This document shows positions 1 to 64,000 of a stretch of DNA of 64,000 nucleotides, in pieces. The DNA lies in assembly GCF_006345805.1 (NCBI RefSeq), contig NC_043007.1, forward strand, positions 20,894,001 through 20,958,000, given 5' to 3'. The translations under genes and the position numbers were made by a program. The notes below the pieces were generated by a model. That model had not been told where the DNA came from. It did not search any database and worked only from the letters and a program-made list of their open reading frames with translations. How positions within the stretch are numbered: position 1 is the first letter of the stretch; each line of letters begins with the position of its first letter. The DNA comes from Octopus sinensis (lineage: Eukaryota).

Positions 1-247
1 CACCTCCCACTTTCTCTCTCATGTGCCTTCACATTTAGCTGCACTCAATATTGGTGATGTTAGAGCAACATTGCACTATGTCTAATTAATAGGCCCCTTT
101 TAGACGAGTTTTAAACCCGGATCTAATGTTTGTATCTTTTTTTTAAATCTCATCTGATATTTGAGATTAATATAATCCTGATTTTCAAATATCTTTATCA
201 TCATTATCATTTAACAAAGATTTTTCTATATTAACATTTAATGTATA

Positions 248-415
248 CTAGCAGTATTGCCCGGCGTTGCTCTGGTTCGTTTTGACCCTTTAGAATTGGA
301 AATTTTGAAAAGTAAAAATTTTGCATTATGTAAGTGAACTTTTTTTCTGGTTGAAATACACCGTAAAATGGCGACACAGCAGTCAAAAAATTGTAAAAAA
401 TAGGGATTTTCGTAT
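248..415 (-). mobile_element. Helitron 3' fragment, same family
   Basis: ACTAGCAGTATTGCCCGGCGTTGCTC terminus; truncated by a microsatellite and family B SINE. Confidence 0.8.
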
Positions 416-457
416 GACAAAGTCATACACACATAAATATACATATGTGTATATATG

Positions 458-513
<56 letters not shown>

Positions 514-902
514 GCTTCTTTCAGAGTCTATACTAGAAGACACTTGCCCAAGGTGCCACACAGTGGACTGAACCCAGAACCATGTGGTTGGGGAGCAAGC
601 TTCTGACCATAGCCATGCCTGCAACTAGCAGAAATTACTGTGGTACTTGTTCAATGTACTGCACTGTGGGGGTTGAGACTGGAACCATGTGATTGCAAAG
701 CAAACTCCTTAACTATTCCTCTATCTGTGTCTCTATCCAAAATATTTATTTTTCACATCCTGTAGGTCATGGTTAATTTTCCCCTCTGTATAGTTTCCTG
801 CATAAAGCATTTTTTTAATATATATATATATAAAGAAATCCCATTGCTCTGAAATTCTGAAAGCTGAGGTTAATAGGAGGGTTAGCAAAAGGGGAAGGAA
901 TC

Positions 903-1370
903 AAATTGAATTTGAAATCAAATTCGATGACTGGCATTCATGCTAGTGGAGCACTAAGAGTACCATCTCAGTGTGATCGTTGCCAGAGCAGCTAACTGGC
1001 TTCCGTGCTGGTGGCATGTAAAAAGCACCATTGAAGTGTGATAGTTGCCAGTGTTGCCTTACTGGCACGTGAAAAAAACATTCGAGCGAGGTCGTTGCCA
1101 GTGCCGTTGGACTGGCTCCTGTGCTGGTGGCACATAAAAGGCACCATTTGAGCGTGGCTGTTGCCAGTACCGTCTGACAAGCCCTCGCGCTGGTGGCACG
1201 TAAAAGCACCCACTACACTCTCGGAGTGGTTGGCGTTAGGAAGGGCATCCAGCTGTAGAAACTCTGCCAGATCTGATTGGAGCCTGGTGTAGCCATCTGG
1301 TTCACCAGACCTCAGTCAAATCGTCCAACCCATGCTAGCATGGAAAGCGGACGTTAAACGATGATGATGA
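903..1370 (+). mobile_element. Family C retroposon (SINE-like, (GAT)n tail)
   Basis: Shared 3' tail; the same 5' variant occurs at 41040-41600 and 56470-56990. Confidence 0.85.
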
Positions 1371-1932
1371 GGAGGAGGAAGGAAAGGCTATATCTGAAGC
1401 TCCTAATATTAAAGGAACTAGTGAATTTCCAAGTCCTCTGCTTGTAGCAGGAATGACATTGACTGTCAGCTAGGGAACAAGAATTAAGGAAAGACCATGT
1501 TTGTTTGTTTACACAAGAGCAAGTGACTCATCTGTATATCTGAGATATCTTTCAACATTGTTTGTGTTAATTCCACTCCCATAATTCGGAGTTCCTGGAC
1601 TATTTCTAATAAGCACAGTGATTTATCTGAAGCTACTGAACTTAGTACAGCTACCAACATTTTTTTTTTTCCTGCCACAATCGTATGTCTGAATGAGTTC
1701 ACATTATGGCAATGTGGAGCAGTAGAAGAATTTGCAGAACTGTTGTGAAATCCAAATCACAAACTGGAAATTCAGAAAAACAAACCCGTGTATCTTTTGG
1801 TTGAATGTGGAATCAGGAATTTCGATACTCTCTGGATTAGTAATGGCAACTCATTTACCATTTGTTTTTGAATGTTTATGGGAATTTGCATTTTCTTTAT
1901 GCTTCTCAACCAAAGGCACAGGTTGTATGTTG

Positions 1933-2153
1933 AAGGCAGAATCATTAGCACGCCGGGCAAAATGCCTAGCGATGTTTCGTCTGCTGTTGCATTCTGAGTT
2001 CAAATTCCGCCAAGGTCGACTTTGCCTTTCATCCTTTCGGGGTCGATAAATTAAGTACCAGTTATGCACTGGAGTCGATGTAATCGACTTAATCCATTTG
2101 TCTGTCCTTCTTTGTCCTCTCTGTGTTTAGCCCCTTGTGGGTAGTAAAGAAAT
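1933..2153 (+). mobile_element. Family A tRNA-derived SINE with 13-bp TSD
   Basis: B-box-like GAGTTCAAATTCC; TSD AGGTTGTATGTTG at 1920-1932 and 2154-2166. Confidence 0.9.
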
Positions 2154-3172
2154 AGGTTGTATGTTGCACCAAAACATTCAAGCATGGCCATCTCACTGAA
2201 GGTATTCGTCTTTTATCTTTTGCTTGTTTCAGTCAGCCATGCTGGAGCACTGCCTTGAAGAATTTTAGTTGAACAAATTGACTCCAGTAATTTTTAAGCC
2301 TGGTACTTATTCTATCAGGCTCTTTTGCCAAACTGCTAAGTTATAGGGACATAAACACACCAACACCAATTGTCAAGTGGTGATGGGAGACAAAGAAAGA
2401 TACATGAGTAGATATCATCATCATCATCATCTTTGTTTAATGGCTGCCTTCCAAATGGGACGATTTCACAAGAGCCAGCCAGGCAGAAGCCTACACCAGA
2501 CTTCTGTAACTGTTTTGGCAGGATTATTACAGCTGGATGCTCTTCCTGACACCAACCATTCAGCAAAGTGGACTTAGTGCTTTTTATGTGGCATAAGCAC
2601 AGGCGAAGTCAGTTTTGGCAAGGTTTTTACAGCTGGATACCCTTCCAAATGGCAACCACTTTACAGTGTGGACTGGGTGCTTTTAAGTGGCACCTGCACT
2701 GACAGGGTCACCAAGTACTTGCAAGACAAAAATATTTCAAAAATATGTGTATATATACACATATACGACAGGTTTCTTTCAGTTTGTCTACCAGATCCAC
2801 TCAAAAGGTTTTGGTCGCCCAAAGTTACAGTAAAGACACTTGCTCAAGGTGCCATGCTGTCAGACTGAACCCCATTTTGTATTTTCTAAGTTTTAGATTG
2901 TTATTAGTAGTTTTTTTGTTGAATATAATCCCATCCAGTTGTTTTCGTCTATTCCCTATTGAATTTTATGACACTCAAAGGGTGGAATGAGAGCTGGGCA
3001 CAGCTGTTTGAGAGCTAATGAGTTCACACAACTGACTGAGCACTCAGACTGTATTGGTGACAGTATGTATTGACACTCATACACACAAACAGAAAGGGAG
3101 AGAGAGAGAATGGGAGGGAGAGAACGAGAGAAAAACATTAAAATGTCTGATGTCAAATAAGTCAGTGTTGAA

Positions 3173-3539
3173 GGCAGTGAGCTGGCAGAAATGTTAACAT
3201 GCCAGGCAAAATGCTTAGTGGTATTTCGTCTGCCACTATGTTCTGTGTTCAAATTCTGCTGAGGTCGACTTTGCCTTTCATCCTTTCGGGGTTGATAAAT
3301 TAAGTACCAGTTATGCACTGGGGTCGATATAATCGACTTAATCCGTTTGTCTGTCCTTGTTTGTCCTCTCTGTGTTTAAGCCCCTTGTGGGTAGTAAAGA
3401 AATAGGTATTTCGTCTGCTGCTATGTTCTGAGTTCAAATTCCACTTTACCTTTTATTCTTTCGGGGTCGATATAATCGACAATCTGTTTGTCTGTCCTTG
3501 TTTATCCCCTCTGTGTGTAGCCCCTTTTGGGCAGTAAAG
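3173..3539 (+). mobile_element. Family A SINE, dimeric, with 18-bp TSD
   Basis: TSD AAATAAGTCAGTGTTGAA at 3155-3172 and 3540-3557; second unit restarts at GGTATTTCGTCTG. Confidence 0.9.
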
Positions 3540-3732
3540 AAATAAGTCAGTGTTGAATCGGCAACGCTAAAGCAGTGGCGCCAGAACAGCTGTGCCAAAA
3601 CATCTCATACTTGATCAAAGGGAGTCTCAAGAAAATTTGTATGGAAAAAAGGGGTTAGGAGGAAAGAAAGTCTGAGAGATAATGCTTTATGTAACTAAAA
3701 CAAAAAAAAAAAACTTATTCTGTTTTCTCCAG

Positions 3733-3868
3733 ATTCTGCAGCCGTTACTGGTTGAGCATTTCTCTTATGAAGAATTGAAAGAAATCCAAACGCAAGTCAT
3801 TGATCACCATACCCACTTACAAGAACATAAAGTCTATGTTGCAGAATTATACCAAAGCCTTCTTCATG
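3733..3868 (+). CDS. FBXL5: FBXL5 coding exon, end of hemerythrin-like domain (ILQPLLVEHFSYEELKEIQTQVIDHH...); upstream exons lie outside the window
   Basis: Acceptor ttttctccAG at 3731-3732, donor GTAAG at 3869; phase 0 to 1. Resembles human FBXL5 [26 protein letters not shown] (recalled). Confidence 0.93.
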
Positions 3869-4689
3869 GTAAGAATAATTCTTTAACCAATACGTAACTC
3901 ATTGTAATTAAGTCACTAAGCTAATTATATGTTACTGAGCTAATAATAAATTTATTTCAGTTTGTTCAGTTCAGTGAGATTGCAAATGGTATTGTGGACA
4001 TTCAACTAAGTGGTCCATGTTTCATGTCTTGGTTGCCACTACTGTTTTGTCCCTCTGGCCAGGACATTTAACACTCAAATGGCTATGTTCACCTTGTCAA
4101 AAATAGGTAACAGAGGGTAGGAAAAGCTCTCCATCCATAAGCAATAAGAATAAAAAAAGAAAAAAATGTGTTTAGGTTATCTGAACACCCAACTAGTCTA
4201 AGCTAAGACTAAGTTTTACTGTTGTGTTCATATTTTAATATTGGTGATTAATGTTTCTTTTATAAATATTATTATTCTGCTATGAAAGATTCAAGTGAGG
4301 TCATTGCCAGTACCGCCTGACTGGCCCCTGTGCCGGTGGCACGTAAAAAGCGCCCGCTACCCTCTCGGAGTGGTTGGCGTTAGGAAGGGCATCCAGCTGT
4401 AGAAACTCTGGCAGATCAAGATTGGAGCCTGGTGCAGCCATTTGGTTGGCCAGACCTCAGTCAAAATCGTTCAACCCATGCTAGCATGGAAAGCGGACGT
4501 TAAACGATGATGTTGATGATGATGATGAATACTGATCATGAAGAGGAGTTTGTTTCACTCAGCTCATTTGCCCAGAATGAACTCGTCATCAGTGATACCC
4601 CTATTACCCAATTACTGGTTAAAACTGGTTCTCCATCAGCTATAACGATGAGTGTTGCAGTTGATCTGATCAAAGGGGCAGCTTGCTTG

Positions 4690-5165
4690 TGAAATTAACA
4701 TGCGAATAGTTGAGCACCCCACAAACACTCGTACCCTTAACCCTTTAGTATTTAAACCGGTCATATCCGGCCAAAATATTTAACCTGTTTTATGTTCAAA
4801 CTGACCATATCCAGGCTCTCACACCTACCCTACAATGTTATTCTACATTAAGTAATTACACCATCAAGATCTTGAAGATATGAGATAATGCACGATTAAT
4901 TCAAATCAATGGGAATCAATAAGCATTACGTTTGATAGAATAATCTGAACACTAAAGGGTTCACATAGTTCTCAGGGAGATTCAGCACGACACAGAATGT
5001 GACAAGGCTGGACCTTTAAAATACAGGTACTATTCATTTTTGCCAGCTGAGTGGAGTGGAGCAATGTGAAATAAAGTGTCTTGCTCAAGGACACAACATG
5101 CCACTGGGAATCGAACTCACAACCATATGATTATGAGCCAAATACACTAACCACTAAGCCATATG
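4690..5165 (-). mobile_element. CORE-type SINE (family E) interrupted by a piggyBac-like MITE
   Basis: Reverse-complement head TGGCTTAGTGG / GAGTTCGATTCC; CORE-like CCTTGAGCAAGACACTT. Confidence 0.75.
4741..4959. mobile_element. piggyBac-like MITE, family P1
   Basis: TIR CCCTTTAGT/ACTAAAGGG; TTAA and TTCA flanks; related copies at 26346-26565 and 63780-63875. Confidence 0.8.
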
Positions 5166-5229
5166 CATTCACCAATTACTGAGTACAACCAGTGTGGCAA
5201 TTCATCTCTTTCTTCTGGAGATATGCTGT

Positions 5230-5757
5230 GACTGCAAAGACCTGACAAATGAAGTGAGTTCATGGTTTGCAGGACAGCCTGCTATACTTACCTTGGATCG
5301 TAGGGCAACCTGCTGTGCTTCAGGAGACCTATTGAGTGAAGTATATCAAGATCAAAATAAGAATCAAATGGAAATTGTAGTTGTGATACTCGTGCTGGTG
5401 GCACGTGAAAAATACCATCCGAACGTGAACGATGCCAGTGCCGCCTTGACAGGTGTTCCTACTGGTGGCACGTAAAAAGCACCAACCGATCGTGGCTGTT
5501 GCCAGCCTCCCCAGGCACCTGTGCCGGTGGCACGTAAAAAGCACCAACCAATCATGCCCATTGCCAGCCTCCCCTGGCACGTAAAAAGCACCCACTACAC
5601 TCATGGAGTGGTTGGCATTAGGAAGGGCATCCAGCTGTAGAAACACTGCCAGATCAGACTGGAGCCTGGTGCAGCCTCCTGGTTTCCCAGATCCCGGTCA
5701 AACCGTCCAACCCATGCTAGCATGGAAAGTGGATGTTAAACGATGATGATGATGATG
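5230..5757 (+). mobile_element. Family C retroposon with ~3 internal repeat units
   Basis: Repeated GGCACGTAAAAAGCACC units, tail and (GAT)n; 5' part shared with the 6930 and 53650 copies. Confidence 0.85.
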
Positions 5758-5802
5758 ATGTCTGGGTAGGCTATTTATTTCACTTTCCTTTCTCTTTTTC
5801 AG

Positions 5803-6051
5803 ATAACTTCTATGGTGATACTGAATCTAAAATGGAGGAAACGGAAGAGAAGGAAGAAAAAGAGATATGTGACAAAAAAGAGACCCTGGTTCCAGTCGAG
5901 AGTCAACTGCCTGACGAAGTTTGGCTTCAGATTTTCTCTTTCCTGAATCCGCTTGAGCTCATGTACTGTTCTAAGATGTCTGTAAACTGGAATCGGCTTA
6001 CCATGGACCCGTCCCTTTGGACGGTAATGAATCCAACCTATTGGGCGAGAG
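5803..6051 (+). CDS. FBXL5: FBXL5 exon encoding the F-box (QLPDEVWLQIFSFLNPLELMYCSKMSVNWNRLTMDPSLW...YWARG)
   Basis: Acceptor tctttttcAG, donor GTAAGT at 6052; phase 1 to 1; classic F-box motif ending in WARG as in FBXL5. Confidence 0.96.
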
Positions 6052-6189
6052 GTAAGTGTGTAGAAATATTCACAGTGTCCGATTATTTACTCAGAATAAT
6101 ATTAACCAGGGAGAAATAAGTGTACAATTAATGCAGTTTAGTTGTGAGAAGGAAAGACAAACTATAAATAACATGCAGTTTTAAAAAGA

Positions 6190-6600
6190 CGAGCTTGCTT
6201 AGCAACCGCATGGTTCCAGGTTCAGTTCCACTGCGTGGCACCTTGGGCAAGTGTCTTCTACTATAGCCTCTGGCCGACCAAAGCCTTGTGAGTGGATTTG
6301 GTAGACGGAAACTGAAAGAAGCCCGTCGTATATGTGTGTGTGTGTGTATATATATATATATGCGCGCGTGTGTGTGTGTGTGTATATGTTTGTTGTCTGT
6401 TTGTGCCCCCCACCATCACTTGACAACCGATGTTGGTGTGTTTATGTCCTCATAACTTAGCGGTTCAGCAAAAGAGACCGATAGAATTAATACTAGACTT
6501 ACAAAGAATAAGTCCTGGAGTCGATCTGTTCGACTAAAGGCGGTGCTCCAGCATGGCCACAGTCAAATGACTGAAATGAGTTAAAGAATAAAAAAAAAAA
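6190..6600 (+). mobile_element. Family B tRNA/CORE-type SINE with internal (TA/TG)n microsatellite
   Basis: B-box-like GGTTCAGTTCC; CORE-like CACCTTGGGCAAGTGTCTT; AAAGAATA-type tail. Confidence 0.88.
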
Positions 6601-6929
6601 GAGTAATTTTCACAAAGACACACCATATGCAAATCATCATCATATGTGAATGTGTTTTTGTCTGTACTCTTGCCTTGACATCACATGGTAGTTGTAAATG
6701 AGTATCACCATCATACAAGCAGTGTTGTTCATATCCAGTCCTCTGTGAAAAACATGTCTGGCCATGGGGGAAATATTACCCTGCTTGAGAACAGGAAGGG
6801 CATCTGGCCATAGAAAACCTGCCTCAATAAATTCCATCTCAATCATGTGGGCATGGAAAAGTGGATGTTAACTGATGATGTTAAAAATATTTAAGATTTT
6901 TTATTTTATCAAATATATGACGAAGACTG

Positions 6930-7532
6930 TGACTGTGAAGACCCGACAAATGAAGTGAGTTCATGGCTCGCAGGACGGCCTGGTGTGCTAACCTTGGATC
7001 GTAGAGTGACCCGCTGTTCTTGAGGAGACATTGAGTCAAGTACGTCAAAATAAAAATCAAATGGAAATTGTAGTTAAGATACCCGTGCCAGTGACACGTA
7101 AAAAGCACCGTCCGAACGTGGCAGATGCCAGCATGGCCTGACTGGTGTCCGTGTCGGTGACACGTAAAAGCACCAACCGATCGTGGCCGTTTGCCAGCAT
7201 CCTCTGGCCCCTGTGCCAGTGGCACGTAAAAAGCACCGTCCGAACGTGGCAGATGCCAGCACCGCCTGACTGGCGTCCGTGTCCGTGACACGTAAAAGCA
7301 CCAGCCGATCATGGCTGTTGCTAGCCTCCTCTGGCCCCTGTGCCAGTGGCATGTAAAAAGCACCCACTACACTCACAGAGTGGTTGGCATTAGGAAGGGC
7401 ATCAAGCTGTAGAAACACTGTCAGATCAGACCAGTGCCTGGTGCAGCCTCCTGGCTTCCCAGACCCCAGTCAAACCATCCAACCCATGCTAGCATGGAAA
7501 ACAGACGTTAAACGATGACGATGATGATGATG
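6930..7532 (+). mobile_element. Family C retroposon with ~4 internal repeat units
   Basis: As above. Confidence 0.85.
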
Positions 7533-8153
7533 ATTTTTGTTATTACTTCATACTTTCCCATCATCACTGATTACAGCTTGCTCTGTCTTGTGCATGTACA
7601 GTGTTTCTTTTTTTAATTCTGTAGATAATCCATGCCAGATCTGTTCTGTGACTAACTGCTAATGCGTTTGTCACATGATATTCCTTATCTAGTTGTTAGT
7701 GTTTTTTTTTTATCATTCTTGGCATATGTGTTACAGTGGAAATTGTTTTCAACTTCAATGCACAGGATGTTTTTGTCTTCAGTTTTATACATTCCTTTCT
7801 GTTATCTCCCTGGGTCAAAACAACCTGTTGGTATTTTTGAAAATGGATAGCCAAAGGAATGGCTCAACTTCCTGATGAATAATATCTGTTATCAAGGACT
7901 GTCTAATGAAATGCTGAAGAGACAACAGCAACAGTGTCCTTGAACTTTAGTGCATTAAAGGTGATAGGACACTCATCTTGGTATATAGGTCCCAGGGTTT
8001 TTTCTTCTTTTTTTGAGACATTGTTTTGGGAAAACGGTGTCGTCTGTGCCATTGAATATGGTAGTTTCTTTCATCATCATCATTGTTATCACTTGCCACT
8101 TTGTTGTTGATCATTTGTCTTTTATTAAATGTGCTTTCATGGTTTAACCACAG

Positions 8154-8281
8154 GTTTCTGGACATTCAAAAGTAATGATAATTTGTTGGAAGAAGTGACC
8201 CTGTCCGGTGTCTGCCCTCGAACTGCCATCCAGTTTGATGAAGATGCTGATATTGATGAGTCTGCCAATGCCTCTAGCAAG
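8154..8281 (+). CDS. FBXL5: FBXL5 exon (GFWTFKSNDNLLEEV...QFDEDADIDESANASSK)
   Basis: Acceptor cacAG, donor GTAAAA at 8282; phase 1 to 0; the DEDADIDES motif is characteristic of FBXL5. Not in the ORF track. Confidence 0.94.
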
Positions 8282-8619
8282 GTAAAATTACTGTTCTGAA
8301 ATCTCTAGAGCTAACAAATCTGTGTGTGTTTTCATAACTGTTAGTGTTAGATTTTGACATTTCTTGCAGGATAGTTATAAGCTGGGTTATTTCTGCAAAT
8401 TTTGGCATTTCCATGAATTATTGAGAACTTTTTTTCCTTCTGCTTTATTCTAATGGCAGCCATATATGCCTTATGATATTAACAAAGCTGCATTTCAAAA
8501 GTCAAATTTTTGTTTTCTTTAGAACCAGAAAATATCACAGGCCGGATCTGATGTGAAGTCTCGTATGAAGCACAAATGTGATGCATTCCTGTAGCAATGC
8601 TTTTGCTATACACACAAAC

Positions 8620-9352
8620 ACCCTATTTCTCTTTATTACCCACAAGGGGCTAAACACAGAGAATACAAACAAGGACAGACAAACGGATTAAGTTGATTAT
8701 ATCGACCCCAGTGCGTAACTGGTACTTAAATTATTGATCCCGAAAGGATGAAAGGCAAAGTCGACCTCGGCGGAATTTGAACTCAGAACGTAGCGGTAGA
8801 CGAAATACGTATTTCTTTACTATCCACAAGAGGCTAAACACAGAGAGGACAAACAAGGACAGACAAACGGATTAAGTCGATTATATCGACCCCAGCGCGT
8901 CACTGGTACTAAATTTATCGACCCCGAAAGGATGAAAGGCAAAACTTTCAACCTTCTATATACCTATTTCTTTACTGCCCACAAGGGGCTAAACACAGAG
9001 AGGACAAACAAGGACAGACAAACGGATTAAGTCGATTATATCGACCCCAGTGCGTCACTGGCACTAAATTTATCGACCCCGAAAGGATGAAAGGCAAAAC
9101 TTTCAACCTTCTATATACCTATTTCTTTACTACCCACAAAGGGCTAAACACAGAGAGGACAAACAAGGACAGGCAAACGGATTAAGTCTATTATATCGAC
9201 CCCAGCGCGTAACTGGTGCTTAATTTATCGACCCCGAAAGGATGAAAGGCAAAGTCGACCTCGGCGGAATTTGAACTCAGAACATAGCAGCAGACGAAAT
9301 ACTGCTGAGCATTTCGCCTGGCGCGCTATCGTTTCTGCCAACTCGCCACCTT
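8620..9352 (-). mobile_element. Family A SINE multimer (four units)
   Basis: 156-bp internal period (8962 to 9118); flanked by the direct repeat CACAAACACCCTATTTCTC. Confidence 0.88.
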
Positions 9353-9899
9353 CTATACACAAACACCCTATTTCTCCTCTGCTTCCCAAGAAGGCCATCC
9401 TGCTAATTAGCAAAAATTCACCCCATTAACATGCTACTGCCTACGTACCATAAATAGAATCTTTCTCTTTCTTTTCTGCCTTGCTATAACAGCTTCTGTT
9501 CCCATAAACTAATAAGCAGCCTCCTATCTTCGCTTGATGCACTTGTCTCTTCCCCAAACCTGCATTATGCACTTTGCCTAAGCCTTTCTTTGCAAGCTTC
9601 ACCCACTGATCCTCACGGACATCACCTGTTTATCAAGGCTTTTTATCCATCCGTCCATCTTCTCTGCCCACTATTCTTGGATAGGTCATGGGGGTAGAGT
9701 TCTCAGGCACCGCCTCCTTTCACACGGAATTTCGTCTTTCTGAACCAAGGATCCTGAAGTGACTTACGTATAATGGAACTGTGATTATGTATATAAGAAA
9801 AAATACATATAAGTGGAAACACTTTGTTGGCCTTTTATGGTTTTTATTATTTATATAATATGTTATATATTATATTCATAGTATTTAATGTAATATTAT

Positions 9900-10310
9900 A
9901 ATCATCATCATTGTTTAATGTCCGTTTTCCATGCTAGCATGTGTTGGACGGTTCAACCTGGGATCTGGGAAGCCAGGAGGCTGCACCAAGCTCCAGTCTG
10001 ATCTGGCAGTGTTTGTACAGCTTGATGCCCTTCCTAACGCCAACCACTCCAAGAGTGTAGTGGGTGCTTTTTACGTGCCACTGGCACAGGTGCTTTTTAT
10101 GTGCCACTGGCACAGGTGCCAGTAGTGCTTTTTATGTGCCACTGGCACAGGTGCCAGACGAGGCTGGCAACGGCCACAATCGGATGGTGCTTCTTTACAT
10201 GCCACCGGCACGGAAGCCAGTCGGGGTGGTGCTGGCAACGGCCACGTTCGGATGGTTCTCTTATGTGCCACCGGCACTGGTATCACAGCTACAATTTCCA
10301 TTGATGTTGA
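9900..10310 (-). mobile_element. Family C retroposon
   Basis: Reverse-complement tail starting (ATC)n TTTAATGTCCG. Confidence 0.85.
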
Positions 10311-10447
10311 TCGAAGTGATAATATAAATAAATTATTGGATTGTCAATAGAATATCTCTATATTTAATTTATCTTTACACACACACACACATCTATTTGC
10401 TTTAGTTTGTCTTTGAAATTCTACCTTGTTCTTTCTTATCTTTACAG

Positions 10448-10564
10448 TATTTCACTGAAAGAAAATTCATTGCATCTTTGAGTGAGAGTCCTTTTTTGGA
10501 ACGGATTGGTCATGGAGTTCAGAAACTTGACCTAGCTTATTGTCATGGAGTCACTGATGATGTG
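10448..10564 (+). CDS. FBXL5: FBXL5 exon, first LRR (YFTERKFIASLSESPFLERIGHGVQKLDLAYCHGVTDDV)
   Basis: Acceptor tttacAG, donor GTAAGA at 10565; 117 nt, phase 0 to 0; aligns to human VGTSVKTLVLAY. Confidence 0.92.
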
Positions 10565-10609
10565 GTAAGAGGCCTTTTCAGTCTTTGATTTATATATATA
10601 TATATTCTC

Positions 10610-11010
10610 TTATACTTTTGTTTCAGTCATTTGACTGCGGCCATGCTGGAGCATTGCCTTTAGTCAAGCAAATCGACCCCAGGACTTATTCTTTGCAAGC
10701 CCAGTATTTATTCTATCTGTCTCTTTTGCTGAACCGCTAAGTTACAAGAACATAAACACACCAGCATCAGTTGTCAAGCGATGGTGGGCGGGGGAAGAAA
10801 CACAGACATGCAAGCACTCATACACACACACACACACACATTTACGATGGGCTTCTTTCAGTTTCCATCTACCAAATCCACTCATAGGGCTTTGGTCGGC
10901 CCGAGGCTATAGTAGAAGACACTTGCCCAAGGTGCCACGCAGTGGGACTGAACTAGGAACCATGTGGCTGGTAAGCAAGCTACTTACCACACAGCCACTC
11001 CTGCGCCTAT
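10610..11010 (-). mobile_element. Family B SINE
   Basis: Full-length reverse-complement copy. Confidence 0.88.
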
Positions 11011-12277
11011 ATATCTTTATCTTTTTTTTTGTTTTTTTGGTCATTGGACTGCAAGCCATGCTGGGGCACTGTCGCGAAGGGTTTTATTCAAATTGACCTC
11101 AGGGCTTATTTTTTAAGTTTGATACTTATTCTGTCGGTCAGTTTTGTGGTGTGTGTGGGGGAGCAAAGAGATGTATACATGCATACACACACCACACACA
11201 CACACACATGACATGTTTTTCCGCAGTTTTTATCTACCGAATCCACCGAATCCATTGGTCATCCTAGCGCTATAGTAGAAAATTCTTGCTCAAAGTGCCA
11301 TACAGTGGAATTGAACCTGAAGTCATGTGGTGTAAATCAAAAATTTCTTCGCCACAGCCATTTATTTTCTATATGCTGTGTCGGTCAGTGTTTGTCCCCC
11401 ACCACCCTATGACAACCAGTGGTGGTGTGTTCCCATCCCTGTAATCTAGCAGTTCAGCAGAAGAGACTGATAGAATAAGTACTAGGCTGCAGGAAAATAA
11501 ATGAGTCCTTTTAATTTGCTTTGTAACTTTTTGTGCTCCAGTAAATTATTTCTCACTCAACCTTTCCCTAAGGAATCTTTATAAATCATCAAGGTTCTTG
11601 CAAAGAAAAGATCCTTTGAAATCGTAATTGAATAAAAAAGGTACAATTGCTACTAGAATGAGAGGGTGGATTACACAGTTAAGATCTTTGTAATGTTTTG
11701 TCCTTAAGCAAGGCACATAACTCTGCTTGTTCTAGTTGTTAGCTTAAAACAAAAATATTGAAAGCTTGCTTTATTCTTACTCCCTGTATAACGTGTATAA
11801 GGAACCCTCTAAATTTTGGGGCTTTAAATTTGGAAAAAGGGTTTTGTAAGGGATTATAATACTATCCATGCTTAAGAAATTCCCATATTTTTTAACCTAA
11901 TTTTTGACAAAAAGTGCTCCCTATACTTGTTAAAATACAGTAATTTGTAACAGAAAGGGCATCCTGCTAGAAAACAGTTTATTTCCATGTATAGTTTCAC
12001 CTATGGAAAATAATGTAAAATATTGTAATTTTTGTATGAAATGGTTTTTGAGTAAACTTTAAATCATTAGCAATCGTCATTATTTAACATCCATTTTCCA
12101 TGCTGGCATGGGTTGGATAGTTCAACTGGAGCTGGTGAGCCGAAGGACTGCACCAGACTCCAGTTCTCTGGTTTGGTATGGTTTGTATAGCTGGATGCCT
12201 TCCCTAATGCCTATCACTTTACAGTGTATACTGGGTGCTTTTTTACAGAGCACCAGCACTAGTGAGGTCACCAAGTA

Positions 12278-12790
12278 CCATAAATCCTCAAGTATAATCC
12301 GCACTTTTTTCCCCAAAATTTAAAGGTCAAAATCCCTAGTGCATACTATATACGAGGTTAAAAATGAAAAATATTTTCTAAGTAATGTCCGAGTCTCTAT
12401 TTGCTGTCTGGCAATGTTTATTCAGACGCATTTTGTGATGTCAGGCGCGAAAATACCTTAAGCTAAGCCTGAAAGCAATGAAGTCATAAAAGAATCATCC
12501 ATAACTTGCAGTAAACAACATTTATTAAACGTTATTACTGTTATTTCTTTATTTTCTGCAAACAAAATGCACAAAAAAGCTGCACGTTTGCATTATGTTA
12601 TATGTACAATAATAATAAAAGATGTTACTGTATACATTTTTACAAACCAAGGACATTATATAGACTTCCTTGACTCAAGTTAGAGAAGGGGTGCGTGTTA
12701 TACACATGGTTTAGGTTTTACAGAGGTACAGCCCCCTAAAAATCCCCTGCGTATTATACTCAAGGGTGGACTATACTTGAGGATTTATGG
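12278..12790. mobile_element. pogo/Tigger-like MITE with TA TSD
   Basis: TIRs 23/25 identical (CCATAAATCCTCAAGTATA...); TA at 12276-12277 and 12791-12792; inserted in a family C-like copy. Confidence 0.85.
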
Positions 12791-13603
12791 TAACTTGCAA
12801 GACAAGACCTCTACTCAGCTTTGTGAGGAGTTGTATCGAGGGAGGTGGTTTTATGCCAGGTGATGAGGGGTTAGGGTATGATAGAAGGGACAGGAACAGG
12901 TGTGTTGCCGTTGGGAGGTATACAGTTACTCTAGTTGGAAACGAAAGACGGTGATGGAGATGTATCAGGGTGCCCTTTCAGGTTACAGGAAAGTGAATAT
13001 AAGGGAAGTTGCATGGGTGGGTAAGTAAGTTCATAGGAGTGTGAAGGAGAGGGGCAGGTGGATAGAAGAGAAGTGCTGTGAGTGGTGAACACAGTGGAAA
13101 CATCAATTGGTTATTGATTGCTTTGTTGACTGCTTCAAAAATATGTTCATTCAAGATAGATAACTCTGTTCTGTAAACTAAAATATAATTATCTTTTAAA
13201 CTTGCATCTTCTGGTCTTAGCTTCTCAACCTATTTAAGAGAACCAGTAGCATGTCACTCATAGTTAGTGATCTATGTATTAACTTTGTTTTTACCAATTT
13301 TAATATTCTGTATATCCCACAACACTCGACATGTTATCCTCTTTTCGTTTTCTCAGTTGTTTTATTTGTTCATCATGATCATCATCGTTTAATATCCACT
13401 TTCTAAATAGCATGGGTTAGATGGAATTAATTGAGGCAGATTTCTTATGGCCAGATACCCATCCTGTCACCAACCCACGTTTACAACCATCACATGATGT
13501 CGAAATACAGGGTAGTTTTTTTGACATATTTTAAGATGAAAGCAGCTCATCTTATATGTTGGCAGATACAATAATTTCTGACAACTATTCCAATAGTGGA
13601 TAA

Positions 13604-13996
13604 TCTCTATACATATAAAGCTGAAGTTGTCTGTGTGTGTATGGCAGGTTTGGTAGCCTTCAACTAACACTATCTCCTCCGAGACCCTGCGGCGCAAGTT
13701 GACCAAAATTGAGAGTATGATAGAAGGCTTGCTCTTCCTTCCGTAGAAGAAAAAATTCAAATCGGACCGTGTTAACACCAAAAATTATTTACATCAACAT
13801 GGTGCTATTTTTCCTATGAAAATCCCGATTTTTTACGATTTTTTTACTGCTGTGTCGCCATTTTTCGGTGTATTTCAACCAGAAAAATGTTCACTTAAAG
13901 AGAATAACAAGCTACATAATGCAAATTTTTACTTTTCAAAAATTCCAATTCTAAAGGGTCAAAACAGCCCCAAGCAATGCTGAGCGATACTGCTAG
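13604..13996 (+). mobile_element. Full-length non-autonomous Helitron, 393 bp
   Basis: A|TC 5' end, subterminal hairpin, CTAG|T 3' end; no TSD. Confidence 0.85.
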
Positions 13997-14140
13997 TTTA
14001 GAAATAAAAATAAGTGTAATTATTTATGTATGATTGTCATAGTCACTGTCATTTATTTAAGAATTCTTTCCATGTTTAAAAAAAAACCCCAAAAATCCTT
14101 TATTCAAATTGTTTGATTAACATTTTCTTTTTTATTGCAG

Positions 14141-14223
14141 CTTCGAGAATTTTTGTCCTTTTGTCCTAACTTAGAGTTCCTAGATATTTCTCAAACAAAA
14201 ATCTCTGATAAAGCATTCAAAAG
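14141..14223 (+). CDS. FBXL5: FBXL5 LRR exon (LREFLSFCPNLEFLDISQTKISDKAFK)
   Basis: Acceptor tattgcAG, donor GTTAGT at 14224; phase 0 to 2; matches human [20 protein letters not shown]. Confidence 0.95.
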
Positions 14224-14624
14224 GTTAGTTCTGTTTTGTTCTTTAAAATTTCCATTTATAAACTGTTGAAACTGTCAGTGAAATTGTCTTGTTCCAATTT
14301 TCAATTTCTTTTATCAATAAGATCTTTAGATTTTAATTTAGATTTATGAAATGAATTTATAATTAATGCTACTTCTATCAGTATTATAATTATTTTAAGT
14401 TAATGCTAAATTTAACAGATGTAATAGCTATTACATTGTACCTTTAAACAAAACATATTCCCTTTATTTACATAAATTTTAGTGGGATTAAGTAATTTAT
14501 TTATAAATGATTAACTGTATTGGGGAAGAATGTAAAATCCTGATACATGTATCTGGCTTTGTTATAAATCCATCCAAGTTGTAAAGGAAGTGATATAAAA
14601 AATGCTTAATGGATCATCATTATC

Positions 14625-15270
14625 ATTTACTGGCACGTGAACAAAACATTCGAGCAATGTTGTTGCCAGTGCCACTGGACTGACTCCTGCACAGGTGGCA
14701 CATAAAAAACACCATTCGAGTGAGGTCGTTGCCAGTACCGCCAGACTGGCCCTCGTGCTGGTGGCACGTAAAAGCACCCACTGCTCTCTCGGAGTGGTTG
14801 GTGTTAGGAAGGGCATCCAGCTGTAGAAACTCTGCCAGATCAGATTGGAGCCTGGTGCAGCTATCTGGTTCGCCAGCCCTCAGTCAAATCATCCAACACA
14901 TGCTAGCATGGAAAGCGGATGTTAGACGATGATGATGATGAATCACTTAAAATCATCCACCTTGAATTTCTATGGATGACACTCATCATCATAATCATTT
15001 AACACCCATTTTCCATGCTGGCATAGATTCAATGGTTTAACAGGAGCTGGCATGGCTGGAGAGCTGCACCAGGCTCCAGTTGTCTGATTTGGCATAGTTA
15101 CTATAGCTGGATGCCACTCCTAAAGCCAACCTGTAGAAAGCTATAGAAACTCTGCCAGATCAGATTGGAGCCTGGTGCAGCCATCTGGTTTGCCAGTCCT
15201 CACTCAAATCGTCCAACCCATGCTAGCATGGAAAGCGGACGTTAAACAATGATGATGATGGTGATGATGA
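14625..15270 (+). mobile_element. Cluster of family C copies and fragments
   Basis: Two + tails (14760-14940, 15130-15270) and a minus-strand fragment between them. Confidence 0.75.
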
Positions 15271-15386
15271 TTGAAAAAGATCAAAGTAAATGGTGGGGGG
15301 GATCTATGTGTGTCTATATACTCCCACACACATACACAACGCACAGACATACACACACCTAATGTGATTTTGCTTTCTTCTTTCAG

Positions 15387-15920
15387 TCTTGGTGAAAATG
15401 GCTGTGGCTATAAACTACAACACCTAGATTTTACTGGTTGTATTAATATCACTGATAAGACTCTGAAAAAAATCTCACTGGTTGTAGGAAATCCAGTATT
15501 TAACTCTAAATCGTTCCCCATTTTGAAGCTGAAAACGTCTTCAGAAATCGAATCTTGTCCATTCGTGTCATCGCAGTGTGGCATGCAAAATAAAAACTGC
15601 TCAGAACTACGGCCATTTAACATCGGTGATGACCTGTTGCCGGATTGCTGCATCGGCTGCAACATCCCGACGGTTTCTTGTCCCTTGAATGCAAATAAAT
15701 ATGAAAACGTTGTCATGAACAACAGAGACAATTTACGACAGACTTTAAGGACTTCAAATTCGCTGAAGAAACTTCATAATGAATTTATGTCGTTTAGTGA
15801 CTTTTTGACTTGTGATCGGACACTGACTAAAATCAAACCACAATCTTGTCAGGAGCAAAGCAGAGGACTTACGTATCTAAATCTATCTGGTTGTTTCCAT
15901 ATCACCAATGAAGGTCTCAG
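15387..15920 (+). CDS. FBXL5: FBXL5 large LRR exon with Cys-rich insert (LQHLDFTGCINITD...LTYLNLSGCFHITNEGLR)
   Basis: Acceptor tctttcAG, donor GTAAGT at 15921; 534 nt, phase 2 to 2; LRR motifs at both ends. Confidence 0.95.
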
Positions 15921-16771
15921 GTAAGTTTACCTGCAGTTTTTGTCTATAATAATAATATCTATAGTTGCTGGTCAGTTTTTAGTGCACCTCTCTTGTTTTC
16001 TAACAATTAATATTGTTGGAAAAGGAAACATTGCCAGTGCTACTGAGAAAATTGTTACAACATGGCAAATTGTTTTTTTTTTATTGTTTTACATTCATTT
16101 TCCTGTCCGTATTTTTTTCTTGATTTTTTTGTGCAGTTCTTTGTTACGTCCCTTTTTGCATTACATTTTTTTCTTGCTCGTTTTACCCCTCTACGAGGTT
16201 ATTTTATTTTAATTCTCTCGTAGGAAGGCCTAGCATGGCCAGACGTGTCCTGTCTTGCCTTCAAAACACGCTATGTCTGCTAGCGACAGCTGATGAAGGG
16301 GATTTTTCCTTGTGCAGCATGTCCTGTACTTCGTTTTTCTGCTGTACATAATTGTTTTTCCCATTTTCGTTTTCATCTTGTACTACGTCTCTGTCCTTGT
16401 TGTAACAAAATGGCTTTTCCGTTTTCGTTTCTGTTGATTTTTACGTCTTCTTGTGGTGTCCTGTACGTATATATATTTATATATGCATGTATATATACAT
16501 GTAGATGTCAGTACGTACATATATGTTTGTATGTATGCATATATTTTATTTATTACATATATATATATATATAAGTAAATAAATGAATGGAGTTGAACGA
16601 AGATGTTAACAAAATTCCTTTACTCTCGACATATGTTTCGAAGACAACATGGTTTCATTCCAAAGGAATAAACGGTCGCTTCAACCGTGTTTCTGACGTG
16701 AATTTGCTACCCTGGTATCAGTTCAGCGAATTTTCCATGTTGACAGCAAACAGGATAATTCATTCACCTAT

Positions 16772-16819
<48 letters not shown>

Positions 16820-16822
<3 letters not shown>

Positions 16823-17245
16823 CTCTTTTACTTGTTTCAGTCATTTGACTGCAGTCATACTGGAGCACCGCCTTTAGTCGCGCAAATCGACCCCAGGACT
16901 TATTCTTTGTATATGCCCAGTACTTATTCTATTGGTCTCTTTTGCCTAACCGGTAAGTTACAGGGACATAAACACACCAGCATCGGTTGTGAAGCGATGC
17001 TGGGGGGACAAACACAGACACACACATACATATACACACACACACACACACACATATTTATATATACACACATATATACGACGGGCTTCTTTCAGTTTCC
17101 GTCTACCAAATCCACTCACAAGGCTTTGGTCGGTCCAAGGCTATAGTAGAAGACACTTGCCCAAAGTGCCAAGCAGTGGGACTGAACCCAGAACCGTGTG
17201 GTTGGTAAGCAAGCTGCTTACCACACAGCCACTCCTGTGCCTATT
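16820..17245 (-). mobile_element. Family B SINE
   Basis: Full-length reverse-complement copy. Confidence 0.88.
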
Positions 17246-17510
17246 GTGTATGTGTATGTGTGTGTAGAACAATGAAGAAATAAGTGATGTAGATATCCAC
17301 TTTATACAGCTCAACCAAGTAGCGCTCTGATAGAGCTTCAGGAATATGAAATTAGAGAGAGGAGAAAACAAATTCAAAGGCCGATGTATATATATATTCA
17401 TTCAATCCATAGTAACGAAACTCTCCATATACCTTGTATACTATGGTGAATTTCGTTAATATAGATTGAATGAATGTATACATCGGCTTTTGAATTTGTT
17501 TTCTCCTCTC

Positions 17511-17539
<29 letters not shown>

Positions 17540-17547
<8 letters not shown>

Positions 17548-17975
17548 TAAGGGTAAAAATTGATATTAGTCAATTAAAACCAGTGGTCTAGCACATTAAA
17601 AAGAATCCGAAGATTAAAATATTTATATATACTGCCAAAAGTAGAGGCATTTGAAAAATACTTCCGAACTTAATAGGTTGTACTTTTTGCATGCGGGACT
17701 CCGGTACCGTTTTTCATCTAGTACAGCATATTATGCTCATAGCAAACTGCGCTGACGAAGCTACAGATATCCTTGTGATATTAATAGCTGAAACCGTTCG
17801 GTACGCAGGTGATTATTCCATTTCGTATATTTCTTTTGTCTTATCTATTGCTTTAGGTCGTGCTGAATTTTATTTTATTTGAGAACAAAATCTTTGTGGA
17901 GAATGGCGATTTGACGTCTATATCTAGCATGTTGACTGTCCACTTTTTCGTGTTCAGTCCTTAATTGGTATATAT
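17540..17975 (+). mobile_element. Probable Penelope-like element terminal-repeat fragment between (TA)n tracts, hosting the hammerhead
   Basis: Unique segment bounded by TA microsatellites and containing a type I hammerhead. The Penelope assignment is inferred from the known PLE-hammerhead association. Confidence 0.45.
17747..17808 (+). ncRNA. Type I hammerhead ribozyme, Penelope-type
   Basis: Stem I CUGCG/CGCAG; core CUGACGA; stem II AGCUA/UAGCU extended by GAUAUC/GAUAUU; GAAA; stem III ACC(GUUC)GGU; cleavage triplet GUA (cut after 17803). Confidence 0.82.
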
Positions 17976-17989
17976 ATATATATATATAT

Positions 17990-18375
17990 ACTCTTTACTC
18001 TTTTACTTGTTTCAGTCATTTGACTGCAGCCATGCTGGAGCACCGCCTTTAATCGAGCAACTCGACCCCGAGACTTATTCTTTTGTAAGCCCAGTACTTA
18101 TTCTATCGGTCTCTTTTTGCCGAACCGCTAAGTAACGGGGACATAAACACACCAGCATCGGTTGTCAAGCAATGCTAGGGAGATAAACACATACACGCAT
18201 ATATGTATATATACATATATATGACGGGCTTCTTTCAGTCTCCGTCTACCAAATCCACTCACAAGGCTTTGGTCGGCCCGAGGCTATAGTAGAAGACACT
18301 TGCCCAAGGTGCCACGCAATGGGACTGAACCCGGAACCATGTGGTTGGTAAACAAGCTACTTACCACACAGCCAC
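17990..18375 (-). mobile_element. Family B SINE
   Basis: Full-length reverse-complement copy. Confidence 0.88.
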
Positions 18376-18604
18376 ATATATATATATATCTTATATAAAA
18401 TCCGTTCTGCCTGTCTGTGTGTGTGTGTGTGTGTCTTCTAGGATCTCGGGTATCCTCCATCCGATTGCACTCAAATTTGATATGTAGAAGGTATCAGGGC
18501 GTGTATAATCCAGCTGAAGAAATCCTCTCCAGCATGAAGAAGTTGGTATTAAAATGCTGCTGCTGCTGGTGATGATGATGATGATGATTATCAACAACCT
18601 TTAA

Positions 18605-19018
18605 AATATACCTATTTCATTACTACCCACAAAGGGCTAAACATAGAAGGGACAAACAAGGACAAACAGATTAAGTTGATTACATCGACCCCAGTGCAAA
18701 ACTGGTACTTATTTAATCGACCCCGAAAGGATGAAAGGCAAAGTCAACCTCGGTGGAATTTGAACTCAGAACGTAGCGGTAGACGAAATACCTATTTTTT
18801 TACTACCCACAAGGGGCTAAACACAAAGAGGACAGACAAAAGGATTAAGTCGATTATATCGACCCCAGTGCGTAACTGGTACTTATTTAATCGACCCCGT
18901 AAGGATGAAAGGCAAAGTCGACCTCGGCGGAATTTGAACTCAGAACGTAGCGGCAGACGAAATACCGCTAAGCATTTCGCCCGGCGTGCTAACGTGTCTG
19001 CCAGCTCACCGCCTTCCT
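18605..19018 (-). mobile_element. Family A SINE dimer
   Basis: Two head-to-tail units. Confidence 0.88.
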
Positions 19019-22000
19019 TTAAAATATACCAATGTGTTGAGATGAAACCTGAAACAAAAATCAATACAACGGATGCTCGGATGGTGGCTGCTGATTATTA
19101 ATCAGTATCTTGTTTCATTTAGGTTAGACGTAAAGCGATATCAAAGCAAGATGTATAGTTTTGATGATGTTTAATTAGCACAGCGAAACTTGCACTTGTG
19201 ACATGCAATTGATTGACACAAGTACATCTGCATCAGTTTCACTTTTGTTTAGAACATTTTTCTCTCTTCTTTTTTCCAGTTTTTTGCAATTTTCTTTGGA
19301 GACCATAGTTATGGCTTATGTCCGTATCAGACTTATAATCACTTGCCCAGGGGCTGCATAGCAACATCGAACTCAAAACCATGTGATTGGGAAGCAAGCT
19401 TCTTTTATACTTGACCAGGCCTGCACCAATGTATCATAATATTTTGTTTTGAGGCTTTGTATGGGCCCTGTGCTAGTGGCACATAAAAAGCACCCATTAC
19501 ACTCTTGGAGTTGTTGGCGTTAGGAAGGGCATCCTACCATAGAAACCTTTCCAAATCAGATTGGGACCTGGTACAGCTCCCTAGCTTATCAGTTTTTTGT
19601 CAGACCATCTAATCCATGCCGGCATGGAAAGCAGATGTTAAATAATGATGATAATCTTTTATTCAATGAATGAATGTGGGTTTCAAATTTTGGCACAAGG
19701 CCAGCAAATTCAGGAGAAAGGAGTACGTCAATATCGCATCGACCTCAGCACTCAACTGGTATTTTATTTCTTTATTGCCCACAGGGGGCTTGCGAGCTGG
19801 CAGAAACATTAGCACGCCAGGCGAAATGCTTACTCGTATTTCGTCTGCCGTTATGTTCTGAGTTCAAATTCTGCCGAGGTCGACTTTGCCTTTCATCTTT
19901 TCGGGGTCGATAAATTAAGTACCAGTTACGCACTGGGGTCGATGTAATCGACTAAATACCTATGCCTGTCCTTGTTTGTCCCCTCTGTGTTTAGCCCCTT
20001 GTGGGTAGTAAAGAAATAGGTATTTACTTTATTGACACCGAAAGGATGAAAGGCAAGGGTTGACCTCGATGGGATTTGAACTCAGAACATAAAGACTGAC
20101 AAAATACTGCTAAGCATATTGCCCAGCATGCTAACCAGGTTCTGTCTGCTCGCCACCTTTAAAATGAAAAGCTAAGTTGACCCTTGTGGCATTTGAACAT
20201 AAAGAAATGCTGCTAAACATTTTTGACTGAAGCACTAACGATTCTACCTCCTCACCATTAACGAAATATTGATTGATTATTTATTAGTAAATGAAATCTT
20301 GTGGAAGCCATTGGCCTAATCTTTTGCATTATGCTCGCAAGTCAGAGACATTGCTCGTCTCGCTTCACTGGCCGATAATAGATTCCGCTTCTACTTCACG
20401 CTTGAGTGTTGAGTGTTAATATTGTGGCATCCAACCGTAAGACAATTATTTTTGTGGCAAGCAAATGTCTATGTTCGTTTCTAAAATAAATGATGTGCAT
20501 AAACAGAATGAGTTTATGAATACGTGTTTCCTTTGAAGTAGCTCAGACATTGGTGTGCGGATTAGTTGGTAGGGTCCAAGGAAACCAGTCGGAGATTTGT
20601 GGTTTGCATCCTTCCACTGGCTGGCACTGCTGCTTCATCATCATCATTTAATGTCCACTGGTACTTAATTTATCGATCCCGAAAGGATGAGAGGTCGACT
20701 TTGCCTTTCATCCTTTCGGGGTCAATAAATTAAGTACCAGTTATGCACTGGGGTCGATGTAATCGACTTGATCCGTTTGTCTGTCCTTGTTTCTCCCCTC
20801 TGTGTTTAGCCCCTTGTGGGTAGTAAAGAAATACATTTAATGTCCACTGATCGATGCTTGCATAAACCAGACAGAATTTACTGGGGGCAAATTTTTTTTT
20901 GCGATTGGTTGCATATCCTATTGCCAACCCTCACCTGTTTTCAATCAGGGTAACATTTCTCATGGCTAGATATATTCAAGACAATAGTTCACACACACTC
21001 ATTCTCTCTCTTATTCACTCACACACTAGGTTTCTTTCAATTTCTGTCTACCAATCCACTCTCATAGCTTTGGTCAATCCAGGCTTATAGTCACTTTCCC
21101 GGGGGCTGCATAGCAACATCGAACTCAACACCATGTGATTGGGAAGCAAATTTCTTAAACACTCGACCAGGCCTGCACCAATGAATCATAATATTTTGCT
21201 TTGAAGTTTTGTATGTTTAGTAGACATATTGAATGCTAGGTTTTATTTATTTATTTTTTTCTACAAAACACAGAATTTTGTCAGTGAACAGGTCGCTGTC
21301 TCAAAGCGATTAAAATATTTTGACAAATTAAATTTATATGTTGAAGTGAATCTAACGGCTTTTGTGTGTTTCGTAAATGGCTTATAGACACCTTCCATGC
21401 TGCAATTGTTTTCGTGCCAGCACACGATCTCAGATCGGGTCACTTGCTATGCAAGTACATCTCTGTAATTTCTACAAAGTATTTTATGGAAAAGGGTGAC
21501 TCACATGCAAGTACAAAATAGTAGTTTGCAGGGTTGAACAGAAGTCGTCAAGCTGGTTTACCCTAGGTACATTAATTACAATGGTGTTCTTGTTGAATTA
21601 CATAAGTCATCGAGTGGTGAACTGAAAGAAATATAGTTCCATTTTAAATGCCATACAGTATTTAGTTTCCTATTGCTGCATTCTGAGTTCAAACCACACT
21701 GATTCCAGTTTTGCCGTTTCTTCTTTTCAGAGCAATAAAAACAAATATCAGTAATTTACTAGGATCGGTTTAAATGCTAATAAACACTCGAAAAATTGTC
21801 CTTGGGCTTAAGAAATCAAAAATTTGCTAGCACCTTGGACGAAATGCTTAGCAGCATTTTATCTGCCTCTTTACGTTCAGAGTTCAAATACCATTGAGGC
21901 CATCTTTGCCTGTCATCTCTTTCAGGGTCGATAAAATACAGTACAGCCAAGTACTGGGGTTGATGCAATCGACTTGCCTTCTCCCCTTAAAATTGCTGGC

Positions 22001-22329
22001 CCTGTGCCAAAATTAGAAAAATCTTATACATTATTGCTGCAAACGAAATCACAGTCGCGGCAGATACTGGAGTCACGCAAATTGGCACCCGTGCCGGTGG
22101 CACGTAAACGCACCTATTACACTCTCAGAGTGGTTGGCATTAGAAAACCCATGCCAAATCAGACTGGAGTCTGGTACAGCCTTCCAGCGTACCAGCCCAA
22201 TCAAACCGTCCAACCCATGCTAGCATGGACAACGGACGTTAAATAATGATGACGACGATGTTATAACAACACTAATGTTATGTTGCTTGTTGTGTAATTA
22301 CATATACGCCATACAAAAAAAGGCGTAAC

Positions 22330-22912
22330 TTCGGTATAGGTACCGGAAGTACCGGATACATTTCAAGAAAGTGTTTTTTTTTTATATATATATGGGGGGT
22401 TAGAGTTAGGAGTGGGAGAAAAGGGTTTCTGTTATACTCTTTTACTTGTTTCAGTCATTTGACTGCGGCCATGCTGGAGCACCGCCTTTAGTCGAGCAAA
22501 TCGACCCCGGGACTTATTCTTTGTAAGCCCAGTACTTATTCTATCGGTCTCCTTTGCCGAACCGCTAAGTGACGGGGATGTAAACACACCAGCATCGGTT
22601 GTCAAGCAATGCTAGGGGGACAAACACATACATATACACACACACTTATATATATATATATATATACATATATACGACAGGCTTCTTTCAGTTTCCGTCT
22701 ACCGAATCCACTCACAAGGCATTGGTCAGCCCGGGGCTATAGCAGAAGACACTTGCCCAAGATGCCACGCGGTGGGACTGAACCTGGAACCATGTGGTTG
22801 GTTAGCAAGCTACTTACCACACAGCCACTCCTGCGCCTATAAACAGCCACTCCTGCTTTATCTTCAGAAATGTAAACAAAGCCACTTCGGTACTTACGGT
22901 ACCTATACCGAA
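22330..22912. mobile_element. Unclassified inverted-repeat element (MITE-like)
   Basis: 27-bp inverted repeats, 25/27 identical, at 22330-22356 and 22886-22912; no clear TSD. Confidence 0.6.
22435..22840 (-). mobile_element. Family B SINE nested in an inverted-repeat element
   Basis: Full-length reverse-complement copy between the 22330 and 22912 inverted repeats. Confidence 0.88.
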
Positions 22913-23613
22913 GGATCGCCCCCCCCCCCCCCAATGTTCTATTTTCCAGTTCATAAATGCATATAACTTTTGCTAATATTCTCTTAACATTTTCCCTCTA
23001 AATTAGGAAAATGAAACTGAATTCATAATGGGCCTTTTACTTTTCCAATAAGCTTTGATAGTATAATATAATATGTACGCTAGTGTTGCTATCCATATCT
23101 ATCCAATACACATGATCTGGATCTTCCGTGCTACTTGCTTTAACAATCAGTATAAGCGGTTAATTTGTGACGGACAGACATCATTGTGTTTGTGTCTGCG
23201 TGTGGTGAGAGAAGAAAGCGTGTTGATTTCCTCCGGGAGAACAACGATAAGAGTGCTCTCCCTTGACAAATTAATTGCATTGCTGGTGGGTTTTTTCAAT
23301 ATCGAATTAAAGATAATTAACTTATATTAATTAATTAAAAAAAAAATCTTAACACTTCAAAGTATTTCTCCTTATTAGTAATTTTTGTTTACTTAGTAAA
23401 TGATTTTATCTTTTTACTGATTTATTATTATTATTATTATTATTATCGTCGTCGGCATCTTTACGTTCAGAGTTCGAATTCTACCAACGTTGATTTTGCT
23501 TATCTTGGGGGTGGGGTGGGGGACAAATTAAGTACCAGTGAAACATTGGGGTTGATGTAATCGATTTGTCCCCGTCCCCTCAAATTTCAGGCCTTGCGCC
23601 TATAGTAGAAAGG

Positions 23614-23647
<34 letters not shown>

Positions 23648-23669
23648 TATTATTATTATTATTTATTAA

Positions 23670-24090
23670 GACGGCGAGCTGGCAGAAACGTTAGCACGCC
23701 GAGCGAAATGCTTAGCGGTATTTCGTCTGCCGTTACGTTGTGAGTTCAAATTCCGCCGAGGTCGACTTTGCTTTTCATCCTTTCGGGGTCGATAAATAAA
23801 GTACCAGTTACACACTGGGGTCGATGTAATCGACTTAATTCGTTTGTCTGTCCTTGTTTGTCCTCTCTGTGTTTAGCCCATTGTGGGTAGTAAAGAAATA
23901 GGTATTTCGTCTGTCGTTACGTTCTGAGTTCAAATTCCGCCGAGGTCGACTTTGCTTTTCATCCTTTCGGGGTCGATAAATAAAGTACCAGTTACGCACT
24001 GGGGTCGACGTAATCGACTTAATCCCTTTGTCTGTCCTTGTTTGTCCCCTCTATGTTTAGCCCCTTGTGGGTAGTAAAGAAATAGGTATC
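23670..24090 (+). mobile_element. Family A SINE dimer
   Basis: Second unit restarts at GGTATTTCGTCTG (~23901). Confidence 0.9.
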
Positions 24091-24347
24091 AGTTTCATAA
24101 TCTTCCTCATCCTCAATTCCTAAGTTGCTAACTTCTAATCTATCTCCACTATCTTAATTCTTGGTTAGAACAAACTCAATTTGACTCATTTAGCAGACAT
24201 TAAAGGTGTAAATTGCTTAGATTTTTTTTCTTTTTTCTTTTATAAAGTTTGTTACAAATGGTAACATCATTTGTGCCACAGTTCCCATTTCATTTCTTTT
24301 TCGTACCATAAACACTGCTTTTAATGAAGTAACACTCTATTCATTCA

Positions 24348-24735
24348 TACTCTTTTACTTGTTTCAGTCATTTGACTGCGGCCATGCTGGAGCACCGCCT
24401 TTAATCGAGCAACTCGACCCTGGGACTTATTCTTTGTAAGCCCTGTACTTATTCTATCGGTCTCTTTTGCCGAACCGCTAAGTGATGGGGACGTAAACAC
24501 AACAGCATCGGTTGTCAAACAATGCTAGGGGGACAAGCACAAACACACATGCACATATATATGTACATATATACGACGGGCTTCTTTCAGTTTCCGTCTA
24601 CCAAATCCACTCACAAGGCTTTGGTCGGCCCGAGGCTAGAGTAGAAGACACTTGCACAAGGTGCCACGCAGCAGGACTGAACCCGGAACCATGTGGTTTG
24701 TAAGCAAGCTACTTACCACACAGCCACTCCTGCGT
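24348..24735 (-). mobile_element. Family B SINE
   Basis: Full-length reverse-complement copy. Confidence 0.88.
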
Positions 24736-26345
24736 ACTTCAAAATCACAACTGAGTTCACCAACTGTGATGGTTATGTATAACTTATCAACTTTGTGCTT
24801 TTGGAGCCTGCACAAAAGCCTCAATAAACCAGTTCTTTTGCATGAATGCTGTCGTGTTACTTGTCACTAATCTGAGTCTTATTATTCTATCACTATCTTC
24901 ACTAATTCATTGACTCTCTTAGCTAATTATATTTCGTTTACCTAAGTCAGTTGTACTTTAGTAATTAACAACTTGAGCTGCTTCTTATATCATGAGCTTT
25001 TCTTAGATTTATATGCCATTATTATGAAATCAGATACTTGTGAAATATATTTCTGAATAGCTTTTATTTTCTGAATAACTTGTGAATCATGGGTTCTTTT
25101 AATCATGAGAAGGCAATCTTATTACCACTCTCTTTCTCTACTTATATGTGATAATAAAGAGTTTCTCAAATATGTTTTGCTGAAAGCCAAATTTTCCGTC
25201 TCGGCTCCTGCTGCATGTCAATAACATAATTGCTATTGATGTTGGTTCTTTCCATTTGTTTTCCATTCTGGCAAAGAATGGACGGATCGTTACTGTTTAC
25301 AAACAAGTCTGAAGTTCACATCTCATTCAAAAATCACATTTTGGCTTCATTTCTATAAATGAATGTTCCTTTTATTACCAACCACTTTATGTCGTAGACT
25401 GGGGGGCAATTTATTGGGACACCAATGCTAGAGAGGACTGCCATGTCTTTGATGGGACTAAAGGGGTCCCTTTGACTCTTATGTCCCTGCTAATCAACCA
25501 CTTTACAAAGTATACTTACTAAGTATATAAGTGAAGGTGCATACTGTGTGTTATGTTCTTGAGCAAGAAACTTTATTTCACGTTGCTCCAGTTCACTCGG
25601 CTGTAGAAACGAGTTGTAACATCACTGGTGCCAAGCTGTATCGGCTGCTGCCTTTCACTTGGATTACATCAGTGGAGAAGGGAGGCCGGTATGCATAGGC
25701 AACTGCTGGTCTTCCACAAACAACCTTGCCTGGACTTGTGCCTCAATGGGTAACTCCCATGGTCATTCATGACTGAAGGGGGTCACCCTTACTAAGACTT
25801 AGGTTCGTCATGAGCCTTATGACTTAACAGGCAATTTCTTGGCTTCATTTCTATGACATCTAAGTGAGTGGTTGGCATTAGGAAGGGCATCCAGCCGTAG
25901 AAACATTGCCTGATCAGACTGGGCCTGATGCAGTCTTCTGGCTTCCCAGACCCCGGTTGAACCGTCCAACCCATGCCAGCATGGAAAGCGGACGCTAAAC
26001 GATGATGATGATGATAAGTGAGTAAGATTACTACAGTCGTCTGCCTGAACAGGACTCCAATCTGTTGCAACAGAAACTGGATGTATTTTATTGTGACACC
26101 ACCACAAGTGAGGTTGCTTTGTGTCCCATAGATTTACAATGTCTTTATCACATCTATGATGTGTTTGTCCATTGATGATAAATTATCTGAGAAGATGAGG
26201 AAAAGAGGAAATGTTGACTGATGCTAGCATGTAAAGCATATATTGAACGATACACGCTGCCCTTTCTATATGGAGAGAACCCTTTTGATTCCGGTGGCAC
26301 ATAAAAAGCACCCACTACACTCTCAGATAATAGCTCCTTGCTTAA

Positions 26346-26565
26346 CTCTTTCACATTTAAGCCAGCCATATCCGGCCCAAATATTCTACCAGTTTTATGT
26401 TCATACCAGCCAAATTTGACCTCTCACACCTACCCTACAATGTCCTTCCGTATATAGTCACACCATCTAAATCTCAAAGCTACAAGATAATCCATGATTA
26501 ATTAATTCAAAACAAACTGAATAAATAAGCATTACATCTAACAGAATAACCTGAAAGCAAAAGTG
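26346..26565. mobile_element. Degenerate piggyBac-like MITE, family P1
   Basis: TTAA on both sides; body homologous to 4741-4959. Confidence 0.7.
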
Positions 26566-26627
26566 TTAACCCCCCCCCTCCAGCATTAACAATATCCCTT
26601 AGATCAGTGCTTCTGAAACTGATAAAT

Positions 26628-26855
26628 ACCTATTTCTTTACTACCCACAAGGGGCTAAACACAGAGGGGACAAACAAACGTATTAAGTCGATTACATCGA
26701 CCCCCAGTGCGTAACTGGTACTTATTTAATCGACCCCGAAAGGATGAAAGGCAAAGTCGGCCTCGGCGGAATTTGAACTCAGAACGTAACGGCAGACGAA
26801 ATACGACTACGCATTTCGCCCGGCGTGCTAACGTTTCTGCCAGCTCGCCGCCTTC
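26628..26855 (-). mobile_element. Family A SINE with 12-bp TSD CTGATAAATACC
   Basis: Direct repeat on both flanks. Confidence 0.88.
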
Positions 26856-27789
26856 TGATAAATACCAACCACTCCTCCGCTTTAATTATTAGGGCCACTA
26901 ATGTTTAATTTAATAGGGCCTCACTAATGTGAGGACAGAATGGAGTTTGCATCTATCAACTCTCCTTTCTTGATGGCAAATTTAAAAAGTCTAAAACTGT
27001 CCTATTTTCTTAAACGGGGCAATTTGTCCACCACCCCGCCCACCCCTTTTTTTAATCCTCGCAGTCCCTTCCCTTCCCACGAGGAACACTGACTTAGACA
27101 AGTTAATCCACTATTTCCAGCTAACCATTCAAATAATCCATTATTGTCTCTGCTGTTAGGTTCTATAGAGCATTTATTGCATTGATCCTGTTTATAACGA
27201 CCTCTCTTTCTCTCTCTCTCCCTCCTCCTTTCTCTCCCTCTCCCCTTCTTCCTTCTGTCTCTCCCTCCTTCCCTCCCCCTCTCTCTCCTAGGTACAAGTG
27301 CACTTTTGTGAACGTGGTCGTTTGAAAAGTATGTCTTAACACTCATCTCCTCCTCATCAATGACTGATTCATGTAAACAATCGAAAGACTTCATACTTCC
27401 TGATTAAACAGTATTGAAAACTTCTTTGTTTTCTTACTCGCTCTGCGTTACCTGACTCTAACGTCTCACTCACTCATCTTCTTTGTTTTAGTAATTTGTT
27501 CCTCCTTTCTTCTCGACCATCACTTATCTCTTTCAGTCTCGGCTACTATAGATTTCTACCACAATGTGTCGTCTGGTCGACTTCGTTGCTGTAGATCAAG
27601 ATATTGCATTAAGTTGTCCCTCAGGAATACCCACAGCTCACTTGCTCCATATAAATTCTCTGTGTCTGTATAAACAATTGAGTTAGATAAAAGATCTCTC
27701 TTAGGCCAGCTTCTACTGGCTTCTACTTGTTGGAATTATGCTTCCTACTTTTATTGCTTTTGCACGTAGCTAATCTATTTTTATTATCA

Positions 27790-28685
27790 GTGCCACGTAA
27801 AAGGTGCCGGTGCCACTGTCGTGAAGAGCATCCATGCCACTGTCATGAAAAGCGACCGTGCTGCTGCTGCAAAAAGCACCCTTGCCACTGCAGAAAAAAG
27901 CACCCATCTCCCTGCTGTGAGAAGCACCCGTGCCACTTCCGCAAAAAGCACCCGTTCTACTGCCATGAAAAGTACCTGTGCCACTACTGTGAATAGCACC
28001 CGTACCACTGCTGTGAAAAGCACTCCCGTGCCACTGCCGCAAAAAGCACCCTGTGCCACTGCCATGAAAAGCACCCGTGCCACTGCTGTGAAAAGCACCA
28101 GTGTCACTTCCGCAAAAAGCACCCATGACACTGTTGCAAAAAGCACCTGTGCCACTACCATGAAAAGCACCCGTGCCACTGCTGCGAAAAGCACTCGTGC
28201 CACTCCCATGCCACTGCTGTGAAAAACAACTGTGCCACTTCCACGAAAAGCACCCATCCCACTGCTGTGAAAAGTGCTTGTTCCGCTGTTGCGACAAGCA
28301 CCTGTGCTGCTGCCGCAAAAAGCGCCCCATGTCACTGCCATGAAAAGCACCTGTGCCACTGCTGCGAAAAGCACCAGTGCCACTTCCGCAAAAAGCACCC
28401 ATGTCACTTCTGCGAAAAGCTCCTGTGCCACCTCCGCAAAAAGCACCCTTGCTGGTGCCACCTAATAGCACTGGTGCCAGTGAATTGTAAAAACCACTGG
28501 TTATGGTACCATGTAAAAAGCACTCAGTACATGCTATGAAGTGGTTGGCATCAGGGAGGGCATCCAGCTGTAGAAACCAAGTCAAAACAACTGTGGAACC
28601 CGATGCGGCCCTCTGGCTGGCCAGCTCTTGTCAAACTGTCCGCCCTATGCCAGCAAAGAAAATTGGCAGTAAATGATGATGATAA
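27790..28685 (+). repeat. Degenerate 24-bp VNTR (~27 units, AAAAGCACCCGTGCCACTGCTGTG) inside a family C retroposon whose tail is at 28510-28685
   Basis: 8-aa periodicity (KSTRATAV) in the ORF track; followed by the family C tail and (GAT)n. Confidence 0.88.
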
Positions 28686-28959
28686 TGAACCCCTGGACAT
28701 TACTGTCTCGGGTCCTAGGATTCATAGGGCTCATTACCTGGTTTCCATGAGATATAAGTGACCAAGATCATAAGGTTCCCCCTAAACAAGATGCCAGTCT
28801 GTTGAAGGGTTATTCATTTACAGCTTAGTGGACAAGACCAGTGTGAAATGAAGTGTTTTGCTCAAGAACGCACCACACCACCCAGTTTGGAAATTGAAAC
28901 CACATTCTTAAAATCAAATCAAATCACAGTACTTTGGAATTGTCGGGCGATGTTCGGTG

Positions 28960-29430
28960 CTTGAGGGGTCCTATTGAGTCAAGTAAATCAGATAAAATCA
29001 CAATCAGATGGAAATTGTAGTTGTGGCCGTTACCAGTGCTGGTAGCACATGATAAGCACCATTCATTCATGCATGGGTTGCTGTGAGAGCTGCCTGACTG
29101 GCTCCCTGCACCAGTGGTACATAAAAAGCACCATCCGAACGTGGTCGATGCCAGCCCCCTGCCCCGACTGGCTCCTATGCCGGCGACATGTAAAAAGCAC
29201 CATCCAAACGTGACCGATGTCAGTGCCGCCTGACTGGCTCCCGTGCCGGTGACACATAAAAAGCATCCACTGCACTCTCAGAGTGGTTGGTGTTAGGAAG
29301 AGCATCCGGCTGTAGAAACAGTGTCAGATCAGACTGGAGCCTGGTGCGGCCTCCAGGCTTGCCAGTCACTATTCAAACTGTCCAACCCATGCCAGCATGG
29401 AAAACAGACATTAAACGATGATGATGATGA
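28960..29430 (+). mobile_element. Family C retroposon
   Basis: Three internal units plus tail. Confidence 0.85.
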
Positions 29431-29758
29431 TTCTTGCAATCATGAGTGCAACACCCTAACCAGTGGGCCATGCACCTTCACAAGAATCTATTCTGGAGAT
29501 TGAAATATTTTGCAGTGCTAAATTTAATGCTTTTAATTATTAGTATGCTGTAATAACTAATGAAATCTCGGCAATTTGGCTTTGTGTTCAACATCAGTGG
29601 TAATTAATTCCCAGAATGAAGTTAGTGTAGCAGATGTTTAACTCATTTATGTCTGAGAACCCAAGAATCCTTATTTTGTATTTCATTCCTTGTGGTATAA
29701 CCATAATCTCTCTGCATGCCAATTCACTCACCCCGGTGCTTACCAATGTGACCTTTAA

Positions 29759-30217
29759 CCCTTTCATTACTGTATTTATTTTGAGATGCTCTATGTTTCT
29801 TTCAATTACTTTAAATATAACAAAGAATTTAGTAAAATAACTTGGTTATCATTAAGCTAGTGTTAGGAACATTAATTGTGACTAAAGTTTGGTGGAAGAT
29901 TTTAATTCAAAACTTATGAAAACAAGACATTTGTACTCAGAGCCAGAGCTGGTTTCAGCTAGGTTGGTATCAAAAGGGTTAAGAATTGTTTCTCTATTAT
30001 ATATTTTAATCATTTTGTTATCATATTTCTGTTGAGATACTCTGTGTTTCTTTCAATTAATTTTAAATATAACAAAGAATTTAGTAAAGTAACTTAGTTT
30101 ATCATTCAGCTAGTGTTAGGAACATAAATTATGACTAAGGTTTGGTGGAAGATTTTAATTCAAAACTTATGAGAAAACAAGTCATTTGTACTCAGAGCCG
30201 GTTTGGTAACGAAAGGG
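29759..30217. mobile_element. piggyBac-like MITE, family P2: a complete copy (29759-29978) plus a second right half
   Basis: TTAA-CCCTTT...AAAGGG-TTAA; second right end GGTAACGAAAGGG-TTAA at 30205-30221. Confidence 0.8.
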
Positions 30218-31381
30218 TTAAAGTTTCTTGTTACAATGAACAAATCCCTAATATATCTATCGTGATTTTCATGACCTTCCTTGTCTTGCCTGTGTAAAGA
30301 CGACAATCATTGTCACTCACCAGATTTAACCACTTTTGCTATAAATTTTCTTCTTCTCTGAGTATATCTACATCGTTTATTGTTTCAATCTCTGCTTTTC
30401 CATGCTTGCATGGCTGAGACAGAATTTATTGAGGCAGATTTTCTACAGCTGGGTGCCATTCCTGTCACCAACTCTCACCTGTTTCCAAGCAAGGTAATAT
30501 TTCCCCATAGCCAGACACGTTTTTTGAAGGACACCTCTTGCAAGATGGTGACATTCACTTACGACTATCACATGATGTCAAAGCAAGCAGACAGTAACAC
30601 ACTTACGCACACACACACACACACACGTGCGTGCACACTTACGCACACACACACACAATGGGCCTCCAATTAATTTCTGTTCTCCACATCTACTCACAAG
30701 GCTTTGGTCAACACTTGACCGAGGTGCCACGCAGTGGGACTGAGCCCGAAACCATGTGATCAGGAAGCAGACTTCTTTACCACGCAGTCATACCTCTACT
30801 TATTATGTCTATTCAGAATAAATCAATAAAGTGAGACTGTAAAAGAATATTAATTTGTTTTAGATGTTTTACGTTAAACAGTTTGACCTGGCAGTGGTCT
30901 AAGTGACCTTGTTAATTGCAAAAGCTGAACAGCTGCCCCTAACACACACACACACACACACACACACTATTCTTATTAAAACTTGAATTACTTAATAATT
31001 TTATTATACAGAGATTTCTCCAAATCTGAATTCCTTAAGGGACTAATTAGTCAAGTGGTTAGAAATTTTCAGTTTTCAATTTCAAACTTCGGTATTTTTA
31101 ATCAACGAATCCCACAAAACAGGAAATCGGTAATCTGTAATATTCAAACCAGAAATGCAATTCATAAAGAAAAAAAAAAAAAAAAAGAATGTAATTAAAA
31201 ATGTGTAATTAGTGCTGTTAGTTAGCAATTTAAATTAGATTTTTCGATTAAGAATAGGGAGAAGATAGGATCCTTTTTTGTATTAGCCTAAATTTATATC
31301 GTTAACCGACTGCTGATTAAGAAAGCTGCTGTTTAATGTCGGTGAGTTGTTCCTTTGTTTTACCACCTTTGAGAGTTATTA

Positions 31382-31546
31382 CATCATCATCATCATCGTT
31401 TAACGTCCGCTTTCCATGCTAGCATGGGTTCGAGGATTTGACTGAGGACTGGCAAACCAGATGGCTGCACCAGGCTCCAGGCTGATCTGGCAGAGTTTCT
31501 ACAGCTAGATGCCCTTCCTAATGCCAACCACTCCAAGAGTGTAGTG
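31382..31546 (-). mobile_element. Family C retroposon 3' end with (GAT)n tail, host of the 66-bp array
   Basis: Reverse complement of the GGCGTTAGGAAGGGCATCCAGCTGTAGAAAC...ATGGAAAGCGGACGTTAAACGATGATG tail seen in many copies. Confidence 0.9.
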
Positions 31547-34500
31547 GGTGCTTTTATGTACCACCGGCACCAGGGCCAGTTAGGTGGTACTGGTAACGGC
31601 CACGCTCAAATGGTGCTTTTTATGTGCCACCGACACAAGGGCCAGTTAGGTGGTACTGGCAACGGCCACGCTCAAATGGTGCTTTTTATGTGCCACCGGC
31701 ACCAGGGCCAGTTAGGTGGTACTGGCAACGGCCACGCTCAAATGTGCTTTTTATGTGCCACCGGCACCAGGGCCAGTTAGGTGGTACTGGCAACGCCACG
31801 CTCAAATGGTGCTTTTTATGTGCCACCGGCACCAGGGCCAGTTAGGTGGTACTAGCAACGGCCACGCTCAAATGGTGCTTTTTATGTGCCACCGGCACCA
31901 GGGCCAGTCAGGTGGTGCTGGCAACGGCCACGCTCAAATGGTGCTTTTTATGTGCCCCCGCACCAGGGCCAGTTAGGTGGTACTGGCAACGGCCATGCTC
32001 AAATGGTGCTTTTTATGTGCCACCGGCACCAGGGCCAGTTAGGTGGTACTGGCAACGGCCACGCTCAAATGGTGCTTTTTATGTGCCACAGGCACCAGGG
32101 CCAGTTAGGTGGTACTGGCAACGGCCACGCTCAAATGGTGCTTTTTATGTGCCACCGGCACCAGGGCCAGTTAGGTGGTACTGGCAACGGCCACGCTCAA
32201 ATGGTGCTTTTTATGTGCCACCGGCACCAGGGCCAGTCAGGTGGTACTGGCAACGGCCACGCTCAAATGGTGCTTTTTATGTGCCACCGGCACCAGGGCC
32301 AGTTAGGTGGTACTGGCAACGGCCACGCTCAAATGGTGCTTTTTATGTGCCACGGGCACCAGGGCCAGTTAGGTGGTACTGGCAACGGCCATGCTCAAAT
32401 GGTGCTTTTTATGTGCCACGGACACCAGGGCCAGTTAGGTGGTACTGGCAACGGCCACGCTCAAATGGTGCTTTTTATGTACCACCGGCACCAGGGCCAG
32501 TTAGGTGGTACTGGCAACGGCCACACTCAAATGGTGCTTTTTATGTGCCACCGGCACCAGGGCCAGTTAGGTGGTACTGGCAACGGCCACGCTCAAATGG
32601 TGCTTTTTATGTGCCACCGGCACCAGGGCCAGTTAGGTGGTACTGGCAACAGCCACGCTCAAATGGTGCTTTTTATGTGCCACCGGCACCAGGGCCAGTT
32701 AGGTGGTACTGGCAACAGCCACGCTCAAATGGTGCTTTTTATGTGCCACCGGCACCAGGGCCAGTCAGGTGGTACTGGCAACGGCCACGCTCAAATGGTG
32801 CTTTTTATGTGCCACCGGCACCAGGGCCACTTAGGTGGTACTGGCAACAGCCACGCTCAAATGGTGCTTTTTATGTGCCACCGGCACCAGGGCCAGTTAG
32901 GTGGTACTGGCAACAGCCACGCTCAAATGGTGCTTTTTATGTGCCACCGGCACCAGGGCCAGTTAGGTGGTACTGGCAACGGCCATGCTCAAATGGTGCT
33001 TTTTATGTGCCACGGACACCAGGGCCAGTTAGGTGGTACTGGCAACGGCCACGCTCAAATGGTGCTTTTTATGTGCCACGGGCACCAGGGCCAGTTAGGT
33101 GGTACTGGCAACGGCCACACTCAAATGGTGCTTTTTATGTGCCACGGGCACCAGGGCCAGTTAGGTGGTACTGGCAACGGCCACGCTCAAATGGTGCTTT
33201 TTATGTGCCAACGGGCACCAGGGCCAGTTAGGTGGTACTGGCAACGGCCACACTCAAATGGTGCTTTTTATGTGCCACGGACACCAGGGCCAGTTAGGTG
33301 GTACTGGCAACGGCCACGCTCAAATGGTGCTTTTTATGTGTGCCACGGGCACCAGGGCCAGTTAGGTGGTACTGGCAACGGCCACACTCAAATGGTGCTT
33401 TTTATGTGCCACGGGCACCAGGGCCAGTTAGGTGGTACTGGCAACGGCCACGCTCAAATGGTGCTTTTTATGTGCCACGGGCACCAGGGCCAGTTAGGTG
33501 GTACTGGCAACGGCCACACTCAAATGGTGCTTTTTATGTGCCACGGACACCAGGGCCAGTTAGGTGGTACTGGCAACGCCCACGCTCAAATGGTGCTTTT
33601 TATGTGCCACGGGCACCAGGGCCAGTTAGGTGGTACTGGCAACGGCCACACTCAAATGGTGCTTTTTATGTGCCACGGGCACCAGGGCCAGTTAGGTGGT
33701 ACTGGCAACGGCCACGCTCAAATGGTGCTTTTTATGTGCCACGGGCACCAGGGCCAGTTAGGTGGTACTGGCAACGGCCACACTCAAATGGTGCTTTTTA
33801 TGTGCCACGGACACCAGGGCCAGTTAGGTGGTACTGGCAACGGCCACGCTCAAATGGTGCTTTTTATGTGCCACGGGCACCAGGGCCAGTTAGGTGGTAC
33901 TGGCAACGGCCACACTCAAATGGTGCTTTTTATGTGCCACCGGCACCAGGGCCAGTTAGGTGGTACTGGCAACGGCCACGCTCAAATGGTGCTTTTTATG
34001 TGCCACCGGCACCAGGGCAGTTAGGTGGTACTGGCAACGCCCACGCTCAAATGGTGCTTTTTATGTGCCACGGGCACCAGGGCCAGTTAGGTGGTACTGG
34101 CAACGGCCACACTCAAATGGTGCTTTTTATGTGCCAACGGGCACCAGGGCCAGTTAGGTGGTACTGGCAACGGCCACGCTCAAATGGTGCTTTTTATGTG
34201 CCACGGGCACCAGGGCCAGTTAGGTGGTACTGGCAACGGCCACACTCAAATGGTGCTTTTTATGTGCCACGGACACCAGGGCCAGTTAGGTGGTACTGGC
34301 AACGGCCACGCTCAAATGGTGCTTTTTATGTGCCACCGGCACCAGGGCCAGTTAGGTGGTACTGGCAACGGCCACACTCAAATGGTGCTTTTTATGTGCC
34401 ACCGGCACCAGGGCCAGTTAGGTGGTACTGGCAACGGCCACGCTCAAATGGTGCTTTTTATGTGCCACCGGCACCAGGGCCAGTTAGGTGGTACTGGCAA

Positions 34501-36247
34501 CGGCCACGCTCAAATGGTGCTTTTTATGTACCACCGGCACCAGGGCCAGTTAGGTGGTACTGGCAACGGCCACGCTCAAATGGTGCTTTTTATGTGCCAC
34601 CGGCACCAGGGCCAGTTAGGTGGTACTGGCAATGGCCACGCTCAAATGGTGCTTTTTATGAGCCACCGGCACCAGGGCCAGTTAGGTGGTACTGGCAACG
34701 GCCACGCTCAAATGGTGCTTTTTATGTGCAACGGCACCAGGGCCAGTTAGATGGTACTGGCAACGGCCACGCTCAAATGGTGCTTTTTATGTGCCACCGG
34801 CACCAGGGCCAGTTAGATGGTACTGGCAACGGCCACGCTCAAATGGTGCTTTTTATGTGCCACCGGCACCAGGGCCAGTTGGGTGGTACTGGCAACGGCC
34901 ACGCTCAATGGTGCTTTTTATGTGCCACCGGCACCAGGGCCAGTTAGGGGTACTGGCAACGGCCATGCTCAAATGGTGCTTTTTATATGCCACCGGCACC
35001 AGGGCCAGTTAGGTGGTACTGGCAACGGCCATGCTCAAATGGTGCTTTTTATGTGCCACGGACACCAGGGCCAGTTAGGTGGTACTGGCAACGGCCATGC
35101 TCAAATGGTGCTTTTTATGTGCCACCGGCACCAGGGCCAGTTAGGTGGTACTGGCAACGGCCACACTCAAATGGTGCTTTTTATGTGCCACCGGCACCAG
35201 GGCCAGTTAGGTGGTACTGGCAACGGCCATGCTCAAATGGTGCTTTTTATGTGCCACGGACACCAGGGCCAGTTAGGTGGTACTGGCAACGGCCATGCTC
35301 AAATGGTGCTTTTTATGTGCCACCGCACCAGGGCCAGTTAGGTGGTACTGGCAACGGCCACACTCAAATGGTGCTTTTTATGTGCCACGGCACCAGGGCC
35401 AGTTAGGTGGTACTGGCAACGGCCATGCTCAAATGGTGCTTTTTATGTGCCACCGGCACCAGGGCCAGTTAGGTGGTACTGGCAATGGCCACGCTCAAAT
35501 GGTGCTTTTTATGAGCCACCGGCACCAGGGCCAGTTAGGTGGTACTGGCAACGGCCACGCTCAAATGGTGCTTTTTATGTGCCACCAGCACCAGGGCCAG
35601 TTAGGTGGTACTGGCAACGGCCACGCTCAAATGGTGCTTTTTATGTGCCACCAGCACCAGGGCCAGTTAGGTGGTACTGGCAACGGCCACGCTCAAATGG
35701 TGCTTTTTATGTGCCACCGGCACCAGGGCCAGTTAGGTGGTGGTACTGGCAACGGCCACGCTCAAATGGTGTTTTTTATGTGCCACCAGCACAAGAGCCA
35801 GTCAGGTGGTACTGGCAACGGCCACGCTCAAATGGTGCTTTTTATGTGCCACCGGCACCAGGGCCAGTTAGGTGGTACTGGCAACGGCCACACTCAAATG
35901 GTGCTTTTTATGTGCCACCGGCACCAGGGCCAGTTAGGTGGTACTGGCAACGGCCACACTCAAATGGTGCTTTTTATGTGCCACCGGCACCAGGGCCAGT
36001 CAGGTGGTACTGGCAACGGCCACACTCAAATGGTGCTTTTTATGTGCCACCGGCACCAGGGCCAGTCAGGCGGTACTGGCAACGGCCACACTCAAATGGT
36101 GCTTTTTATGTGCCACCGGCACCAGAGCCAGTTAGGTGGTACTGGCAACGGCCACACTCAAATGGTGCTTTTTATGTGCCACCGGCACCAGGGCCAGTCA
36201 GGTGGTACTGGCAACGGCCACACTCAAATGGTGCTTTTTATGTGCCA
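31547..36247 (-). repeat. 66-bp tandem satellite, ~71 units, expanded from the internal repeat of a family C retroposon
   Basis: Unit GTGCCACCGGCACCAGGGCCAGTTAGGTGGTACTGGCAACGGCCACGCTCAAATGGTGCTTTTTAT; 66-bp period (e.g. 32101 to 32167); contiguous with the retroposon 3' tail at 31382-31546. Confidence 0.95.
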
Positions 36248-36741
36248 TTATTCATAATGCAAACGTTTTCAGTATGTCTAAAAACTATTAAAAAGAGGTT
36301 ATTTTATTTATTTATATTTATATCATTTTAAGTCGTTAAACAATAACGATGTAGATATAATATTAATGAACAGTAGTAGCAATGAAAATGATGGTGTATA
36401 TGTTTGTTCCTGGTTGTGTTTACTAATTCATAGATGTCACTGATTTTAAGCTGAGAGTAATCTAGCAGATTAATTATTCTAAGCGAAACTAGGCAATTGT
36501 TTTGGTCTTAACCCAATCTCCTGCAGTCACTCTCTCCTAACACTCTTTTCTCCTTCTTCATTACTTCTCTCTCCTTCTCTCCTCTCTCTCTCCTCTCTCT
36601 CTTCCTTTTTTCTCATATAAATTTATTGGCATGGCTAATAAATCTATCTGAAGTACTCTGTGTTGCCAGGCTTTATAGAAATTATCAGAAAAAAAGCCAC
36701 ATAACATTATGACCTCATCTCTGGAGATGTGCTCCTATGTA

Positions 36742-36962
36742 CGACGGGATGCTGACAAGTTCCTGGCTTTGGGTAAAAAAAAAAAAATAGAGAAGGATCA
36801 GTTAATTATGATTTTATCCAACATCTTCCCCTCTCAGATTCACACAGTTATTGCAGCGGTCCTTTAGTTTTTCTAAGCCCCGTAAAAGAACTCAGAAGGT
36901 TGGGCCTCCAGCCAGGTCTTATGTGATACCCTTAAAATCAGGAACTTTTCAGCACCCCCTCA
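36742..36962. mobile_element. mariner-like MITE with TA TSD
   Basis: TIRs 20/24 identical (consensus ~CGAGGGGGTGCTGAAAAGTTCCTG); TA on both sides. Confidence 0.8.
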
Positions 36963-36979
36963 TAAAATAACACATATCA

Positions 36980-37260
36980 TCATCATCATTTAACGTCTTT
37001 TCCGTGCTAGCACGGGTTGGACGGTTCTACCGGGGTCTGGGAAGCCAGGAGGCTGCACCAGGCTCCAGTCTGATCTGGCAGTGTTTCTACAGCTGGATGC
37101 CCTTCATAACGCCAACCACTCTGTGAGTGTAGTGGGTGCTTTTTACGTGCCACCAGCACAGGTGCCAGGGGAGGCTGGCAGCGGCCATGATCAGTTGGTG
37201 CTTTTTACATGCCACCAGCACAGGAGCCAGTCAAGGTAGCGCTGGCATCGGCCACGTTTG
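36980..37260 (-). mobile_element. Family C retroposon
   Basis: Reverse-complement tail and two internal units. Confidence 0.85.
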
Positions 37261-37704
37261 GATTGTCTCGATACAAAACTACGTCCTACAACTTGGAACA
37301 TATATATATATATGTGCATGTGCACACACACAAATTAATCAATTCACCATATTTATGAGATATTCCTAGAAAAAGTCGGCAGTTTGTCTGATAATGCTGT
37401 TTCACTGGAAATTGTTCCATGCTAGCAATTCAGAAGATTATTCCAGTCAAGCTCCAGAGACATTGGAACAGGATGTGATCCTCAGACCTATAGGATCCAG
37501 TCAGACCATCCACCCCATTCTAACAGGAAAAGTAGATGGAAAAGGATGATGGTAATGATGAGGCTATTAATTTACTTAATTACTGCAAATGAATTATTTT
37601 TCTAAACCAGTATTTCTCGTGTCTTGTGCAGTTTTCACTTGTATTCATTATTCTTAGTTTTTCTAAGAATATGGAAAATAACAAGAGTCATATATATATA
37701 GGAA

Positions 37705-37975
37705 CAGGCGTGGCTGTGTGGTAAGAAGCTTGCTTCCCAACTCCATGGCTTTGAGTTCAGTCCCACTGCGTGACACCTTGGGCAAGTGTCTTCTACAATA
37801 GCCTCAGGCCAACTAAAGCCTTGTGAATGGATTTGGTAGATGGAAACTGAAAGAAGCCCATATGTATGTGTGTGTGTGTGTGTTTGTCCACCACCCCCCC
37901 ACCATCACTTGACAACCGATGTTGGCGTGTTTACGGCCCTGTAACTTAGCAGTTTGGCAAAAGAGACAAACACTG
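37705..37975 (+). mobile_element. Family B SINE, 3'-truncated
   Basis: Head AGGCGTGGCTGTGTGGTAAG and CORE present. Confidence 0.85.
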
Positions 37976-38680
37976 GAACACACACACATATGTGTATGTA
38001 AGTGTGTGTGTGATACTCAAGCATTCAACTGTGAGTGCATTGCGTCCTATAGCAGGAACAGCCGTTATGCTAACGAAGTTGATGACAGTTTTATTCCTCT
38101 GTACTCAACTGGCACTTTGTTCCAAATCATAAGTAATAACACCAAGTTATTAGTATCACTATGTCTAAGTGAAATAATAATAATAATAATAATAATAATA
38201 ATCATCATCATCGTTTAACATCCGCCTTCCCTGCTAGCATGGGTGGGACAGGTTTCACAAGAACTGGCCTGCACCAGACTTCTGTGTCCGTTTTGGCAGG
38301 ATTTTTACCCTTCCCAACACCAACCACTCAGCAGAGTGGCCAATAATAATAACAATAATAATAATAATAATAATGATAATTTGTATATGTATCTCACACA
38401 CACATATATGACGAGCTTCCCCACAATTTCTGTCTCCTCCTAAGTCCGTTCTCAAGACATTGGTTGGCCCAGGGTTATAGAAGAAGACACTTCCTCAAGT
38501 TGTTATCGTGCCGTGGGACTGAACCTGAAACCACATGGCTGCAAAGCAAACTTCTTAACCACACAGCCATGCCTGCACCTATTCTCTGAGGATGTTTTTA
38601 TTTTTTTTTTTTTTACTCATTAAATATTATCATCACTAATATTTTCACTGGATAGATGTGTTAACTTTTAACATTCTTAA

Positions 38681-39085
38681 CCCTTTCGTTACCGTATTTA
38701 TTTTGAGATGCTCTGTGTTTCGTTCAATTAATTTTAAACATAACAAAGAATTTAGTAAAATAACTTAGTTATCATTCAGCTAGTGTTAGGAACATAAATT
38801 GTGACTAAGGTTTGGTGGAAGATTTTAATTAAAAACTTATGAAAACAAGACATTTGTACTACAGAGCCAGAGCCAGTTTCAGCCATTTGAGATGCTCTGT
38901 GTTTCTTTGAATTACTTTAAATATAACAAAGAATTTAGTAAAATAACTTAGTTATCATTAAGCAAGTGTTAGGAACATAAATTGTGACTAAGGTTTGGTG
39001 GAAGATTTTAATTCAAAACTTATGAAAGTAAGCCATTTGTACTACAGAGCCAGAGGCGGTTTTGGCCAGGTTGGTAACGAAAGGG
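38681..39085. mobile_element. piggyBac-like MITE, family P2, with ~180-bp internal tandem duplication
   Basis: Perfect 13-bp TIR CCCTTTCGTTACC; TTAA TSD at 38677-38680 and 39086-39089. Confidence 0.9.
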
Positions 39086-39539
39086 TTAATCTAAATTTTC
39101 ATTGATATGCATTTCTATATCTGTTTGTCTTTACAAATTGTTGTCAGTATTAAGAAGGTCATCGAACCGTGAAACTTTTGTTCCAAACTACACATGCTTT
39201 CCTTTTTCTTTTTTCTTCCTACCCATCATAACACCATTGTGATCATAACACTATATTGATATGCATAATATTACATTTGGTATATTAATAGATATCGCCA
39301 GGTTGATGTCTCTCAACCATGCAATCATAAAAGCAGATGCCAAATAAAATTACCATAACGAACATGGATAATTAAAGCTAAATTATGCTTATGCTGGTTA
39401 ATTTTATCCTGTGTGTAACATTCTCTATCTGTGTGTGTCGTTACTCTCATTTGTTTCTTTTTTTAGTTTACGGCTGTGAAATTATTCTGTTTTAATTATG
39501 TGTGATTTATGCAAATTATGTCCTTCCAAAAAGCTTTCA

Positions 39540-39850
39540 CTCTCTCCATGTTCTCTATCTCTCTTCTCTCTCTCTCTCCTCTTTTTCTCTTTCTCTTTCT
39601 CCTCTTTTTCTCTCTCTCTTTCTCTCTCTCTCCTCTTTCTCTCTCTCCTCTTCTCTCTCTCCTCTTTCTCTCTCCCCTTCTCTTTTTCTCTCTCCTCTTT
39701 CTCTCTCTCCTTCTCTTTCTCTCTCCCCTTCTCTTTTTCTCTCTCCTCTTTCCCTCTCTCCTTCTCTTTCTCTCTCTCCTTCTCTTTCTCTCTCTCCTCT
39801 CTCTCTTTCTCTCTCTCCTTCTCTTTCTCTCTCTCCTCTCTCTCTCTCTC
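39540..39850. repeat. (CT)n/CTT-rich low-complexity tract
   Basis: Direct reading. Confidence 0.95.
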
Positions 39851-40584
39851 TTTGTTGATCTCATTAACACACATTTCTAAAATTAGTATTCAAATTTCAA
39901 TCTTAAAATTGATATCTGAAACCGCAAAACACACAACACACACAACACACACACACACGTGCACATGCACACCCAGACACACACACACACACGCACGTGC
40001 ACACGCACACACACACACATGTGCACCGACCATTGATTCTGAAGCTTCTGAGCCACTTGAGAAATGAAAACATCAAACTGTATTGGAAAAAATCTCTAAA
40101 AATACGAAACACATTGATGTTGCATTTTGAATAAAACATAAAGTAACACTAAAACAACAGCTCTAGAGGCGAAACCTTTGCGTTTAATACAATTCTTTCT
40201 TGTCTAAAATGTCATCAATTCAACTTGGTATTGTGTGAGTATCTTGTTGACTTTTTTAGTTACACTACCTTCATATCATCTGACATATCTATCAGGTTCT
40301 AAAGGTTCAATTGCGCCAATTAAGTCCTTGATCTCAACATTTTATGCCCACCCCTACGTTAAAGTAAAACTGGAAAGTCATTTTAAATTTATCCTTTACT
40401 TGCTTCAGTCATTGGACTGCGGCCATGCTTGAGACGCTGTCCCGAAGGGTTTTTTGATTCCAGTGCATATTTTGTTTTCGAATCAGGTACATATTCTATC
40501 GGTTTCTTTTTGCTGTACTGCTAGGTTACAGGGACATAAACCAATACTGGTTACAAAAGCATCAAGGGAGAAAACACACACACA

Positions 40585-40815
40585 CCTATTTCTTTACTAC
40601 CCACAAGGAGCTAAACACAGAGGGAACAAACAAGGACAGACAAACGGATTAAGTTGATTATATTGACCCCAGTGCGTAACTGGTACTTGTTTAATCGACC
40701 CCGAAAGGATGAAAGGCAAAGTCAACCTCAGCGGAATTTGGACTCAGAATGTAATGGCAGACGAAATACTGCTAAGCATTTCGCCCAGCGTGCTAACGTT
40801 TCTGCTAGCTTGCCG
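40585..40815 (-). mobile_element. Family A SINE
   Basis: Reverse complement of the family consensus. Confidence 0.85.
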
Positions 40816-41039
40816 TTTCTGCCACACACACACACCATAGGCTTCCACACATTCTCCATCTAGTGAATTTAATCATAAAGCATAGTTTAGCCTGGGGCTA
40901 TAATAGAAGACTCTCAAGGTGCTGCATAATGGGACTGAACCCAAAACCATGTGGTTGCAAAGCAAGCTTCTTAACCACACAGCTATGCCCGGAGAAGCAT
41001 CTAAAATATAACAAGTCTTGTCTTCTCTATTTTATGCTA

Positions 41040-41600
41040 TTTCAATTGAATTCGAAATCGAACCAAATTCGTCGACTGGCATCCATGCCAACCTCCCTTC
41101 ACTGGACACTAAACTCTACTTGCAAAAACCTGTTGGGGCAAGTGAAATCGAATTTGAAGCAAATTCGATGATTGGCACCCATGCCAGTGGAACACTCCAA
41201 GCGGGATCACTGCTGGAGCAGCTGTCTAGCACATAAAGAGCACCAATTGAGCGTGATCGTTGTCAGCGTCACTTCACTGGCACTTGTGCCGGTGGCACAT
41301 GAAGAAAACATTCGAGCAAGGGCGTTGCCAGTGCTGCTGGACTGACTCTTGTGCAGGTGGCACATAAAAAACACCATTTTCGAGTGTGGCCATTGCCAGT
41401 ATCGCCAGACTGGCACTCGTGCCAGTGGCACTTTAAAACCACCCACTACACTCTTGGAGTGGTTGGCGTTAGGAAGGGCATCCAGCTGTAGAAACTCTGG
41501 CAGATCTGACTGGCCTGGTGCAGCCATCTGGTTTGCCAGTCCTCAGTCAAATCATCCAACCCATGCTAGCATGGAAAGCAGACGTTAAATAATGATGATG
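41040..41600 (+). mobile_element. Family C retroposon, long 5' variant
   Basis: CTGGACACTAAACTCT... 5' part shared with the 56470 copy; tail present. Confidence 0.85.
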
Positions 41601-43794
41601 ATGAAAGATGTTCTAGAAAAGGCGTGGGCATCTCTTTTCAAGATGCAGGCTGCATGGGTCATGGCTCATCATCAGACGGGTCACACTACTAAGCAATTTA
41701 AAGTAATTTTTTTGGTTGGCATGCCATTCAGAAAACTGTTCTAGAATGTTCTGTACTCTTTTCGCTTTTATAAATTTAAAAGCTTAATCATCCTGCTTCC
41801 AATCTACAGTTTGTAAATTTTATAAATTTAGATTTCGTTTTTGGATTTGGTTTGCAAGATTTTTTATCTGAGTTCGTGTGTTGAAGCATATTCTGTTGTG
41901 TCTGGGGAGAGTCATTTTCTTTTTGTGCCTTATAATGTAACACACTTACCGGTAAAATTTCCTTATTTTTTAATATTTTTTATTCTTTCGTATTATTTTT
42001 TATTTTTAAACTTTTTAATTTTTAATTTTTTTATTTTAATTTTTTTAATTTTTTTTATTTAGTGCTTTTTTAAAATCTTTTCACTAACCTCCCTTGCAAT
42101 TTCAGTGCATTACCCACTTAAGTGAACAGCTTTTGTTTCTTAATTATTTATTCTATAAATTTATTTACAATCTGCTCACACTTGTTATTTTATTTAATAC
42201 CTTGCAAAAAAAAAGCAAAAAAAAAGCATTTAAGGCGGAGGAAAAAAAGTTGTGTTCCTGCATTTAAGCATTGCAATTTTGTAACTTACATTTTGCTTCA
42301 CATACCTGCTCTATTCTTCCTGTGTCTTACAATAGTATTGTTTGTTTGATTCTATTGTCTCTTGGTTGTTGTGTGACTCTAAAGCTTTGTTCGTTTCCTT
42401 TGTAGTTTGTTTATTGTCATCTGTGGCGGTTTGAATTGAGGATCAATCAGTTTAATGTAGATTGTGTCTACTACAAAGTGCACAGTGATTTCTGTAGACG
42501 TTTAGTCTTTTAAGACAAACAACCAGATCTTCCATTATCCAAGTATTATCGAGCAGTGTCTTTACTCCACTTACATCATCAATACTTCGACAGGTTCTAC
42601 CTTCATCAGTTTGCTTCCGTCATCCCAGTGCCACTTAAAATATCTTGCTGTGCCTCTTGTCTAAGGCTTCACTCACTCACCATGTTTTCTGCCAAAGCTC
42701 CGCGTGAAATATTCTCTCTTTTTTTACTCTTTTGCTCTTTTACTTGTTTTCAGTCATTTGACTGTGGCCATGCTGGAGCACCGCCTTTAGTCGAGCAAAT
42801 CGACTCCAGGACTTATTCTTTGTAAGCCTAGTACTTATTCTATTGGTCTCTTTTGCCAAACCGTTTAGTTAATGGGACGTAAACACACCAGCATCAGTTG
42901 CCAAGCGATGTTGTGGGGACAAACACAGATACACAAAGATATACACATGCATACATACACACACACATATATATATATACACATACATATATACATATAT
43001 ATGTATACATACATATATATGTATGTGTGTGTATATGTTTGTGTGTGTCTGTTTGTCCCCCCAACATCGCTTGACAAACGATGCTGGTGTGTTTACACCC
43101 CTTAACTTAGCGGTTCGGCAAAAGGGACCGATAGAATAAGTATTAGGCTTACAAAGAATAAGTCCTCGTGTCGATTTGCTCGACTAAAGGCGGTGCTCCA
43201 GCATGGCCACAATCAAATGACTGAAACAAGTAAAAGAGTTTAAAGAGTATACAAACATCATTTCAATGAATTTCAATTTTCTTCCCATACCATTCTCTTT
43301 CGGTTATTTCTTTCCCCGGATGTAGTCACACCTTCTTAGAATAACAGTAAAAAAAAATCAAGATTTCTATATGTTTGTAAATTGATTGCTTAAAGAAATC
43401 TACCGGACCATATCTGGCTCCGGTCCAACGTACTGGCATATGGAAATGCATTTATGTTAACAGTTAGTGTTTTGAGTGTATTTTAACAAATACAGCAGAG
43501 GCCTAATGAACAAGCGTGTAAAATAAAGATCATGAAAAACAATGATTGATGCAGAGCCAACACACACTGTAATTGCTTAAATTATAAATGCTTGATTTTG
43601 GTCTCTCAACTACTTTCATTATTTTATATTTTCATGGTAGCCCCTCCCTGTACACCATTATTCATTTCTCACATGGTGAAGATTATTAACCAGATTTGCT
43701 TCTGCTTGTGCAAGACTTGTTCCGTGTTCTGCAAACGGATTAGGCGCTAGCACATGATATTGTATGAATATGTTCACGGTACATAGCTTGAGAG

Positions 43795-44025
43795 GCGGCG
43801 AGCTGGCAGAATTGTTGGCACGCCGGGTGAAATGCTTAGCGGTATTTCGTCTGCCACTACGTTCTGAGTTCAAATTCCGCCGAGGTCGACTTTGCCTTTC
43901 ATCCTTTCGGGGTCGATTAAATAAGTACCAGTTACGCACTGGGGTCGATATAATCGACTTAATCCATTTGTCTGTCCTTGTTTGTCCTCTCTGTGTTTAG
44001 CCCCTTGTGGGTAGTAAAGAAGTAA
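43795..44025 (+). mobile_element. Family A SINE with 16-bp TSD GTACATAGCTTGAGAG
   Basis: TSD at 43779-43794 and 44026-44041. Confidence 0.93.
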
Positions 44026-46666
44026 GTACATAGCTTGAGAGTTTAAATTATTCTGCAGGTAATTTGTTCCTGGAAAAAAAATTTTTCTTCTTCTTTTGAG
44101 CTAAACTTACCAAATTGGAAAGTATCGTTCAATCTGTCTGGTAATTTATTAGCTTTGCTCAGTCTATTTAAGGAGACGTCTGTTTCTGTCTGTTGAACTC
44201 TGTGGCAACCGAAGACTAATATAGGAACAGAAATTGTGTCAGTCTTAGCAGCCATGTTTAGCTAACGTGAATTAGTATTTTAATTATTTCGTTTCAGCAA
44301 GAACACAATGAAAATTAATCATCCAGAGATAAAGTCGCTTCTTTAATAAACCTAGAGAAATCATTTTGATCAAGTCCAGCCTATTTTTAGTCTGGTGGGC
44401 AGTGAAAAGCTTTATTGAAAACGAGTAACTTCTATTTAAAGTTAATTTCATGTTTGGAAGAGACTTATGTAAAGTCTTCGGCCAGGTTCTTTTCTCGGTC
44501 TTCTATTGTTATCCAAGTTGTGGAAGCTCTCAAGCCAAAATTTAACAGCATTGAATGCTCATGAGAAATTTTTGTAGGCAGGTGACGTTATTGAAAACTT
44601 GCCAAGCAAAGGTTAAAAGTCTTGTGTGTCCTGTTCTTGCTGTATTCTGGTATTAAATACATTATTATCATCACAACACATTTTGACTTTGGATCTCTTT
44701 TGAAATGAAGACTATTTCGGTGATATAAACTAGTAACAGGACTATGTCAACCAGATAAGAATTCTGTTTCAGACAATTTTTCCAGGTCCTCATGTTGGTG
44801 TTGTCTGACAGAACTGACAATAAAAGTAAAATGGATTCAAGTGTGTTGCTGTAACACTAATATTTCCTTTTCCCCAGTTTCTTCCCAAAATGCATCTCCA
44901 TCTATAATTCCTATGTTTGTGCCAACTCATCTCCCTTGCACACTCTGATTGCTGCAGTGGTTAAAGGAATATTTAAAAAATGAATCGAATGGGCATGGCA
45001 TGGCACAGTTTGTGTCCCAACCACATGGTTTTGGAATCAGTCTCACAGTGTAATTCCTTGGGCATGGGTCTTCTACTATAGCCCCAGGCCAACTAAAGTC
45101 CTGTGAGTACATTTGGTGGCATTAGGAAGGGCATCAAGCTGTAGAAACCTTGCCAGATCAGATTGGAGCTTGGTGCGGCCACCTGGCTTACCAGCCCTCA
45201 GTCAAACCATCCAACCCATGCCAGCATGGAATGCGGACGTTAAATGATGATGATGATGTGTGTGTGTGTTCTTGACTTGACATCACATAACCATTGTAAA
45301 TGAAAGTCTTTCATTTTGAATATTCTACAAAAAAAAATGTTTGGTCACGGGGGTGAAATATTAACCTTTTTGGAAACGGGTATGGGTTAGTGACAGAAAG
45401 GGCATCCAGCTGTAGAAAAACTGCCTCGACAAAACAATGATGTTGATGTCTATCGCAGTGTTTTCTGTCTTCTGGAGCCTGGCGTGGCCTCCTGGCTTGC
45501 CAGTCCTCAATCAAACCATCCAACCCATGCCAGCATGGAAAGCAGACATTAAACGTTGGTGATGATGACATTGGGTACACTTTTCTGAAATGGTGAGAAA
45601 TGCAGAGAAAACGAACGAAAAACAATAACAAAATACAATTTAATAAGCAAACGAAAAAAAATGTCTGCAGTAAATCTATTTTAAACAAATGCTGTTCTGA
45701 GCAGAATGTTTTGCAAAGTTAAAAGTATAAAAACAAAACAAAAGAACAAAAACACCATGATGAGTGAGTGAAGATGAATATTTAAGTGTTGCTAGGGAAA
45801 TAAATTCAATTTTTTTCTTGGTTCATATGTTCTTAAAAACAGTCTGGTGAAGAGAGAAAAGAGCTTCAAAGTTTCACCATTATTCCTCCACTATCACAAT
45901 CATCATATCCGTTTTCCCACTAATCATCTTATCTGTTTTCCCATACTACTGTGGATTGTTTAGAATACATCAGCTTCATTCCTACACAATTCCTTCTGCA
46001 AGTGCCATGTCCAATTTTCTAAAGAGTTTCTCAGTTGCCCATCTCTTTGCCGCTGTCGCATTATTTTCTCTCTAGCACACTTAACCTACCCACCTAATTT
46101 CTCCCTCAGTTCCTCACTTTACTCTCATACTCACCTCATACTATTACTTCATCTCTCTCCCTCTCTCCCCTTCACACTGATGGTAAGCCATGTGTTCACC
46201 TGTCTTGCAAGTATTTGGTGACCCCACCAGTGCTGGTGCCACAAAAAAGCACTCTGTATGTTCTGTAAAGTGGTTTGGCATCAAAGAAGGGCACCCAGCT
46301 GTAGAAACCACACCAAAGCAGACCCTCTGGCTCATCAGTTCTTCTCAAACCATCCAGTTCAATCCAGCATGGACTATAGACATTAAACCAGTGTTCTCAA
46401 CCATTTTTTTTTTTATCCCTGGACCCCTTTGATTGATATCTTATTCTGGTGGATCCCCATAGCCATTTGATATTGAAAAACTAATTTTATAGATACTTCT
46501 TTCATCACACATTCACTTGTATAACTTAAACTTTGTAAAATGTCAGAGAAAGAAACCTGTTTCCTGCAATAAATACCTCTGCATCAAAATTATTTCATGG
46601 CCCCTTAAAATAATACTGTGGACCCCTCAAAATCTTATATGGACTCCAATTGAGCATCATCATCAT

Positions 46667-47110
46667 CATCGTTTAACGTCCGTTTTCCGCGCTAGCACAG
46701 GTTGGACGGTTCGGCCGGGGTCTGGGAAGCCAAGGGCTGCACCAGGCTCCAGTCTGATCTGGCAGTGTTTCTACAGCTGGGTGCCCTTCCTAACGCCAAC
46801 CACTCTGCGAGTGTAGTGGGTGCTTTTTATGTGCCAGGGGAGTCTGGCATCGGAAGCCAGTCAAGGCGGCGCTGGCATCGGCCACGTTCGGATGATGCTT
46901 TTTATGTGCCACCGGCACAGAAGCCAGTCGAGGCGGCGCTGGCATCGACCACGTTCGGATGGTGCTTTTTATGTGCCACTGGCACAGGTATCACAACTAC
47001 TATTTCCATTGATATTTATTTCGATGTTCATGTACTTGACTCAATAGGTCTCCTCAAGCACAGCGGGATGTTCTGGAATCCAAGGTACTTTGAATGGGCA
47101 GGGGCTATGA
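46667..47110 (-). mobile_element. Family C retroposon ~100 nt upstream of the last FBXL5 coding exon
   Basis: Reverse-complement tail plus internal units. Confidence 0.85.
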
Positions 47111-47215
47111 CTGCATTAAATGTTCAAATGTATTGTTCATGAAATTTTTGTTAATATTTATCAAATCTGTTTTGTAATTAAATCATTTTCTCTCTTTTTC
47201 GTTCCCCATTTCTAG

Positions 47216-47444
47216 AGCTCTTTCCATTTATGGAAAATTATCGAATTTAACCTACCTTGATCTTTCCGGCTGTCTGCAAGTCAGCGGTGATGTGCTTGAA
47301 AAATTGGTGGAATCTTGTCCAAAGCTACAGCATGAAAATCTCTTCTACTGTGATAATATTAGCAATGATCCTTATGAATACACAGCCAGTGGATGTCAGA
47401 ATCTACAGTGTAGCAACAGAGTTTGCTGCCGGAATGGAGAATAA
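47216..47444 (+). CDS. FBXL5: FBXL5 last coding exon (ALSIYGKLSNLTYLDLSGC...[33 protein letters not shown])
   Basis: Acceptor ccatttctAG at 47214-47215; phase 2 matches the 15920 donor; C-terminus matches human [32 protein letters not shown]; TAA at 47442-47444. Confidence 0.96.
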
Positions 47445-47467
47445 GCTCAAAATTATTTGATGAGCAG

Positions 47468-48124
47468 GTAAATTTCTCACCACTTTTTTTCTTTCTTTTC
47501 TTGTGTTCTTATAGTTTTCATGCCATCATTTCAAATTAGCACATGCTGTGTGTGTGTTTGTCTGTGTGTGTGTGTGTCAGAGAACAGAATAAAACAGAAG
47601 ATTATCTATTATATAAAATCCGTTCTGTCTGTGTGTATCTGACTCATACACTGTTCACTTCCCAGACATTTGTATATTATTGCATATGCTTTATACGCAC
47701 TTTTGACAAGTTGTGGTGCACCTGAACACTGTATACAATAATTTCATTATTATTATTATTATCATTATTATACATACATACATACATCCTTCAAAAGTCA
47801 GAGCACTGCATCCTTCAAAACTTCCATGCTTCCTGAGATTCACCAACACTACACCTGTTTTTCTCCCCTCCATACACACGCAAGCATGTATCTGACTCAT
47901 ACACTGTTCACTTTCCAGACATTTGTACATTACTGCATATGCTTTATATGCACTTTTGACAAGTTGTGGTGCACCTGAGCACAGTATACAATAATTTTAT
48001 TATTATTATTATTAAAAAAAAGCTATCAGATGAAATGTCCATCAATCGTGAAGTTTCAATTCTTTATAAATTGTGCTTTTTGGCCTTAAATAACAAAGTT
48101 TCTTTTTCTCTCCTTCTTTTCCAG
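47468..48124 (+). other. FBXL5: Putative 3'UTR intron of FBXL5
   Basis: CAG|GTAAAT donor 23 nt after the stop; acceptor with a long polypyrimidine tract (tttctttttctctccttcttttccAG) at 48123-48124. Confidence 0.55.
47636..48012 (+). mobile_element. Two tandem CR1 3'-end fragments with (ATT)n tails
   Basis: GAGCACTGCATCCTTCAAAACTTCCATG is shared with the CR1 ORF2 end at ~62490; the 3'UTR segment is duplicated. Confidence 0.65.
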
Positions 48125-49062
48125 ATTCATCCTGTCTTGGCAACTTGTTATGATCAACCAACAGATTTTCTTGTCTTCTATTGTTAAAGTCTTAATTATT
48201 TTCTCAACAGTTCTGGGTAAATTTTATTCTAGCCTAATAGTATCCCAATTTCTAAAACTGATTATTAACTTAAACTTGCTGAGTAATTTTAGAGTTTCAT
48301 TCTTCCTTCTCATTAAATTCTGCAGTTATTATTATTATTTTTTATTTTTTTATTTTTATTCTTTTGCAATCGGTGAACAAAGGCATCATTTGTTCACCGA
48401 AATTATCATCGGTGAGAGTGACAAGGGAGTGTCTGTATCTCAGTGTAGAACAAACACCACAAGGGATTTCATTTGTAGAGCGCTAGTTTTTGGGTTTTTT
48501 TCCTTGTTGATGTTTACATTTTTTGCTAATGTTTATTGCCAACGCACACACAATGAATTTCCGTGCAGTTCTGTCTACCAGTTTCCACTCAGAAGATATC
48601 AGTCAACTCAAAGTTATGGTAGAAGATACTTACCTAATGTTTCTGCGCCGTAAGTTCAAACCCCAAACACTGCAGTTGCAGAACAAACTCTCTTTACCTC
48701 CACAATCAAGCATGCTTACGTCCCTAATTTAAATTTCACATTTTCATTGAAGCCCGTCTCATCAACCACTTGCATTCCAAGTTACGATCCCTCCTCACCT
48801 TTCATTTCATCTCTCTGCCGACATAATTTTATATTATTTCCATCAAAACATTCTCCTGCTTTGCAAAGTTCATGCTGTTGATGATGCTTTCAATTTTTTT
48901 TTTCCGTTACTTTCCATGAAACTTAGTCACCAAAAGAACTCAGTGTTAATGACAATTCCTAATGAAGTCACCCTATCAACCAGTCTGTCGGATGTTTTCA
49001 TACCCCACTGGTCACAGTGCTCTTCCTTGCATTGTTGTAGCTTTCAGATGATGCCACCACCC

Positions 49063-49400
49063 TACCTGCTAAGCAGGCCAACGGGCAGCCAGGCCGAATT
49101 TCCTCCGAACGGGACACCAGTCCTTACAGCTGAGTGCAACCGGAGCAATTTGGAAGTGTTTTGCTCAGAAACACAACAAAACACTAACCAGGTTGGGGAT
49201 TGAAACCGCTATCTTGTGATCATGACTACAGCACCTTCTACCTGCTAAGTGGGCCAACGGGCAACCAGGCCAAAATTCCCTCCGAATGGGACACCAGCCC
49301 TTACAGCTGAGTGCAAATGAAATGTTTTGCTCAGAAATACAACACACCAACCAGGCTGGGAATTGAAACCACCGTCTTGCGATCACAACTGCTGCACCTT
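49063..49400 (-). repeat. Tandem duplication (~175 bp) of a CORE-SINE-like fragment
   Basis: CTACCTGCTAAG...GCACCTT repeated at ~49063 and ~49238. Confidence 0.7.
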
Positions 49401-49816
49401 TATCCACTCCACCAAGCCTCACACCTTTGCTAATAATACATTCAAGGAGAAGTTGAAGCCATCCGATGATAAATAAACTCCCAACACATCTACCAGCCTC
49501 TCTAGCCTCCACCCCCCACTCCACCTCTCACTCTTTCCCTCGTAGCTACAACAACTGTCATTGCTTCCCATCTTAGAAGACAAAATGTCAATTTTGATAC
49601 GTGATACTCTATGCAAATCATATTCCACTCCTGCATTTCGCCCATCTAATGTTTCTGATGAGTTCACCTAGTTTTCTCTTCTCTACATTTCAACTGATGC
49701 TGCTCCTATTTATATTACAAATATATTATATTACTTCGACTGCAATTATGTCATATGTTCAATAGACAAATATGCTGATTGCTTCTCGCAGGCAAAGCCA
49801 CACAAGTTAATTATTA

Positions 49817-49851
<35 letters not shown>

Positions 49852-50268
49852 TAAAAAATTTTTTTTTTACATGAATGGGCATGTGGACTAATTAGCAGTG
49901 ATTTGTTATAGCTCTTATCTTCTTTTACTGGTTTCAGTCATTGGACCGTTGGCCATGCTGGGGCACTGCCTTGAAAAGGTTTTTAGTCGGACAGCTCGAC
50001 CCACCCCCACCCCTCCCCAGTACTTGTTTTTTTGAGGTCTAGCACTTATTTGATTGGTCTGTTTTGCCAAACCTCTAAGTTACAGGGACATAAACAAACC
50101 AACACCGGTTGTCAAGCAGTGGTGGGAATACACACAATCACAAATATGCATGTATGTATATGTGAGTGTGTATGTATGTAAGTGCGTGTGTATGTGTGTG
50201 TTTGTGTGTATGTATATATATATATATGTATGTATGTATGTATGTAAGTGCGTGTGTATGTGTGTGTT

Positions 50269-50319
<51 letters not shown>

Positions 50320-51288
50320 GGGTCCAACCCATGCCAGCATGGAAAGCAGACGTTAAACAACGATGATATATATGATGGGGCTCTTTCAGTTTCCATCTGC
50401 CAAGTCCACTCAAAGGGCTTTGGATTGGTTGGCCCTGAGAGGACACTTGTCTAAGGTGCCACACAGTGGGACTGAACCTGAAACCATGTGATTGGGAAGG
50501 AAACCTCTTTACTACTAACCCATTAGTTACATATTAGTTCTTTTTTGTTTTAAATATTTTTTTGTTAAAGTGAATTTAGTTTAGCAAAATACTGATATTT
50601 TTGTTTCCTTTTATGCTGTTTTTTTTTCCTATTATCATTAAACTGGTATCTTTTCCTTATTTCCTTAGCTGACCCCTTTTTTATATCTCTTACCTAGCAC
50701 TCATTTAGGCATCCTCGTGCCATTAGGTCCCATCATAAAAACCGTTGTTGAATAATTTCAAGAAAATAGCTAGAGGCTTCAGTACGTTATCTACTGCTGA
50801 CTCTCTCATTGTGACATTTTTAATTTATTTTCAATTTATTAATTATTTACAAACAAACTCTTAATCTCTAAAAAAAAAAAAGAAAAAAAAAAAAAGAAAA
50901 TGTTGAACTCTGCTAATAAAATACCGGTGTTACTTGAAGCAAATCTGCTTAAAGAATGTAAAATATATAATAAACAGTAATCAATTAACGGACTCTTTTT
51001 TTTATTGATTTTTTTCTTTTTTTCTTTTGTTTCTTTTATTTGTTTCAGTCATTGAACTGTGGTCATGCTGGAGCACTACCTCGAAGGTTTTACTCAAATT
51101 GTCGCCAGTACTGTTTTTTTTTAATGTCTCTTAATTTATGGGGATGTAAACCAACAAACACTGGTTCTTATACAATGGGGGCAAGGCAGGCACAAACCCA
51201 CACACCCACAGATAGCTAATAGTGAAGGATTATCAATCCTTTGTACACCAGGCTAACAGTATTGTTTAGATTAGCGAAGAACTAACTT

Positions 51289-51325
<37 letters not shown>

Positions 51326-52115
51326 CTTTTCTTTTGTTTGTCATTTGACTGTGGCCATGCTAGAGCACCACCTTTAGTTGAGGACTTATTCTTTGTAAGC
51401 CTAGTACTTATTCTATTGGTCTCTTTTGCCGAACTGCTAAGCTACGGAGACATAAACACACCAACATTGGCTGTGAAGTGATGGTGGTGGGGACCAAACA
51501 CAGACACACAAGCATATATATATATATCTTGGGCAAGTGTCTTCTGCTATAACCCCGGGCCGACCAATGCCTTGTGAGTGGATTTGGTAGATGGAAACTG
51601 AAAGAAGCCTGTCGTATATATGTATATATATATAAGTGTGTGTATATATGTTTGTGTGTCTGTGTTTGTCCCCCTAGCATTGCTTGACAACAGATGCTGG
51701 TGTGTTTACGTCCCCGTCACTTAGCGGATCGGCAAAAGAGACTGATAGAATAAGTACTGGGCTTACAAAGAATAAGTCCCGAGGTCGATTTGCTCGACTA
51801 AAGGCGGTGCTCCAGCATGGCCGCAGTCAAATGACTGAAACAAGTAAAAGAGTAAAGAGTAATATATATACATGACAGGCTTCTTTCAGTTTCCTTCTAC
51901 CAAATCCACTCACAAGGCTATAGTAGAAGACACTTGCCCAAGGTGCCATGCAGTGGGACTGAACCTGGAACCATGTGGTTGGTAAGTAAGCTACTTACCA
52001 CACTGCCACTCCTACGCCTATTTATATATAGTTGAAAATTATGAAAAACAAAAATGAAGACAGGTGTATGAACAACAAGCAAGTGTATTAGTTTGATGCT
52101 CGGAAAAATGAAAAA

Positions 52116-52154
52116 GTCTTTTATGTTTCGAGCCTACGCTCGTCAGCAGAAAGG
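52116..52154 (-). ncRNA. Minimal hammerhead-like motif in a Penelope-like repeat fragment (degenerate)
   Basis: Reverse complement reads CUUU-CUGCUGA-C-GAGC(GUAG)GCUC-GAAA-CAUA-AAAG. Confidence 0.5.
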
Positions 52155-53338
52155 TATAAGAAAGTGCATGAAAGTGGAAAGGATGATGGAGATGGGTATC
52201 AGGGTATACACTCAAAGTACAAGATTATGGTAAATATATATATAGTGGTGTTAGGAAGGGTAATCAGCCATAGAAAGTGTGCCAAAACAGACATGGAGCC
52301 TGAACTGCCCTTCAGCTGGTCAGCTTCTGTCAAATTGTCCAACCTATGCCAGCATGGAAAATGGATGTTTAATGATGATGATATAAAGCAAGTATCAATC
52401 TGAAGAAAAACTGATAAGTTGAAATAAAATGGTATAATTTTGATAATATATGAACTTACCATATTTGTGTATAATGCACTGACCTAATTAAGGACAGTGA
52501 AATTTGAGGATAAATGTCGTGTGTGTATGTATATGTATAATCATATCTGTCGAGCCGGCCTTGTCACACTCCGTGTCACGCTGAATATCCCCGAGAACTA
52601 CGTTAAGGGTACACAGGCTGTTCCGTTGATTCGGATCAACCGGAACCCTCGTCGTCATAACCAATGGAGTGCTTCCACCAGAAAGAGCTTAGCCAGATTT
52701 ATTATAGTTGCTATATAAAATGCTTTTGAAAAAGTTTATTCATCATCATTGAAATATAAAAAGAGAGAATTCAAAAGTGACCTTTTGAAGTTTTATATAA
52801 GCTGTAAAATTCACTCAATAATGTCAACACTGTGGAACTGATAACGACTAGTGTTATTGATTACGTATTCAGGGTTGTTTACTGAAAACGATCTTGTTTT
52901 CTGACTCCAAAAACAATAACAAAGAAATCATTAACAGAATCTACGTATGAAGTCATCACCAAGCAACCTCAACTGGAGATCGTCACCGTTGTCGTCATTG
53001 AATGCCCACTTGTTTGTGCTTTCATGGGTCAGTCGGAATTTATTGAGGGAGATTTTCTATGCTCAGCTGCTCTTCCTGTCATTGACTCTCAACCGTCTCC
53101 GAATAATATTTGTCCGTGATCAGACATGTTTCAGGAGATTGAAAATGGAGGACACTGCTTGCATGACACTTGTTTTACAACCACCGTGTGATGTGAAGTC
53201 AAGGAGACGGTAACACACCCACACAGTGTGTGTGTGAATATATATATATGTGTGTGTATATATATATATGTGTATGTGTGTGTGTGCATATATATATATA
53301 TGTGTGTGTGTATGTATATATATGTGTTTATTTCCTCA

Positions 53339-53376
53339 TCTTTCTATTGAAGAGCCTAGGCTCAAAATGTAAAAGA
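53339..53376 (+). ncRNA. Minimal hammerhead-like motif, same family (degenerate)
   Basis: UCUUU-CUAUUGA-A-GAGC(CUAG)GCUC-AAAA-UGUA-AAAGA. Confidence 0.42.
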
Positions 53377-53598
53377 CTTTCTCACGAGTGTCTAACTAAA
53401 ACACCTGCTTGTTTATACACCTGTCTTCATCTTTTGTTTTTCTGTAAATTTCAACTGTGTCTGTATGTATATATATAACCCATGCTAGCACAGAAAACGG
53501 ACGTTAAACGATGATGATGATGAAATTGTATGGATAATACTGTACTAAATTCTGGTGCCTCAACTTAAGTACCATATTCATCTGAATCTATATATATA

Positions 53599-53629
<31 letters not shown>

Positions 53630-53649
53630 GTGTGTGTGTATGTATATCA

Positions 53650-54130
53650 TTGTTTAACATCCGTTTTCCATGCTGGCATTGGTTGGACAGTTTGACTGGG
53701 GTCTGGGAAGCTAGGAGGCTGTGGCAGGCTCCAGTCTGATCTGGCACTCTTTCTACAGCTGGATGCCCTTCCTAATGTCAACCACTCCATGAGTATAGTG
53801 GGTGCTTTTTACGTGCCACGATCGGTTGGTGCTTTTTATGTGCCACTAGCATGGAAGCCAGCCAAGACAGTGCTGATATCGGCCACATTCGGATGGTGCT
53901 TTTTACGTGCCACTGGCACAGGTATCACAACTACAATTTCCATTTGATTTTTATTTTGATGTTGATGTATTTGACTCAATAGGTCTCCTCAAGCACAGCA
54001 GGTCACCCTACGATCCAAGGTAAGCACAGCAGGCCGTCCTGTGATCCAAGGTACTTTGAATGGGCTGGGGCTGGTGGTGTGAAGCTGGTGTAGGATACAG
54101 ACATGAACTCACTTTATTTGTCGGGTCTTA
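53650..54130 (-). mobile_element. Family C retroposon
   Basis: Reverse-complement tail, internal units and 5' part. Confidence 0.85.
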
Positions 54131-54316
54131 GACGTGAGCTCGTTGGCACTTGTGTGTTTGTGTGGCCTCATCAGATAAAAAAAAACCTGTGCAGTGTCTC
54201 ACATACTTCGAGTAATACTGGCATCAGGGGGTTAAAGCCAAGAACTTTTCAGTATCGCTTGTAGATGAGGCATACAGTAGGAGGAAATACCGTGAATTGA
54301 TGAAGAATATATGCAA

Positions 54317-54711
54317 CTAGCAGTATCGCCCGGCGTTGCTCGGGTTTGTTTTGACCCTTTAGAACTGGAATTTTTGAAAAGTAAAAATTTTGCATTATGT
54401 AGCTTGTTATTCTCTTTAAGTGAACATTTTTCTGGTTGAAATACACCGAAAAATGGTGACACGGCTGTCAAAAAGTCAAAAAAAATAGGGATTTTCATAG
54501 AAAAAAAAGCACCTTTTAGATGTAAATAATTTTTGGTGTTAACATGGTCTGATTTGAATTTTTTCTTCTACAGAATGAAGAGCAAGCCTTCTTCTATCAT
54601 ACTCTCAATTTTGGTCAACTTGTGCCGCAGGGTTTGGGAGGAGAAAGTGTTAGTTGAAGGCTACCAAACCTGCCACACAGAGAAAACTTCAGCTTTATAT
54701 ATAGAGAGAGA
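54317..54711 (-). mobile_element. Full-length non-autonomous Helitron, same family
   Basis: Reverse complement: A|TC...CCCGAGCAACGCCGGG hairpin...CTAG|T. Confidence 0.88.
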
Positions 54712-55789
54712 TAAAGAGAGAAAACCTAAGAAGTAATTTAAACAGACTTAAGAACATTTGTCTTCGTAGATAAGGAGAGACGAATGAAATGTCATATTGC
54801 AGAATAGTTTTAACTGGTTCCAATATTGGAAATAACGTCAGAAGCAACAATGGAGATAATGATAACGACATATCTGTTCTGTAAGCAAAGATTTAATTAA
54901 TGTAAAAATTAATTTTGCTGTATCGTCAAGATATTTATTCAGCGTAGTAAGAAAACAAGCGGAGAATATCTCAATAGTTTTGTATTGATTGTGTTTCTGT
55001 TTCTATATATCTGTGATTTATAGAAATAGCATTTAAATATGAGTTGCTTATTTGACATGGGATAAAAACGAGGTTGATATATGGGCGATAAAAATAGAAA
55101 AGAGATGCTGGTGTGGGGCAGGGGAAGGCATAGAAACCTTATTAAAATAGAAAGTAACGAAGGAAGAAAGAGAAGAAAAGCTATTGTAAAACAGTAGCAA
55201 CTGAGAGATTAGATGACCCGAGAAAGAGAAAAGACGTAAATCAATGCGAGAGGTTATAATGAGCCACGATGGAAAGAAAATGGGAAGAAAGAATTAAGTC
55301 GTTGATAAGAGAAGTAAAAGACTCCTGATTCTGTAATTGATTTGCTGTCTGCTGCTAACGGTGAACTCAAGAGTGCAGAATTGTATGGCACAAGAGGATT
55401 TAGTAAATGTAAAATAAGTTAATGATGTGCATAAGGAAAAGTTTATTTTGAAAGGTTTTTGTTCGGCTAATAATAGAAATATTGATTTGAACTAAGGTTT
55501 GGCTGACCACAAAGGATATTTTGTGTGTTAGGTAACTTGCTAACCAAAAACGACATTGTGAGAGTCTATTGATACGATGACAAAAGCCGGCGAAGTGAAC
55601 TTCATCCATAAATGGTTGCCCTAGTTTCTAAAACTCACCCAAATTTCCATAATTCTACAATGGGCGATGCTACCAGAAAATAAACCAAGCACAAACAATC
55701 AAGGAAGCATTAAAAGCAAAATGAACGCTAGCTTTCTGTTTTACGAGCAGCAGCGGAAAATTTTTCCGTAGAGATTATGCCATGTAAAG

Positions 55790-56200
55790 TTGTTACACAC
55801 ACACACGACACACTCACACACACACCACACACACACTACACACACATACACACCACACACACTAAACACACACACTACACACACACGCATACACACACAC
55901 ACATTACACACACACTAAACACACATACACACACACACACTACACACACATACCACACACACATCACACACACACTATACACACACACACACCATACTAC
56001 ACACACACTACGCACACACACATTACACACACACACACACTACACACACACCGCACTATACACACACTATGCACACACATGTTACACACACACACACAAC
56101 ACACTACACACACACACACACTACACACACATACACATACACACTACACCCACATACACTACACACACACCACACACACACACACACACATACACGCACG
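55790..56200. repeat. Degenerate (CA)n tract with CACTA/CATA interruptions
   Basis: Direct reading. Confidence 0.95.
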
Positions 56201-56469
56201 TAGTTGAATAAAATTTCGGTAAAATCCTTGTGGCATGCCATGCAAAGCTCATCCACAGCTATTGGCTACCAAATGTGTTATCATACAAAGGGAATACTTC
56301 TGACATTAGACATACATCTGGAATTCTATAGTATCCACAGAATTTATATAAAGTGATGAGTGAGAGGAAAATGGATAGAATGGCATTCTTTATTTCATAT
56401 CACTACAATTGTTTCCACACATTGTTACACCCATAATACATTGGAGAGATTTATAATTAATAAATTCAT

Positions 56470-56991
56470 TGGACACTAAAGTCTGCTTGCGAAGACCAGT
56501 TGAGCCAAGTGAAATTGAAGTCGAAATCAAACTCGGTGACTGGCATCCGTTGCTAGTGGAGCACTAACAGTACCATGCCAGTGAGATCGTTGCCAGAGCA
56601 ACAAGCTGGCCTTCGTGCCGATGGCATGTTAAGCACACCATTCGAGCGTGATCGTTACCGCGTCGCCTTACTAGCACTTGTGCTGGTGGCACGTGAAACA
56701 TTCGAGCAAGTTCGTCACCAGTGCCACTGGACTGGCTCCTGTGCAGGTGGCACATAAAAAGCACCATTTGGGCATGGCCATTGCCAGTACCACCAAACTG
56801 GCCCTCGTGCCGGTGGCACGTAAAAGCACCCACTACACTCTCGGAGTGGTTGGCGTTAGGAAGGGCATCCAGCTGTAGAAACATTGCCAGATCAGATTGG
56901 AGCCTGGTGCAGCCTCCTGGCCTACCCAGACTCTGGTCAAACTGTCCAACCCATGCTAGAATGGAAAACGGACGTTAAATGATGATGATGA

Positions 56992-56992
<1 letters not shown>
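56470..56992 (+). mobile_element. Family C retroposon
   Basis: Internal units, tail and (GAT)n. Confidence 0.85.
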
Positions 56993-57022
<30 letters not shown>

Positions 57023-58153
57023 ATACAAACTCTCTCACACACATGCACAACCGGCTTCTTTCAATTTCTATCTACCAAATCCACTCACAAGGCCTTGGTC
57101 AGCCCAAGGCTATAGTAGTAACACTTATCCAAAGTTCCATGCAGTTGGACTGAACCTGGAACCATGTGGCTGAGAAAGAAAATACCTATTTCTTTGTTAG
57201 CCCCTTGTGGGTAGTAAAGAAATAGGTAAGTATTTTCTTTCTCAACCACATGGTTCCAGGTTCAGTCCCACTGCATGGAACTTTGGACAAGTGTTACTAC
57301 TATAGCCTTGGGCTGACCAAAGTTCCATGCTGTGGGACTGAACCTGGAACCATGTGGTTGAGAAAGAAAACACTTACCACACAGCCATACCTGTACCAAT
57401 GTTTATAAAAAAAAATTTTAATAAAATAAAATGAAAATGAAAAAAATACAAAGCAAAAGTGTTATAGATATAATGCATGCATCTGAACACAGAGTACAGA
57501 GAACTGCTTTTCTCCCTTTCGGAATCAATGAAATATGTGAAAGACAAGAGTTTAGTTATAGAAAATAATGAGCATGTTAGTCTAAAGTCAGTAAGAGCAT
57601 CATCACTACTACAGCAGTATTTATAGGATTTTAATATTCAGAATAAAAATTTCTGTATTGTTATTTTGCAGTTATTGGTGTGTTTGTTTATGAGGGAAAA
57701 AAATAAATGAAGTAAAAATAATGTGGAAATAAAAATGAAAAAATATAAAAATAAACAACCGTTTTAACATGGAAAAAAAAAAGTAGAGATTTTTTTTTTT
57801 TTTTTTTTTCATAGACAGAACAAAGGCAAAGCCCTTCTCTACCTTAATGCATTAATGGAATTGTAAAATGTTTGAGATGAAATTCAGAATGTATATTGTT
57901 GTGCAAACTTTAATGGTAGTCGATTTTTAAAGTGAGGGAAAATGTGAAGATATATGTTAGCAGTCTACTGGATTTAGTCTCTTTTCCTTCATTGTATGAT
58001 GTTAGTGAGCTGTATAACACACGTGTTGTGAGTGTGTATATGTAATATGTATATATATATATATATAAAGGGAAAGTTTATGAAAATAAACAAAAGACGA
58101 ACGCAGGTGGAGTACAAACAAATGTATTAGTATAATGCTCAGGAATAGAAAAA

Positions 58154-58192
58154 GTCTTTTACGTTTCGAGCCTAAGCTCTTCGACAGGAACG
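58154..58192 (-). ncRNA. Minimal hammerhead-like motif, same family
   Basis: Reverse complement reads UUC-CUGUCGA-A-GAGC(UUAG)GCUC-GAAA-CGUA-AAAGAC, with palindromic stem III ACGU and GUA triplet. Confidence 0.52.
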
Positions 58193-58244
58193 GACACAGA
58201 AAAACAGAGGAGAGAAAAAAAAAAATATATATATATACACACAT

Positions 58245-58810
58245 ATATTCTTTTATTCCTTTACATGTTTCAGTCATTTCACTGTGGCCATGGTGGAGCA
58301 CCACCTTTTGTCGAACAATTCGACCCCAGGACTTATTCTTTGTAAGCCTAGTACTTATTCTATCGACCTCTTTTGTCAAACTGTTAAGTTACAGGGGCGT
58401 AAACACACCAACATCGGTTGTCAAGTGATGGTGGGAGGTACAAACACAGATGCAAAGACACATACATAAATATATACATATATACATATATGTATAACTA
58501 TATAGTACTTATTCTATTGGCCTCTTAGGCCAAACTGCTAAGTTACGGAGATGTAAACACACCACCATCGGTTATCAAGCGATGTTGGGGGAGACAAACA
58601 CAGGTGCGCAAACATATACACACATACATATATATATACATACATATATATGACAGGCTTCTTTCAGTTTCCATCTACCAAATCTACTCACAAGGCTTTG
58701 GTCGGCCCGAGGCTATAGTAGAAGATACTTGCCCAAGGTGCCACGCAGTGGGAATGAACCTGGAACTATGTGGTTGGTAAGCAAGCTACTTACCACACAG
58801 CCACTCCTTT
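58245..58810 (-). mobile_element. Family B SINE with a duplicated 3' segment
   Basis: Two partial 3' halves separated by microsatellite, then the 5' half. Confidence 0.8.
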
Positions 58811-59587
58811 TACCTTTTACTTGTTTCAGTTACGAGACTGTGGCCATGCTGGGGCACTGCCTGGAAGAATTTTAGTCAAACAAATTGGCCCCTGTATTTA
58901 TTTTTGTTTGTAAGCCTGGTCCTTATTCTAAGGGTCACTTTTTTTTTTTAACAACTAAGTTACCGGGACATAAACAACACACCAAAACTGGTTGTGAAGC
59001 CGAGAGGTAAGTGTGAAAGGCTAGATCTGGCTAGTTTGAAGATAAAACAGGTAAGTTATTTTGGCTGGACATTAAAAAATTTTTTTTTAAATTTTATCTA
59101 GTTTCAGCTCACGAGCTGTGGCCATGTAGGGCACGGCCAGTTTAAATGCTTAAGGGTTAAGATACAAGATGAATAGAAGTAGGTGGTGGGGGGGTTACAA
59201 GAGTGCATGAGGAGCAGGGAAAGGAGATGAAAGAATGAAAGAGGAGCCGGGTGGCAAGTAACAACTGTTTTAAAGACTGGGTAGGTTTGAAGGGTGGATT
59301 TTGTAAGGGATGTTGGATGAGGGGTCAAGGATGACCAGAAAAGTAAATTTTGATCTTGGGTTCATTTGAACTCAGGACAAAAAAAAAAAAGGCACAAAAC
59401 TAGATATGTTTAAACTGGCTTCCTACAAATAATGCCAAAGGCACCACCCTCTCGGAGTAAACAGTAAATGATAACATACAACCAATTTTATTAGAAATGT
59501 CCGTTTCGCTCATCACGGCTTTGTTGTTCTTTTCACAGAAGCTGCTCCCAAGATAATACATATTCTTGTTGGGTGAAGTTTATCTTT

Positions 59588-59813
59588 TCTTCTTCTTCTT
59601 CTTCTTCTTCTTCTTCTTCTTCTTCTTTTTCTTCTTCATCCTTCTCTTCTTCTTCTTCTTCTTCTTCTTCTTCTTTTTTTTCTTCTTCTTCTTCTTCTTT
59701 CTTCGTCTTCTTCTCTTTCTCTTCTTCTTCTTCTTCTTCTCTCTTCTTCTCTCTTTTCTTCTTCTTCTTCTTCTTCTTCTTCTTCTTCTTCTTCATCCTT
59801 CTTCTTCTTCTTC
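59588..59813. repeat. (TTC)n trinucleotide tract
   Basis: Direct reading. Confidence 0.95.
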
Positions 59814-60083
59814 CAGCTTGTTTGTCTTTGTCAGTTAACATACATTTATTTCATAGCTTTGACTTGTTTAAGAATAACAAAATTATCTACAGACAAATAC
59901 ACTCACTCATGCATGTATATATATATATATATATGCATGTATGTATGTATATATATATATATATATATTTAAATTTGCAGAATATATAGCTGTTTGTGTT
60001 TTTGTATGATATATATGTTATATTATGCATGTATGTGTGTTGTATATGTATCTATATGTGTGGTGTGTGTATATGTAATATAT

Positions 60084-60118
<35 letters not shown>

Positions 60119-60459
60119 AATCCATACACACACATACATAAATACATACATACATATGTATGTATGGATATATGTATGTGTGTATATATATATATGCATA
60201 CATGTATATGCATACTATATATACACATATACATACATAAATACATGTATTTATGTATACATGTGTGTGTGTGCACGCGTGTGTATACATACACATACAC
60301 ACACACATAACATATACACACTATCTCTTGTTGTTTGAAGCTCCAAATTGAGAGCATTTAAAGATTTGTGCATAAGTGGAGTGGGGTGTGTGTAGCTGTA
60401 AGATAATTAAATTCACTAATGTTAGTACATATATATACATACATAACATACATACATCT

Positions 60460-60885
60460 ATATATACATATATAATATATATATATATATATATTATAAT
60501 ATATATATATATATATGATATATATATATATAATATATATATATAATGATATATATATATATATAATATATATATAATATATATATATATATATGATATA
60601 TATATATATATATAATATATATATATATATGATATATTAAATATAGTATATATATATTATATATATATATAATATATATATAAATTAATATATAGAATAT
60701 ATATATATATTATATATATAATATATATATATAATATATATATTAATAATATATATATATGATATATATATATATATAATTATATATATATATTATATAT
60801 ATCATATATATTATATATATCATATAATATATATTATATATATATATATATAATATATATATATAATATAAATATATATATATAT

Positions 60886-60930
<45 letters not shown>

Positions 60931-60990
60931 GATATATATTAATATATATATATATAATAAATATAGCGTATATAGATGATAGATATAGAT
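60460..60990. repeat. Interrupted (TA)n tract, almost purely A/T
   Basis: Direct reading. Confidence 0.95.
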
Positions 60991-61689
60991 AGATTCTAAC
61001 AATGCTCTTTGTTGTGCTGTGTTTGTGTGCAGGATTTTGGCCGAGGGGTAAGCATTGATAAGGACGTTGTGTACATATTATGCAAAACACTATCTTGAAT
61101 ACTTCACTCCAACGCAAGATTTTGCTGTATCCGCAAAATATAGGCATTGCTGAGAGGCTGGAGATAAACAAATGTGCTGGATGTTAGATTGGGCTATATC
61201 TGGGGGTTTCTCTTTTTTTTCTTCCTTTGCTTTTATTATTTAAGCAGTCTATTGAACCTTTTGTTGTGTTCATATGTGGGGGAATATGGAAAAAATAAGA
61301 ATATATATATATAAAAGTAACATTCCTGTAATTTTTGTATCAGAATAAGTTTCCATGAATGTAAAGGATTATTTTTGCTATTGATATTTGTTTTATATGA
61401 AAGTGGTGAGTAAACAAAATCCTTAGCTTGTCAGACAAAATGCATAGTAGCAGTTCATTTGTCTTTATGTTCTGAGTTCTAATTCTGTTGTGGTCCACTT
61501 TGCCTTTCATTCTTATTTCTTTATTGCCCACAAGGGGATAAACACAGAGAGGGCAAACAAGGACAGACAAACGGATTAAGTCGATTACATCAACCCCAGT
61601 GCGTAACTGGTACTTAATTTATCAACCCTGAAAGGATGAAAGGCAAAGTCGCCTTTAGCCTTTCATTCTGTTGACATTGATACAAAGCA

Positions 61690-62520
61690 CATTGCTAAAA
61701 TTGCCAAGAAGGCTGATGGTGTCTTGGCATCACTTAGCAAGTCCTTTGTGAGCTGCTCTCCTGCTATCTATCTGAGGCTTTATATAGGTATGGTTGTGGA
61801 GGCACATGGCCTAGTGGTTAGAGCAGCAGACTCGCGGTCAAGGGATTGTGGGTTCAAATCTCAGACTAGGCGATGTGTGTGTTTATGAATGAAACACCTA
61901 AGCTCCACGCGGCTCTGGCAGAAGGTAATGGTGAACTTCTGCTGACTCTTTCACCACAACTTTCTCTCACTCTTTCCTCCTGCAACTTGCAGCTCACCTG
62001 CAACGGACCAGCATCCCATCCAGGTGGGGAACCTATATGCCAAGGAAACTGGGGAACCGGCCCTTATGAGCCTGGCATGGCTTGAGAAGGAACAATAGCT
62101 ATGGTGCAGCCTCACATGGAATTTGCATCATTGGTCTGGAACCCCTATCTTGCCCAGGACATTAATCGTCTGGAAACCGTTCAGTGACGTGCAACCAAGA
62201 GAATACCCTCCATCAGGCATTTGCCATATTCTGAACACCTTACTTCCCTGAGCATAGATACATTGAAACTCCAACGTCTGGCAGCTGACTTGGCAGACAC
62301 CCATAAAATTATTAACCATCTTACCAACAATAACTCTGAGCATCTTTTCAAACTCCACCTGTCTAACACCCATGGACATGTTTACAAAGTCAGAAAACAG
62401 CACAGCTCCCATGACTTTTGGAAACATTTTTTCACGCTGAGAGTTGCTGAAGCATGGAACAAACTGCCAGCATCAGTTGTTAGTTGTCGGAGCACTGCAT
62501 CCTTCAAAACTTCCATGTGA
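61690..62520 (+). mobile_element. CR1-clade LINE ORF2 C-terminal remnant, split by a SINE
   Basis: HIAKIAKKADGVLASLSKSF...LY..MV / QPHMEFASLVWNPY...LETVQ*RATK...HFFTLRVAEAWNKLP motifs. Confidence 0.85.
61795..62094 (+). mobile_element. tRNA-derived SINE inserted in the CR1 remnant
   Basis: A box TGGCCTAGTGG, B box GGTTCAAATC; TSD ATAGSTATGGT at 61784-61794 and 62095-62105. Confidence 0.85.
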
Positions 62521-62681
62521 TCTGCACAAATATACTCATGAAATGATCGTTGGAACACCTTCTTTTCCTCTAAAATATTATCCAAAACTCTTATTACTTT
62601 CTCTATATAGCATTTTGAATGTTTAAAAAACGTCATTTTTCTATATTTCATTATTTTATCCATGTTATGTTTACATATCTA

Positions 62682-63259
62682 CACACACAGATGCAGGAAG
62701 TAAATAAACACCTTTAATTTTCAAAATTTCTGATCGAAGTATCTTAATATGTTTTCACCAGTGTAGAATTTACAATGTAATTATTCTTTTTCCTTCCAGG
62801 TGCCATTTTATTAAACAGTTGCAAAGAGTAACCATGCCACGCACAAAAAATTCAGCAGAATTGTCAGATTTTCAAAGAGAGCGTATTGTTGGGCAATCTG
62901 AGGCTGGTCTTAGCCAGCGAAAAATTGCCGAAAATCTTCAAATTCCTTTTGCTACGTAAATAGAATTATAGTGCAATTCAAAAGCCAAGGAAAGAATCAA
63001 CAGATTCTCATCCCAGCCGACCTGGGCCCTTGGAAAGGAAGCTTTGCTGTTTGAAGAGAATTGTAGAAAACGAACCCCATTCAAAGGCTTCTGATATTGC
63101 AAAACAGCTAGAAGTTAGTCCAAGAACGTGTGTTACATATCTGCATAAGCTTAAGTATTATGGAAGAGCAGCTAGAAGAAAACCTCTCCTTCAACCAATT
63201 AATATCAAATAAAAGATTTTGAAAATTAAAGGTGTCTATTTACTTCCTGCATGTCTGTG
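62682..63259 (+). mobile_element. Internally deleted Tc1-like transposon
   Basis: 36-bp TIR cores 35/36 identical (62691-62726, 63217-63252); TA flanks. Confidence 0.88.
62834..63212 (+). pseudogene. Frameshifted Tc1 transposase N-terminal HTH region ([20 protein letters not shown]...YYGRAARRKPLL); DDE domain absent
   Basis: Tc1-type paired-like HTH and RKPLL motif; frameshift and stop near 62957. Confidence 0.85.
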
Positions 63260-63304
63260 TATATATCTATATCTATATATCCATGTAAATTTTTAGTATT
63301 CATA

Positions 63305-63700
63305 TACTCTTTTACTTGTTTCAGTCATTTGACTGTGGCCATGCTGGAGCACCGCCTTTAGTTGAGCAAATTGACCTCAGGACTTATTCTTTGTAAGCCT
63401 AGTACTTATTCTATCAGTCTCTTTTGCCGAACTGCTAAGTTACGGGGACGTAAACACACCAGCATCAGTTGTCAAGCGATGTTGGGGGGACAAACACAGA
63501 CACACGCATACATATATATATATATAAACATATATACGATGGGTTTCTTTCAGTTTCCGTCTACCAAATCCGCTCACATGGCTTTGGTTGGCCTGAGGCT
63601 GTAGTAAAAGACACTTGCCCAAGGTGCCACGCAGTGGGACTGAACCTGGAACCATGTGGTTGAGAAGCAAGTTTCTTGCCACACAGCCATGCCTGCACCT
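63305..63700 (-). mobile_element. Family B SINE
   Basis: Full-length reverse-complement copy. Confidence 0.88.
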
Positions 63701-64000
63701 ATTCACAATGTTTTGAATTAATCATGCAACATCTTGTAGCTTCAAGATTTCAAAGGCTTGTTTGTGTATTTTTAGAACATTGTAGGGTAGGTGCGAGAAG
63801 TTGGATCTTGTCATCTTTAACATAAAACAGGTAGAATATTTGGGCAGGATATGGCCAGATTAAATGATAAAGGATTAAGGATTTGCATGTCTGAGGAGGG
63901 CTAAGTCACTTGCATGAAAATTCCATGAACAGACTGTTCCATTGATCGGATCAACCAGAACTCTTGTCGTTGTAACTGACGGATTGCTAATAGGACTTTT

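What the first reader, a model, noticed from the sequence alone, without database searches (positions are those of the whole stretch)
17747..17808. Apparently intact self-cleaving hammerhead ribozyme inside the FBXL5 pre-mRNA
Seen: a complete type I hammerhead on the FBXL5 sense strand, 1.8 kb into the 31-kb intron. It has a 5-bp GC-rich stem I (CUGCG/CGCAG), core CUGACGA, an extended stem II, GAAA, near-palindromic stem III ACCG-UU-CGGU and a GUA cleavage site (cut after 17803). The one non-canonical feature is A10.1-U11.1 in place of G-C. Known: Penelope-like retroelements carry type I hammerheads, often acting as dimers through a palindromic stem III. Inference: cleavage would sever the nascent RNA before the only exon encoding the [2Fe-2S] module, which could tune full-length FBXL5 output. 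Neighbouring motifs are decayed while this one is intact, so it is either young or under selection.
Basis: partly seen in the sequence, partly recalled or inferred. Interest (0 to 1): 0.85.

Follow-up and report, generated by a model that had tools for sequence, protein, structure and literature searches.

The report
Lone hammerhead-like motif in FBXL5 intron
A 62-base stretch in the last intron of an FBXL5 gene matches the textbook hammerhead-ribozyme pattern, but it is a single atypical copy with no database support or detectable relatives, so it is more likely a stray retroelement-derived or chance motif than a switch controlling the gene.

Summary
The sequence is as described. Window 17747-17808 (+) fits the minimal type I hammerhead consensus: 5-bp stem I, CUGACGA, a long stem II, GAAA, a short stem III and a GUA cleavage site after 17803. 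It lies in sense, 1.8 kb into the 31.3-kb last intron of an FBXL5 orthologue. A match this good is expected 6e-4 times per 64-kb window, but about 20 times per 2.5-Gb genome.

Support for a working ribozyme is weak:
- No Rfam hammerhead model reports it, even at E<=10 on an 86-nt stretch.
- 10.1-11.1 is A-U, not the conserved G-C.
- Stem III is marginal (-0.9 kcal/mol; pair probability about 0.02), because the core pairs with its 3' strand.
- No second copy, tandem partner or Penelope-like ORF exists in the window. The "decayed neighbouring motifs" were not found.

The 426-bp carrier is CpG-rich (o/e 1.17 against 0.53) and sits between two (TA)n tracts. That hints at a young retroelement-derived insert.

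Genome copy number and orthologous conservation could not be tested with these collections.

Best reading: a solitary, probably retroelement-derived hammerhead-like motif, weak or inactive alone. The FBXL5-tuning idea is unsupported. Interest is low to moderate.

The parts
17747..17808 (+). Complete match to the minimal type I hammerhead consensus (62 nt)
   Evidence: Sequence. It is the only descriptor hit in the window at medium or strict settings. The chance rate is 6e-4 per window. No Rfam hit.
17747..17751 (+). Stem I, 5' strand CUGCG; it pairs with 17804-17808
   Evidence: Pair probability is 0.6-1.0 in the 62-nt and 425-nt contexts but about 0.01 in a 161-nt context.
17752..17758 (+). 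Core C3 U4 G5 A6 C7 G8 A9 (CUGACGA)
   Evidence: It fits the minimal core consensus as written in PMC7151607.
17759..17789 (+). Extended stem II: A10.1-U11.1 closing pair, 5 bp, a 2x2 internal loop, 6 bp and a CUUGU loop
   Evidence: Pair probabilities are 0.85-1.0 in all contexts. The closing pair is A-U, not the conserved G-C.
17790..17793 (+). G12 A13 A14 A15.1 (GAAA)
17793..17802 (+). Stem III, ACC-GUUC-GGU (3 bp plus a tetraloop); U16.1 is at 17802
   Evidence: The hairpin alone is -0.9 kcal/mol, with pair probability about 0.02. An intermolecular duplex of two copies is -11.2 kcal/mol.
17803..17804 (+). Predicted scissile bond between A17 (17803) and C1.1 (17804)
   Evidence: Follows from the consensus register. 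Cleavage itself was not tested.
17804..17808 (+). Stem I, 3' strand CGCAG
17543..17968 (+). 426-bp carrier segment, single-copy within the window, CpG-rich; possibly a young insert
   Evidence: No other copy by blastn or nhmmer. CpG o/e is 1.17 against 0.53 for the window, in the top 2.7% of 426-nt windows. The RNA fold z-score is -2.75.
17517..17542 (.). (TA)13 tract on the left flank of the carrier segment
17969..17990 (.). (TA)11 tract on the right flank; it also heads the SINE-like copy at 17992-18200
15921..47215 (+). Last intron of the FBXL5 orthologue (31,295 nt), which hosts the motif
   Evidence: Donor CAG|GTAAGT and acceptor TCTAG|A. The flanking exons match 6VCD_B.
47216..47444 (+). 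Last coding exon of FBXL5 (final LRR plus the C-terminal Cys cluster ASGCQNLQC..RVCCRNGE, then the stop codon)

Best explanation
The motif is a solitary hammerhead-consensus sequence on a 426-bp, CpG-undepleted segment lodged between two (TA)n tracts. The segment is most likely a solo or 5'-truncated piece of a hammerhead-bearing retroelement, such as a Penelope-like pLTR or a retrozyme monomer. It landed in sense orientation in the last intron of FBXL5.

Shown:
- The sequence satisfies the minimal core and the three-helix layout.
- The carrier segment is compositionally young-looking.

Inferred:
- The retroelement origin.
- Poor cleavage as a lone monomer in a pre-mRNA, for four reasons. The closing pair of stem II is A-U instead of G-C. 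Stem III is marginal. The core is sequestered by an alternative pairing. No stem I/stem II tertiary contacts are recognisable.

On this reading the motif is a neutral passenger with little or no effect on FBXL5 output.
For: - The motif is present and improbable for a single window (6e-4).
- The carrier segment has CpG o/e 1.17 against 0.53 for the window, in the top 2.7% of 426-nt windows. High values otherwise fall mostly on repeat copies.
- It is flanked on both sides by (TA)n. PMC8557442 lists (TA)n as a preferred target of Penelope-like elements.
- The 425-nt RNA folds better than 99 of 100 shuffles (z -2.75).
- Its architecture is a short helix I (5 bp), a long helix II and a short helix III. 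This resembles the Penelope-associated variants of PMC4209133, which have helix I of 4-5 bp, helix II of 7-8 bp and an unstable helix III.
- Cephalopod genomes carry Penelope-like elements (PMC13282606) and Rfam-detectable type I hammerheads (235 in the giant squid, PMC6962438).
- Solo retrozyme monomers in introns are common where such elements exist: 43% of copies are intronic in Xenopus (bioRxiv 10.64898/2026.07.22.740005).
- Weak activity is suggested by A10.1-U11.1, a stem III probability of about 0.02, and the hammerhead fold at -17.6 against an MFE of -19.4 kcal/mol.
- Known Penelope-element hammerheads are themselves poor cleavers as single motifs (PMC4209133).
Against: - No second copy of the 426-bp segment exists in a 64-kb window that holds 15 or more copies of other repeat families.
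- No reverse transcriptase or GIY-YIG domain appears among the 150 longest ORFs.
- No tandem arrangement is present.
- The hallmarks that PMC4209133 used to argue against chance are absent or untestable. These are the conserved G10.1-C11.1, an extra nucleotide between A9 and 10.1, and families with covariation.
- The Rfam Hammerhead_1 model, which does find cephalopod hammerheads, does not report this motif.
- The right-hand (TA)n also belongs to the adjacent SINE-like copy, so the 'insertion into (TA)n' reading is not compelling.
- Genome-wide copy number could not be measured.
Confidence: 0.48

Rival explanations
1. Chance match. The minimal hammerhead consensus carries little information, and this is one of the few dozen fortuitous matches expected in a multi-gigabase genome. 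It has no ribozyme ancestry or activity.
For: - Simulation gives about 23 matches of this quality per 2.5 Gb.
- Perreault et al. state that consensus matches are expected by chance in large databases (PMC3088659).
- 10.1-11.1 is A-U, as random pairing would often give.
- No Rfam hit.
- The local fold z-score is only -1.64.
- No relatives were found anywhere.
- CUGANGA occurs at its chance frequency.
Against: - The per-window expectation is only 6e-4.
- The motif falls in the 2.7% most CpG-rich sequence of the window, which a uniformly placed chance hit would rarely do.
- All three helices are at or above natural lengths, and stem II is unusually stable.
Confidence: 0.32
2. Active but neutral or slightly harmful passenger. 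The motif cleaves slowly in cis. Because about 29.4 kb of intron is still to be transcribed, it would cut a fraction of nascent FBXL5 transcripts. This would be a recent insertion not yet purged, not a selected function.
For: - The core is complete.
- The carrier looks young.
- The long downstream intron gives minutes for even a slow ribozyme to act. This is an inference. The same kinetic-competition logic is used for the CPEB3 intronic ribozyme (PMC10274809).
- Retrozymes are under-represented in introns, which suggests that genic copies carry a cost (bioRxiv 10.64898/2026.07.22.740005).
Against: - The structural weaknesses are the same: A-U at 10.1-11.1, stem III probability about 0.02, and a competing fold.
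- Single Penelope-element-type motifs showed no detectable cleavage in vitro (PMC4209133).
- From my own knowledge, not checked here: co-transcriptional cleavage inside an intron need not prevent splicing, because of exon tethering (Dye, Gromak and Proudfoot 2006).
Confidence: 0.13
3. Selected regulator. A functional intronic hammerhead severs the pre-mRNA before the exon that encodes the [2Fe-2S] Cys cluster, and so tunes the output of full-length FBXL5.
For: - The motif is in sense orientation, upstream of the only exon with the C-terminal Cys cluster.
- Conserved intronic hammerheads (RECK, C10orf118; PMC3088659) and the CPEB3 ribozyme (PMC10274809) are precedents.
- CpGs inside the motif are undecayed.
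Against: - No evidence of conservation could be obtained.
- The whole 426-bp carrier is CpG-rich, not just the motif. That points to youth rather than motif-specific constraint.
- The motif has a non-consensus 10.1-11.1 pair, no tertiary-contact loops and an unfavourable predicted fold.
- No Rfam hit to HH9, HH10 or Hammerhead_1.
Confidence: 0.07

Closest known systems
Hammerhead variants of Penelope-like elements (Cervera and de la Pena 2014, PMC4209133)
   Same: - Type I topology.
- Short helix I (5 bp) with no defined loop 1.
- Longer-than-usual helix II.
- A short, unstable helix III whose arms could pair between two molecules.
- Low expected activity as a single motif.
- The host phylum carries Penelope-like elements (PMC13282606).
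   Different: - A10.1-U11.1 instead of the highly conserved G10.1-C11.1.
- No unpaired nucleotide between A9 and 10.1.
- Helix III is a true 3-bp hairpin, not 1-2 bp with a palindromic loop.
- No pLTR/RT/GIY-YIG context in the window.
- No family of copies is visible.
Metazoan non-LTR retrozymes with type I hammerheads (Cervera and de la Pena 2020, PMC7229834; bioRxiv 10.64898/2026.07.22.740005)
   Same: - The carrier is within the 170-450 bp unit size.
- Low GC (35%).
- Type I motif.
- The carrier RNA is more structured than shuffles.
- Solo monomers in introns are known.
   Different: - There is no tandem repeat, only a single unit.
- No helix I/II tertiary-interaction loops are recognisable.
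- Rfam Hammerhead_1 does not detect it.
Conserved intronic hammerheads HH9/HH10 of amniotes (RECK, C10orf118; PMC3088659, PMC10761166)
   Same: A sense-strand hammerhead inside an intron of a protein-coding gene, with a proposed effect on mRNA biogenesis.
   Different: - Those are conserved across mammals and birds, cleave in vitro and have pseudoknot or loop contacts.
- Here conservation is untested, activity is untested, and no Rfam HH9/HH10 match was found.
CPEB3 intronic HDV-like ribozyme (PMC10274809)
   Same: The mechanistic idea: self-scission of an intron competes kinetically with transcription and splicing of the downstream exon, and so sets mRNA yield.
   Different: It is a different ribozyme class, with demonstrated activity and conservation in mammals. 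Nothing comparable is shown here.
Minimal (laboratory) hammerhead
   Same: The core C3-A9, G12-A14, A15.1-U16.1, H17 and three plain helices, without tertiary stabilising elements (consensus as in PMC7151607).
   Different: - The natural context is a 31-kb intron.
- From my own knowledge: minimal hammerheads need about 10 mM Mg2+ for good rates. Free intracellular Mg2+ is much lower (the limitation is discussed in PMC1199579).

Membership tests
Hammerhead ribozyme (type I) | Conserved core C3 U4 G5 A6 N7 G8 A9 and G12 A13 A14 | tested here: met
   CUGACGA at 17752-17758 and GAA at 17790-17792.
Hammerhead ribozyme (type I) | A15.1-U16.1 pair and a non-G nucleotide at position 17 before the scissile bond | tested here: met
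   A17793-U17802 and A17803.
Hammerhead ribozyme (type I) | Three helices around the core, with helix I open (type I) | tested here: inconclusive
   Helices of 5, 5(+6) and 3 bp can be drawn. In the thermodynamic ensemble, helix III has probability about 0.02 and the core pairs elsewhere. Tertiary energy is not modelled.
Hammerhead ribozyme (type I) | Conserved G10.1-C11.1 closing pair of helix II (metal site with the A9 phosphate; PMC7151607) | tested here: not met
   A17759-U17789.
Hammerhead ribozyme (type I) | Helix I / helix II tertiary contacts needed for activity at physiological Mg2+ | tested here: inconclusive
   Helix I has no loop or bulge. Helix II carries a 2x2 internal loop and a distant CUUGU loop. 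No recognisable canonical contact is present, and this cannot be decided from sequence.
Hammerhead ribozyme (type I) | Score at or above the Rfam gathering threshold (Hammerhead_1/3/II/HH9/HH10) | tested here: not met
   No hit at gathering score. None at E<=10 in 901-nt and 86-nt stretches or at E<=5 in 5 kb.
Hammerhead ribozyme (type I) | Covariation in the helices across homologues | not testable with these tools
   No homologue was retrievable. The control with a SINE ORF also found nothing, so the collections are blind to this genome's non-coding DNA.
Hammerhead ribozyme (type I) | Site-specific self-cleavage | not testable with these tools
   Needs in vitro transcription and cleavage assays, or in vivo mapping of RNA ends.
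Penelope-like-element hammerhead | Located in a pLTR flanking an RT/GIY-YIG ORF | tested here: not met
   Pfam scan of the 150 longest ORFs of the window found no RVT or GIY-YIG domain. A solo or truncated pLTR is not excluded.
Penelope-like-element hammerhead | Extra unpaired nucleotide between A9 and G10.1, together with G10.1-C11.1 (PMC4209133) | tested here: not met
   Reading A17759 as the extra base gives G17760-C17788. It then leaves an extra U17789 before G12, and the simpler reading is an A-U pair.
Penelope-like-element hammerhead | Many copies per genome that form consensus families | not testable with these tools
   There is a single copy in the window. The source genome is not in any searchable collection.
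Non-LTR retrozyme | Tandem repeats of 150-450 bp, each with a type I hammerhead | tested here: not met
   No tandem or dispersed second unit. Only a solo monomer remains possible.
Conserved intronic hammerhead (HH9/HH10-like) | Conservation at the orthologous intron position across species | not testable with these tools
   The nearest related sequence is a 918-bp contig that covers only the exon and 184 nt of the intron (82% identity).

The most novel reading that the evidence does not exclude
A lineage-specific, catalytically competent hammerhead, with a tolerated A10.1-U11.1 pair and an extended helix II, cleaves nascent FBXL5 pre-mRNA 1.9 kb into its 31-kb last intron. This would lower production of the isoform that carries the [2Fe-2S] C-terminal module. 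It would be a ribozyme-based control point in an iron/oxygen-sensing E3 ligase of an invertebrate.
Probability: 0.05. Interest if true: 0.7.

Novelty: new member of a known kind. Interest (0 to 1): 0.25.

Why it matters
If the motif were active and conserved, it would be a rare invertebrate example of an intronic self-cleaving ribozyme wired to a specific host gene, and a metabolically interesting one (FBXL5 controls IRP2 and iron homeostasis). It would join RECK, C10orf118 and CPEB3, whose biological roles are still poorly understood. As the evidence stands, it mainly illustrates how often the low-information hammerhead consensus turns up in repeat-rich animal genomes. It also shows that family context, covariation and cleavage data are needed before function is inferred.

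Tried and rejected
1. Rfam 15. I searched at gathering score on the whole window, then at E<=10 on 901-nt and 86-nt stretches, and at E<=5 on the first 5 kb of the intron. No hammerhead family appeared. The only hits were sub-threshold miRNA-like matches on hairpins and (TA)n.

2. Second copies in the window. blastn (word sizes 9 and 7) and nhmmer found none for 17543-17968.

3. Orthologues or paralogues through protein space.
- An exact look-up of the 63-aa ORF over the motif found nothing.
- A word-indexed homology search found nothing.
- An exhaustive HMMER search gave two hits. The better one is spurious: P0010 is a SprB-repeat adhesin with a type IX secretion signal domain, and six weak repeat matches inflated its E-value. 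P0011 (E 3.9e-05) was not examined further.
- A control with the abundant SINE-like ORF also found nothing. These negatives therefore say nothing about copy number.

4. The FBXL5 exon search returned only an 88%-identical product on 918-bp Logan contigs. These cover 184 nt of intron at 82% identity. No orthologous intron is available.

5. A metagenome scan with an 18-base pattern from the motif gave 68 matches. All were similar only within the pattern.

6. A search for a Penelope-like-element ORF (Pfam on the 150 longest ORFs) found no RT or GIY-YIG domain.

7. ARAGORN on 16.5-19.2 kb found no tRNA-like gene.

8. The supplements of PMC4209133 and PMC8557442, which might hold mollusc hammerhead sequences, are not held as text.

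9. I rejected the reading in which A17759 is the Penelope-type extra nucleotide. It leaves an unpaired U before G12.

Full report
OBSERVATION. The sequence at 17747-17808 (+) reads CUGCG-CUGACGA-AGCUA CA GAUAUC CUUGU GAUAUU AA UAGCU-GAAA-CCGUUCGG-UA-CGCAG. In hammerhead numbering:
- Stem I is 17747-17751 paired with 17804-17808 (5 bp, four of them G-C).
- C3-A9 is 17752-17758.
- Stem II is 17759-17789.
- G12-A15.1 is 17790-17793.
- Stem III is 17793-17802.
- U16.1 is 17802 and A17 is 17803.
- The predicted scissile bond is 17803/17804.

My own descriptor scan finds this as the only hit on either strand of the window at medium and strict settings. The innermost G-C of 'ACCG-UU-CGGU' would close a 2-nt loop, so the hairpin is really 3 bp plus a GUUC tetraloop.

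CONTEXT. The host gene is an FBXL5 orthologue on the + strand.
- The concatenated exon ORFs match PDB 6VCD chain B (F-box/LRR-repeat protein 5) with E 1.4e-25. The match includes the C-terminal ASGCQNLQC...RVCCRNGE cysteine cluster.
- An F-box exon lies near 5.9 kb and further LRR exons near 10.5 and 15.4 kb.
- The donor is CAG|GTAAGT at 15920/15921 and the acceptor is a polypyrimidine tract plus TCTAG|A at 47215/47216. The reading frame is kept across the junction.
- The intron is 31,295 nt. The motif begins 1,826 nt into it, in sense.
- I could not verify the species. The closest sequence in the collections is an 88%-identical exon product on 918-bp Logan contigs (82% nucleotide identity).

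IS IT MORE THAN CHANCE? I simulated 640 Mb of sequence with the window's strand-symmetrised dinucleotide content.
- Type I matches with stems of at least 5/5/3 bp, and any pair allowed at 10.1-11.1, occur 6e-4 times per 64-kb window (both strands). That is about 23 times per 2.5-Gb genome.
- With stems of at least 4/3/2 bp the figures are 0.018 per window and about 700 per genome.
- CUGANGA itself is at its chance frequency: 25 observed against 24.6 expected.

The match is therefore surprising for one window but expected somewhere in a large genome. Perreault et al. make the same point (PMC3088659).

SUPPORT FROM MODELS AND FOLDING.
- Rfam 15 reports no hammerhead family at gathering score on the whole window. 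It reports none at E<=10 on a 901-nt or an 86-nt stretch around the motif, and none at E<=5 over the first 5 kb of the intron. Rfam Hammerhead_1 does find 235 loci in the giant squid genome (PMC6962438). This motif therefore differs from the canonical cephalopod hammerheads.
- The 76-nt region has an MFE of -19.4 kcal/mol (z -1.64). In that fold the core CUGACG pairs with the 3' strand of stem III. The hammerhead fold costs -17.6 kcal/mol.
- In the ensemble, stem II is essentially always formed. Stem I is formed in two of three contexts. Stem III has a pair probability of about 0.02 and is worth only -0.9 kcal/mol alone.
- Two copies could form an intermolecular helix III of -11.2 kcal/mol. 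This is the dimer route known for newt and Penelope-element hammerheads (PMC4209133). The pre-mRNA holds only one copy.
- The closing pair of stem II is A-U rather than the highly conserved G10.1-C11.1, whose guanine contributes to a metal site with the A9 phosphate (PMC7151607). From memory, unverified: this change lowers but need not abolish activity in minimal hammerheads.
- No stem I loop or bulge is available for the usual tertiary contact with loop II.

WHAT CARRIES IT?
- The motif lies in a 426-bp segment (17543-17968) that has no other copy in the window by blastn or nhmmer.
- It lies between a (TA)13 tract at 17517-17542 and a (TA)11 tract at 17969-17990. The right-hand tract also heads a SINE-like repeat (17992-18200) with at least 15 copies in the window, many of them preceded by (TA)n.
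- Upstream is a 180-nt self-complementary hairpin at 17344-17523.
- The segment's CpG o/e is 1.17, against 0.53 for the window and a median of 0.49. That puts it in the top 2.7% of 426-nt windows, and most other high values lie on repeat copies.
- The 425-nt RNA folds better than 99 of 100 shuffles (z -2.75).
- Penelope-like elements prefer microsatellite targets, including (TA)n (PMC8557442). Octopus genomes carry such elements (PMC13282606).
- Solo retrozyme monomers are common and often intronic in animals that have them (bioRxiv 10.64898/2026.07.22.740005).

These points suggest a young retroelement-derived insert, but they do not show it. No reverse transcriptase or GIY-YIG domain is present among the 150 longest ORFs of the window. 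There is no tandem partner. The hallmarks used by Cervera and de la Pena to argue against chance are absent or untestable here. These are G10.1-C11.1, an extra base between A9 and 10.1, and covarying families (PMC4209133).

RELATIVES ELSEWHERE.
- The source genome is not in any collection I could search by DNA.
- Protein-space work-arounds failed. These were an exact look-up, a word-indexed search and an exhaustive search with the ORF that overlaps the motif.
- The better of the two hits from the exhaustive search, P0010, is a spurious multi-repeat match to a bacterial SprB-type adhesin. The other, P0011, was not examined.
- The same approach also failed for the abundant SINE-like repeat. The negatives are therefore uninformative.
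- A metagenome scan with an 18-base pattern gave 68 matches with no similarity beyond the pattern.

MECHANISM AND RIVALS.
- Best reading (about 0.48): a solitary, probably retroelement-derived hammerhead-like motif that is weak or inactive as a lone monomer and neutral for FBXL5.
- Chance match (about 0.32).
- Slowly active but unselected passenger (about 0.13). The 29.4 kb of intron still to be transcribed would give a slow ribozyme minutes to act. The same kinetic logic is used for the CPEB3 ribozyme (PMC10274809). From my own knowledge, intron cleavage need not block splicing.
Position is the only argument for it. The CpG richness extends over the whole carrier, which points to youth rather than motif-specific constraint.

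COMPARISON AND VERDICT. The motif works like, and formally resembles, a minimal type I hammerhead. Its architecture is nearest to the Penelope-element and retrozyme variants. It fails two tested membership features: the G10.1-C11.1 pair and the Rfam thresholds. The family-level features (covariation, copy families, cleavage) could not be tested. Intronic hammerheads and retroelement hammerheads are both known kinds. At most this is a new, atypical member. Interest is low to moderate, pending a genome-wide copy count, an orthologous alignment and a cleavage assay.

Noticed in passing
window 31419-36300 (approx.), + strand, inside the same FBXL5 intron: A large tandem array of a 66-bp unit (about 69 copies). 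The central copies are 95-99% identical, and there are occasional 130-135-bp and 201-bp steps. Long ORFs run through it and give spurious FG-GAP_3 Pfam hits.
   Followed up: partly
window 17344-17523: A 180-nt self-complementary hairpin (arms about 81% complementary) lies just upstream of the (TA)13 tract. It gives a sub-threshold mir-2513-like Rfam match (43 bits against a gathering score of 89) and has no other copy in the window. It looks like a MITE-like or foldback remnant.
   Followed up: partly
window 17992-18200, 16821-17024, 22435-22632, 24348-24550, 51653-51858, 63305-63503 and others: A SINE-like repeat family of about 200 bp has at least 15 copies (71-94% identity) on both strands. 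Many copies are preceded by a (TA)n tract of variable length (0-21 units). ARAGORN finds no tRNA-like gene in 16.5-19.2 kb.
   Followed up: partly
window 62131-63209: Transposon remnants sit downstream of FBXL5. One is an ORF with a Tc1/mariner-type HTH (HTH_Tnp_Tc3_2, E 3.5e-8; peptide at 62864-62908). The other is an ORF at about 62425-62469 that, by eye only, has a LINE ORF2 C-terminal-like motif (...FFTLRVAEAWNKLP...).
   Followed up: no
window 8623-9347, 18606-19010, 23669-24088, 40584-40814, 43793-44028: Further dispersed repeat families (D17/D20) of about 155-236 bp occur partly in short tandem runs and in both orientations. These copies are among the most CpG-rich stretches of the window.
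   Followed up: no
window 17655-17879 (+), ORF over the motif: The 75-aa stop-to-stop ORF scores E 2e-9 against P0010, a 3003-aa SprB-repeat protein with a type IX secretion signal domain. The score is inflated because six weak (30-43% identity) matches to one repeat unit are summed. It is not homology.
   Followed up: yes
L001/L002 (Logan SRR11869394, SRR11869391) against window 15315-16108: A related species' FBXL5 exon plus 184 nt of downstream intron aligns at 82% nucleotide identity. The start of the intron is therefore alignable between species, and a proper orthologous comparison of the hammerhead site should be feasible with full assemblies.
   Followed up: partly
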